The translations under genes were made by a program, and so were the position numbers. From positions 49,600,001 through 49,664,000 of the forward strand of contig NC_043000.1 in NCBI RefSeq assembly GCF_006345805.1: DNA of 64,000 bases, given 5' to 3'. Positions within the stretch are counted from its first letter, which is position 1, and every line of letters starts with the position of its first letter. Origin of the DNA: Octopus sinensis (taxonomy: Eukaryota). This document shows, one piece after another, positions 1 to 64,000 of the stretch. A model generated the notes under the pieces. It was not told the origin of the DNA and ran no database searches. It saw nothing but the letters and a program-made list of their open reading frames with translations.

Positions 1-974
1 GAAATAAATAAATAAGTAAATACGCCCGAGTGATATAGGAAGAGAGAAAGATAAGAATGGATAGTGAGAATGAGAGCACAAGAGAGAGGGACAAGAAAGT
101 AAGAGATTATTTATTAAAGGGGAGTCAGTTAATTGTTAGTTAACATATTGATTGGAACCAAAAGAAATTGGAAAATGAATATAAACACAAATACATACAT
201 AAATATGAGTAGGTCATGACCCCACACAGGATAGGTATGCAAAGGTCATTTTGTATATTTCAAAAGGACTAATTCTAAACACACATACCTTTTTTAAACA
301 CACACACATATATATGCACTCACACTCTTATATACCTGCATAGATTTCATTTAATTCTGTTAGAGGTAATTGCTATCTAAATTATGGTAAATGTTAACTC
401 CAAAGCAGATGGAAACCAAAATAACAAACATAAAGCACAGGGAGAATTCAAAATCTTTTTATTTTCTCATTTTACTATTATTCCAATAATAATCTGCTTT
501 ATTTTGTGATTTCTATATCACAATAATTACCTATTATTACAATGAGTTTTAGAACTTTGAGTCAGTTAACCTTTAATAGCGATAAACTCTCTAAATCCCG
601 TTATAAATCTATTATCTTGTTTTATAAAGTAATTTGGACTTATGTTTTGTAAATATCAGTTGCATGAAACAAATTTCACAAGTTGGTATTTACAAGTTAT
701 GAATTTACTAATAAAACTTCAGCCTCATTTTTTTACAAATTGGAACTTCAACTCCCAAATGCCAAATCACTAACCAAGCATTCTTATTTCTAGATCTTAC
801 TTTAACACATGTAATATATAAACATACAAACCTTCTGTATAATTTATACATACATACATATATATACATATATACACACACACACACTTACACTCATACA
901 CATCCACACATCAAGCTCACCAGCCCATATCCACATGCACACACACACACTCTTGCATACACATGCACACACAC

Positions 975-1210
975 TTTCGTTTTGGGATCACCAATACATT
1001 ATTACCTCCCATTCTTCCTACCTCTCCTGTCTCACTACCTCTAAAGCTTTTTTTATTCTCACTTTATATATTTTCTCGTGTTCCTTTCTGTTGATGAGCA
1101 TAGGCTCGAAACATAAAAGACTTTCTCACCTTCCAGAGCATTAAACTAATACACCTGCTTGTTGTTTATATGCCTGTCTTTAGCTGTTGATTTTTGGTAA
1201 ATTCCAACTA
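975..1210 (+). mobile_element. Penelope-like element terminal remnant carrying a hammerhead-like motif (copy 1)
   Basis: Aligns by eye with 22444-22720 (GTTTTGGGATCACC...CTTCCTA...GAGCATAGGCTCGAAACATAAA...CTAATACACCTGCTTG). Contains CTGTTGATGAGC-ATAG-GCTCGAAAC at 1088-1112, the layout of the minimal hammerheads known from Penelope-like element termini. The class assignment is inference. Confidence 0.5.
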
Positions 1211-1330
1211 TATATGTGTATATATATATTTATTATATATGTATATATATTTATTATATTATGTATGTATATATACATGTGAGTATATATATATATATAT
1301 ATATATGCTATATATATGTTGTATATATGT

Positions 1331-1361
<31 letters not shown>

Positions 1362-1447
1362 TATATATATATATGTGTTATATATATATATTATATATAT
1401 ATATGTATATATGTATTATACATGTATATATGTGTATATATATATAC
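1211..1447. repeat. Degenerate (TA)n microsatellite
   Basis: Direct reading; source of the YI-repeat ORFs. Confidence 0.95.
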
Positions 1448-1450
1448 ACA

Positions 1451-1590
1451 TAGCGGTTCGGCAAAAGAGACCGATAGAATAAGTACTGGGCTTACAAAAG
1501 AATAAGTGCCGGGGTCGAGTTGCTCGATTAAAGGCGGTGCTCCAGCATGGCCGCAGTTCAAATGACTGAAATAAGTAAAAGAGTAAAAGA
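1451..1590 (+). mobile_element. SINE family A, 3' module only
   Basis: TAGCGGTTCGGCAAAAGAGACCGATAGAATAAGTACT...AATGACTGAAA..GTAAAAGAGTAAAAGA matches the 3' half of the 17501-17910 copy. Confidence 0.85.
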
Positions 1591-1593
1591 GAG

Positions 1594-1628
<35 letters not shown>

Positions 1629-1699
1629 TAGATAGATAGATAGATATGCCTGGCTGGCTCCCCATGGCGGTGGCATGTAAAATGCACCATCCTAATAAT

Positions 1700-2141
<442 letters not shown>

Positions 2142-2500
2142 ATAACATGGATCATGGTCATAATTTCTGATTGTGAGTATTCAACTGAGAATTCTTACAT
2201 GCTAATCCAGATTCATTGTATTAGCAAGTAATAGGCAATATAGTGCACATATAGAGGTAACTTCATTCAATTCTCAAGTGGATTCCAGGTATCTTTATAA
2301 GAAAAGGGTTGTGGAAAGCTGTAACATAACTGATTCAATCCTTCAGATTGACTTCCATACGATGGGTATCTACCCGGTTTCACTCTCAATGTTTTAGTCA
2401 ACTTAATGACAGAAAAACACCTGCCCAAAACACCACACAGTGGAATTGAAACTGGTACCTCATGATTGTGAATCAACCATTCATTTATTCTGTACCTACA

Positions 2501-2531
<31 letters not shown>

Positions 2532-2611
2532 TGTATGTATGTATGCATGGGTGTATGTTTGTACATATGTATGCAAGGGTGTATGCATGAATACATATAT
2601 GTATACATGTG

Positions 2612-2656
<45 letters not shown>

Positions 2657-3295
2657 ATGAAAATATTCACGTAAGTATAGTTGTCATTGTCCTTATTGTA
2701 TAAAATGATGTTCTCATATAATTGATTGTATTGTTACATAAGCTAAGTTTCGATACAATAGCAATTTTAATATAATTGAAGAGATTTATGATATCAATCA
2801 ATAACTTTAACAAGTGTATATGTCTATGTTAGATGTTTGTGTGTGTATGTGTGAATACACATATGCGTGTCTGTGTGTGCATGCTTTAGATGTGCACATG
2901 TTATAACCTATTCAGTTTTAGGAGGGAAACCATGTGCAACATCAATCTAAACTTTTATTTAGCTCAGTATCTTCAACAGAAATAATTTCAAAGAGGCTTT
3001 GCTTAATCATTGCAAAAGTGGTAAGGAACTTCTATGCAGTCATAAGGTATGCTAGAAATATCAGTCAAAGAACTTTTAAATCACACAGTTTTCTTAACAA
3101 AAAGAAGAGTACCCTATCAATGTCATCAGTATCATCTTATAAAAACAAAATGATGGAATAGTCACAACTGAAACGCCATTATTAGCATTTTGCTTGATCA
3201 GAGTTGACTACGGAGGGAGGGTGGCAAACAAAAATAAGAAAATAGCTATTTCATTAAAGTTTATTTATTTGTTCTATCTCAGGATTTCTATCTCA

Positions 3296-3600
3296 CATCA
3301 TCATCATCACTGTTTAATGTCCTCCTTCCATGTTGGTATGGGTTGGATGGTTTGACAGGAACTGGCCAAGCAGAAGCTTGCACCATACTTCTGTGTCTGT
3401 TTTGGCACAGTTTTTATGGTTGGATGCCCTTCCTAACACTAACCACCTCACAGAGTGGACTGAGTGCTTCTTACGTGGCACTAGCACTGGTGAGGTCAGT
3501 TTTGGCTTAGTTTTTACAGTAGGATGTCTTCTAAATGCCAACCACTTTACAGTGTGGACTAGATGCTTTTTAAGAAGCACTAGTACTGGCAGGGTCACCA
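3296..3600 (-). mobile_element. SINE-like family B (GAT tail), older diverged copy
   Basis: CATCATCATC tail followed by CCATGTTGGTATGGGTTGGA...TGGATGCCCTTCCTAAC...; shared with the 20279, 26135 and 42838 copies. Confidence 0.7.
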
Positions 3601-3671
3601 AATGACTTCGAAAGACAAGGAATCTTTGAGAGAACAGGGGACATTGGACATGCAGTTGCTATTAAGTTCAA

Positions 3672-3881
3672 CCCTTTAGCATTTATGCATACCAAAATAT
3701 TCTACCTGTTTTATGTTCAAACTAGTTAGATCTGGCCTCTCACACTTACCTTACAATATTATTCTAAAAATATACACTCATGTCATTGAAATTTTAAAGC
3801 TACAAGATAATGCATGACTAATTCACATCGATGTGAATAAATGAGTATTACACTTGACAGGATAATCTAAATTCTAAAGGG
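3672..3881. mobile_element. piggyBac-like MITE, copy 1 (210 bp)
   Basis: Ends CCCTTTAG (3672) and CTAAAGGG (3874-3881), flanked by TCAA and TTAA. The interior is the reverse complement of 60545-60762. Confidence 0.7.
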
Positions 3882-5707
3882 TTAATTCCATATTATCCCT
3901 GCATCATCTTATTATCTTGTATGGTCATAGCATATTTTAGATTTTATATAACTCTTTGTTATCAAGTCTTTGGTTTATGCTTTCTTTCTTTTATCTCAGA
4001 TGCCTCCCAGCAGTGATTCACTAAATTTTAGCTCTCACATATTATATACATAGCCATGTCAGAGCAAGCAACTTTTCTGCCACTATAAGCAAATGACTTT
4101 GATCAGTAGACACTTTTTTCATACTCTAGTATTTCAGACAAAATTTGAATTTTAAAATAGGTTTATTTATTTATCTATTTATTTATTTAACTATTTATTT
4201 ATTTAACATAATTGACAGTGAATGAAATAACTTAACATGAGATTTATTTTCTACACTGAACTAAGTTCATTTTGTACTTACTCTCTCAGTGACAAACTTA
4301 TTTTTTTTCTTCTGCTTGGCAGCCAATCAATTGGTTAAGATCAAAATCTAGATTTTTTTTTTTATTATATGCCTTGCTTAGCAATAAAAACATGCTTTCT
4401 GAACAGAGAATTTTTTTTTCCTTCATTATTAAGTTTCAAAACATATAACTATGAAATGTTGTCACCTAACTAAAAATACATGTGACATGTTTCCATGGAC
4501 AGAATGTGAGTAGAAATATACCAGATAAAATAAGATACAACGACTTCTATCACAAGAGGTCACAAATTCAGGGAGAAAGAAATGTCAATTAAATCAACCA
4601 CAATACTTGATTGATACTTATTTTATTGGACCTAGAAAAATGAAAAGCATGATGAAATTCAAACTCAGAATATGACAAAATAATCACATGGTCTTTTATC
4701 TGATAATCTACTGACTCTGCCTATAATATCGCTCTCTAAAAATGAAGTTAAGTTGCTAGACTATTGACCACATGATTGTAAGATTAAACCTTGGTACATC
4801 TTTTGTGGCGTGCTGCTGAGCAAGACATTTTAGTCTGTTTGATAAAGAATTATCAAGAAAAATTACTCAGGAAGGCATTCTGCATGAAAAACAAACAGTT
4901 AAGTGTGTGTGGTAACACAATGAAGTGAGCTGAAAATGTTTAATTAATTAGGATCACAACCGACGAGAGTAGAAAAATAAAGCTATTAACTTAATTATTA
5001 ATTCTATACAAGAAAGGTAGAAGAGGCAACTCCAAAATTTCAATTAATCAAAAGTGAATGAGGGCTTATAGAGAAGAATAAATCTTATCTTCAGTAGGTG
5101 TAAGGACAGCTCCAGACATCTCTTGGTCTTATTTACTCCTCTTAACCATCTAAGATATGATAAGGGTGGGTAATAAAATTACCCTCCTCACTGAGGAGGC
5201 CTAAGCCTATGACATCCAAAGTTGTCACCATATTTACCAACTCATTTACCATGACATATATTTAGTTTTAAAACCAGCCAACTTGAAACTGCCCCTGCTT
5301 CTATGATATGCAATTCTTTGTTTTAAGTGATCTAAATTAAAACATTTCATCAAAATTTCATGCTAATTTATCTTCAAAATACCATATTGATACTGATAAG
5401 AATTTTTATTAATATTGATAAAATATTTTATTAACACTGACAAAATATTTTACTAAAGTCATCATTATTTTCAAAATTAGTTGCAACAAAACATTGTATT
5501 TTAACAAAAATATAACAAAAGTGTTAAATCATAAAAAATTTCTGAGTTGTCTCCCTGTACATTTTTCACCCACAATTAATCATTAAGTTAATGGGTGTTT
5601 TTTTTTTCCTTCTAATTGAGAATGTAATTTTCATTAATTAAAATGCTTTTGGCTTGTTGCATTAAGTATATTAGCTTCAACTTCAGTATTTACACATGTT
5701 TGTCAGA

Positions 5708-5851
5708 CTGACGGAAAAAAATAAAAAAAGCTTTCTCTTTTATTTTGCAGGTAAGTAACACAAAGTCAGAAAACTATCCATGATTGTTCCAGAGAAAAAA
5801 AAAATTGAAAGAAAGAGCATCCAATCTCAGTGAGCATTGGTGAAGGTATGT
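5708..5851 (+). promoter_or_regulatory. Candidate recursive splice site (CAG|GTAAGT) with a 95-nt RS-exon
   Basis: CTGAC branch-like motif at 5708-5712; pyrimidine tract CTTTCTCTTTTATTTTGCAG at 5731-5750 directly followed by GTAAGT (5751-5756); downstream donor GAAG|GTATGT at 5846. Confidence 0.5.
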
Positions 5852-7856
5852 CAAATTTAAAATAAAAAGAGTCTTTACAAAAAGAAGACAACAAAAAATT
5901 GACATTTAGAACTTAATAAACATTTAGATTTTAATCTAAATAACTTTGAGGTGCTTTTTCTTTTCTTCTTGAAGTACAAGCTACAGGAGAAAAGAAGAAA
6001 TTTTAACATTTGATTTTATTCTGCAAGTAAATTATACATTTAGTTCCAAGTTCTTATTCTAGTGAAAATCAGAAAAAATTCAAGATGAATTTTATTTGAT
6101 TTCAATGACTAGTTTTCTATACTACAATGAAATTTTGTAACCATGGAATTAAGATCAGCATGTTACCTTGGTGATAATTTTACTACCTGGCAACGAATAC
6201 TGACAAAACAGTATGACCCTTATTGGCAGGGATTTTGTGTGAAATACAAAACTTTATACTCTACAACTTAACAATACAACTAATTAAATTTCTCTTATAA
6301 ATTATCACTGCAATTTCAGGGTCTTAACTAGACCAAATGAGAAAGAATTTAGCATAAATAAACAGCTTAAAACTAATTCCTGGAAAGGATAAGAATCATT
6401 TTGGAGATTAATGCCTGGTTTATTTTACCTTGGAAATGTAGAATAATATAGCATTGTTGCTACCATTCATTCCTAGTTTTAATCCAGAATACCCAAAGCT
6501 CATATAAGTGATTTAGTAGGGTGTGTTATTGTGATTTAGCTTCTACTAACTAAACTGATATTACATACATCAGCATTCTGTCATCTTTGAGACATCAATA
6601 TGCAACAAAAGTTCTTCCTGATAATCTTCAAGTTCCACATTGGAAAATAAAAGATAAATAAAGAATGAAAGAAAATTTAAACATTAACAACCTAATCTTA
6701 AATTACAATACACTTAACTATAAAAAAAAAAGCAAGTATATAAATAGATAAGTGAAAATAAATTTGACACAGCAGAAACTAGCTGAAGAATAAATCCTGT
6801 TATGTGAAGCCTTTCTTATCTTGTAATAAATTAAATTCTTCCCATCATGCTTGGCAGCTAGCTAAGCTATGACGTCAGTGCAGACTAAAATAAAAATCAA
6901 TCAACCAGTGCTATTTCTTTGGCAAAACACAGTTCAACAAACTCATTTGTTTCAATGCATATCCGCAGTAGGTCATTTCATCCATAAACAGCTTGATGCC
7001 CTCACCTAGAGACTGGCCAACCATTACACAAAAAAATTTTTTGCTTTACAATACTAACAACACATACACACACATACACACAACCACACACATATACATA
7101 CAGGCATACATACACATATGTATGTATATATGCATACATATATGTATATATACATAAATATAATATATATGTATATACTGACACATATATATACACATAC
7201 AAATATGTATATATGTACATATTCATTTATAACTACCAATATGTATGTATACATATATACCTACATATGTATGCATGTATGTGTACACATATATATATAC
7301 ATACATACATATATATGTATATATACATATATGCGCACATATATATATATACCTATAAACCTACTTATTTTATACATAGATATGCATATGTGTGTATGTA
7401 TGTACATACAGGTATATATATATATATGTGTGTGTGTTTGTGTAGAAGGTTGAAAAGGAACACATGAGTTGATATATATGGAAAAAAAAGTCAAGGTAGA
7501 AAATGCTAAAATAATTTTATAAAAAACATTTCAGTACCGGTTTCAGTCATTGAGACTTTTTCAACTGTAAGTATGGAAAACAATTAAATTTTGGAAAAAT
7601 TAAAAGAAAAGTTTAAAAAAAAAATAGTTGCATAGTATTCAAATACAAGGAGCATGTATATACAAACATACACATATATGTATACATATATACGGACATA
7701 TATGTATATATATGTACATATATACAGACATATATGATATATATACATGTGTATACATATGTATCATAAACTCATTTTCTATAATATCATCACCATTGCC
7801 ACCAACACTATTATCATTATGGCAACTTATCAATATATGAATATATACACGTGAGT

Positions 7857-8052
7857 CATCTAAGAGACCATAAGTTAGGGAAAAGATGCACTCATATATC
7901 TGTCAGTAGAGTGGGTATATTATCCGAAATGTATAGTATTAAATTTCCATCACGGCTGGTCTTACCAATCAGTTTTGCATAAAAAATACAATGGAGTATT
8001 AGGTAACAAACGGATTATATAACTCTATGCTCTTCAGAGGTAGCTGATATGG
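7857..8052. repeat. Unclassified dispersed repeat, copy 1
   Basis: CATCTAAGAG...AGTTAGG.AAAA.ATGCACTC.TATATCTGTCA.TAG.GTGGGTATATTA...CAGAGGTAGC.G.TATGGAA recurs at 17255-17441. Confidence 0.65.
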
Positions 8053-8446
8053 AAGGGAATATGGCAACTGCTCACTATTGTCGAAGGTGGATTAGCACAA
8101 CTGGTCAACAGCTGCTGTGGAAAAAGTGGTGGAACAAAAAAAGGAGCTAGGGGGTTAGTTTAGGAGTTATGTTATTTGGTTGGGTATGCTGTAAAGCTGA
8201 CAAGAGTTATTTTGAAGTAGGGAAAGTGTATATTATTAATGTGGTGTTCCTCTGGGGATGGGTTGTGTGATATGTGTAGCAGTAACATATGAATAATTTT
8301 TTGGTGGGGTGTATATAGCTGTCTTCATTGGCCATTTTTTCTGTAAAGGATAAAGTCATGGGGGGAAGGGGTTTATGTTTATGCATATATATATGTATAT
8401 GCAAATATATAAATGTAATTACATATATATGCAGACATATATATAA

Positions 8447-8478
<32 letters not shown>

Positions 8479-9939
8479 GCATATATATGCAGATACATGT
8501 ATATATATACATATATGCAGATATATGCAGATGTATATGTATATATGGAAAATGGACGTTAAACGATGATGATGATATACATATATATATGCATATATAT
8601 GTGTATATATGGTATGGTATATGGTAGTGGCATGTGCATATATATATATATATATATATATGCACATGCCACTGTCATATCACTGTTATACCAAATCAGT
8701 GCCACTAACATAGCACTATTATCAACCTCCAAATTGTTTTAGACTAAGTTTGACAGTTTGAAAATTCTTTGACCTAAATCAAGCTAATATTTTTAATATT
8801 TGATTAATAATCTGGAAAACAGTCATCAGAGTGCTGGACGGTCATTATTAATTATGCTTTCTTAGAGACTACTACTGCTGCTGCTACTGTTGCCACTACT
8901 ATTACTACTACTGTTTTTACATCATCAATGACCGGTGAAAATGAATTAGTAGGAGAATTATAAGAGTCAACATTACTTCTTAAGCAGACCAATATTGCAA
9001 TGATTAGTATGTATGTCATATATAGTTGATGATTGGAGAAAGAGGAGGAGGAGCAGGAATACTATAATGGTGGTGGTGGTGGTGGTGGTGGTGATTGGTG
9101 AGGGTTTACAGTATAACATTTCGTAGACACACATATGAATATACATATAAATCTATGTGTAAATATCTCAACAAATGCTCACGTACTTACTGTAAATATA
9201 CATAAAAGTTCTGCCAAAGCCTGTGACTTTGATGTTATTGTGATCACAAGATTGTAGCTTCTGTATTCCCTGCTCTATAATTAAGTATTATAACTGACCA
9301 GTTAGCCATCACGGAACTCAGATGGTTGTTAGCTTTATCATTGATTTCACATTTTGATTTACTGTTCCCGCTCCTTATGTAGTGGCTTTATTCACCGCCC
9401 TTTCATATCATCAGTTCATTAGCAAGAAGTAAGAGCGAATTCAATACTTTATATTCATGAAGAAGTCAACCTTGAGCCAAGCAGTAGTTTTTAAATACAC
9501 ATGTTTGCAAAATGAATTTAAATAGGCCATAAAATTGCAGGCAAGTTTCTGAATCAGGCTCACAACGTTTTCTCTACTTTGGGATTTAAAAGGTGTCAAT
9601 GATATTTTATGAGATTTCAAATTCAAACATTATGCTAACTTTGCTTGGCTTGATTTACAATAGCCTCTTTTATTTAGTATGAGAAACGTCTCCCTGTTGT
9701 GTCTAATGGAAAGCCCATTTGTAGAATTTGAAATGTAGCCTATAATATATTAATCTCTTAGTTGTTAGTGCCTTCCTGATCAATATTATATAAAATTAGC
9801 CCAAATGACTGTCAAAGGTTACCAAGTTATTAGAATTGATAAATAGAAACTATCAATCATGAAACAAAATTAATCACATCCAGCCTCTCCCACCATAGAC
9901 ATATTTTGTATGTTATGATATACATAAACACGTTTTTTC

Positions 9940-9974
<35 letters not shown>

Positions 9975-10759
9975 TCTCTCTCTCTCTATCTGGGTCTCCC
10001 TCCTTGTATAATCACATACATACAAATAAATAAATGTATGTGTGTGTGTGTGTGTGTAAAGATTGTATATACACATATCTAAATATATATTTGTATATAT
10101 ATATATCATTGTCATCATCATGTAATGTCTATGTTCCATAGTGACACATGTTAGACAATTTCACAGGTTCCAATGAACTGAAAGATAGCATTGCGTTCCA
10201 GTGTTTATTAGCTATGGTTTCCATGGCCAGATGCTGTTCCTAATGCAAACCACTTTACAGCATGTACACTCATACACACACACACACACACACACACAAC
10301 ACACACACACACACACACACACATGCATACATGGGTAAAAATTTGGCTGAATGTTTAAGAAGTTATAAATGCAGGCATGAGTGTCTGATAAAGAAGTTCA
10401 CTTCAGAACCACATGGTTCCAGAGTCAACCTCACTGTATGGCACCTTGGGTGAGTGAGTGTCTTCTACCATAGCCTGAAGCTTATCAATACTTTGTAAAT
10501 GAATCTGGTGATTGCTAGAAGCTCATTATACACATTTGTGTGTATTTTCTATGTCTTTGCTGAATTTGGTTTAATCAAAGTTGATTGCCTTTATATGTAG
10601 CACTCAATACAAAATTCAAGTGAAGTGTCTCATACGTTTTACTTATTAATTTGCACTGTGATCATTTTGACAACCTGGTGTAGAAATGATCATAAAGCAA
10701 ACTATTAAATAGAGACTATATCTAGGTATGTCTGTGTGTATGTATGCTTATTTACAAAT

Positions 10760-10908
10760 GCAGGCATGGCTGTATGGCTTAAAAGATTTATTCTACAATC
10801 ACATGATTTGGGGTCCAGTCCCACTGCATAGCACCTTAGGTATGTTTTCTACTATAACTCTAGGCCGACCAAAGCCTTGAGATTGGATCTGGTACACAGA
10901 AACTGAAA
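10760..10908 (+). mobile_element. SINE family A, 5' module, diverged
   Basis: tRNA-like head GGCATGGCTGTATGG...GGGTCCAGTCCCACTGC, then ACCTTAGG...GGCCGACCAAAGCCTTG. Confidence 0.75.
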
Positions 10909-11013
10909 AAATGTCCAGTGTGTGTGTGTGCTCATCTTAACATCATCATGCAATAGAGTTACCAACAAATATCATAGTCATGCAAGTTGTGTTATTCATC
11001 TGCAATCTTCAGT

Positions 11014-11178
11014 GGAGTGACTGTGTGGTAAGTAGCTTGCTTACCAACTACATGGTTCCAAGTTCAGTCCCACTGCGTGGCACCTTGGGCAAGTATCTTC
11101 TACTATAGCCGCAGGCCAACCAAAGCCTTGTGAGTGGATTTGGTAGACGGAAACTGAAAGAAGCCCATTGTATGTATG

Positions 11179-11237
<59 letters not shown>

Positions 11238-11369
11238 GTGTCTGTGTGTATGTTTGTGTGTCTGTGTTTGTCCTACCAATATTGCTTAACAACCAATGCT
11301 GGTGTGTTTACGTCTCCGTAACTTAGCAGTTCAGTAAAAGAGACTGATAGAATAAGTACTAGGCTTACA
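11014..11369 (+). mobile_element. SINE family A, 3'-truncated, with internal (TA)n
   Basis: Head, GAAACTGAAAGAAGCCC, a (TA)n/(TG)n tract and a 3' module ending AGGCTTACA. Confidence 0.85.
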
Positions 11370-12051
11370 ATCAGTCTCAATGAAATTCATCTGATCCATG
11401 AAAGCATAGAAAAGTAGACATTATGCTGATGATGATGATAACTAAGTAGTGTTCAGGTATATCCAAAAACTTAAATTCCAACTACTTCATCTAGGGCAGG
11501 TAGGTTTATTATATGATGCTGACTATAAGAAAGATCTGCATTGAGCAAAATGGAAGTAAAAAAAAAACATAAACAAAAGAGTAAGTGCAAGAAGTGCATT
11601 TATATGGAAAGTTGCATATATAAATAAATGGTGCATTCAAGCCCAACCTTTACAGCTATTTCAAGTAAACAAAATCTGGTACCATAACCATATGTATTAT
11701 GTAATAAGGACTAATAATATTGTAGGTGTATTGATTAACATGGATCTTGAAAGATCCATGATGCACAATGCAAAACCATGTTATCCTTGTCAAAGATCTC
11801 TGGCATATATATATTTCCAAGGAATCTAATGCTCTTAGCTTAGATTTTCCTTGGGGCTGGCCAGATTGGAGCAATCTCAAGATTAATCAGCCAAAATTGC
11901 GAGGATGATCTGGTTCTTGACTGAGGATAAAAGGCTTTGAATGACCCATCCTTGTTTTTTTGTATCGTCTATCTGGATGTTTTGTTGTCCCTTTTTGTAT
12001 CACCTAGTTGTCCGGACGTTTTGTGTGCTTGTCCCATTTTGTATTTTATAC

Positions 12052-12103
<52 letters not shown>

Positions 12104-12111
12104 TATATATA

Positions 12112-12260
12112 ACAGGCTGCCACACAGTTTTCATCTACCAAATTTTTCACAGGGCATTGATCAGTCAGGAACTATAGTAGAAGGCACTTACCTAAGTTGT
12201 TGTGCAGTGGGACTGAATCTGAAGTCTTATGTGTGTGAAGTGAACCTCTTAACTGTAAAG
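12112..12260 (-). mobile_element. SINE family A, 5' module, diverged
   Basis: Reverse complement of the head region (CAGTGGGACTGAA, CATCTACCAAAT). Confidence 0.7.
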
Positions 12261-13623
12261 TATTGCCTGAGTATACATATGTCATAAATAGGAGAGTGGT
12301 ACATATATAAAAAAAAAGCGAGGAGCTGGTCATTGTTGGAATACCTTAAATCATAGGTTTGCTCATTCAGGGACAAGTTTTCTTTAAACAACAAACATTA
12401 CAACAACATATTACAGTTAATCTTTGAGTCAAGAAAGTGACGGATCTTCAATCTTCCATCCTCCAACTGTCCTCTTCCTTTTGCAGGCAATTCATTTTAT
12501 TCATTCTTCATCTGAATTTGCCACATTTGTTTTCTGCTTATGTCAAGAGTATTCTTGTTAGCAACTCTCCATGCAGTGTGTATTACTTTATTTTTTTTCT
12601 CTTTTCCAGATGATTTCCTAGTTCAAAGCTTTTATTATTATTGTTATTTTTTGCCTTTGTTTGTACTGCCTTCAAATACTTTTTCTCTATTTAATACCTC
12701 AGTATTTCCTTTCTATTGTTTCTTTCTAACAAGGTATGACACTAAGAGTTGTTCACACATGCATTTAATTCCTTTGTTGCTTTTAAATTGATATAGTCTT
12801 TTTCTATAAAAAGATCCGGATGCACTTAGTGTCTTTTTTTTTTTATGAATACAATTTTCTTTATTTTTTTCATGATTCCCCAAATTCCAAGACAGACATG
12901 ACAAAGCAGTATTTTTTTTTTAATTCTATTTTTTTTTTTTTTACTTTTAGCCTCTTTTAGGACAACTATTTTCCAAGTGTATGTTATCCTTTTCAATGTC
13001 AGCTATTTAATCATATACCTAAAAGGAGAAAAAAAATGGGATTGAAATTGTTTCCTAAATTAGAAAATTAAGCCGGTAAATTTATCTGAAAGATATAGCG
13101 CAATGACACACAACAGCACATGACAGATACATTGTTTTCTGTAACATTTTTCAAAGCGTTCTTCTCATCAGACAAGATAATCCTTAGAAACTTGAAGCTA
13201 GTATCATTGTTTCTATGCCAATTTTCTGTTCTTTGTTCTGGAAACAGTCAAAACCAAAAGTCTTTGTGATAAGGTGATTGTCCTGTTATGGATTATTTGA
13301 CAATATTATGCAATACATTATTAGTGCATGTGTGTGTGTGAAGAGAGCATGGGGAGGTATAAAATAACCAATCATTTTCAAAGGAAAATAATGGTAGATT
13401 CATTATTTATTTACTTAAATTACTTTTCTTTAAAATCTGCTTAAGCACAGTAAGGATATTCTTTTTTGTTCTGTCTTTCTTAGATTAAGTCTCTCACCTT
13501 AAGAAATGAAAGTCATGATTCATGTCTTTCAGACATGTATTTACAGACATTAGTAGTTGTTTTGTAACCTTTGAACAAGTTTTATGTCTATCTCAATGTA
13601 TTTGTGTGTGTGTGTGTGCGTGC

Positions 13624-13667
<44 letters not shown>

Positions 13668-14585
13668 ATGCGTGTGTGTGTGTGTTTGTGTGTGAATGTT
13701 CAGAAGGAGTTAATAGAGAGAAGGTTTTTCTTCAGAAGACTATTCCATTCTACGTTCATAGCAGATTAAGAAAAATGTTAATCCTATGATGTCTGATACA
13801 CCAAAGTTAATGAAATTAGTAGAATATAACAGGTGCAGTAAGTTTGGTAAGAGAAACAAAGTTGGAATATATAATGATGAAGAATTACACATTTAGCAGA
13901 AAGTTAGCTTTGATCATTTCTGATCAGAAATTGTTGAAAGGCTGCACACTTCATTGTAAGCAACATTTGATGAAAGAGAATATATTTCCTGTCAAGTCTG
14001 ATTGGAGATCAAAGATTGAAAATAAAATTGTAATGAAATACATTCTGAGACCTTGTTTTCCTTTTTCTTTTTAAATTACAGCCATAGTTATAATTTGTAA
14101 TCAATCGAGGAATTTGCTACAATATTTCTGATGCTGGATGTTATTTTTCCATATGAAGATTTTGCATAATGTCTGTCTTTACAGGCAATACTATGCACCA
14201 ACCTTGCTATATACTAACAAAAATTTGCTAGAATGAAAGCTGGGGAAAAACTATATGTTCAGTATGTTCATTATGAAAGAAAATCTTGAAACATTTCTCA
14301 TAACCAACCCACCATTTGAGTGGGTCCAGAGGAGATTAAAGCACTAACATGCAACCCAGGCAATTAAATACATTATTTACTTATCTGTTTATTAGTTGAA
14401 ATAGATAGTTTGTCAAAATTTGAAAAGAGGTTAGTTTGATTTCTTTGAGATAATTTCACCACTCTGTATACCTAAAAAGATCAATATTATCAAATATATG
14501 TTATCCTAATTAAAATCAAAATTTATACAAGTATATTCAGTATTACTAAGGAAAAGGAACACACTTGCTTTTACCATACAAAATA

Positions 14586-14790
14586 TATTGGCTTCAAATT
14601 TTAGTACAAGGCCAGCAATTTCAGGGGGTTGAGGTGTAAGTTGATTACATCAACGCCCAGAGTTCCACTAGTCCTTCTTGTATTGACCCCAAAAGGATGA
14701 AAAGTAAAGTAGACCATTGTAGAATTTGAACTCAGAATGTAAAGATGAAATGCCACTAAACATTTTGCCTGGTGAATTAACAATTCTGCC
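14586..14790 (-). mobile_element. SINE family C fragment
   Basis: GACCCCAAAAGGATGAAAAGTAAAGTAGACC...GAATTTGAACTCAGAA is the reverse complement of the central region of 27035-27258. Confidence 0.65.
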
Positions 14791-14829
14791 AGCCCACCAC
14801 CATATCATACAAAATCATATTACCAACAA

Positions 14830-15200
14830 AAATGTCTGGGTTGATACACTTCCTGATGAGCTACTAGTTCAAATGTACATTACTGCTGTGAATGGGAGCC
14901 AGAAAGTGTATAATTTGGGACCCTGGTCCCTTATTCATTTAACATAGGATCTCAACTTCAGATGTTCTGTCAGTCAAAAATGTTGAAAGTAACTGAGTTA
15001 TTAGTTGTAGAATTGGTATCAATGGCAGTGACCAATAGCAGAGATGTTTTTGCTATTGGTAGTCTGTTTTATGGTATATTGCCCTCTGGTAGATTGGTGG
15101 ACTGTCTTCTTGTGAATTGTGCTTCCACTAAATCAAAAATCATTTCATTTGAACAATCTTACACTCTGGGATATATTCTAGTTACTTCTTTCAAAGTTTA
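14830..15200 (-). pseudogene. Degenerate non-LTR reverse transcriptase fragment
   Basis: Minus-strand translation LPLIPILQLITQLLSTFLTDRTSEVEI (FLTDRT at about 14983-14948) resembles the xFLxxRxxxVxI block preceding GVPQG in LINE RTs; flanked by stops. Confidence 0.4.
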
Positions 15201-16125
15201 TTTTGATCTTTCTTGGTAGAATCATTAAAGCACTGGATAGGATGTATTGCAATATTTGTGCCAGTTTTCTGTGCTCTGTGTTCAAATCTTACCAAGGTTC
15301 ATTTTGCCTTTCATCTTTTAGGGGAGTGGGAGGTCACACACACACACATATGATGAGCTTCCATACAGTTTCTGTTTATAAATTCACTTACAAGACATTT
15401 ATTGGCCTGTACTATATAATAGAAGACACTTGCCCAAGGTACCACATAGTGAAAATGAACCTCAAACAACATGGTTGCAAAACAAGTTCCTAAACTACAC
15501 TGTTAGAATAGAATATGATTGCTTTTTAGTTGAGCTATGAGAAAATAGTGACTGAAGTGAAGTTTAAATTTATGACCATATTGATGGAAATACTGTACAG
15601 TAATCTTGGAGTCATTGTATTCAATACAGACATATATATATATATGTGCATAAACACATAAACAGCCACATACATACACATACACAGAAACATATGTGCA
15701 TACACCAAACCTCACTCTTTCTCTCGTACATACATAAGCAGTGCAATCACCCCATACAAAATAGTGAAACATTAAGATGTATGAATGAAAGGGCAATTAC
15801 CCTTGCCAGAAAATCTGGTGTGAAAATGACAAACAGTGGGAAATAATATAATCCAAATAATTAATTGCGTGATAGACTTGACTATAAAACATTCTCAAGT
15901 TTGTTTCGAGTGTTAGACTCTGTAATGAAATTTATGTTAATAACTGCAGAGACTAATATGGAAAACATATATACATACATCGTACATATATATGTATACA
16001 CATATATCTGTATGCACATACGTATATATATATGTGTGTGTGTCTATTTGTGTGTGTATATATATATATGTGTGTGTTTGCATCTGTGTATACACACATA
16101 CATGCATAGACATATATGTATATAC

Positions 16126-16177
<52 letters not shown>

Positions 16178-17254
16178 GTATATAAACACACACACATACA
16201 CACTCACACACATGCATATATAAAAATTACACAAAAAAACACAACTTGAACATTGATATCTTTCAATCATAATCACGGCGTTATGATGAAAATATATAAT
16301 AAAAAAAAACAAATGAAATAATCAGCAACAACAAAAACAAAAAAATTAGCTAACTATGTAATGTAAAACATGTATAAGGTAAAAAAAACAAAAAAAAACG
16401 CATACACACACACATACACAGACACACAGATACACATACACAAATGAAAAATTCTATAAAAGATATACCTAGACAAAAGTAAATCACTCAACTGAAAAAC
16501 GTTAATCTTGCTTAGTTTCTGTATCATTGCCATGTGTATGATATAAACATAAATAGTTTATCGCTTGCCAGTGTCAGAAGGTAGGATATAAATGGCTAAA
16601 ACTAAGAAGTGGGGGGAAAATAATGGCAAAAACATCAAACATATAACTTAATCATGAAGACTTGCACAAAATAGTGAACAGTTAATAAAAACAGATACCA
16701 GTATGACTTTGCAAGTGTGTGTGGGGGGGGTTGTTATTTTTGTTTTATTTTTTGTTTTTTTTGTGGGGGGGGTTCAGGAATTAATCAATTATGTGTGATT
16801 GGTAATTGCATGGCTACATATGTTTGTTTGTCTGTCTGTCCGTCTGTCTGCTTGCCTATAAATATAAGTGTGTGTGTGTGGATGTGTGTATGGATATTCG
16901 TATGTGTATGTGTGTGAGAAGTGTATGTGAGTTTATATGCATATTAAGTGTTACCATCATACATACTGGAAATATATAGGGAGATATCTATCTCGTTATC
17001 TATCTATCTATCAACCCAAAGTAACAATACATACATTCATATACATGTGAATACTAATATATATGTGGAAAAACATTCAAGTTACAGTCATTAAAATATT
17101 AATAGTATTTAACTCTACACTTACAATGAATGTTCAGTTATTATGCTTATACAAAACCTTCTTCACATTAAATATATGCACACATATGCATGTACCATAT
17201 ATATACATTTATATATATATATATAAATAAATATGTAAATATGTGTGGGGGTAC

Positions 17255-17441
17255 CATCTAAGAGTCAGTAAGTTAGGAAAAAATGCACTCGTATATCTGT
17301 CAATAGTGTGGGTATATTAATCAAGCTATATATCCATTAAGGCCAAGCTTACCATTCAGTTTCACGCTAGGGATTCAACAGAGTGTTAGGTAATAGTCTG
17401 GTTATGTAGCCCTGCACACATCAGAGGTAGCAGTTATGGAA
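17255..17441. repeat. Unclassified dispersed repeat, copy 2
   Basis: Aligns with 7857-8052. Confidence 0.65.
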
Positions 17442-17500
17442 TGAAATGTGTGTGTGTGTGCATATGTATTTCTTTTAATTCTTTTATGCATAATTCCTTC

Positions 17501-17672
17501 AGGCGCAGGAGTGGCTGTGTGGTAAGTAGCTTGCTAACCAGCCACATGGTTCCGGGTTCAGTCCCACTGCTTGGCATCTTGGGCAAGTGCCTTCTGCTAT
17601 AGCCCCGGGCCGACCAATGCCTTGTGAGTGGATTTGGTAGACGGAAACTGAAAGAAGCCTGTCGTATATATG

Positions 17673-17703
<31 letters not shown>

Positions 17704-17910
17704 TTGTGTGTCTGTGTTTGTCCCCCTAGCATTGCTTGACAACCGATGCTAGTGTGTTTACATCCCCGTCACTTAGCGGTTCAGCAAAAGTGACCGATAG
17801 AATAAGTACTGGGCTTACAAAGAATAAGTCCCGGGGTCGATTTGCTCGACTAAAAGGCGGTGCTCCAGCATGGCCGCAGTCAAATGACTGAAACAAGTAA
17901 AAGAGTAAAA
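17501..17910 (+). mobile_element. SINE family A, full length, young
   Basis: A-box-like TGGCTGTGTGG and B-box-like GGTTCAGTCC, CCTTGGGCAAG-type core, internal microsatellite at about 17664-17710, 3' module and (GTAAAAGA)n tail. Very similar to 25572-25955. Confidence 0.9.
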
Positions 17911-18047
17911 GTATATCATTGATGCAGAAGCAGTCATGCAAGATTGCCACAATGATTTTGTACCTTTTCCACAGCTTTCTTATTTGGTTGATTTCTTCAG
18001 TGTGATGGGATTTCATGTCACAACTCCTGCATGTGCTTTTGCTGTGG

Positions 18048-18640
18048 TTATTGGTATAGGAGAGAATTTGACACTACTACCCTCATCTGTATTTCATGGT
18101 GGAATATTATTTCGTTTGGTATCATGAATAGGAGAATGTCCAGTTCTTTTTTGAAGATATCCACAACTACATTGTGTAGGTTTCTCAATTGCTTTGGCAG
18201 AATACTGAAGAGCTGTGGGCCTTTGAACTCTAAGCTATTTCAGTACCTGGTTCTCAATTTAGATGGGGGTGAATAGTACTACACATTGTCATCCAGTTCA
18301 GGCAGTTGTATAACATTTGGGGCCAAAATTAGGTATTAGCCCTTCCAGAATTTTCCAAGCATAGATTATTACATATTTCTTGCATCTTCACTCCAAGGTA
18401 TAAAGTCGTATTTTTTTTTCAGCCTCTCCTTGCAGTTCATCTGCTGCAATGTTACAATAGTTTTAGAGTACAAATCCAACCTCAGTCTATTTTACAACAG
18501 GCAGAGAAAACATTTGACAACAGACAGAGGATACGCTGGGGTCTATTCTTTGGTAAGCTATTCCCCACTCATCATAATTTCTTGCTGATATATCTTGCTG
18601 ATCTGGTTGCAGTGATCAATGTTCATGCAGTACATAAGCT
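18048..18640 (-). pseudogene. CR1/L2-group LINE ORF2 C-terminal fossil
   Basis: Minus strand reads YVIIYAWKILEGLIPNFG and, over 18239-18048, NSLEFKGPQLFSILPKQLRNLHNVVVDIFKKELDILLFMIPNEIIFHHEIQMRVVVSNSLLYQ*. This fits the GPxLFNxLP...FKxxLD end of CR1-like ORF2; frameshifts and stops lie upstream. Confidence 0.75.
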
Positions 18641-19479
18641 CACTCCCTCCATCAACTCGATATATCTTGTGCAGGTGTGCTGTGTACTACATGTCAAATA
18701 TTGAAATGATTACAGAGCAATGTGAGATTAAGTGTTTTGCTCAAGGACTCAATGCACTTCCTGGTTTGGGAATCAAAACTACAGTCAGACAATCACAATT
18801 GCAACACCCTATCAACTAAGCCATTACAATGATATAGTATATATTATACATTTAAGTAACACACAGATATGCACAAACATGTACATAGATATCACAAACT
18901 ATTATATAGCTATTTTCACAAATTATAAACTGAACAGCAGTGTGTGCATGTATGTTCATCGGTGTGTTCCCATATGTGTGTCTGAGTGTCCATTTGTTTT
19001 CTTCTAGTAACATACATATGGAATTATTTAAGAATCATATGCAGACACAACATACACATACAACATACACATACAACAAAATATGTTTATATACACTGAA
19101 AGCAACTTATGATTTCTTAGTTTATTCTTCTATTTATTTTTACTCTGCCTTTGCATCATAAGCTATTGGAAAAGAGTTGCTATCTTTCAATTGTTCTGTA
19201 ATGAAATTATGAAAAGAAATTGTCACATACTGGGTTAGCAATTATTGAGCAAGATTGTGTGTTACTTTCATATAACAGAAACCCATAATTATGGCTTAGT
19301 CTTGCTGGCTGTTTCTGTGACTTAGCTGATATGAATGACAAAAAAACATTTATATACATGAAATTCTACTATAAAATGATATCTTGTCTTTGGGTTACAC
19401 AAGAGATATTTCTGTTGTCAATAGAAGTAGAGAACACATCAAAAAAAAAAAAAACTAAGACAGATATACCATGTTTGTA

Positions 19480-19605
19480 TGCATATGTGTGTATGTGTGT
19501 GTATTAATATATATGTATGCATAATATATATATATATATTTATACATATATACATATATATTTATATATATATATACATACATATATATATACATATATA
19601 TATGC

Positions 19606-19646
<41 letters not shown>

Positions 19647-19813
19647 TATGTATATATATACACATGTATATATATATTGATATATGTCAAATATATATGC
19701 ATGCATATATATATTAAACATATATGAATATGTACATATATATGTATATATAGAAATATATATATATATATATATACACATATTTAAGTATATATATTGA
19801 TATATATCCCAAA

Positions 19814-19863
<50 letters not shown>

Positions 19864-19880
19864 TATGTGGGTATATGTAT
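19480..19880. repeat. Degenerate (TA)n/(TACA)n microsatellite
   Basis: Direct reading. Confidence 0.95.
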
Positions 19881-20278
19881 ATGACTCAATTATGATATTT
19901 GAGTGCACATTTCAAGAAGACGTTTGTGGCATACGTCATTGTACAAGCATATGTGTTAAAAAAATGAAAAAAAAAAATAATAATAAATAAATAAATGCAA
20001 AAAGAAACAATCTGTATATCTCAACAAAGATCTAAATTTGATGTCAATTTGACAGCAAGCTAATCTTGGGATTCTATTTCTAGTTGGGATGGTTAGTACT
20101 ATTCACTCCTTTATTTTTTCAACATACACACATACAAAAGCACAAACGTATACATAGGTAATAATAGATCACTCTCTCACTTTCTTCATGTGCATGTGTG
20201 AATGTGTGCGTGTAGTGCATGTGTGCGTGTAGTGCATGTGTGTGTGTGTGTATACATATATGTATTAAGAAATAAAGA

Positions 20279-20565
20279 TGATCAATGTCGTCGTCGTTTA
20301 ACGTCCGTTCTCCATGCTAGCATGGGTTGGACGGTTCGACCGGGTTTCTGGGAAGCCAGAAGGCTGCACCAGGCTCCAGTCTAATTTGGCAATGTTTCTA
20401 CAGCTGGATGCCCTCCTAACGCCAACCACTCCGTGAGTGTAGTTGCTTTTTACGTGCCACCTGCACAGGTGCCAGGCGGGGCTGGCAACGGCCACGGTCA
20501 GATTGTGTATTTTATGTGCCACCGGCACGGAAGCCAGTCGAGGCGGTGCTGGCATCGGCCACGTA
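20279..20565 (-). mobile_element. SINE-like family B, young copy
   Basis: CGTCGTTTAACGTCCG...CCATGCTAGCATGGGTTGGACGG...GCTGGATGCCC.CCTAACGCCAACCAC; includes two upstream hairpin units. Confidence 0.85.
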
Positions 20566-20641
20566 ATAATAAATAATTATTAACTTCCTATCTCCATTTT
20601 CTTTACTTTTAACTGGATATAATGTGTATATTTTATATCAT

Positions 20642-20820
20642 CATTATTATTGTTTAACGTCCGTTCTCCATGCTAGCATGGGTTGGACGGTTCGACCGGG
20701 GATCTGGGAAGCCAGAAGGCTGCACCAGGCTCCAGTCTTATCTGGCAATGTTTCTATAGCTGGATGCCCTTCCTAACACCAACCAGTCCGTGAGTGTAGT
20801 GGGTGCTTTTTGCATGCCAT
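20642..20820 (-). mobile_element. SINE-like family B, 5'-truncated copy
   Basis: Near-identical to 20297-20455, same orientation. Confidence 0.85.
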
Positions 20821-21128
20821 ATATATATATACACTCATATATTCATATCTATTCATGTGTGTGTATGTATGTATGTATGTACTTATATGTATGCATATAT
20901 AGATAATGAAAATCAGTTAACTTCATAACTATAACTGCTGGGAAACTCTAAATACTGTGAGTGCTTCATGCTTGTATAAGTTTGATATATATAATGTACA
21001 TGTATAAATATGAATATATATCTATCTATTTGCATGTATATGTATATAAAGTACACACACACACATATATATATATATATGTTGTGGTGCACCTGAGCAC
21101 TGTATACAATAATTTCATTATTATTATG

Positions 21129-21159
<31 letters not shown>

Positions 21160-21723
21160 CATATACACACATATATATATATACATATACACACATATAT
21201 TTATATCTATATTATTCAAGTTTAAAAAGTCCTTCTTGAATTGGTTGAATGATGGGTTTTACAGGACATTTCTGGTATTATTTAGTCCATGCTTACATTT
21301 AACTATTTGCGTATAGTTATCCATCTATATTTACACAAATAAATATAGGCTATTTGCTTGTTTAGCTTTTTTTTCTTCAATGCAAGGTTTTTGAAGCAGG
21401 ATTTTTATGACCAGAAGCTTTTCCTTTTTCCAGCTTTTATCTGTTCAGTTAATAAAGAATTCCTGAGAAGCTTTGTAGTTCAGAGCTAGAGGTTGTTGGG
21501 TTGATAGGAAATTTCAAGAAATGTCACTGTGAGCAGCCTAGTCACAAATGATGACATGACATATTGCTTTGAAGTATACTGTGTTTTTTTACACTATACA
21601 TCTCTAAAGGAATCTCTACCAGTTGAAATGCCATCGCTAGAAGTGTTCAACAACAAACATATGTCATGTAACAATGATTACTATTTCACTATTGAGCTGG
21701 TTTTAACACAAAATTTGAATGTA

Positions 21724-21763
<40 letters not shown>

Positions 21764-21823
21764 TAGATAGATAGATACATACATACATACATACATACAT
21801 ACATACATACATACACATACATA

Positions 21824-21958
21824 CAATGGGCTTCTTTCAGTTTCCCTCAATCAGATCTACTCATAAGGCTTTAGTCAGTCCAAGATACCACTCAGTGGAC
21901 TGAACCTGGAATAATGTGGCTAGGAAGCAAACATCTTAACCACTCAGTCATGCCTGTG
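21824..21958 (-). mobile_element. SINE family A, 5' module
   Basis: GGGCTTCTTTCAGTTTCC...CAGTGGACTGAACC...ACCACTCAGTCATGCCTG. Confidence 0.75.
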
Positions 21959-22443
21959 TATATATATATATTACTATATATATATATATATATATATATA
22001 CATACACACACACATATATATATACATATATATATATGCTCCTTTACACAACATGGGCTCAACTCCCCTTCCCTCTTCATCTGACTCCCCTCCTCTCCTC
22101 TCTTGCCCTGACACCTACTTCCTCTCTTTACTCCTACCCAGCTTCTCCCTTCATTGATACTCCCTCCTTCCACACCCACTCCACACATCTCACTTCCACA
22201 TACCCCACCCTTACCTCCACCTCCACATCCTCGCCGCCAAACCCACACCCCACCCTCACATCCCCACACATCTCACACCACATTACACACCCCCACATCA
22301 CTCCACAAACACTAGCACTGACCACTTCCCAGCACCCCCACACCATCATCCACACACACATACATTAGATGCACACACGCACACATTCACATGTCAAAGT
22401 CATCAGCCCCTATCCCCCCACACACACACTCTCTCATACACTC

Positions 22444-22720
22444 ACGTTTTGGGATCACCAGTACTTTATTATCTCCCCCTTCTTCCTAGCTCTCCTGTCC
22501 AACTGTTTTTTTCCAGCCAGTCACCATGATTGACTGCTAAATCCACACGTTTTCTTTTTTTTCATTCTCTCCTTGTTTATTTCCTCATGTTCCTTTCTGC
22601 TGAAGAGCATAGGCTCGAAACATAAATGACTTTCTCATCTTCCCAAACATCAGGCTAATACACCTGCTTGCTGTTTATACACCTGTCTTTATTTTCTGTT
22701 TTTCTGTAAATTTCAGCTAT
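22444..22720 (+). mobile_element. Penelope-like element terminal remnant carrying a hammerhead-like motif (copy 2)
   Basis: Aligns with 975-1210; CTGCTGAAGAGC-ATAG-GCTCGAAAC at 22597-22621. Confidence 0.5.
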
Positions 22721-22749
22721 ATATATACACATACATAAACTAACATACA

Positions 22750-23215
22750 CACACATGAGTGTGAGTGTGCATGAGAAGGACATGGGATGAGGAAGGACAT
22801 ATAAGTATTATTCATACATCATTGTCAGCTGTCTGTTATAGGGGGATGTTGACTGTCCATTCGGTTCTCTGAACAAATTCCCTTTCGACAGTAAGGTAGT
22901 TGGCACTAATCGCCTCACCCCACCAGACTTCCTCTCTGGGCTTCCATGCCAATTACCAAGGGGTGTGGAAGAGTACAGCAAGCATGGCCTAAAATGAGGC
23001 ATCCTGCAGTAGAAGCTTATTTGCTAGTTAAACCCCACCAACCATTGTCTGATGATACTGATCTTCCACTTGGCCGCAATAAACTTCAAACTGGTCTAGG
23101 ACTCTCCCACCTTGGTTGGTTATCCAACCTTCTACTACTGCCATCTTCACCATATTTCTGGCACAGGAGGCTAAGGGGTTGCTAGCATTTACCCAAGGTG
23201 CCACCCCAGTCCACA
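22750..23215 (-). mobile_element. Probable LINE (RTE-like) 5' UTR and ORF-start fossil
   Basis: GC-richer island. The minus strand ends in a degenerate NIxTYNxRxxM-like segment resembling the first APE endonuclease motif. Weak evidence. Confidence 0.3.
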
Positions 23216-24929
23216 CACAGAAGGGGCTACTTTAACAGCCTGTCATTTATGTAAGTGCTGTACTGTATTGCATACTAAAAATGTATAGGTATGTATTTGA
23301 TAACTCACAATTCACAGTTCATACATTACTAGTGTACATGGCCAAAATACTAAATACTTACTGCCCCAGTCCATCAAGAAGTAAAGTGGTACCATAGGAT
23401 AATATGTCTTGCAGCTTAAAAGGTAACATGTACTATATAATTGATGGATGTTTTCTTACTTAGTAGAACTGAGTGTTAAGTTCTGGTTCAAGACCTTTAA
23501 TCACAGTCAGAATTTCAGATATTACTGCTGTCAGTATGTTGTACTCCTGTGTAAAACATCAAAGTCAACTTGCTCCAGTTTGCATTAGTGAACAATTTCA
23601 TTCCAACTTTATGGTTGAACAGAGAGAGCAGTAATCAATTTCCTTTTTCTTTTTTTCTTTCTTTTTTTTTTTAGTTTTTGACTTTACTCTCTTTCAACTA
23701 TTTACTTTAAACAGAGTTTATTTTTGTAATCTGACAATCAAATTGTCTGTAAATCAGATGTTTCTTTCTGTTGCAAGCTATTCAGTGAGTCAAAGTAAAA
23801 CCTTTTAATCACAGCTCTAAAGAATATGTGATTGAATGGCATATTCTGTTATTAATTAATCTTTGATGTGTATTTGTGTCATGTCTTTTCCAAACATAAA
23901 TTCTATTGCTCTTACAATTCCTTCTTATCTTCTTCCAGCTCAAAGTATCTGATTCTTCAACACGATGATCTTTGTAGCTATTATTGTTGTTGTTGTTCAA
24001 AAGCAGGTCTTTGTGTAAACCCATAATCAAAGACATTCCAGCCATAACCATCTCGTCTTGTAAGAGAGGTATAAATTACTCTGAATTATCTAGTGTGTAC
24101 TTTTCTTTCCAAAGATGGTAGGTTGTGACTTGAGACAAATTTAGGTGTTATCTTTTTTTTTAATATGCATTTTTGTTGCAGGTGGATAACTTCAGTCAGA
24201 CCTTTGAAATCATACTCAGTATATAATGTAGAGCATAATAATATTTTTGTGACTGACCATTATGTCATTATATAAGTGTTGTGCTTACATGTCCAGCTGC
24301 ACCCCCAGTTTCATCTCCCTATCACTTACTTCCATCAGTCTTCTAACTACTACATTATTCTGCTGTTGTATTTAAATGAAAGCAGAACTGCATATATCAT
24401 CATTTCTTTCTGTACTAAGTTAATTCTTCCTCTCTCCTGAACCATTTTGTTTAGCCAGCCAAAACCCTCATTCTTAACATCATCTCTTCCCACACATATT
24501 TTTCATTGATCACACTTTATGTGCTGCCAGTCACCACTTTCTCTCCTTTAGCCATTTCCTATTGCCACCCACTCCTTATACTTACCACCTTCTCATATCT
24601 ACTATTAATCACACCCCACCTTAATATATATACAGTTACAACCACACACACACACTCACATAACACACATACACATATCCTTCTGTAACTACTATTAAAT
24701 TCTAAGATTACTGTCCACATTCCTTGATACTAACATGAATCCATGGTAATAAGTGGCATTGTATATGTTATATATATTGCATATATATATATGTATATTT
24801 CCACATATACACACACACATATATACATACATATACATACACATATAGATATATTATGCATGTATATGTTTGTGTCTATATATATATATATATATATAAT
24901 GTATGTATTTATGTGTATGTATGTATATA

Positions 24930-24966
<37 letters not shown>

Positions 24967-25571
24967 GTATACAGAGAGAGAGGGAGGGAGGATTACATTA
25001 TACAGAACAGCTTACTCTTCAGTCTTCATGTGTCTTTTCCTTTTTGATGGCTTGAATTAACTAGGTAAATTTGATCCGTACAGCCATGCATACTCTGAAT
25101 GCAAAGCATCATTTTTCTTGCTTTTGTTAGAAATTATTCTGAGTTAAGAAATATATTGCATTTGTACATACACCAAAAGTGTATGTAAAAATAGCACAAT
25201 TTTCCTCCTGATTGAATGTATTCAGTTATATGATAAGTTACAGATCAATAAAAGGCACAAGGTTAGTTCAAACCAAGGATTAGTTAACCTCAAGTCCACA
25301 TCACTGGCACAGAGCAAATTTTTTTTTTTTTTCTTTTGTAACACTTCAAACCTGTACATCACCAACAAACAGTGAATAGACGAGAGAAGTAAAATCTTAA
25401 CTACTAGCTGATACTGACACACTTGTACTTTTCCTCCATTTTTTTTTTTTTTTAAAATTTTTATTTCATAGGTTATTGTCTTTTTTCTTCATAACTTGTC
25501 GCTTTAACAGGTTCTGAAATGAAAACATATATTTAAACACACATGCAATATATATATAAATATATATATAT

Positions 25572-25955
25572 AGGCGCAGGAGTGGCTGTGTGGTAAGTAG
25601 CTTGCTAATCAGCCACATGGTTCTGGGTTAAGTCCCACTGCGTGGCATCTTGGGCAAGTGTCTTCTGCTATAGCCCCAGGCCGACCAATGCCTTGTCAGT
25701 GGATTTGGTAGACGGAAACTGAAAGAAGCCTGTCGTATATATGTGTATATATGTGTATGTGTGTGTGTTTGTCCCCTTAGCATTGCTTGACAACTGATGC
25801 TGGTGTGTTTATGTCCCCATAACTTAGCGGTTCAGCAAAAGAGACCGATAGAATAAGTACTGGGCTTACAAAGAATAAGTCCCGGGGTCGATTTGCTCGA
25901 CTTAAGGCGATGCTCCAGCATGGCCGCAGTCAAATGACTGAAACAAGTAAAAGAG
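25572..25955 (+). mobile_element. SINE family A, full length, young
   Basis: Same modules as 17501-17910; inserted in a (TA)n context. Confidence 0.9.
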
Positions 25956-26134
25956 AGATATATATTATATATTATATATATATGTATATATATATATATA
26001 TATATGTATATTATATATATATATATATATGTATGTATATTATATGTATTATATATATGTATATATATTATATATATTATATATATGTATATATATTATA
26101 TATTATATATATTATATATATATATACATGTATT

Positions 26135-26342
26135 ATCATCATCGTTTAGCGTCCGCTTTCCATGCTAGCATGGGTTGGACGGTTCAACTGGGGTCTGGGA
26201 AGCCAGAAGGCTGCACCAGGCCCAGTCTGATCTGGCAATGTTTCTACGGCTGGATGCCCTTCCTAACGCCAACCACTCCATGAGTGTAGTTGGTGCTTTT
26301 TACGTGCCACCGGCACAGGTGCCAGGCGAGGCTGGCAACGGC
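26135..26342 (-). mobile_element. SINE-like family B copy
   Basis: CATCATCGTTTAGCGTCCG...GGATGCCCTTCCTAACGCCAACC...GGCTGGCAACGGC. Confidence 0.85.
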
Positions 26343-27034
26343 ATATATGTATATATATATGTATAAACATACACACACATATATGTGTATGTAGATATGT
26401 GTGTGTATGTGTGTGTGTATCTGCTCAGGGTCTCCAACACATGCCAGCATGGAAAAAGGATGTTTGGTGATGATGATCATGACAGCGACGATGATGACAA
26501 CGACAATGATGGCATGTGTGCGTGCATGCGTATTCTTTGATATTTATGTACTTACATTCTTTTTCATGGAGTTGAAGCTGGTCATTGAGAAAGTGACAAG
26601 ACTTTTTGAGCTAAGACAGTTCCTGCAGTTTGTAAATATCTAATAGATTTAGTGTGCATATATTTAGGTGTATGCACTTGCACTAACATTCTGTGTATGT
26701 ACATACCTGTTATATATGCACATGTCTTTGTGATATTTTTATATGTGCACTTTTCTGAAAATCATGGAGTTACAAGCAATGACATGGTTGTCGTTTTCTT
26801 GCCAACATATTGTCTGATGGTTTTGCACTTTTGAAGACAGTGTGTGGAATAAGAAATTCTTTATATGTAAAACGGGTAAGGGTTAATGACAAAATGCACA
26901 TCTACCTTTAAAACAACTCCTTATTAATGTATGCCCCTAACCCATGCAGGCATGGAAAAAATAGCCGTAACAAATGAATATTCTACATGTGAAGATAAAA
27001 GAAGATAAAATAGTTATTAGAAAATTAATGAGCT

Positions 27035-27258
27035 GGCAGAAATATTAGCATGCCGGGCGAAATGCTTACCAGTATTTCGTCTGCCACTACATGTTCTGAG
27101 TTCAACTTCCACCACGGTCAACTTTGCTTTTCATCCTTTCGGAGTCGATAAATTAAGTACCAGTTACGCACTGGGGTAGATGTAATTGACTTAATCCCTT
27201 TGTCTGTCCTTGTCTATTCCCTCTATGTTTAGCCCCTTGTGGGCAATAAAAAAATAAG
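27035..27258 (+). mobile_element. SINE family C, near full length
   Basis: GCTGGCAGAA.TATTAGCATGCCGGGCGAAATGC...TTCTGAGTTCAA...TTTCATCCTTTCGGAGTCGATAAATTAAGTACCAG...; A-rich end. The reverse complement lies at 33690-33828. Confidence 0.85.
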
Positions 27259-27583
27259 AAGACAAACTTCTTCATTTTCAAATGTGTTATTATCCTTGTA
27301 TGGGGTACAAAAATGAATCAAACATTTCATAGGGGTGCAGAGCATGAAAATATTTTGAAACCCTTGCTCTAATTTATAATATCATCATTATCAGCATCAT
27401 TCAACATCCATGTTCCGTGCTGGCATAGGTTAAACATCAAGCAACAGCTGGACTTACTGATATGGATTGAACTTGCTGGCATAGATTATGCAAGTCACTT
27501 GATCAGCAAATAGCAATAGCTAAGTATACTTAAATCAAACCCTACTGACTTAAAAAATGAAGTGACTGTATATAATGTCACCT

Positions 27584-27983
27584 TCTCTTTTACTTGTTTC
27601 AGTCATTTGACTGTGGCCATGCTGGAGCACCACCTGGAGTCAAGCAACTCGACTCAGGACTTATTCTTTGTAAGCTTAGTACTTATTCTATCAGTCTCTT
27701 TTGCCGAACCGCTAAGTTACGGGGGACGTAAACACACCACCATCAGTTCTCAAGTGATGCTGGGGGACAAACACATACACACAAACATATACACACACAT
27801 ACATATATATACATATATACAACGGGCTTCTTTCAGTTTCCGTCTACCAAATCCACTCACAAGGCTTTGGATGGCCTGAGCCTATAGTAGAAGATACTTG
27901 CCCAAGGTGCCACACAGTGGGACTGAACCCAGAACCATGTGGTTGGTAAGCAAGCTACTTACCACACAGCCACTCCTGTGCCT
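27584..27983 (-). mobile_element. SINE family A, full length
   Basis: Reverse complement of all family A modules, from the TCTTTTAC tail to the CCTGTGCCT head. Confidence 0.9.
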
Positions 27984-28167
27984 ACCACACAGCCACACAC
28001 TAGTAAAAACACAACAGTTGTATTGCATTTGATCATGGATCTGGTTGATCAGAGTTTACACATTTTTGTTTGTAATGTCACCACTTACAGTAACTTCACC
28101 TTTTAGATTAGCGATCCTTAAAGTGAATGCAACTGTCTTTTCTGTGGAGGTGGTGAGCAGCTATCTT

Positions 28168-28620
28168 CACGATCATGACAAATTTAGAGTTTTCATGCAC
28201 TGGAGATTATATCAATATCATGAAATAAACAGAGAAAGGAGATGCTACAAATATACATAACAAAAAATTTCTGAGAATGTAACCATACTTGGAGACATGA
28301 CAATTCATGCAGACAGGCAAATTAAGGTTAATTGCACTGATATTTTTGTCAAAGACAATCAGGAATAGAAATATTTGCTAACTGATGTGTCAATTCCAAC
28401 AGAAGACATTTTATCTCTAAAAGAAATTGAGAAATTCACCAAATATAAAGAACTGGAAATAGCCATAACCAGAGTGTGGGAACTGAAAATCGAAATGGTT
28501 AATGTAAAAGTATATGCTATTGGAAATATGATTTTAAAGAAAAATATGATATAATCACATAACAAAAATACACAGAAAGTAGCATTATTAGGCACTTTAA
28601 ACATATTATGTATAGTACTT
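28168..28620 (+). pseudogene. R4/Dong-clade non-LTR retrotransposon RLE endonuclease fossil
   Basis: A single frame reads HDHDKFRVFMHWRLYQY...*QKISENVTILGDMTIHADRQIKVNCTDIFVKDNQE*KYLLTDVSIPTEDILSLKEIEKFTKYKELEIAITRVWELK...*...TQKVALLGTLNIL. This is the PD..D..K..KY restriction-like endonuclease layout of R4/Dong elements, with three in-frame stops. Confidence 0.85.
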
Positions 28621-29396
28621 ACCCTTCAACAAGAAAATAGAAAACAAAATACTGCATATACAGAGCTATACTTGGTTGCATAGTGAAAGCACAATAGAAA
28701 TATAACTGAGAAATGAAATATGATTTCTAACAAAGGCACGGGCCACAAATTTGGGGGAAAGGAATATAATTGATCACATTGATCCCAGCACTTAATGACG
28801 GCAAACAGAAATAGCTATTTATTTGTCCTTTCTCTTAAAAATAAAATTTACATGAAAAATTTGAGCTTCCTCTCTTTTATTACATCATTTTATAGCTTTA
28901 TATATAAACAAAAGTGTTCTTTTATGACATTAATAGTTGAGTTTTTCTTATCTTGCTTATATAATCAGTGCTAATAAATTAAATAATAATTGAAATTAAT
29001 GCAAGGAGATATTCTTACATGAACAGTGTTTCTCATGAATAACTTTAAATATTGATAAAAAAAAAAATCCAAAGAATTTTTTTAAAAATGTTATATAAAG
29101 TAAATAAAAAAAGAAAATGCTTTGTTCTTTTCTTTAAAATAGGAAAAAAAAAAAAAACATTGCACAAAATAATATAAGATAAAATATGAAATAAAAGAAA
29201 ATTACACAGGAAGAAAATTTTTGCTTTTCCAAAGTATCTATTGTAATATCATGCTTGCAGACAATACTCAATATGTGAATAATTCCTTGACTCTTTATTC
29301 CAGACTAAAAGAATATTCCCTGGTGGTACTGCAGTCATATTAATGTAGCTATGAATCTCAAATTCAGAAGTAAAAAGAAAAAAAATGTTTAACTGA

Positions 29397-29442
<46 letters not shown>

Positions 29443-29536
29443 GTGATGATGATGATGATGCTGATGATAAAAACTACAACAAAAAGCAATACACTAATAA
29501 TTACAATAATAAAAATGATAAAAATAATGATTTCAA

Positions 29537-29577
<41 letters not shown>

Positions 29578-29719
29578 GTGAGAAAAGAAACTCTTGATGT
29601 ATTTCTCAAACCAATGAATAATAAAGATAATAATAATAATAGTACTACTACTACTACTAATAATAATAATAACAACAACAATGATAATAATAATAATGAT
29701 AATAATAATAATAATAATA

Positions 29720-29750
<31 letters not shown>
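29397..29750. repeat. Compound (TAA)n-based trinucleotide array
   Basis: Direct reading, with GAT, TAC and CAA variant blocks. Confidence 0.95.
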
Positions 29751-30747
29751 TTTTCACTCTTTCAGAAGTCTGATTATAATGGTTATCAGAATTCGATCTA
29801 TTAATAGTGTGAATATATTAATATTATTTAATATTCCTTCTTTCCTACCTGCTTTCCCTCCTTGTTATTTCTCTCTGTCCACATTTCAATTTTCATTTGC
29901 TGTTTCTACTTCCAATCACCCTGTAATGTTCTTTGATCTTTCCCTTTATTTCTTTTTCCTCTCTGCCCCATCACTACCTCACCCCACCCCACCCATTTTA
30001 TTTCTATCGTAATATCTTTCTCACACTTGTTTTCCCATCTCTCTGTCTGTCTGTCTCTCTCTCTCTCTCTCACTGTTATCCTTCATTCATTCTTTCTTTC
30101 ATGCTCTCTATTTCCTTCCTTCATTCCAACTCTTTTTCTTTCTCCACACACACATCTGATTTTTCTTTTTTTTATCTTTTTTTCTCATTTTCTGTCTCTG
30201 TCTGTCTGACACACTCTCTCTCTCTCTCTCTCTCTCTCCAAGGAATTGGAATTAATTACATTCTCACTTTATACCAGTTCCAGTAAATTCTGGTCAATTA
30301 GTGTTGGACATTCTGAAATGGTGTTCTATGGCTGTCACTATTTGGTGATAGTAGCAATATCAACTACCATGTCTGGTCAGTCAGATGATACATAATGAAA
30401 TATAAACTAACATACTGAGAATTGCAAGAACTATTACTTACTGTGATATATCAGGCATTGCCTATGACCTTTCATGATTATATTTCTAATGAAATACACA
30501 ACACATTGTTTTTTATTTTGTTTTTAATTAAATTTGAAACACACACATGGGAAATTTGGCCTGGGGACTATTGCTGCAGCTACCAATAGTTGCCAGAGTA
30601 AGAGAGGGAGAGAGAGTTTACAGAGATATAGAAGAGAGAGTGAAGATTCCATATAAGAGGGGGAACCACTTCTGGTTTTATAAATTTGAAATGAATTAAG
30701 AATTTTGAGGAGTTTAGTAAAATATCCAACCTTTCTAAGGTGAATTG

Positions 30748-31498
30748 GATCTTTTCTATTTGGCTGTCAAGGTCAATTTCGATTCAAATTGATTTCATAT
30801 TCAGTGTAATTATAGGCTAATCAATACCAGGAAAATCGTTTTCTCCATAAATCAATAAATAAAGAGTCATTAGCTATTAAAGTTTGAAAATTTTAGGTAA
30901 TTTTAGCTAATCATAAGCCACAGACATATTCATACCTGTTTCATAGTGACAAGCCCCAAACATGAGAATTCTTTTGTCTGTGAGAAAGCATGTGTTGACA
31001 AATATATTGAAACCACTTGCTGATGCTGTATTCTACTGCTTTTCAGGTGGGTACCACCTGAAAAGTTTACTGATCTGTTTGATTTTGTTTTTAGATAAAT
31101 CTTTTAAGTTTGTGCTATAACTTTCTTATTTTGAGAAATATTTAATTTGTAATGTGCTATTCATCGCATTAAATGCATATTGAAGGCTTAAAACTACAAA
31201 AGACGTGTTGTTTGCTAATAACCTGCATGTAGAGTACAAATATTGACAACACGTGCTATTTTCAGGATGTTGACAAAATGTGCAGTCCTGCACAAAAATG
31301 ACAGCTTCCAAATCTTGTTTTCTGATTGGGTGAAAATGATTAAACTTGAAACCTCTATAACTTTCTTAACAGAATATTTCTGAAAAAAGTGAAATAACTC
31401 CAACAATTCAGCTTGGAAAACCACATTTATGTACCAAATTGAAAATTTTTTGATAAACTTCGATTTTCAAAACCTTGGCAGCCAAACAGAAAAAGATC
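30748..31498. mobile_element. Candidate non-autonomous DNA transposon bounded by ~26-bp inverted repeats
   Basis: GATCTTTTCTATTTGGCTGTCAAGGT (30748-30773) is inverted to ACCTTGGCAGCCAAACAGAAAAAGATC (31472-31498) with 2 substitutions and 1 indel. No TSD recognised. Confidence 0.45.
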
Positions 31499-31608
31499 TA
31501 GTGGATTGGTAACAAGCATATGTTGATATAATCATTATAATTGTAAACATATAGAAATATATATATTAACACAAACTGATATAGCTCATTTATTCTTTTT
31601 TTTTCATT

Positions 31609-31814
31609 CCTTTACTTGCTTCAGTCATTTGACTGCAGCCATGCTGTAGCACCACCTCAGAATGTTTTTAGTCAAAGAAATCAACCCCAGGACTTATTCT
31701 TTGCAAGCCTGGTACTTACTCTATCAGTCTCTTTTGCTGAACTGCTAAGTTATAGGGACGCAAACACATCAACATCAGTCAAGAGCGATGTGGGGGGAGC
31801 AAACACACACATAA

Positions 31815-31875
<61 letters not shown>

Positions 31876-31876
31876 G

Positions 31877-31935
<59 letters not shown>

Positions 31936-32099
31936 TATATATGATGGGCTTCTTTCAGTTTCTGTCTACCAAATTCATTCAAAAGACTTTGGTCAGCCCT
32001 AGGCTATAGTAAAAGACACTTGCCCAAGTTGCTACACAATGGAACTGAACCCAGAACCATGTGGTTAGGAAGTAAACTCTTTACTGCACAGCCACTCCT
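31609..32099 (-). mobile_element. SINE family A, full length, expanded internal (TA)n
   Basis: All modules present; internal tract at about 31803-31942. Confidence 0.9.
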
Positions 32100-32320
32100 A
32101 AAATTTTTGAAAACATTGAAAATAAATGAATATAGTAAATTCATATTTACCAATGTTGGAAATTAACTTATAAACATACCAAAAAATATGAAAGAAATGA
32201 CACTTATAAACAAATAAAAAAATATATATATATGTAAATGCATGTGTGTGTGAATGCATGTATATATACATACACACACACACACATATATACATACATA
32301 CATACATACATACATAAGAC

Positions 32321-32620
32321 AATGAATTCATATTCATACCAACAATAATTGGAGTAATAGGTTTTGTTAGTAAATGCTCAAAAGAGAATCTGGATAAACT
32401 GGGATTTTCAGAAAGAGAAATCAATCGGCTAATTCGTACATTACAAGTGCAATCTGTGAATGGAACAGTAAAAATATGCAAGACTTTTCTCAAGTTCCAA
32501 ATGTGAATTTGCCTGTGTTAACTACGTCCCAAAAATGAAGTCTTGTATATTTGTTGGAAATTAGCTCCCTACTCAGTGGGAGGTTTATATTAATTAAGAT
32601 ATAGAAAAGACTTTCATAAT
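32321..32620 (+). pseudogene. 3' end of an RLE-type non-LTR retrotransposon (ORF end plus 3' UTR)
   Basis: 32321-32506 is open: NEFIFIPTIIGVIGFVSKCSKENLDKLGFSEREINRLIRTLQVQSVNGTVKICKTFLKFQM*. It matches the IPxIIGxxG...LQ...IxKxFL C-terminus of RLE LINEs and is clearly different from the 28168 fossil. Confidence 0.75.
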
Positions 32621-32899
32621 AAGAATAGACTGGAAGAAAGTGTACTCGGCACCAATATGGTGAATAATCCAGTTGTTGTTTCTTTTCTGGTACAGAGGTT
32701 TCATGCTGATGGAGATAACCATTTTCTGAAGCAAAATTCATTCAAAACACACATAACACTCTGTCCAGCTGATCTTCAACCAGCTGGTAAAACTGCATTT
32801 CAGTGAAGTGACCAAATCATAGGTGAGCAATTAATTAGTTAGGAAATGACTAAAATTTGTCCTGTTTATAATTATACCATATATTATGTGAATATGAAT

Positions 32900-32953
32900 G
32901 TATGTATACATATACATATCTCAATGTATGTATTCATATATGTGTGCATAAAT

Positions 32954-33023
<70 letters not shown>

Positions 33024-33024
33024 C

Positions 33025-33059
<35 letters not shown>

Positions 33060-33077
33060 CTATATATATATATATAC

Positions 33078-33139
<62 letters not shown>

Positions 33140-33197
33140 CTATATATATATATAGATATATATATATATATATACATATATACATATATATATATAT

Positions 33198-33256
<59 letters not shown>

Positions 33257-33280
33257 ATATATATATACATATATATATAA
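32900..33280. repeat. Long, nearly pure (TA)n array
   Basis: About 380 bp, direct reading. Confidence 0.95.
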
Positions 33281-33689
33281 TGGCCATCCACTCATGACCG
33301 AGGAAGACCATTGCTGACCTTTAGGAACATTGTGTGCTCTAGGACTAACTTATATTTTGCATTTGTGGCTCCATTGGTGGCAAATGAGCCCTGCTCTTGA
33401 CAAGCATACACAACTGCAAACATTGCAAACCAAACTTTCCCCATTCACTACACACATATATATATATACATACATGCATAATTTTGTAAGTGTATGTATA
33501 TTTTCATTAATTCATTTCTTTAATGTCCATTCTTTCTAATGCTAGCATGTTATGGACAGGAAATGGCTGGATGTTTTTCCTGTAGTCAATCATTATCTGT
33601 TTTCCAAGTGAGGTGTATCTTTATTCCACAGTTCTTTGAAAGCACAGAGCGACTGGCTATAACGTCAACATTAGCACCAATTGATTCAA

Positions 33690-33828
33690 GCAATTTGGAA
33701 TAGTTAAACATTAACACAAAGGATGAAAGGCAAAGTAGACCTCGGCAGGATTTGAACTCAGAACCTAATGGCAGACGAAATACGGCTACGCATTTCGCCC
33801 GGCGTGCTAACGTTTCTGCCAGCTTGCC
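33690..33828 (-). mobile_element. SINE family C, 5' part
   Basis: GGATGAAAGGCAAAGTAGACCTCGGCAGGATTTGAACTCAGAAC...CATTTCGCCCGGCGTGCTAACGTTTCTGCCAGC. Confidence 0.8.
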
Positions 33829-34218
33829 ACTATATATACACACACACACACACAACAGACTTTCTGTAGCTTCTTACATTCCTCGACATGCCACAGCTAT
33901 AGCAGAAGACACTTACCCACAATGCTGCACTAAGAGACTGAACTCAAAATTGCATCATTGTAATATGAACTTTGCAACCATACAGCAATGCTTTTGCCCA
34001 TATTATACAATGTGAATGTGTGTGTATATACACATATATATATATATATACATACACCTATGCATATTGATATGTGTGTATATATAAATATACATTTATG
34101 TACATAATAAAAATGGAAATTTATATATTTCTCTCTAAGTTTAGTATTCACCTATATATATTTTTAAAATCTGTTTCCTTCTGTGTGTGGATGTTTGCCT
34201 ATCAGTATGCTTGTGCAC

Positions 34219-34253
<35 letters not shown>

Positions 34254-34309
34254 ATAGTAACTTATTACTATCATAATCACCATCATTATTGTTATTATTA
34301 CTACTGTGC

Positions 34310-34344
<35 letters not shown>

Positions 34345-34935
34345 GCATTTTATTTAAAATTTTATTCTTCCGTATAAGCTAATCATAGGTATACTGGGAT
34401 AGTTTACCTAGGCTTTTAGCTTCTGATATACCATCAGTATTTTATGACAAATCTGACATCAAAGAGTAAAATGAAAAAAAGGAAAAGAGAAGAAAATCAA
34501 TATTATGACATTAAAAAAAAAGCAATGTTTCTGATATCTTTTACAGAATGTCTTTACTAAGTATCTATCTGTATCCCTGTAGGGTTATTTTACTGTTAAA
34601 AATAGACATTTTCGTATATATACATATATTCTTATCAGTGTATTCCTGATATAGGGGAAAAAACATAAGAAAATTTCACTGCCACTATATTTTTCTTAAA
34701 CTTTATGTGCTTTTGTGTGTATGTGTGTGTTTATGTGTACACACACACACATATATTTATATATATATACATACACACATATAAATGTATGTATATATAT
34801 TTATATATATATATACACACGTACATACACACATATAAATGTGTATATATATATATATAAATATATATATACATACACACATAAATGTATGTATACAATA
34901 TATGTATACATACACATAAATGCATGAATATATAT

Positions 34936-34967
<32 letters not shown>

Positions 34968-35552
34968 TTATATATATGTGTATATATACTTAGATATATA
35001 TATGTAAGTATATATGCATATGTGTATACATATATGTATATTTATACATATATATATGTGTGTGTATATATGCACATACAAACACACACACATCCATAGA
35101 TGCATGAAAATATGTGTGTGCCTTTTTATATTGCTCAGTGACATACTCCAGCTATAAATAATAATAAAAAAAAATTAACACCCTTTTCCTAAGTCATTCT
35201 TTTGTAACTCATGAATTTTCCTGGTTCTGTTCATAAAAAAAAATATATACATCTATATATATATATATATATATATTCATATGATAAAGGAAAGATGTAA
35301 AAATGTTGCTTTTTTCCTCATTCTTACAATAGATCCAGAATAAGCATTTACTTTGATAACAATCTGTCAGTGTGGATGTCTCTTTTTACAAATCCTCAAA
35401 GTAAGAAACATGTTCTCATTGAAAAGATAAGTTAGAAATGAAATGTACTTCGAAAAATACATAACAATTTAACTCTGCAATTATTTTTCAGAATATATAT
35501 ACAGTTTGTATGTATATGTACATATACAGATATATACATACATAGATATATG

Positions 35553-35580
<28 letters not shown>

Positions 35581-35584
<4 letters not shown>

Positions 35585-35994
35585 ATCATTACCAGCGTCA
35601 CCTTACTGGCACTCGAGCCCCGTGTTACTAAGGTGTTAAGAGCACCATCCAAGTGTGATCGTTGCCAGAGCGGCTATCTGGCCTACATGATGGTGGCACA
35701 TAAAAGACACCATTTGAGCGTGATCGTTACCAGCATCACCTTACTGGCACCTGTGCCAGTGGCATGAGTAAAAGATTCGAGCAAGGTCGTTGCCAGTGCT
35801 GCCTGACTGGCCCTGTGCCGGTGGCATGTAAAAGCACCCACTACAATCTCAGAGTGGTTGGCGTTAGGAAGGGCATCCAGCCTGTAGAAACTCTGCCAGA
35901 TCAAGATTGAAGCCTGGTGCAGCCATCTGGTTCGCCAGCCCTTGGTCAAATTGTCCAACCCATGCAAGCATGGAAAGCAGACGTTAAACAATGA

Positions 35995-35998
<4 letters not shown>
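35581..35998 (+). mobile_element. SINE-like family B, longest copy, with four tandem hairpin units and a (GAT)n tail
   Basis: Four GATCGTTRCCAG...CTGG units at 35581-35840, then GGTTGGCGTTAGGAAGGGCATCCAG...GACGTTAAACAATGATGAT. Confidence 0.85.
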
Positions 35999-36041
<43 letters not shown>

Positions 36042-36057
36042 TAAATATATATATGTT

Positions 36058-36457
36058 CTTTTTTCTTTTTTATTTGTTTCAGTCATTTGATTGTAGCCAT
36101 GCTGGAGCACTGCCTGTTGTCGAAGAAATCGACCCAAGGATTTATTCTATATAGCCTAGTAATTATTCTATCAGTGACATTTGCTTAACTGCTAAGTTAC
36201 AGGGATGTAAACACACCAACATCGGTTGTCAAACGTTGGTGGGTGGACAAACACAGACACACAAACATATACACATACACACATATATATATACAACAGG
36301 CTTCTTTCAGTTTCCATCTACCAAATCTACTCACAAGTCTTTGGTCGGCCCAAGGCGATAGTAGAAGACATTTTTCCAAGGTGCCACTCAGTGGGACTGA
36401 ACAATGAACCATGTAGTTGGTAAGCAAGCTACTTACCACACAGCCACTGCAGCACCT
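36058..36457 (-). mobile_element. SINE family A, full length
   Basis: Reverse complement of all modules, with a short internal microsatellite. Confidence 0.9.
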
Positions 36458-36911
36458 AAGAAATAAAAACAAAACACTAACAGCACATGAGTACTTACAT
36501 TGCAAGAGTTTATATATATATTAGGAAAAATATACAGGGTAGGACAATTATAGAAATTTTTCTACCAGTGGCCTAGCATGGAGAAAATAGTCAAAAGACT
36601 ATATATTATTCATATAAATTTAGTGTACATTTAAACATATAAATGATACCCTGACAGGACACCTAACATACTAGAAGGACCAGTCAAAATCCAAACCACG
36701 GTTAGGGGTAATTTGAAGGGAATGAAAAATAAAACATTCACCATATTTTCTTACCAGACCATGATTTCAAACTTTAATTAGCAAATAAAATTATTTGCTA
36801 GGTGAAGTTCTCATTAGTGGGTACATCAAAGATTAACATATAATTATGAGGCAAAATAGGCCATGTCTCATCTTTATATATTATACATGATGATGATAAC
36901 AAAACAAATAC

Positions 36912-37065
36912 TGGTTTCAAATTTTGGTACAAGGCCAGGAATTGCAGGAGTTGGGGTAAGTCAATAACCTAATGCTTGACTGGTTACTATTTCATCGACC
37001 CTGAAAGGATGAAAGGCAAAGCTGACCTAGCAGAATTTGAACTCTGAATATAAAGACAGATGAAA
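36912..37065 (-). mobile_element. SINE family C fragment
   Basis: TTTCATCGACCCTGAAAGGATGAAAGGCAAAGCTGACC...GAATTTGAACTC. Confidence 0.65.
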
Positions 37066-37897
37066 AGAAAAAAAATGCAAGCATAACCAGCAATAACTCA
37101 AAGTGACCAATGGTTTATATATGAATAACATAGACAAATACATGTATATCAAATGCTGTACAACAGTTAAGTAGTTTTAACTGTTTAAGTAACAGCTGCT
37201 GTACATTCTAGGGATGCAATGCTGTTTTGCCAAAAACTTCCCTCTTGCCATATAAAAAAATTACTCTAACAACATTTTTTTTTAATCAGCTAAAAGCGAT
37301 TTTTAAAAAATGAGGAGATTCTTAATATCAAAGAACTATGACTCAGAAAGTAAAAGTATGTTTTTTTTTTCCTATGAAATTTACAAAATCAATGTCTCTA
37401 TAGAGAGCAGTGTTTCTAGTGTGATTAGAAGTAAATTGAACCTAATCAGGATCAAAGATATTTGCTTTAACCTGATTGATTCCTAGAACTAACACTATGA
37501 TTTGAGCTTTTACACTGATGCAAGAATTTTTTTACACTTGAAAGATTCTGGCATCAAAATATTTGCAATACAACTCTGCTATAGTAGACGTCATCAGAGA
37601 AGTAGTCAGCAAGTTATGCTGATGTAAAGAAACTGGTTCGAAACTACAATACTCTTTTACTTTTACGGAAATGTACTTGCATAGCAAGTGACTTGATCTG
37701 AGATCGTGTGCTGGAACGAAAACAATTGCAGCATGGAAGGTGTTTATAAGCCATTTAAGAAACACACAAAACCATTAGATTCACTTCAACGTTTAAATTT
37801 GATTTGTCAAAATGTTTTCGTTTTTTGAGACCGTGACCTGTTCACTGACAAAGCTTTATTTTTCATTATCATTTATTAATGCCCATAGTTCCACATT

Positions 37898-38235
37898 GTG
37901 AAGGCACATGGCTCAGTGGTTAGAGCATCGAGCTTACGATCGTGAGGTTGTAAGCTCGAATCCTGGACCGGGCTGCGTGCTGTGTTCTTGAGCAAGACAC
38001 TTTATTTCATGTTGCTCCAGTTCACTCAGCTGTAGAAATGAGTTGCGACATCACAGGTGCCAAGCTGTATCGGCCATTGCCTTTCTCTTGGATAACACTG
38101 GTGGCATGGAGAGGGGAGACCGATATGCATGGGTGACTGTTGGTCTTCCATAAACAACCTTGCCCGGACTTGTGCCTGGGAGGGTAACTTTCTAGGTGCA
38201 ATCCCATGGTCTGTGTCATGACCGATGGGGGTCTC
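37898..38235 (+). mobile_element. tRNA-headed SINE family D, full length, with an 11-bp TSD
   Basis: A box TGGCTCAGTGG, B-box-like GCTCGAATCC, TGTGTTCTTGAGCAAGACACTT core. Flanked by direct repeats AGTTCCACATT at 37887-37897 and 38236-38246. Confidence 0.85.
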
Positions 38236-39699
38236 AGTTCCACATTTGCATAAGCTGGAAGTAATTTATTGAGATAAATAGATTATAGTAAGGTGTCCTT
38301 TCTGTCATCAACTCTCATCTATTTCCAAGCAAGATTTTATTTTTAATTTTCATGGCTGGACATGTTTCCACAGAAGACTAGAAAAAAAAGACACCGTTTG
38401 TATGATGATGATGCTTGTTTACAACTGACATGTGATGTCAAGACAAAGAAACACAAACAATTTCACACATACACACATGCATACACACACACAAACACAC
38501 ATGTGCACACGCACACACGCACACACACACAATTGGTTTCTTATAGTTTCTGTCTATCAAAGCCACTCACAAGGATTTGATCAGTCCAGGTCTGTTGCAG
38601 AAGACACTTAGTCAGACAAAGTGCCATGAGTGAAAATGAACCTAAGACCATGAGATTCATAAACAAACTTAATTACACAGTGCTGCTCTTCCACAATTAT
38701 AAATATATTTCTCTGGCTCACCTGCTCATACAATCTTCTACTGCATGTTGGGTTGCACCGTATGGTATTCAGCTAGGCTGATGTGTAGTATAACTGGAAA
38801 AAACAAATCTGTGAGTTGAGGCATGTCATTAGCTCATTACTTGTCACCACCACCACCTTCATCATCACCATAATCATCATCATCATCATCACCACTTAAT
38901 GTCTATGTTCTATGCTGATATGGGCTGGGCAGTTTAACAAAGTTCCCATGGGTCCAATGACTGCATTGTGCTACACTGTATGCTTTGGCATGGTTTCTAT
39001 GTCTACTTGCACTTTCTAATGCAAACCACTTTACAGTGTATACTGGATGCACTATTGGGGTCACCACGCAGCTCACAAACCTATTAAATCCAAGGAAATA
39101 GGGGATGCATCTTTATGGTAGATGGAGGTTAAAGTATGAGAGAAGAGGTTGAGGCAGAGCAGGTTCATACTGTTAAGAAGCTACATCCAGGAGAGAGAAT
39201 GAGAACAAATTGATGGTACCTCCAAAGAGATAAATGATAAATAGTAATGATGATGATGTGTCCAGGCAGCATCTCAAGATACAAGGTGAGTAGTAGTGGA
39301 TGGGGGTTTGCAAGAATGGATACGAGGGGGAAGTCAGGGGGAAATTGGAGAGAGGGAGGTTGTAAAGGATAGGAAGATTATTATCAATGAATCACTTAAA
39401 CAAAAATACAAAGCAGCATTGAACCCTAACTTATATCAAAAACAATATAGATTTATGGGATACATTGTATATAACTCCTAATTATTTTTTCATGTTTTAA
39501 TAATTCAGTTCATTACAATAAGCCTCCCAGTACTTGAATGCTTAAATTTTCTGTACAGTTAAATGATGACTACTGATAGCAAAATCTTGTGTAGATGCTT
39601 TTATTCTTTTGGTAATTCTTCATAAGAATATTTGTACCCATGGTTCTGCTTTGAAATCATTTCCCCTCCTTTTCTGAAAGGACAATCATAATGATTCAT

Positions 39700-39850
39700 T
39701 ATCGGAGATATTATCTCTAATTCAGATGTGCTGTGCCTCCAGCTTCAGTTTTGTGTTAGTATTCATTGTAGTTCAGTATATAATGCGTTATTGAAGTATG
39801 ACTTTCAAGCTGCTGGCTATGCAGATGATCACAGAAGCTTTTCAAATGTT
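39700..39850 (+). pseudogene. Degenerate LINE reverse transcriptase core
   Basis: CAVPPASVL (AVPQGSVL-like) near 39727, and GYADDH at 39815-39832, the YADD catalytic motif. The fossil probably extends to about 40330. Confidence 0.55.
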
Positions 39851-42797
39851 CTCATCCTTATTTAAATATGATGTGCTATGTAGCAGATTACTAGAAAGTC
39901 TTATTAAAGTTCAATGGTTGATCTCTTTGAGCTTAAACACTTGAAAATAAAACTGAAATAGCCACATACTTTAATAAGTGTTTTCATATATACTTCAGAT
40001 CTAGTTGGATCTTGAATAAATGTTTTCATACATACTTGCAGATCCAGATGGCAATTCTTAGAGAGTATGTTTGTTATGAAAATATTGAGTTGGAGCTGAG
40101 TTCTTAGGTGAAAGACTGTGAAAAACTGTGATTAATCAATTGATATGACTAAAGAATTACAAAAGAACAATCCATCCCATCCCAGTAATAGATGAGCTTC
40201 TAAATGAGAGAACTGAATTTAAATAGTCCAAAGAATTTAAATAAACATGCTATCTTAGCCTCACAATGAAAAGTAAAATACAGGTTTTATCATGTGGGTA
40301 AAAATATGGGACTGATGTTCTTGGGATCCTCATCTATAGACAAGTATACTTTCTCTGATGAAGGTCTAAGAAGTATTAACAACTAATCAGATTAATTTTC
40401 ACAACAAGGCTAAAATTGCATATTTATTAAAAACAAAAAAAGTATATTTTACATTACATTTTAAAGTGTTTAAAAATGCTGTGTATTACACTATGAATTA
40501 AATACATAATCCTTGCTGACATAGTATGCACTGCTATGCAAATTACTCTGGTCATTTGAGATGGCTTCAAATTTCTATGAATTAATTAGAGATATAAGCT
40601 ACTACTCACTCGTTTGACAGAATAATGGATGTTTTTCTCTCTCAAAGAAAGACTTAAGAAAGCTTGAAACTAGTCAGAACAAACACATTTATTTTTTTGT
40701 TATCTCAGAGCGATAAAACCTATAATGTAATCATTTTGCTTATGGTGAGATTACAATCATATTATAATTTTTTGAAACTCAAAATAACTTATATTTCAAA
40801 TTGTCAAAAAATGCACTGTATTGCATAATGAATTTACACATCTAAAGATGTTCCATTATTAGTGCCAGTTCACTGCCTTTTGTTAAGTTAATATTGATTT
40901 CTGTCAGAGGCAAAAGTTCTCAAATTTTATGAGCTTGGTATAGTTGATTAAATTGCTCAAGTACTTGACTGGCAATTTTATCAAATTAATCTCAGATGGC
41001 TGACAGGCTTTGAATTCAGACTGCAAAGGGTCATAAAATTTTGTCCAATGCTGTGATGATTTTACCAATCTGCCCCAATTAAAACTGAATTCATACATTA
41101 GAACAAAGCTATGAATTTGTAGGTGAGGATCAATTTAGTTCAATTAGTATTTAATCAACCCTGGTGAGATAAAATACAATGCCAGCTACTAACAAGATTT
41201 GAACTCAAAACATAGAAGGGTGAAGCTAAATAGTGGAATATAATTAGTAAGATACTCTATCATTTCTGTCAAGTATTTTAGAATCCATTTAGACATTCAT
41301 TTAAAACTCAAATGCCATGTAGAGTAGAGAAAATTGCTATCTGTTTCTCATAAAAATCTCAAGCAATTGTAGATTCTTTCACTTTTTTCTTCTACTTTAG
41401 ACTGAAATTCTTCTTCCTGCCTTGATGAAGTATTTAAACAATTGTTTGTTTGTGTCAGCAAATAATGCATCAATAAATTACATGTTGAGAATGTTACATT
41501 CAATCATATTCAATAAGCTGTCTTGAGATTGTCAAAGATTGCTGTGCAAACTTTCACAAGCTAAATATTGACAAGAGAATAATGTTTAAAAATCTTATAA
41601 TGTCTTATAAGTGACACTGTCATATCCCTTGTTTCTATTTCTAACCTTTATATGAATATATTTTATACAAATCTTCCTATTAAGGACTTGACTCGATTAA
41701 CCCTTGACTTGACATTATTTTCCAACCAGAGATTTCCTGACAAGGTCATTTCTTATTATATTTTAACATAATGAAATACCACTTTTTTCCCTAGCTGATT
41801 GCTGTCTCACTTACACAGATGTGTTCAAACACCAAAACAAACAGTTACTTACTGTCCAGTTACTCCTCCCTTAACACAATATATGTCACCAGTACTTAGC
41901 AATGCTTTGATAGGAATATAGGGTTTCTAAAGAAATGTATATCACTTTATAAAGATGACCAAACAATCATAATCTCAGAACTGGATACTTCATAATATTT
42001 TGTTTCCATCTTTCATAGTTTTCAGTTCAAAACCAGATGCAGTTAATTTGGCATTTTGTCATTCTAGATTCAATAATACAAGTACCAGTAAGTGATTTGG
42101 GATACGAAAACTAAAACAAAAACAAAAAAAACACCAATCTGCTATGCTATCTCGTCTTCCAAAACTAACCTTGTTCCTGAGAGAGTAATCAGTATTCATT
42201 CAAATATTCATTCAAATGCAAAAAGAACATCACAAGAGAAACAACTTGATAAAATGTTGTATGCTACAAAGTTCTCAATCTTTCAATTGGCTATAATGAG
42301 AAAAGAAGTATAACTAGAAAATAATGTTTATCATTCTCATTAGATGCCATATTCTCTTGAAATTTCCTAAAACAAATAACATATCTATATCCGAATGGTT
42401 GTGCTGAGAGTGAATAGTGAGTAAGTATTTGGTGCAGTCTACATATCAATGCAAGTTAGACAGTCATCAGCTGGGGAAAAATTTTTAAAAAATGGTATTT
42501 TGCTCTGTTCCTTATGTTTCAATGTAGTAAGAAAATGATCTTGTCAGAAAATCTGCAGTACGAAAATAATGTTGCATCAAATGTATTAGGGATGATGCAT
42601 ATACTGAAGCAGCTTCATCAGAGTCTTTTTTTCGTTTTCAGTCTTGTAGATATAAATCTGTCTAAGATATACCACATGGTCATGTAGTAAGGAGTTTGCT
42701 TTGCAGCCATGTGATTTTGGGCTTAGTTCCGCTGTGTTGGCACTAAAGCCTTGACACAATGAATTAGGTAATTCAAAGCTGAGAGAAAGCTGTGTAA

Positions 42798-42835
<38 letters not shown>

Positions 42836-42837
42836 GT

Positions 42838-43006
42838 AAAAAGCACCCACTACGCTCATGGAGTGGTTGGCATTAGGAAGAGCATCAAGTTGTAGAAACA
42901 CTGCCAGATCAGACTAGAGCCTGGTGCAGCCTCCTGGCTGCCCAGACACCGGTCGAACCGTCCAACCCGTGCTTGCTTGGAAAACGGACGTTAAACGATG
43001 ATGATG
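42838..43006 (+). mobile_element. SINE-like family B, 5'-truncated
   Basis: GTAAAAAGCACCCACTAC...GGACGTTAAACGATGATGATGAT. Confidence 0.85.
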
Positions 43007-43100
43007 ATATACAGAGAGAGAGACAGAGAGAGTTTGAAGTGGTGTACAGATATTGTATATTAAGAAAAAGAAGATCGTCAGAATTTTGGATAATGTGCAT

Positions 43101-43142
<42 letters not shown>

Positions 43143-43154
43143 GTGTGTGTGCGC

Positions 43155-43345
43155 GTGTGTGCTTGTCTTTGTGTTTGTCCCATCTTTGCTTGACAACCAG
43201 TGCAGGTTTATTTGTATCCTTGTAACTTAGCAGTTCAACAAAAGAGAATAATGGATTAAGTGCCAAGCTTAAAAATAAGTATTGGGATCAATTTGTTTAA
43301 CTAAAACACTTCAAGGCCACAGTCCAATGACTGAAAATGAAAGAT
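43155..43345 (+). mobile_element. SINE family A, 3' module, diverged
   Basis: GTGTTTGTCCC...GCTTGACAACC...AACTTAGCAGTTC...AATGACTGAAA. Confidence 0.7.
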
Positions 43346-43787
43346 AAATGAATGAGTGTGATGTCTATGCATTTCCCAGAGGCATAAGCAGAATAATTCA
43401 ACTGAAAATTACTTCAGTTAGGATTTGAAACCTGCTTATGAACTTATCTGCTTGTGCTTAACACTATTCTACTATACTCATGGTATTCGACCCAATGAAG
43501 AAGTCTCACTATATACGGTTGCTCAAACTGCTAGGAATAACAGCAAAATCTCCCTTCATTCAATCAAACCCCACTGTCTTTAATAAAGGAATCTACATTA
43601 GACAATGTTTTCTCTGATATGGTAAAGTTAGAATACATTTGATCATAGGTCAAACGATGGTGATCATAGTATTGATGTCTAGCAGTGCTTAGTCTCATAA
43701 CCCAAACAGGTAACTGGATCATCACCATCATCATCATCATCATCATCATCCTTGTATGGGTTGAACAATTTGACAGGTGCTGGTGAG

Positions 43788-43981
43788 TTGTTGTTGTTGT
43801 TAAGCAACAAGACGGGTAAGAACGATTAGGTGACAGCCTAGGGCTTAGGGGCAGACCTAGAAAAAAAAACTTTGGTCGTTTTGTTGTAGTCAAGGGCTCT
43901 TCGTTGATGCCTGACACCACTGGGAGGTGGCCCTCGAAGTCGCTGGAAATGGAGATCTCCAGGTCCAAATTCTTGGACGGC
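43788..43981 (-). mobile_element. Short (CAA)n-tailed retroposed element, copy 1 (194 bp)
   Basis: 10-bp TSD TGCTGGTGAG at 43778-43787 and 43982-43991; (TTG)n on the + strand at the left end; inserted in an old family B copy; aligns with 48241-48443. Confidence 0.85.
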
Positions 43982-44378
43982 TGCTGGTGAGCCAGAGACC
44001 TGTGCTGAGTTCTACTGTCTGCATTATCGTGGTTTCTATTGCTGGATACTCTTCATAGCACCAGCCACTTTACTGAAAGCTTTTTGCATGGAACCAACAT
44101 CAGTGAGGTTACTGGAAATCTTGTTAACATGTTGCAGTGGTTGAAAGTGGGTATACTACTGATGTAATGCCCCAGTGCTTTCTCCAGTTCCACAAGAGGA
44201 ATCAAGCTAAAACACTTGCCACTGACTGCATTGTTGTACCAACTTAGATTTAGGGGAACATGCTTCTTGAAACTTAAGTATCTTAATCACAGGCATAATA
44301 CAGTAGCTGTGAATGTGGGTATTTTCTCTGTGGTTTGATATTGTTAAAAAAAAAAGAATTTATTATTGTATCATTTAA

Positions 44379-44635
44379 CTTTTACTTGTTTCATTCATTC
44401 GACAACTGTCATGTTGGGGGAGGGGGCACTGCCTTAAAGAGCTTTAGTCAAACAACTTGAGCTCAGTACTGGTTTTTCAAGCTTGGTCCTGGTATTTATT
44501 TTATCAGTCTCATATGCTGAACTGCAAAGTTACAGAGACATAAACAAACCATCACTAGTTGTCAAGCAGTAGTGGAAGACAAACACAAAGATACACACAC
44601 ATGTATACACAAATACATGCATAGATGTATGTGTG

Positions 44636-44676
<41 letters not shown>

Positions 44677-44703
44677 TATATATATATTATATATATATAT
44701 ATA

Positions 44704-44791
<88 letters not shown>

Positions 44792-44804
44792 TAATAATTA
44801 TATA

Positions 44805-44856
<52 letters not shown>

Positions 44857-45253
44857 TTACAAAAATAGACATAATCTCTTGAATATTAAATCTAATATTT
44901 AAAATAATAGGTAAGAAACCAGTTAATTCATTGGATATTATTATCCCTTAATGAAGCTTACTTAACCTCTAAATGAACTTACATATATACATATATACAT
45001 ATATATATATGAATTACAAAGATATATATATATATATATATATATAAATATAAAATACATATATATACATATATGTGTGTGCGTGTGTGTACGGCAGGCT
45101 TCTTTCATTCTCCATTTACCAAATTCACTCGCAATGCTTAGGGCAGGCCTGGGGCCATAGTAGAAGATAGTTGCCTCAAGATACCATGCAGAGGAACTGA
45201 AAACAAAGCCATGTGGTTGGAAAGCAAACTTCTTACCACACAGCCATACCTGT
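44379..45253 (-). mobile_element. SINE family A with a greatly expanded interior
   Basis: 3' module at 44379-44600 and 5' module at 45090-45253 in the expected order, separated by ~490 bp of (TA)n-rich sequence. Confidence 0.7.
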
Positions 45254-46954
45254 ACCCATAGCAACAATTTCTTTACTAAACATTTCAAAAATAAAGAGAA
45301 CAGTTCTTTGATTATAAATAGCACAATTATAATTAATAAACATATAAAATATTATTACAAAGTTTAGTGTAAATATCTTGTTCTTTTGTCACTTGGTATA
45401 AAATATGTTACTAATAAAATCTTACTGTGTCCGCACAATCATTTACTTTTACTGAAATTGTGCCTAAGAATTATTGGATTACTTTTCACACTTTAGACTA
45501 TGCAAGTCAGCCTATCTAGTTTCCTCACAGAATATCTAGTTTAGAGTTGTCTTTTATTTTCTTGTAATCTTCTGGAATAAGCCTCTTATATCAACCTTAT
45601 TGCTATAAATAATGATTCTTCAGACCACTGCCAAGAAATGTTTTAGCCTGTAAATAAGCAAGATATTTCAAGTAAAAGATTTTATATATTTCTGGATTAA
45701 GCCATCTTACATGTGTGAGTGTGCATGGGTGTACATTTGTATGTATGTGTGTGTGTATGTACATTCACATATACCGCTGTGTAATTTTCTTTTCTACATC
45801 ATATATCATCCTTTTACAATCTAGCTAAGCCCATTTTCTCTCATGCAGAATATACAGCAGCACTTCTTTAATGGATATCCTTAAAAGTCACCGATTTTAC
45901 AACCAATCAAATGCAATTTGAAGGAGAAGACAACTGAAATTTTCATTATCTGACAAGAGATTTAGCAAACTAAATGCATTAAATATATATGTTTGTGTGT
46001 GTGTGTGTATGTATCTGTAAATGTGTGTGTGAATAGGCTAGTAAAGTAGGGTTGATCAAATGTTTAATACTATAAGTATCATCATTTTGTTTTGTTTTTT
46101 GTTTTTTTAGATATATTTTATTTTCATTATCTTATATTTATTCAATCCTTACATCATATGATTAGCAAGAGGTTTAAATCTTAAATCTTCTGACTCTGCA
46201 TTGAAATGTCAGTAACATTGCAGTGCCCCCCTTTTATTATCAGAATTTTAAACAAAGAAATTATAGCTGTTATGCGATGTGGTTTGGTGTGGCGTGAAAT
46301 ATGGCTTTCATTTTGTATCCTCCTAATCACCTCATGAAAAGTGATTAAGGATTCTAATCCCTAATATCCTATGTTGTTGTTGTTGCTGTTGTTTAGAGCC
46401 AGGTCAACCTTGATTGGGAGATTTATGATCAAAGGTGCTCCTGTCAAGATCAAACTGTCTTTTTAGTAGTATCTAGAACTACATTATGTAAAATACCCCT
46501 TCTTTCTTCAAAGCAATACAGTGTAATTTTAGGAAAATCCAGATGCTATATAGTGGCTTCCATGTTGATGTTTCCATGGACACAGGCATGATTAATTAAC
46601 CTTGCTTCCCAGCCATGTGATTCTGGATTTTGAGCCTTGAGCAAGCATCTCCTAACATTGCTTTTGGCTTTGGTTGATTAATGTTTGGTGATTTAAGCTT
46701 GATGTTGCTGTAGTTTGTTTAATCCCAGGTCACTCATGGTTTATAATATTTATGATAATAAGTATTCCTGCCACAACTATCATGTCTTTTATCTCTATGT
46801 GTTAGGAACGCCAAACCACATCAACTGATTACCTGATATGTTCCTTTAAGCCAGTAGGGTGTGATTTGAGGAAGGATTGTGTACTATTTCTCAGAGATCA
46901 GGCAATCATCAAGAACCCTACTCATTAAATTCATTATACATCTATAATTATACA

Positions 46955-47015
46955 TCTATGTATATATATGTGTGTGTATGTGTATATATATATTTATATA
47001 TATATACATACATAC

Positions 47016-47048
<33 letters not shown>

Positions 47049-47441
47049 AAGAGATATGCACATACACATATATACACACACTCATACATATACATATATA
47101 CATATATACACATACATATGTATATACATATAAATATATATAAATATGTAAATGCATATACATATGTATATATATATATATTTATATATATACATATGTA
47201 TATACATATATATATAAATATATACACATATATATAAATATGTGTATACATATATATATGCATATCTGTGTATATATATATATATATATGTATATACACG
47301 TATATAATGTAGATATACATATTCATATATATTCATATATATATATATACACACAAGCAAACACATATATACACATATATGTACATATGCATATACATAG
47401 ATATACACATGTATATATACATATATATGAATATAAATATA

Positions 47442-47476
<35 letters not shown>

Positions 47477-47580
47477 GTGTGTACATATATATATATATGT
47501 ATGTGTGTGAGAGAGAGAGAGAGAGTGTGTGTGTATGTGAGCATAAATATATATAAATAGATGTAAATATATGTATGTGT
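46955..47580. repeat. Degenerate (TA)n/(TACA)n/(GA)n microsatellite block
   Basis: Direct reading; source of the 205-aa ORF. Confidence 0.95.
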
Positions 47581-48240
47581 ATATCATTTGCCAATGTACA
47601 CTGGCAAAAGATACACACATCACTGAGAAAATCAATACAACCAGTGCATTCAAACAAAAATATCTTGCCGTATTTATTCCGCCTCAGCTGTGCAGACACT
47701 TCCTTGCCATTCTTACCATAGGAAATGCAATGAACCAGTGATTGCCCCTATGGAAAGTTATAACTAACGACGCTATTGTTCACTATATGCATGATACAAA
47801 AATGCAAAATAAATGAATAAAATATGCAGAAGCTTTGTCATTATCACATGTTGTTTTATGAATTGATAGATGAGATCTGAGAGGATAGATAACCAAATCA
47901 ACAGAGTAACAGACAAAGTGAAAAAGTAGGTGGTCAATCGATATCTCACTGGTAACACAATGTTACTTTCTTGCCCAGAGTACTTAGTTCTTAAATGGTA
48001 TGGGCTACCTATCTGTAAATAGGTACCACAAAGACGTAACAATTTACTAAAATATGTAGTAGCACTATTATAAAATTAGCATGTGTTTCGTAAGCTTTCA
48101 GAACAGACAAACTTTTACTAAGAATGTAATTCGCTAATACCAACATGTCTGGATTTGTATACACTAAATGGAGGGGAAATATTTGGTGATAGAACTATGA
48201 TACAATGTCTTGAAGAACTGATCTGTTGTATGTGTTGTTG

Positions 48241-48443
48241 TTGTTGTTGTTAAGCAACAAGACGGGTAAGGGTGATTAGGTGATGGTCTAGGGCTTAGGG
48301 GCGGGAGACCCCAGACCTTAGCAAAAAAAAAACTTTGGTCGTCTTGTTGTAGTTGAGAGCTCTTCATTGACACCCGGCACCACTGGGAGGTGGCCCTCGA
48401 AGTTGCTGGAAATGGAGATCTCCAGGTTCAAATTCTTGAACGG
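48241..48443 (-). mobile_element. Short (CAA)n-tailed retroposed element, copy 2 (203 bp)
   Basis: 18-bp TSD CTGTTGTATGTGTTGTTG at 48223-48240 and 48444-48461; aligns with 43788-43981. Confidence 0.85.
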
Positions 48444-51400
48444 CTGTTGTATGTGTTGTTGTGTAGCTTCAAAAGAAGCATGATGGAGCAGATTTATATT
48501 CAAAGACACTCCAACCATGACCATCCTCTTTGTCTGTCAAGCAGAGTGTAGCAAGCTAGCATTACACAATGTAGTTTCTCGACAAGTTTGGTTGCTACTT
48601 TCAGCAGATCAAACAACTATACAGAAGCTCCCTGATAAGTTCCAGTTAAATACGTTTTGATCAACAATGATAATTTTTCTTATGATTATTTTCAAAAGGA
48701 TGATGACAAGGTTTTTTTTCCCTCTTTAATTTTTATTTATTTATTTGTTTATTTTTGTTTTCATTTTATTTTTCTCAAATTAAAATTTTTTGAAATTCAT
48801 AGAAAAAAAAAAGTGTTTTCATTAATCGAAATTAGGGAGTGGAAATCTGAAATCGAAATTTGAACTCAAATTGAAATTCAAATAAATCAATTGCCAGTTG
48901 TTGAGTTGTTAATTATATCAAAAGGTTTTGACATAATTAACAATTTAATGACTTGGAACTCATTTTTTTGTTTATTTTTTCATATAAGAGATTTTAAAAT
49001 ATTTCTGAAGAATTTCCAATATGCATTGAGAGTGTTCTCATGTTGTGCGATGCTATGGTATAAGCAGAAAGGTATGATGGCTGAGTAAATAAGGTATTGG
49101 AATCCAAGGTCATAGGTTCAAAACTCTACTGTGGACATTTTATTTATTCTTTTATTAGTATCTATCATTGTCCTTTGGCCATGTTAGGCTACCACCATTA
49201 GACATTTTGTTCTATCCCATTGAAACAGAATATATTTCATCCTGGTATTTATTTTATTGATCGCTAATATATCAAATGGCTGCGGTATATATTTCGAGTG
49301 AAGGGACACAACCTGACACAGGTAAATAAAAATTGCTGGCTTTTCATTGCTTCCAACGGCAACCGCATAATTCTTCTTCCTTCACTGAATAAAACAAAAA
49401 AATTGTTTACTCTACATACACACACATGCTTGTACACACACATACACTTATAAACATACATACCTATATACAAATACATCAAGACCCTTGGCAATATGCT
49501 GTACTTGAGAAGAACCATCTACCCAGCTTAATTTGTGCAAAGCTTTTATAGTGGATCAAAAATACAAAACTCACCCAAAGCATATCTATTTCAACTTAAG
49601 AACAACATGGGTTTTTAAATATCCAGTGGGATTTGAAATCACACCTAGAGATGCTATTGACGTTTCTATAGTATATTGGGACTTATCTACTATTAACCTG
49701 GACAGTTTGCTTTCAGCTACTCCAAAGTTTTACTTGTTTATGTTTCAGACCATGCTGTAGAACAACAAAATCCTTTTTAGTTGGTATTAGTAATGTCAGT
49801 ACTTAGTCTTGTACTTAATCTGTTGATCTCTGCTTCTGAAAAGATTAAGTTGTCCTTAGCATAAATGTAGGAAACCTAAAAATCCTATAATGAACGTTTG
49901 TCTAACACATTAATTCACACTGATACACACATACATATATGAACACAATCAGCCCTTCACACACACCTTACACATGCAAAACAAAATCCCACAAATATAT
50001 TTATTATGGGATGGGCTTCTGCACACTTTCTTTACTAAACAAGCAAGGCCAAAAAGTTACCCAAAATGCTTTAATGTGAAACAGAACCTAGAACACCATG
50101 ATTGCAAATCAATCTTCTTAACTACATAACCATGCTTTAATTTTTGCAGGCTTTATTAGAAAATTCACACATTAATAAATAAATGAATAAATTAAGCAAC
50201 AAGCTGATAACTATGATACATTTTTATAAACAATTTTTGTAGCAATAATTTGAAAATAACAAAAATCCTTGTTGTGGGAATTAAACCACACACCACTTGG
50301 AGAGCAGATGCATTGCTTATTCATTTACACCACAGGGACTTCACAACTTCCTACTCTCAGATTAAGAGGCCAACGGAAGTGAGCGCTAGCTGGTTTATAT
50401 TCCCATCAGTGGCTTTGCTATTATTTTTTTCACTTTCTCTTGAATTTTATTGAACTGAATATCATTTGATAAACAAATATACATATACACATGCATACAG
50501 ACACTCATACATACATGTATATATATACATATATGTGTGTATACACACACATATATACATACATAAACACATGCACACATACACACACACACACACACAC
50601 ACAAATATACATATATAATTGTCACTTAAAGTGTCTAGGGTGTTAAAAACCACCTTCATTGCTAGAAATAAGAGCTAAAATGCTCTAATTCTAGAATAAA
50701 CATACATGAATGAAAATATACACTAACAAGGACCATAACTGGTCAGTATATTTTTAACAATTATGATCCCTGTTAGTGTATATGGTTTCATTTATGTGCA
50801 TTAACTACAGCATTAGAGTGTTTTAGCTCTTATTTCTAGCAATATAGTGACAATTATAATTTTCCCTTTTGGTGAAACATTGTAACCTGCTGTTTATATT
50901 AATTTAATTTTATAATACACACACACACACACATTCAAATACATATTTTTCAGGCAAAAGAAAAGAATATTCAATTCATGATGTAGAGTATATATTCACT
51001 GAAAATCTATTAGTGATTCATTTCATTCTGGTTTGGGTTTGCACATGTTAGGTAGAGATATCATTAGGGCAATATTTCGTGAATAATTGAAGCTGTGACT
51101 ACAACACATCTTTAACCAATTTGAATTAGCTAAGCTGATTCTCATTGGTCAAACCCAGTTATGTGGTCAAAAATGTGGCAAGTCAGAAATATTGCTGGCC
51201 AGACTGCTACGTATAAAGAAATTACTCATTTCAAGCCTAGAAACTTGTTTATACTCTATGATATTTGTTAGATTATATCTAATCTATATTTACATAATAT
51301 TGCTGACCGTCTTTATTGTTGTCTTTTTAATGACACAAATCCTGTAGGTGTGTGGTGTTTTAAAGTATGAGAGATCTTTATCGATAATTCCCCCTGTTGT

Positions 51401-51880
51401 TGGCAGATATTCCAGGACTTCTTGTCTGCTGAATTGCAGAAAACTTTGGACAAAGATATGAAGCTTTCATTGTTCCTTGATCTGAATGAGTGTAGATGCT
51501 GGTAATAATAATTTTTGAAAGTGTTCACAGTAAGTTCCTGTAATATATTTCACCACAATCCAAGGGTGTTACAAATACTCAAAACATTACTGCTTTGGAA
51601 AGACAGAATTCCTTGAATAGTAGCAGGTAAATGATTTCTGTCAGGCACACACTAGTTGCTGTAAGCCTGTGTACTTGTATTGTTTTAGTTGCATTGTGCA
51701 ATCAAGAAGACAAAACCCTGCAAGCACAATTGGTACTTTTCAGAGTTTGTAATTGGATAAAATGACTGTTTTACCATGTTTTACTTTCAACACACAATCT
51801 TACATCAAGCTACTTACCAAACATGTACAACTTCAAAATATGTGTGTGTGTGAAAGAGAGAGAGTGAGTGTGTATAATAT

Positions 51881-52326
51881 CTCTTTTACTCTCTTTTACT
51901 GGTTTCAGTCATTTGACTGCGGCCATGCTGGAGCACTGCCTTTTAGTCGAGCAAATCGACCCTGAGACTTATTCTTTATAAGCCCAGTACTTATTCTATC
52001 GGTCTTTTTTGCTGAACCGCTAAGTAATGGGGACGTAAACACACCAGCATCGGTTGTCAAGCGATGTTGGGGGGACTAACACAGACACACAAGCATATAC
52101 ACACACATTCATAAATATATATATATAGAGATAGATAGATAGATAGATAGGTAGATATATACATATATACGACAGGCTTCTTTCAGTTTCTGTCTACCAA
52201 ATCCACTCACAAGGCATTGGTTGGCCCGGAGCTATAGCAGAAGACACTTGCCCAAGATGCCACGCAGTGGGACTGAACCCGGAACCATGTGGTTGGTAAG
52301 CAAGCTACTTACCACACAGCCACTCC
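51881..52326 (-). mobile_element. SINE family A, full length, young
   Basis: (CTCTTTTACT)2 tail, all modules present, internal (TAGA)n/(TA)n tract. Confidence 0.9.
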
Positions 52327-52349
52327 AATATATACACATGATATTTCTA

Positions 52350-52351
<2 letters not shown>

Positions 52352-52416
<65 letters not shown>
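52352..52416. repeat. Perfect (AT)n microsatellite
   Basis: About 65 bp uninterrupted. Confidence 0.95.
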
Positions 52417-52419
<3 letters not shown>

Positions 52420-53856
52420 TTGCACACACACATACATTTTCCTTATCATGAGTTTCTGCTTAGCATTTTAAAACTTGAATGGCTATGGATGTATCTGTCA
52501 CTTCTTATAGTAAGTTCAAAGAAAAGCGGAAGAAAAGTACATTTCTCTGGCTTTATTTCATAATTCCGTCATTTTTTTTAATAGACTTAAAAAGGTAGTG
52601 AAATCACTGTTTGGAAATCAAAATAATTTGCTGAAATTCTTTTGAAGTTTTCATGTCTTACTTTTATTGTTTTGTTTTGTGTTTTATTTATTTATTTATA
52701 TTGTTGTTCTTTTCTTTTTTTATAACTATTTTCTGTCAAAAAATGTGATTTATATTTTAATAACAAGATTACAAACTCAGTGTTGCAGAATGTAGAGTAT
52801 GATACCATCTTTAGTTTGTCACTGAACGGTTAATATAACATTTCCATCACCTGTACCTGATTTCAGATTTTTTTTTTTTTTTTTATCTTCAATTTTTTTT
52901 CTTCTTCCCAGTAAATATTTTTCACAGCCAGATTTTTTTCATGTACATAGGCTATACGGATACAGCAATTTAAACATGTATATAACTTGTTGCAAGCAGA
53001 TGTTTTACAGTTATTTGCAATTTTCCTCACCTAATACTTAACTATATTGCTGCAATAATACCATAATAGGATACAAAGTACAATATTAGAATCTGATATC
53101 TGATTGTTAAGTATGACCTATGATTAAGTGATCCAACTGTGACCATCCCATATGATTTCTGTACTACACTGCTGGAATACATACTTTCTTTTTTCAAGAT
53201 GTCATAAGAGAGATGTGGGAGAGGTGGCTGCTCATTCTAGCAGACCAAACAACTACACAGAGATCCCTTGTTAGACTCATAAGTCCTAAATATGCTGACA
53301 GGTGTATTGATGTGACCCACTTGTATTTTTGTTTTGTTTTTATTTTTTTCCAGATAAAGTACACGTAACATTAATTTATCCAATGTGTCCTTTCACTTTT
53401 AAGACGGTAGCATTTGATATAAGTGAGATTAGACTTCTATTTCTAGTAAGTGATAATGTGGAGACTCTTCCCCTTACTCACTGGCTCAGTGCATTATGTA
53501 TTTTGGTGGGTAAAGAGTTGCATTAGTTTAACCACTCTGCTTATTGCTTATGAAATATTTGTTATTTTTTCATTGCTCAGATTTTGAGGGAAAAAAATGA
53601 AATGTACGGGTTGATGATATTTTATAACAGGAGTAATTTACTCACTTCATAACAGCATGAAATTATCTAATTCTGTGACATATCTCGAAAGACTGCATTA
53701 AAGAAATGTAGACTATAAAGAATTTAGTACTCATATGGCAAGATTAATATTGGAGCTGGAGTTAAGCCAAGAAACTAAGTGTCACGTCTGTAGAGATTTC
53801 TATGAATTCACAGCTAGATTGCTATTTACAAAACAAAAAATAAATTGATAGGTAGA

Positions 53857-53903
<47 letters not shown>

Positions 53904-54394
53904 ATGTCACAAGTACTCAGACATTTGGAATAGAAATGCAAATATTCTATCCCTTGCTCTCTGCTGCTTACCATTACTTCTAACACCATCGCCATCATCT
54001 TGGAATGATGAAAGTTTAGTACTGAAAACATCTCCCAGAAAGTAAAATGTCTCAATTCAGATAAAGAATCAAAGAAATGGGACTATTTAAAGGAGAAAAG
54101 AAGGAGGAAAAAAATGGTAAAAAACTGCATCAAAGGAGAGGAAGGAGTGAGAGAGTGAGTGAGTGAGAGAAAGGGGTAGAGAGAGGGAGAGAAAGAGGAT
54201 AAAATTACCAGTAAAAGATCAAAGAACAGAGTGTGACTCTTTATACCTTTTTTTTTCTTTTTTATTTTGTATGCTAAATATATTTCCCTGATAAACTAGC
54301 TAACAAACTTGGTTATCAAATTAAGGTAAACAAAAATAAAAATAGAGCAAATGAAAATATTGAAAAAATAACATAGAAAAAGAACAATGATAGC

Positions 54395-54920
54395 AACAAG
54401 ATCTAAATATTAAACTAGCACCATAAAAAAATACGAGATGGGAGGAACCCTCTGCCCCCTGCTTCCTTCTAAATAAACAGCCAAATATCATCATCTTGAC
54501 ACCAACAACATCAACAAAATCCAAACAAGATATAAATAAATATTAAATAGCACCATGAAAATGGTATTGGAGATGGGAACTCCAACAACACCACCATGAC
54601 CACCACCGAGTAAACAACAAAAAAAAAAACAACCAAAAGTATCTTGACACTGCCACCACCACCACCAACAACAACAACATCAAAATCCAAACAAAATATA
54701 AATATTTAACTAACACCATGAAAAGGAAGTGCAGGCAGAGAGGGAGAGAGTGACAGAGAAAGAAAGAAAAACTCCCCTATCCCCCATATCTTAAACAAAT
54801 AAGTAAAACAACCAAAATTTTTTTTTGACACCACCACCACCACCACCACCACACCACCACCACCACCAACACCACCACCACCAGCAACAACAATAACAAG
54901 ATCCATACCATTTGAAAAAG
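54395..54920. repeat. Degenerate minisatellite with (ACC)n/(AAC)n cores
   Basis: Recurring GACACC...AAC...AA(G/A)ATC(C/T)A...TAAATATT...A(G/A)CACCAT(G/A)AAAA units. Confidence 0.5.
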
Positions 54921-54946
54921 AAGAAAGAAATGAAATGAAAATAAAC

Positions 54947-54990
<44 letters not shown>

Positions 54991-56607
54991 TATATATATA
55001 CATATACATATGTATACATACATATATAAATATGTATATATAAATAAAAACATACATATATGTATATATATATATATACATATATATGTATGTATGTATG
55101 TATATATATATATATATAAACATACATATATATGTATATTCATATGTGTATATATGCATATATTTATAAGTATATATATAATTATGTGTGTGTGTATGCG
55201 TATGTGTATATATATATATATATATATATAGAATGTATGTACACATGTGCGATATCATCCTGAAGTAAGTCATTTCTTGTGAGATACCATCATAGAAATT
55301 TTCAAACATACATTTCTAATAAAAGTAACTCTCAGCATAAATTTAGCATAAATTTCTACTAAAACTCACCGATTCGCAAGACCAACTTTCACAGCAAAGA
55401 ATTAATAACACTATCTGAAGAAACATGTCAAATAGAGCATGTAGAAAAAGTGTTTGGATAGAATTTGATTTATTTGTGTGTGTATGTATGTATATATGTG
55501 TATGTGTGTATGCAGGTGTAAGCTTGTGTGATATAGTAAGTGTGTATATGTAAGGTCCATGATAAATCAGTGTATGACTTTATGATTGGGTTCTTCCGTG
55601 TATTTATGTGTATACACACATACATGTATCTGTACTTGTGTGTGTGTGTGTCTTGTGCATGTATGTGCAGGTGTGTCTTGTGTATGTATGTGCATAGATC
55701 TGATTCAATGCCTCTGCATTTGCACCTGTCTTTATTTGTATATGCATGTATTTGAGTGTGTCTGTGTTAATTCATATGCGTATGCTTTATTGCGTGCATA
55801 AAAGATAGTGAGAAATATAGGGAGACAATGTTCATATGGTGATGCAAAATGTTTCCTTATCCTTATGTGCATGTGTGTGTGTCTGTGTCTGTGAGTGTAT
55901 GTGTGTGTGTGTGTGTGTGTGTGGTAATCAAAGCTGAATATGATATACATGTCTCTGGTTTGGTGTTTTATTACTGTTGTTCTTTTATTTCCATAGCCAA
56001 ATATGTCAGGCTAAAAATAGAAACTAAATCCAAAGCATTAATACAATATCTATTTACATTGAGATATTGTACAGATAAAAAAATCACAAGCAAACATCTC
56101 TCTCTCTCACTCTCTCAGCTCTTTCTGCTAGTTTTAGCAACTAGATGATAGGGTTGTTATTGGTTTTGTTTATTCCATACTTTTTAAATTGTATTCCTTA
56201 AACTCAAAAGAAAAGATAAAAAAGGCTAACAAATAGAATTTAAGCTCATGTGTCATGAAAAAGACAGCAAACATATGTAGCTGTATCTTCCACAAGAATA
56301 AAAGGTGAGAGACATAGTAACAGTCACAGAGTATCTAGGTGAATAAAACAGGCAACAGAGTGACAGAATCATTGAAGTGTTGGACAAAATGGCTCTGAGA
56401 TATTTGTTCCAACACTTAACATTCTGACTTTGAATCCCACAAAGGCCAACTTTACATTTCATCCTTCTGGTGACAATAAAATAAAGCAACCCTCCAGGTA
56501 GTGAATTGACAGAATCATTTATAGCATTGAACAAAATATCTTGTGGCTCTTTACATTGTGAGTTCAAGTCTTGTTGAGGGTTAATTATGTATTTCATCTT
56601 TCTTGGG

Positions 56608-57275
56608 CAGGGGTCAGCAAACTTCTGATATCATTGATCCCTTTGTGGAATCTTTGATAACTTACTGACCTAGATCATGTAAATTTCTAAAATGAAATTA
56701 AAAATGTAGAATTAAGAAAAAATTTCTTGATTTAAAAGCAATAATTCTATCATTCTTTTGTGTCATTACTACTTTTTAATAAGAAATATTTTAAGAAATT
56801 CAACAAAATTGCAAAGTGAAATTGATAAAGAACAATAAAAATTCAGTCGTATATTATATTGATACAGTCAGAATACTTAATGTGAAACATCTGTTCAGTA
56901 AATATTAGTTATTGCATCAATATTTGGTTGGAAATCAGTGAGTTTTAGTTTTAAATTACCATCCTCATGTAGATTCATTCCATTTCTCTCTGTTAAAAGT
57001 GAATTTGCATGGCTAAAAATCACTTAACCACACAGAAACTTGGAAACATAAAATAAAAGGATTTAACTGCTGGACTAAGCTTGAGGTACTTATTTTTGGT
57101 ATTTCTATTGCTTCAGTAATTTACTCAGACTTTTGCTTTTAAATAAAAATTCAGCTTTAAGATCCATACACATATCAAAGCGCTCATCTTGTAACTTGGA
57201 CTCAATGTTTGCATCTTCTATTTCCAAGTCAAACAGCTAGTTGACATCATACACTGATTTATCATAAACCTTACA
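56608..57275 (-). pseudogene. hAT (Buster/Charlie-type) transposon 3' end: transposase C-terminal fossil and TIR
   Basis: Minus strand with frameshifts: LFDLEIEDANIESKLQDERFDMCMDLKAEFLFKSKSLSK / KYLKLSPAVKSFYFMFPSF / FSHANSLLTERNGMNLHEDGNLKLKLTDFQPNIDAITNIY*TDVSH* (stop 56879-56877). This resembles the hAT dimerisation region ending in SH*. TIR-like CAGGGGTCAGCAAAC at 56608. Confidence 0.75.
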
Positions 57276-57963
57276 TGGATTGATTCTGTACTTAATAAAC
57301 CCTATAACAGGATTGACAAAGTGGGCCATATTGACCCTAGTGGAGTCTATGTGGATGTCCCAGGATTTCATAAATACTTAAAACAGTTTTGAGCATTAGA
57401 GGTGCTGAATTATCAGCAAACTGTTTTTTTTTCCAGCATGAATAAGATTCTATTGGGTTGTCTGGAAATTTTGTGACGATTTTTAAAGGAAAGGAAAAGG
57501 TCAATAAATACTTGCCATTACATTTTTAATCAACCACATATGAAGCGTTTTGTTGCACAATACGTCTCCATTGTTCCTTTAACTTGAAAATACCCTCTTC
57601 CCAGAATTGAAGTAGTGTCATGGCAAAAAATTCAAGGTATCTTTTTACGTCATCCAAGGAATTGAAATTTTTACCATTAAGACTATTCTGCGGTTCATAT
57701 GTGGTTGATTAAAAAAGGTAATGGCAAGTATTTATTGACCTTTTCCTTTCCTTTAAAAATCGTCACAAAATTTCCAGACAACCCAATAGAATCTTATTCA
57801 TGCTGGAAAAAAAAACAGTTTGCTGATAATTCAGCACCTCTAATGCTCAAAACTGTTTTAAGTATTTATGAAATCCTGGGACATCCACATAGACTCCACT
57901 AGGGTCAATATGGCCCACTTTGTCAATCCTGTTATAGGGTTTATTAAATACAGAATCAATCCA
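57276..57963. repeat. Long inverted repeat (fold-back): arms 57276-57544 and 57694-57963, 149-bp spacer
   Basis: By base-by-base reading the arms are reverse complements with about two substitutions and one indel. Confidence 0.95.
57451..57788 (-). mobile_element. mariner transposon 3' end, with the terminal ~92 bp present twice in inverted orientation
   Basis: 57693-57526 reads PQNSLNGKNFNSLDDVKRYLEFFAMTLLQFWEEGIFKLKEQWRRIVQQNASYVVD*, a typical mariner transposase C-terminus. ITR-like TA|TTGGGTTGTCTGGAAATTTTGTGACGATTT at 57451, with its reverse complement ending at 57788. Confidence 0.85.
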
Positions 57964-59494
57964 GAGTGGTATACTGATTAAATCATTAGAACATAGGGCA
58001 AAATACTGTGCAGTTAGTATTTGTGCTGGTTCTTTATATTGAGTTTAAATCTTGCTGAGGTCAATTTTACCAGTCATCCTTCTGGGGTCTACAAAATAAA
58101 GTATCAATTCAGTGTAGTAGGGTTAACAGAATCATTAGAACACAGGACAAAATTCTTTGTGGTATTTGTTTTGTTCTTTATGTTCTGAGTTCAAATCTTC
58201 TGGTTGATGAAACGTTTGCCAGTATACTGAAGGTAAATGTTTAGGTAGATGTTTCTGAAGACAGGAACCGAACTCAGCACTATAGAGCAATGAAACTTAG
58301 AGTGGAATTTTCAGTGCTCTCAGTGTTTACAGCAGCAAAATATACCAGCTGCATAGACATAGATGGAAACAATTTGTAAATTACATATCAAGACTAATGC
58401 ATTAAGAGGAAGATATGAACAGCTGAACACTTGGTTGCTTGTATTGAAATACTTTATCAAATTAGACGTCCATGCTTATATATTGTACTCTCTTTTGCTT
58501 GTTCTATTAAATAAGACACCGAAGATCAATCAGACAGTTTGGCAGGATTACTTTGCTCTTTCTAGAGTAACCTTCCCAGGACCCTATCTTGTCCTATGAT
58601 ACAGTACCTCACATTTTATGATTTTTATTTAAAAGTCTTTCAAGTTATGTACCAAACAACAGCTTATCTCTTTCGTTAACATATTTCTGTTAAACCACAC
58701 TGCCTTTGTTTCAATTAATATTTGAAAACAACGAAAAATTTAATAAAATAGTTTAATAAAATAGTTTTGCCAGTGTTTGAAACATAAATTAACATGAAAT
58801 TTAAACAGGAGGTTTTAAGTGAGATCGCTTTAAAACAGAAAGCTTCCATCATAGAATCAGTAGTGATCACAAGCATACTAGTATCAGAGGGGTTTTATTA
58901 AATCCCTGAAAATTCTTGATTATTTTGAAAATTAATTGAAATATATGAGCAGTGTATTTCACTAAAAAATGATAAAAGGTTAAAGCATGATTATTTTATC
59001 AAAAGAAAAACACTGCATATTAAAATTTATTGATGCAATTTTTTGGTAATAGTTATCGATAACCCTGTTTCCTATAGAAATCTTGGGCTTAAAATTAGAG
59101 CATACGCTACAAAATCAATCAATCCTGATGTTTATTTATGATAGATAATTTTGTGCAGTGTTCTTTCTCTCCTTCTTTCTTTCACTTCTTTTCAGTTTAA
59201 ACCAAGAATAAAATTCCTTTCATTTCTATAAAATAAGTATTAGAAATATACTGGGGTCAGAATTATAAACAATAGTTGTGTTTCGAGTAGAGTTTGACAT
59301 ACGTAATATAATTTAGTTGTAAAACTGACATTATTTACACGGTCAGTAAACAATATCTCTATCTAGAATGTGTTTAAAATCTAAAAGTAACAAACAAGAG
59401 AGATAAATCCAATAAAATCAATTATTTTTGGAAATTTTCAGAAAATAAAGACAATGCAGATGAGAATGGATCTTGTCCAACCAAAATAAAGCAC

Positions 59495-59945
59495 AGCCAT
59501 GGCTGTATGGTTAAGAAATTTGCTTCCCAGCTACATGGTTTTGAGTTCATTCTCACTGCATGGCACATTGAGCAAGTGTCTTTTACTATAGTCTCCACAT
59601 CAACCGAAGCTTTGTAAGTGGTTCTGGTAGATGGGAACTGAAAGAAATCAGATGTGTATATGTGCATTTGTGTATCCTTCTGAGCATGTGTGAGTGTGTG
59701 TGTTTGTGTTTCCCTGTCTCATGGCTTCATGTGAGAGTTGTATATGAGCATCACCATCGTACAAATGGTATCTTTTTCAATCTTCTAGGCAAATATGTCC
59801 TACCATGGAGAAATATTATGAAGCTTGGAAACTGGTGAGGGCTAGAGAAATTAAGGGCATCTTACCATAAAAAATCTGCCTGAACAAATTCTGTCTTACC
59901 TATGCAAGCCTGGAAAAGTGGACATTAAAATGATGATGATAATGA
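59495..59945 (+). mobile_element. Chimeric SINE: family A head with a family B-type (GAT)n tail
   Basis: Head and GGAACTGAAAGAA at 59495-59650 match family A; the end TTACCTATGCAAGCCTGGAAAAGTGGACATTAAAATGATGATGAT matches the family B tail. Confidence 0.6.
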
Positions 59946-59987
59946 CAATGATGATGGCAGGGAGGTATGAGGATGATGATGATGATG

Positions 59988-60057
<70 letters not shown>

Positions 60058-60095
60058 TTTTTATTATAATTTTAATAATTTAATTAATGAATGTT

Positions 60096-60256
60096 AGGTG
60101 CAGGTGTGGCTGTGTGATAAGAAGTTTGCTTGCCAACCACATGGTTCCAGGTTCAGTCTCACTGCACGTCACCATTGGCAAGCATCTTCTTCTATAGACT
60201 TGGGCTGACCAAAGCCTTGTGAGTGGATTTGGTAGATGGAAACTGAAAGAAGCCTG

Positions 60257-60295
<39 letters not shown>

Positions 60296-60510
60296 GGTGT
60301 ATCTTTGTGCATGTGTTTGTCCCCACCACCATTTGACAAATGGGGTTGGCATGTTTATATGCCCCTAACTTAGCAGTTCAGAAAAAGAGAGCAAAAGTAT
60401 AGGTACCAGGCACCAGGTTTTACAAAACATAACAAGTACTTGTCTCAATTTATTCAAATAAAATTCTTCAAGGCATGGCCACAGTCTAATGACTGAAACA
60501 AGAAAAAGAA
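60096..60510 (+). mobile_element. SINE family A, full length, moderately diverged
   Basis: Head, internal (TA)n, and a 3' module ending AATGACTGAAACAAGAAAAAGAA. Confidence 0.85.
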
Positions 60511-60544
60511 ACCAATGTGCTTTCATCCAAATTTGTTGCCCTAA

Positions 60545-60762
60545 CCCTTTAGTATTCAGGTTACTCTGCCAAATGTAATGCTTATTTATTCAGTGTTTTG
60601 AATTAATTACACATTATTTTGTAACTTCAAAATTTGAATGATGTGATTATTTAATATAACAATGACGTTGTAGGGTAGGTGTGAGAGACCAGATCTGACT
60701 GATCTGAACATAAAACAGGCAGAATATTTAGGCCAGATACAACCGGTTTCAAAGTCAAAGGG
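60545..60762. mobile_element. piggyBac-like MITE, copy 2 (218 bp)
   Basis: CTAA|CCCTTTAG ... TCAAAGGG|TTAA. Confidence 0.7.
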
Positions 60763-61215
60763 TTAAAATAGGGAATATAAACTTTAATGACAAAATTATC
60801 CCTATCTTTTTTTCTTTTGTTTTGAAGAGAGTAATAATTATCTTTGTTCCATGATTTCAATATAGTAAACTGCTTTTTTTTTTCATTTATTTTTTTCATT
60901 TATTTATTTATTTTTTTACTACTTTGTATTAATTTTTCTACGCTTGCATGATTGTTGGATTATTTATTTGCTGAAGCAATTATTTTTACAGTTGAATGCC
61001 TTTCTTATTGAAAACTATTCAACTATGAAATAGGAATGAAACCTCATTTTTGTTTAAAATTTTTTTTGTTCTTGTTCGGTCAAGCACAAACTGACTAAAA
61101 CAAATAAGGTTAGGTGGTTTGCTCAGAAACCATGGAATGGCAGTTGCAGGATTTGGACTTTAAGACCATGCAATGAAGTAGCTCAACTTTATAGTTATGG
61201 TCGCATTGAATTTAG

Positions 61216-61674
61216 CCCTTTAGCTTTCAAATTATTCCATCAAATTTAATGCTTATTTATTCACATTTGTCTTGAATTAATCATGCAAAATCTCATATGT
61301 TTGAGATTTTTAGGAATGGGATTAACCTGCAAGAGTCCTGCGCCAGTGCCACATAAAAAGTACTCAAGCTAGTTCCATGTAGCAGTGCTTGTGTGGTGCC
61401 ATGTAAAAGCATCCAGCACACTGTAAAGTGGTTGGCATAAGGAAGGGCAACCATGCCAAATCAGACTGGAGCTGGGTGCAGCTCTACAGCTTGCCAGCTG
61501 TGGTCAAGCCAGCCAACCCAAGCCAGCATGGAAAACAGACTTTAGATGAGATGATGATGATTATTTGTTTTCAGAATGACATTGTAGGGTAGGTGTGGGA
61601 GGCCAGATCTAGCCCAATTTAAATATAAAACAGGTGTATTTGAACCAAATATGACTGGTTTAAATGCCAAAGGA
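61216..61674. mobile_element. piggyBac-like MITE, copy 3, interrupted by a family B insertion (~61315-61560)
   Basis: TTAG|CCCTTTAG ... CCAAAGGA|TTAG; both halves align with copy 2. Confidence 0.65.
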
Positions 61675-62084
61675 TTAGACACAAGCTATCTCTGATCAAA
61701 CAAACCTATGATCAAAAATTTTCTGGACACCACTTTTCTGCCTGTTTCATATATTTAAAACTACCTTGTTCAATAAGCTCTCTTATATTTTTCTTTTTTA
61801 TGATGGTAGTGTGTAAATTTGAAAGGTAGATTTCTCTGCTCTTTCTTGCTAGAAAGAGCAGACAAATTTTGACAGATCATCAATTTTGAGGGGAATGATT
61901 TAGTCAATAAATTGAACCCCAGTAGATTACAGGGGACTTAATTTCATTGAACCCAGAGGAATGAAAAGTATAATTAACTTTGATAAGATTTGAACTCAGA
62001 GCATGAGGAGCTGGATCAAATGCTACAAGACATTATTTTCTGATGCTCTAACAATATTATTAAAACAATAATAATGGTTTCAGA

Positions 62085-62282
62085 TTTTTGCAAAAGGCCA
62101 GCAGTTTCAGTGAAGGTGATAAGTCGATTACATCAACCCTAGTGCTTAACTGGTACTCATTTTATCAACCCCAAAAAGATGGATAGCAAAGTCGCTCTCG
62201 GTGAAATTTGAACTCAGAACACATAGTCAGAAAAAATGTCTCTAAGCATTTTGTCTGGTACAATAATGATTCTGCCAGCTCT
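62085..62282 (-). mobile_element. SINE family C, diverged
   Basis: AAGTCGATTACATCAACCCTAGTGCTTAACTGGTACT...GAAATTTGAACTCAGAAC...TCTGCCAGCT. Confidence 0.7.
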
Positions 62283-62986
62283 TCAAAACAACAACAACAA
62301 CAACAACAATAATAATAATAATAATAATTTTTATTTGGCATAAAGCCAATTTTCTTGTAAGGAATGGTTGTAATCAATTGAGTTCTTTATAGCTTAATAC
62401 CGGTACTTAATTTATCAATACCAGATTGATGTAAGACAGGCAAATCCATACTCAGTGGAATTTGAACTCAAAACAGCAAGTTATTGAAATAGAAACAATA
62501 AAGCCTCCACTCCATCATGAATCTAATTCCATGGTCACAAGTGTACTTATTAGATTGCAAAGGGCTTTTGGTCCTCTGTTTGATATTCATAACATTTCTT
62601 TCGTGCAAGAGTATATCGATCAACAGTGTAACAATGGCATGCTTAAAGATGACAGACTTGTAGCTTCAGGATTAAAACAAAAACAATAACAGAAAGAAGA
62701 AAAACGAAGGAAAAACGAAACAGAGCAATCCTATATCAGCTCTCTACTAAATAAAGTATATTTAGGAAAAAAAAATATCAAAACAACAATAACAATAATA
62801 ACATCAAGATCTAAACATATTTTATTACAAAGACAACTATGCTTGAATTTTGAATAACAATTCACCCAGGAGATACCATAATAAAATCTTGACAACAATA
62901 TATATATATATGTATGTGTATATATATATATATATGTATGTGTACTTGTGAGTGTATATATATATATATTTGTGTGTGTATATAAT

Positions 62987-63018
<32 letters not shown>

Positions 63019-63874
63019 ATATATATACTTATACACACGCTCACACATACATATTCATATAGACATTTTTGGAACAAGAGAGCAAGTATTTTTTTAATTT
63101 TATTTAACATGAAAACACTTTTCTTTCCTTCAGACACAGACCTATAGATGTTTAAGTTGAACATCAACTCCATCTATATCAGCAGCCATGAAACAATAAA
63201 ATAACTCTACCCAGTTCACTAAATTACTAGAAATAACAGCTAAAGCTCCTTCTAATCACATCATACGAATAAAAAAAAACACACACATAATAAGGTAAAG
63301 AATATAAAAAAAAAGGGTAGCCTGAACAATGTAATCTTTGATACACACAAAGGCAAGATAGTCTCTACAGGAATGCTTCTGATTTGTCTAATAAAAGCTG
63401 CTGTAGGGTTAAGTAACAATGGTCTAACCAGCCTGCGAGAACTTGAAAAGATCATAGGCATTGCTTTTTTTCCTCTCCTCCATCTGCTTCTTCTCTTGCT
63501 CCTCCTACTCCTTCTTTGACTATATTTGAAAAATGTATTATGAAAGTGAATTTAAAGAAACATTTAGAAAAAAATTGGACGCCTACATTATTTAAATCCA
63601 GCTATATACCTGTGTGGCTAAGATGTTCGCCTCTCAACCATATAGTTTCTAGTTTGATCCAGTAGCATGGCACCTTCAACAAGTGTCTTCCACAATTAAC
63701 TTCTTACTATTAAGCAATGCTTTGTGAAAGAAATTTGGTAAACTGTGCAAAGACTAACAGTCAAGTGACTGAAACAAGTAAAAGAATAAAAGAATAAATA
63801 ATTTAAGGCAGTACCTCAACATAACCAGAGACGAATAACTGAGACAAGCAAATGATGTATATATATATATTTCA

Positions 63875-64000
63875 TCAACATCATCATCGTCATTAAACAT
63901 CCATTGTCCATGTTGGCATGGGTTGGACGGTTTGACCAGGGCTAGTAAGCTGAGGGGCTATACCAGACTCCAGTCTGATTTGGCATGGTTTCTCCGGCTG
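63875..64000 (-). mobile_element. SINE-like family B, running off the window end
   Basis: CATCATCATCGTCATTAAACATCC...CATGGGTTGGACGGTTTGACC...CAGTCTGATTTGGCATGGTTTCT. Confidence 0.8.

What the first reader, a model, noticed from the sequence alone, without database searches (positions are those of the whole stretch)
57451..57788. A MITE apparently caught at birth: mariner unit with two 3' ends made by fold-back duplication
Seen: 57453-57786 is flanked by TA on both sides and has ~92-bp inverted ends, both being the post-stop 3' end and ITR of a mariner. The spacer is the last codons of the transposase, cut at PQNSL. The inverted identity runs 175 bp beyond each TA into flanking DNA, so the second end was created in place rather than by insertion of a ready-made element. 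The inner junction has CG-N-TTCATAT microhomology. The unit lies upstream of, or inside, an older hAT fossil. Established: how MITEs acquire long symmetric ends is unresolved, and Mos1 constructs with the 3' ITR at both ends transpose better than wild type. Inference: this locus shows a one-step route from a mariner end to a potentially mobilisable 334-bp symmetric element.
Basis: partly seen in the sequence, partly recalled or inferred. Interest (0 to 1): 0.72.

Follow-up and report, generated by a model that had tools for sequence, protein, structure and literature searches.

The report
Inverted duplication spanning a mariner end
A 688-base stretch of an animal-like genome is a real, fairly recent inverted duplication that happens to include the tail of a dead mariner transposon, so it carries two facing transposon ends, but nothing shows that it has ever moved as a mini-transposon.

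Summary
Arms 57276-57547 and 57691-57963 (272/273 nt, four differences) flank a 143-nt spacer. Each arm carries a TA, a 26-nt terminal repeat, the post-stop tail and the last codons of a mariner transposase, plus 175 nt of flanking DNA. That flank is a unit of a SINE-like tandem array.

Three points need correcting:
- The transposase remnant is contiguous with the left arm, but the SINE array is contiguous with the right arm. There are therefore two novel junctions, J1 (57275/6) and J2 (57690/1). The simplest one-step fold-back does not give this topology. It needs two template switches, or a fold-back plus a spacer flip, or a fold-back plus capture of the other end in a SINE.
- The "CG-N-TTCATAT microhomology" is just the inner end of the arm with one substitution. 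Provable microhomology is at most 1-2 nt.
- No hAT signal was found.

Derived changes lie in both arms, so the structure is young but not newborn. The window holds one copy only, no other mariner piece and no cognate transposase. The closest protein fragments are at most 64% identical.

A route to MITEs with both ends taken from one transposon end has already been proposed (Goblin, from Ozma). My verdict is an ordinary repair or replication-type inverted duplication with an accidental proto-MITE architecture. Mobility is untested.

The parts
57276..57547 (.). Left arm of the palindrome. It holds 175 nt of SINE-like flank (unit u0), a TA, the mariner 3' ITR, the post-stop tail, the stop codon and the last 6 codons, all in minus (mariner) sense.
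   Evidence: contiguous in reading frame with the spacer and in register with relative P0001 through the stop, tail and ITR
57548..57690 (-). Spacer: 143 nt, about 47 codons of the mariner transposase C-terminus (QNSLNGKNF...RRIVQQN), coding on the minus strand and continuous with the left arm only.
57691..57963 (.). Right arm: the same 272 nt in plus (mariner) sense. Its outer part is SINE unit u0, which continues in phase into unit u1 of the right flank.
57453..57478 (+). Mariner 3'-type inverted terminal repeat, left copy, preceded by TA at 57451-57452.
   Evidence: 2 exact matches, 0.00 expected; similarity to P0001 ends at 57448
57761..57786 (-). Mariner 3'-type inverted terminal repeat, right copy, followed by TA at 57787-57788.
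57275..57276 (.). Junction J1, where the left flank meets the outer end of the left arm. Microhomology is at most 1 nt (T). A near-palindromic 11-mer, TGATTTA(A)TCA, lies 12-22 nt outside both outer boundaries.
   Evidence: no SINE hit in the left flank 57100-57275 down to E = 50
57690..57691 (.). Junction J2, where the spacer (the Q codon of ..LQNSL..) meets the inner end of the right arm. The chimeric codon CCG (Pro) stands where relatives have Leu.
57976..58122 (-). SINE-like unit u1 (model positions 3-135, E = 2e-22). It abuts unit u0, which forms the outer part of the right arm.
58126..58219 (-). SINE-like unit u2 (model positions 67-138), tandem with u1 in the same phase.
57247..57276 (+). 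Left-flank 30-mer TCATACACTGATTTATCATAAACCTTACAT. It has a 28/30 twin at 55548-55577 (minus strand), and the similarity stops exactly at J1.

Best explanation
This is a genuine, fairly young inverted duplication of the fold-back or template-switch type. It was made by host DNA repair or replication at a break inside, or next to, a degenerate mariner copy that had inserted at a TA beside a SINE-like tandem array.

**Event.** A 415-nt block S now lies in inverted orientation (57276-57690) immediately left of the last 272 nt of the same block (57691-57963). S consists of the last ~47 codons of the transposase, the stop codon, the tail, the 3' ITR, the TA and 175 nt of SINE flank. The rest of the mariner is gone.

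**Junctions.** Two novel junctions were created. J1 joins unrelated left-flank DNA to the SINE end of the inverted copy. J2 joins the Q codon of ..LQNSL.. to the codons ..N-G-S-Y.. near the stop.

**Favoured route** (inferred):
1. A 3' end coming from the left switched onto the opposite strand at the edge of SINE unit u0.
2. It copied back through the TA and the mariner 3' end into the coding region.
3. It then switched again, over 143 nt, using at most 1-2 nt of microhomology, onto the normal template.

Two routes give the same product: a fold-back at the right-hand end followed by a flip of the spacer through recombination between the arms, or a fold-back at the left-hand end followed by SINE-guided capture of the other end.

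**Consequence.** The pair of perfectly inverted 3'-type ITRs, each next to a TA, is an accidental by-product. The 334-bp unit has the architecture of a mariner MITE but is a single, apparently immobile copy.
For: **Shown.**
- Palindrome geometry and identity.
- Mariner identity of the spacer and tail: Mos1 residues 295-343 and SETMAR, and 131 mariner C-termini at up to 64% identity.
- A relative's read-through ORF stays similar through the stop, tail and ITR down to 57448. The element terminus at the TA is therefore real.
- Coding continuity holds only with the left arm.
- SINE continuity on the right. Unit u1 (E = 2e-22) ends at about 57976, and u0 starts at about 57973, in the same phase as the u2-to-u1 join. 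The arm boundary at 57963 falls about 10 nt inside u0. At least 7 family copies run through the equivalent position.
- The left flank gives no SINE hit even at E = 50. Its similarity to the mirror flank is not significant, with 59 of 300 shuffles scoring as well.
- No target-site duplication or other element-like terminus at the outer boundaries.

**Supporting literature.**
- Fold-back synthesis primed at microhomology, with the other end captured by end joining, and template-switch inversions at breaks (PMC11724301).
- Fold-back inverted duplications with spacers (PMC3907307).
- Template switching at inverted microhomology giving a MITE both subterminal regions from one transposon end (PMC3814204).
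Against: - The junctions cannot be checked against raw reads or an independent assembly. Three exact-ORF look-ups, the last crossing J1, found nothing.
- The polarity is not proven. The SINE phase on the right could also arise if a newly made right arm annealed to a homeologous SINE unit on the other broken end.
- The u0 match to the SINE model is weak (E = 1.3).
- Microhomology at J2 cannot be measured without the parent mariner sequence.
- Derived states are spread over both arms, so they do not identify the newly synthesised arm. The left arm is derived at 57291 and 57545. The right arm carries a +1 nt change near 57715.
Confidence: 0.68

Rival explanations
1. **Left arm native.** The mariner lay in minus orientation with the left arm and left flank as the original DNA.
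1. A double-strand break fell at the ..L|QNSL.. codons.
2. The 3' end folded back on its own strand near the stop codon.
3. It copied the tail, ITR, TA and SINE flank, making the right arm.
4. The new strand was captured by the other broken end through annealing of its SINE sequence to a homeologous SINE unit there. That would explain the in-phase SINE join at 57963/4.

For: - Coding continuity of the spacer with the left arm.
- If the left arm once carried the conserved Gly codon, the sequence at J2 is reproduced with 1 nt of microhomology and no synthesis error.
- A hybrid mechanism of fold-back synthesis at one end and capture of the other end is documented (PMC11724301).
- A lone 5'-truncated SINE starting at model position ~10 is plausible.
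Against: - It needs annealing between SINE units that are only about 70% alike. Otherwise the in-phase, right-orientation join is a coincidence, which I estimate at about 2%.
- Unit u0 shares the derived 'ATTGAT' motif with u1, not with standard family copies. This fits u0 being native to the right-hand array.
- The left flank shows no detectable SINE.
Confidence: 0.22
2. **Artefact.** The palindrome is a fold-back chimeric long read, or a template-switch chimera from whole-genome amplification, that was carried into the consensus.
For: - The architecture (an inverted copy, a deletion and tiny microhomology) is the signature of polymerase template-switch chimeras. This rests on my own knowledge.
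- No independent copy of the locus could be retrieved.
Against: - The contig runs through the palindrome into different, non-palindromic sequence on both sides.
- The arms differ at two substitutions plus an adjacent indel and mismatch, with derived states in both arms. A single-molecule fold-back polished with the same reads should give identical arms.
Confidence: 0.08
3. **Ready-made MITE.** A symmetric 334-bp mariner MITE from a multicopy family inserted at the central TA of an already existing spacer-less palindrome of SINE sequence. Alternatively, this locus is the master copy of such a family.
For: - The unit has perfect inverted ITRs, TA on both sides and MITE size.
- Mini-mariners of this kind can transpose in vitro (PMC2642840).
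Against: - No second copy of the ITR or of any part of the unit in 64 kb, and none in the metagenome collection.
- It requires a 175-nt perfect palindrome without a spacer and an insertion exactly at its centre.
- One inverted duplication with the coding remnant as the loop explains everything in a single event.
Confidence: 0.03

Closest known systems
Goblin MITE family derived from the Tc1/mariner element Ozma in Aedes aegypti (Yang et al. 2013, PMC3814204)
   Same: Both subterminal regions derive from the same (right/3') end of the parent element in inverted orientation. The internal junction lies between sites that are inverted on the parent. The proposed cause is template switching during repair synthesis.
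   Different: - Goblin is a multicopy family with proper element boundaries and 6-bp microhomology plus a 1-nt scar.
- Here there is a single copy, and the inverted copy runs 175 nt beyond the element end into flanking SINE DNA.
- Provable microhomology is at most 1-2 nt, and no parent element is available.
Fold-back or templated inverted duplications at DNA breaks and stalled forks (PMC11724301, PMC3907307, PMC7467729)
   Same: Inverted arms separated by a unique spacer, tiny microhomology at the inner junction, the other end joined without homology, and an accompanying deletion.
   Different: - The yeast break-site events are mostly 5-34 bp, and the human ones are kilobases to megabases. This one has 272-nt arms.
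- The spacer orientation relative to the native flank does not fit the simplest fold-back. It needs a second switch, a flip, or homeologous capture.
MADE1 (from Hsmar1) and other palindromic mariner MITEs; pseudo-Mos1 donors with two 3' ITRs (PMC1784062, PMC2642840)
   Same: A short non-autonomous unit bounded by two identical mariner ITRs and TA, palindromic over most of its length. Two 3'-type ends form the configuration used as an efficient Mos1 donor.
   Different: - MADE1 has thousands of copies and almost no internal sequence.
- This unit is single-copy and keeps 143 nt of transposase coding sequence.
- It has no known transposase, and its transposition is untested.

Membership tests
mariner element (Tc1/mariner superfamily) | Transposase with the DD34D catalytic domain | tested here: not met
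   Only the last ~54 residues are present, equivalent to Mos1 residues 295-343. tblastn with 131 relatives finds no other mariner piece in the window. Pfam gives no hit.
mariner element (Tc1/mariner superfamily) | Terminal inverted repeats of about 28-30 bp abutting a TA target duplication | tested here: met
   A 26-nt ITR sits next to a TA at 57451-57478 and again at 57761-57788. A relative's read-through ORF stays similar up to the terminus. Both copies are the 3'-type end, and no 5' end was found.
MITE (mariner-derived / Stowaway-like) | Small size with terminal inverted repeats | tested here: met
   The unit is 334 bp. Its arms are 95/96 nt and identical over the outer ~67 nt.
MITE (mariner-derived / Stowaway-like) | A TA target-site duplication that marks an insertion | tested here: inconclusive
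   TA is present on both sides. Identity continues 175 nt beyond each TA, so each TA is simply part of the duplicated block and is not evidence of insertion.
MITE (mariner-derived / Stowaway-like) | Multiple homogeneous copies at different sites | tested here: not met
   There is one copy in the 64-kb window and no hit in the metagenome collection. The rest of the source genome could not be searched.
MITE (mariner-derived / Stowaway-like) | A cognate autonomous transposase in the genome | not testable with these tools
   None is present in the window. The word-indexed protein search found nothing. The best matches in the representative library are fragments at no more than 64% identity.
Simple fold-back inverted duplication (one end folds back, other end joined) | The spacer and one arm are natively contiguous with the same outer flank | tested here: not met
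   The spacer is contiguous with the left arm, while native flank continuity is on the right arm. The structure fits only with an extra step.
Simple fold-back inverted duplication (one end folds back, other end joined) | Microhomology at the inner junction | tested here: inconclusive
   The arms share sequence up to ..CG, then diverge. Relatives have a Leu codon before Q, so at most 1-2 nt can be shared.
   There is no Pfam hit in the translated frames scanned around the palindrome, in 56.3-57.4 kb on the left and 57.7-59.7 kb on the right. There is no hAT or Hermes match in the PDB. A motif-level resemblance..VIFSHANSLLTER.., at 56895-57023 (minus strand) was seen by eye only.

The most novel reading that the evidence does not exclude
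This locus would be the actual progenitor of a symmetric mariner MITE family. A host repair or replication inverted duplication that spans one transposon end plus its flank would then be a general, transposase-independent way to create palindromic MITEs with two optimal 3'-type ends. The unit 57453-57786 would have been, or could still be, mobilised by a cognate transposase elsewhere in the genome.
Probability: 0.06. Interest if true: 0.7.

Novelty: new member of a known kind. Interest (0 to 1): 0.33.

Why it matters
The locus is a clean single example of how ordinary break repair or template switching can place two identical transposon ends in inverted orientation, each next to a TA. That architecture is what a mariner transposase needs, and two 3'-type ends work well for Mos1. 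The locus is an in-situ illustration of a route to palindromic MITEs that has so far only been inferred from finished families such as Goblin.

Here the duplication overshoots the element end, which points to a host process, not transposase-linked gap repair. Without copies elsewhere, a cognate transposase or an excision test, it remains an anecdote. It does not settle how MITEs arise.

Tried and rejected
**Searches that found nothing.**
- The word-indexed protein search with the 55-aa C-terminus found no candidate.
- Pfam gave nothing on the 57-aa peptide.
- Exact-product look-ups of three window ORFs found nothing on record: one in the right arm, one in the spacer, and one crossing J1. Independent confirmation of the junctions was therefore not possible.
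- An exact scan of the metagenome contig collection for the ITR gave 0 hits.
- Source names for the closest protein relatives were sought. Most are unnamed fragments from metagenome assemblies, and one more distant relative is from an ant. The organism was not identified. The SINE looks cephalopod-like to me from memory only.

**Claims tested and not supported.**
- hAT context. Pfam scans of translated frames on both sides and a PDB search gave nothing.
- A palindrome extending beyond the arms. The left flank against the mirror of the right flank scores no better than 59 of 300 shuffles. The 15/22 match just outside the arms comes from a near-palindromic 11-mer. The left-flank 30-mer has a much better twin elsewhere (28/30).

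**Explanations considered and rejected.**
- A TE insertion splitting a larger palindrome. No inverted high-identity copy of 57964-58200 exists anywhere in the window.
- An old palindrome kept uniform by gene conversion. The flanks are not detectably homologous.

**Attempt that gave no answer.**
- Using derived versus ancestral states to name the newly made arm. Derived changes occur in both arms, so there is no verdict.

Full report
**1. What is there**

The window is AT-rich (about 32% G+C). It is full of (TA/CA)n microsatellites and SINE-like repeats, so it looks like non-coding DNA of an animal genome.

At 57276-57963 lies a 688-bp palindrome.
- The arms are 57276-57547 and 57691-57963. They are 272/273 nt long and 98.5% identical, with one 1-nt indel.
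- The arms are separated by a 143-nt spacer, 57548-57690.
- It is the longest and by far the best inverted repeat in the 64 kb.
- The sequence TTGGGTTGTCTGGAAATTTTGTGACG occurs exactly twice, at 57453 (+) and 57786 (-). None is expected by chance.
- TA lies just outside each copy.
- The 334-nt unit between the TAs folds as single-stranded DNA into an almost complete hairpin, -114 kcal/mol, z = -21.

**2. The mariner part is real**

The minus-strand frame from 57699 to 57527 reads YEPQNSLNGKNFNSLDDVKRYLEFFAMTLLQFWEEGIFKLKEQWRRIVQQNASYVVD*.

Evidence that this is a mariner C-terminus:
- It aligns to residues 295-343 of the 345-residue Mos1 transposase, and to the SETMAR (Hsmar1) transposase domain.
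- A HMMER search of 1.84 billion representative proteins gave 131 hits, all mariner C-termini, with a best identity of 64%.
- The relatives read ..DYHLFRSLQNSLNGKNFSSLEDCKRHLEQFFAQKDKKFWEDGIMKLPEKWQKVVEQNGEYVVQ.

One relative, P0001, is an ORF that reads on through the stop codon, tail and ITR. It stays similar to the left arm, in a single frame, down to 57448. The element therefore ends at the TA.

tblastn with all 131 relatives finds no other mariner fragment in the window. The word-indexed protein search found no close relative. The copy is also somewhat decayed. It has a one-codon deletion and the stretch AMTLLQ where relatives have AQKDKK.

**3. What the 175-nt 'flank' is**

The DNA outside each TA is a degenerate unit (u0) of a SINE-like family. 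I rebuilt this family from copies elsewhere in the window, with the palindrome masked. This gave a 140-nt consensus and 16 confident copies.

To the right of the palindrome, two further units follow in tandem on the minus strand:
- u1 covers model positions 3-135 at 58120-57981 (E = 2e-22).
- u2 covers model positions 67-138 at 58199-58127.

Unit u0 begins at about 57973. It abuts the end of u1 in the same phase as u1 abuts u2. The outer boundary of the right arm (57963/4) falls about 10 nt inside u0.

At least seven family copies run straight through the equivalent position. Units u0 and u1 also share a derived ATTGAT motif that standard copies lack.

The left flank differs.
- It gives no SINE hit even at E = 50.
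- It is no more similar to the mirror image of the right flank than shuffled sequence, with 59 of 300 shuffles scoring as well.
- Its last 30 nt have a 28/30 twin at 55548-55577, and that similarity stops exactly at 57276.

**4. Consequence for the mechanism**

Two continuities point in opposite directions.
- Mariner continuity (coding, then stop, tail and ITR) holds for the spacer plus the left arm.
- SINE continuity (u0 into u1 and u2) holds for the right arm plus the right flank.

The locus therefore reads: left flank | inverted copy of block S | last 272 nt of S | right flank. S is 415 nt: the coding remnant, tail, ITR, TA and u0. The two novel junctions are J1 (57275/6) and J2 (57690/1).

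The textbook fold-back has one broken end snap back and copy itself, and the new arm is then end-joined to the other end (PMC11724301). It predicts that the spacer is natively attached to the arm that also keeps its native outer flank. That is not what is seen.

Three routes give the observed product.
- **(a) Two template switches in one repair or replication episode.** A 3' end from the left jumps onto the opposite strand at the edge of u0. It copies back through the TA and the mariner end into the coding region. It then jumps 143 nt onto the normal template.
- **(b) A fold-back at the right-hand end**, followed by inversion of the spacer through recombination between the arms.
- **(c) A fold-back at a break in a minus-oriented mariner** with the left side native. 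The new arm is captured by the other end through annealing of its SINE sequence to a homeologous unit.

I favour (a) or (b) together at roughly 2:1 over (c). Route (c) needs annealing between SINE units only about 70% alike, or else an in-phase coincidence that I estimate at about 2%. I cannot exclude it.

All three routes are host-repair events. None needs the transposase. Because the copy overshoots the element end by 175 nt, gap repair confined to the element, as drawn for Goblin in PMC3814204, is not sufficient.

**5. The junctions**

At J2 the arms share sequence up to ..CATATGAA[C/G]CG and then diverge.

Relatives have Leu before the Q of QNSL. The observed CCG (Pro) is therefore a chimeric codon. 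Real microhomology can be at most 1-2 nt, and only the parent sequence could settle it.

At J1 a single T is shared. A near-palindromic 11-mer, TGATTTA(A)TCA, lies 12-22 nt outside both outer boundaries. It may have helped an inverted template choice, or it may be chance.

**6. Age**

The arms differ at four positions.

| Position | State | Judged against |
|---|---|---|
| 57291 | the left arm has C; three SINE units and the right arm have T, so the left arm is derived | SINE units |
| 57545 | the left arm gives Ala; the right arm gives the Gly conserved in the NG.Y motif of relatives, so the left arm is derived | mariner relatives |
| about 57715 | the right arm has an extra base and an adjacent mismatch that break the register kept by the left arm and by P0001, so the right arm is derived | relative P0001 |

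Changes in both arms argue for real divergence after the event, about 0.4-1.5%. They argue against a single-molecule artefact, and they do not fit 'caught at birth'. Three of the four differences lie in the inner 33 nt, next to J2. This is compatible with error-prone synthesis near a switch but does not prove it.

**7. Is it a MITE?**

The architecture fits. The unit is 334 bp, has perfect inverted ITRs of the 3' type, and has TA on each side.

- Pseudo-Mos1 donors with two 3' ITRs are used because the wild-type ITR pair is suboptimal.
- Mini-Mos1 elements of 80-122 bp transpose in vitro.
- The palindromic organisation of mariner MITEs is described as unexplained (PMC2642840).

The defining features of a MITE family are not shown.
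- There is one copy in the window and none in the metagenome collection.
- No cognate transposase was found.
- Each TA is part of the duplicated block, so it is not an insertion footprint.

The concept itself has been published. Goblin has both subterminal regions from the right end of Ozma, joined at inverted microhomology. Its authors suggest that long-TIR and hairpin MITEs may arise this way (PMC3814204).

**8. Other claims and limits**

- I found no support for a hAT fossil. Pfam scans of translated frames on both sides and a PDB search were empty.
- I could not test the junctions against reads or another assembly.
- I could not search the rest of the source genome.

**9. Verdict**

The best explanation is a young inverted duplication of the fold-back or template-switch type that accidentally created a proto-MITE architecture (confidence about 0.68).

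| Alternative | Confidence |
|---|---|
| Reverse polarity (left arm native) | about 0.2 |
| Assembly or amplification chimera | about 0.08 |
| Ready-made or mobilised MITE | about 0.03 |

Interest is modest. It is a neat illustrative case of a known class of event and of an already proposed route to symmetric MITEs, without evidence of mobility.

Noticed in passing
window 56361-56621, 57976-58219, 61917-62276, 40957-41270, 14655-14790, 27035-27176, 33697-33820, 36967-37085, 4598-4721, 41961-42101, 62385-62502: A SINE-like family has a 140-nt consensus: CCCCAGTGCTTTACTGGTACTTATTTTATTGACCCCAGAAGGATGAAAGGCAAAGTTGACCTCGGTAGGATTTGAACTCAGAACATAAAGTTAGACGAAATATTACAAAGCATTTTGTCCGGTGCTCTAATGATTCTGCC. 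There are 16 confident copies in 64 kb, and several are arranged as head-to-tail dimers or trimers in which the 3' end of one unit abuts the 5' end of the next. From memory it resembles cephalopod SINEs. The organism was not established.
   Followed up: partly
window 25571-25764 and 27791-27984: This is the second-best inverted repeat in the window. The arms are 194 nt and 90% complementary, with 2026 nt between them. It could be a DNA transposon with long terminal repeats or a pair of inverted repeat copies.
   Followed up: no
window 57247-57276 and 55548-55577 (minus strand): A 30-mer, TCATACACTGATTTATCAT(AA/GG)ACCTTACAT, is present twice (28/30) with unrelated sequence on both sides. One copy ends exactly at junction J1. 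The other is embedded in CA-rich microsatellite. Its nature is unknown.
   Followed up: partly
window 22001-24000: There is a local composition anomaly: G+C is 0.40 against about 0.32 elsewhere, and the GC skew is strongly negative (-0.32). It lies next to a G-rich low-complexity ORF at 21892-22269.
   Followed up: no
window 8207-8665, 19455-19889, 32884-33297, 47082-47699, 54706-55309: Long imperfect (TA/CA/TATG)n microsatellite arrays produce every ORF above 120 aa in the window, with 'IYIYIY' translations. No credible protein-coding exon was seen.
   Followed up: no
proteins P0001, P0003 and P0132-P0133 (not in the window): The closest protein relatives of the mariner remnant are short unnamed ORFs from metagenome assemblies (ENA, JGI). 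P0001 reads through the stop codon, tail and ITR of its element. It is therefore a miscalled ORF over a mariner 3' end, not a real protein.
   Followed up: partly
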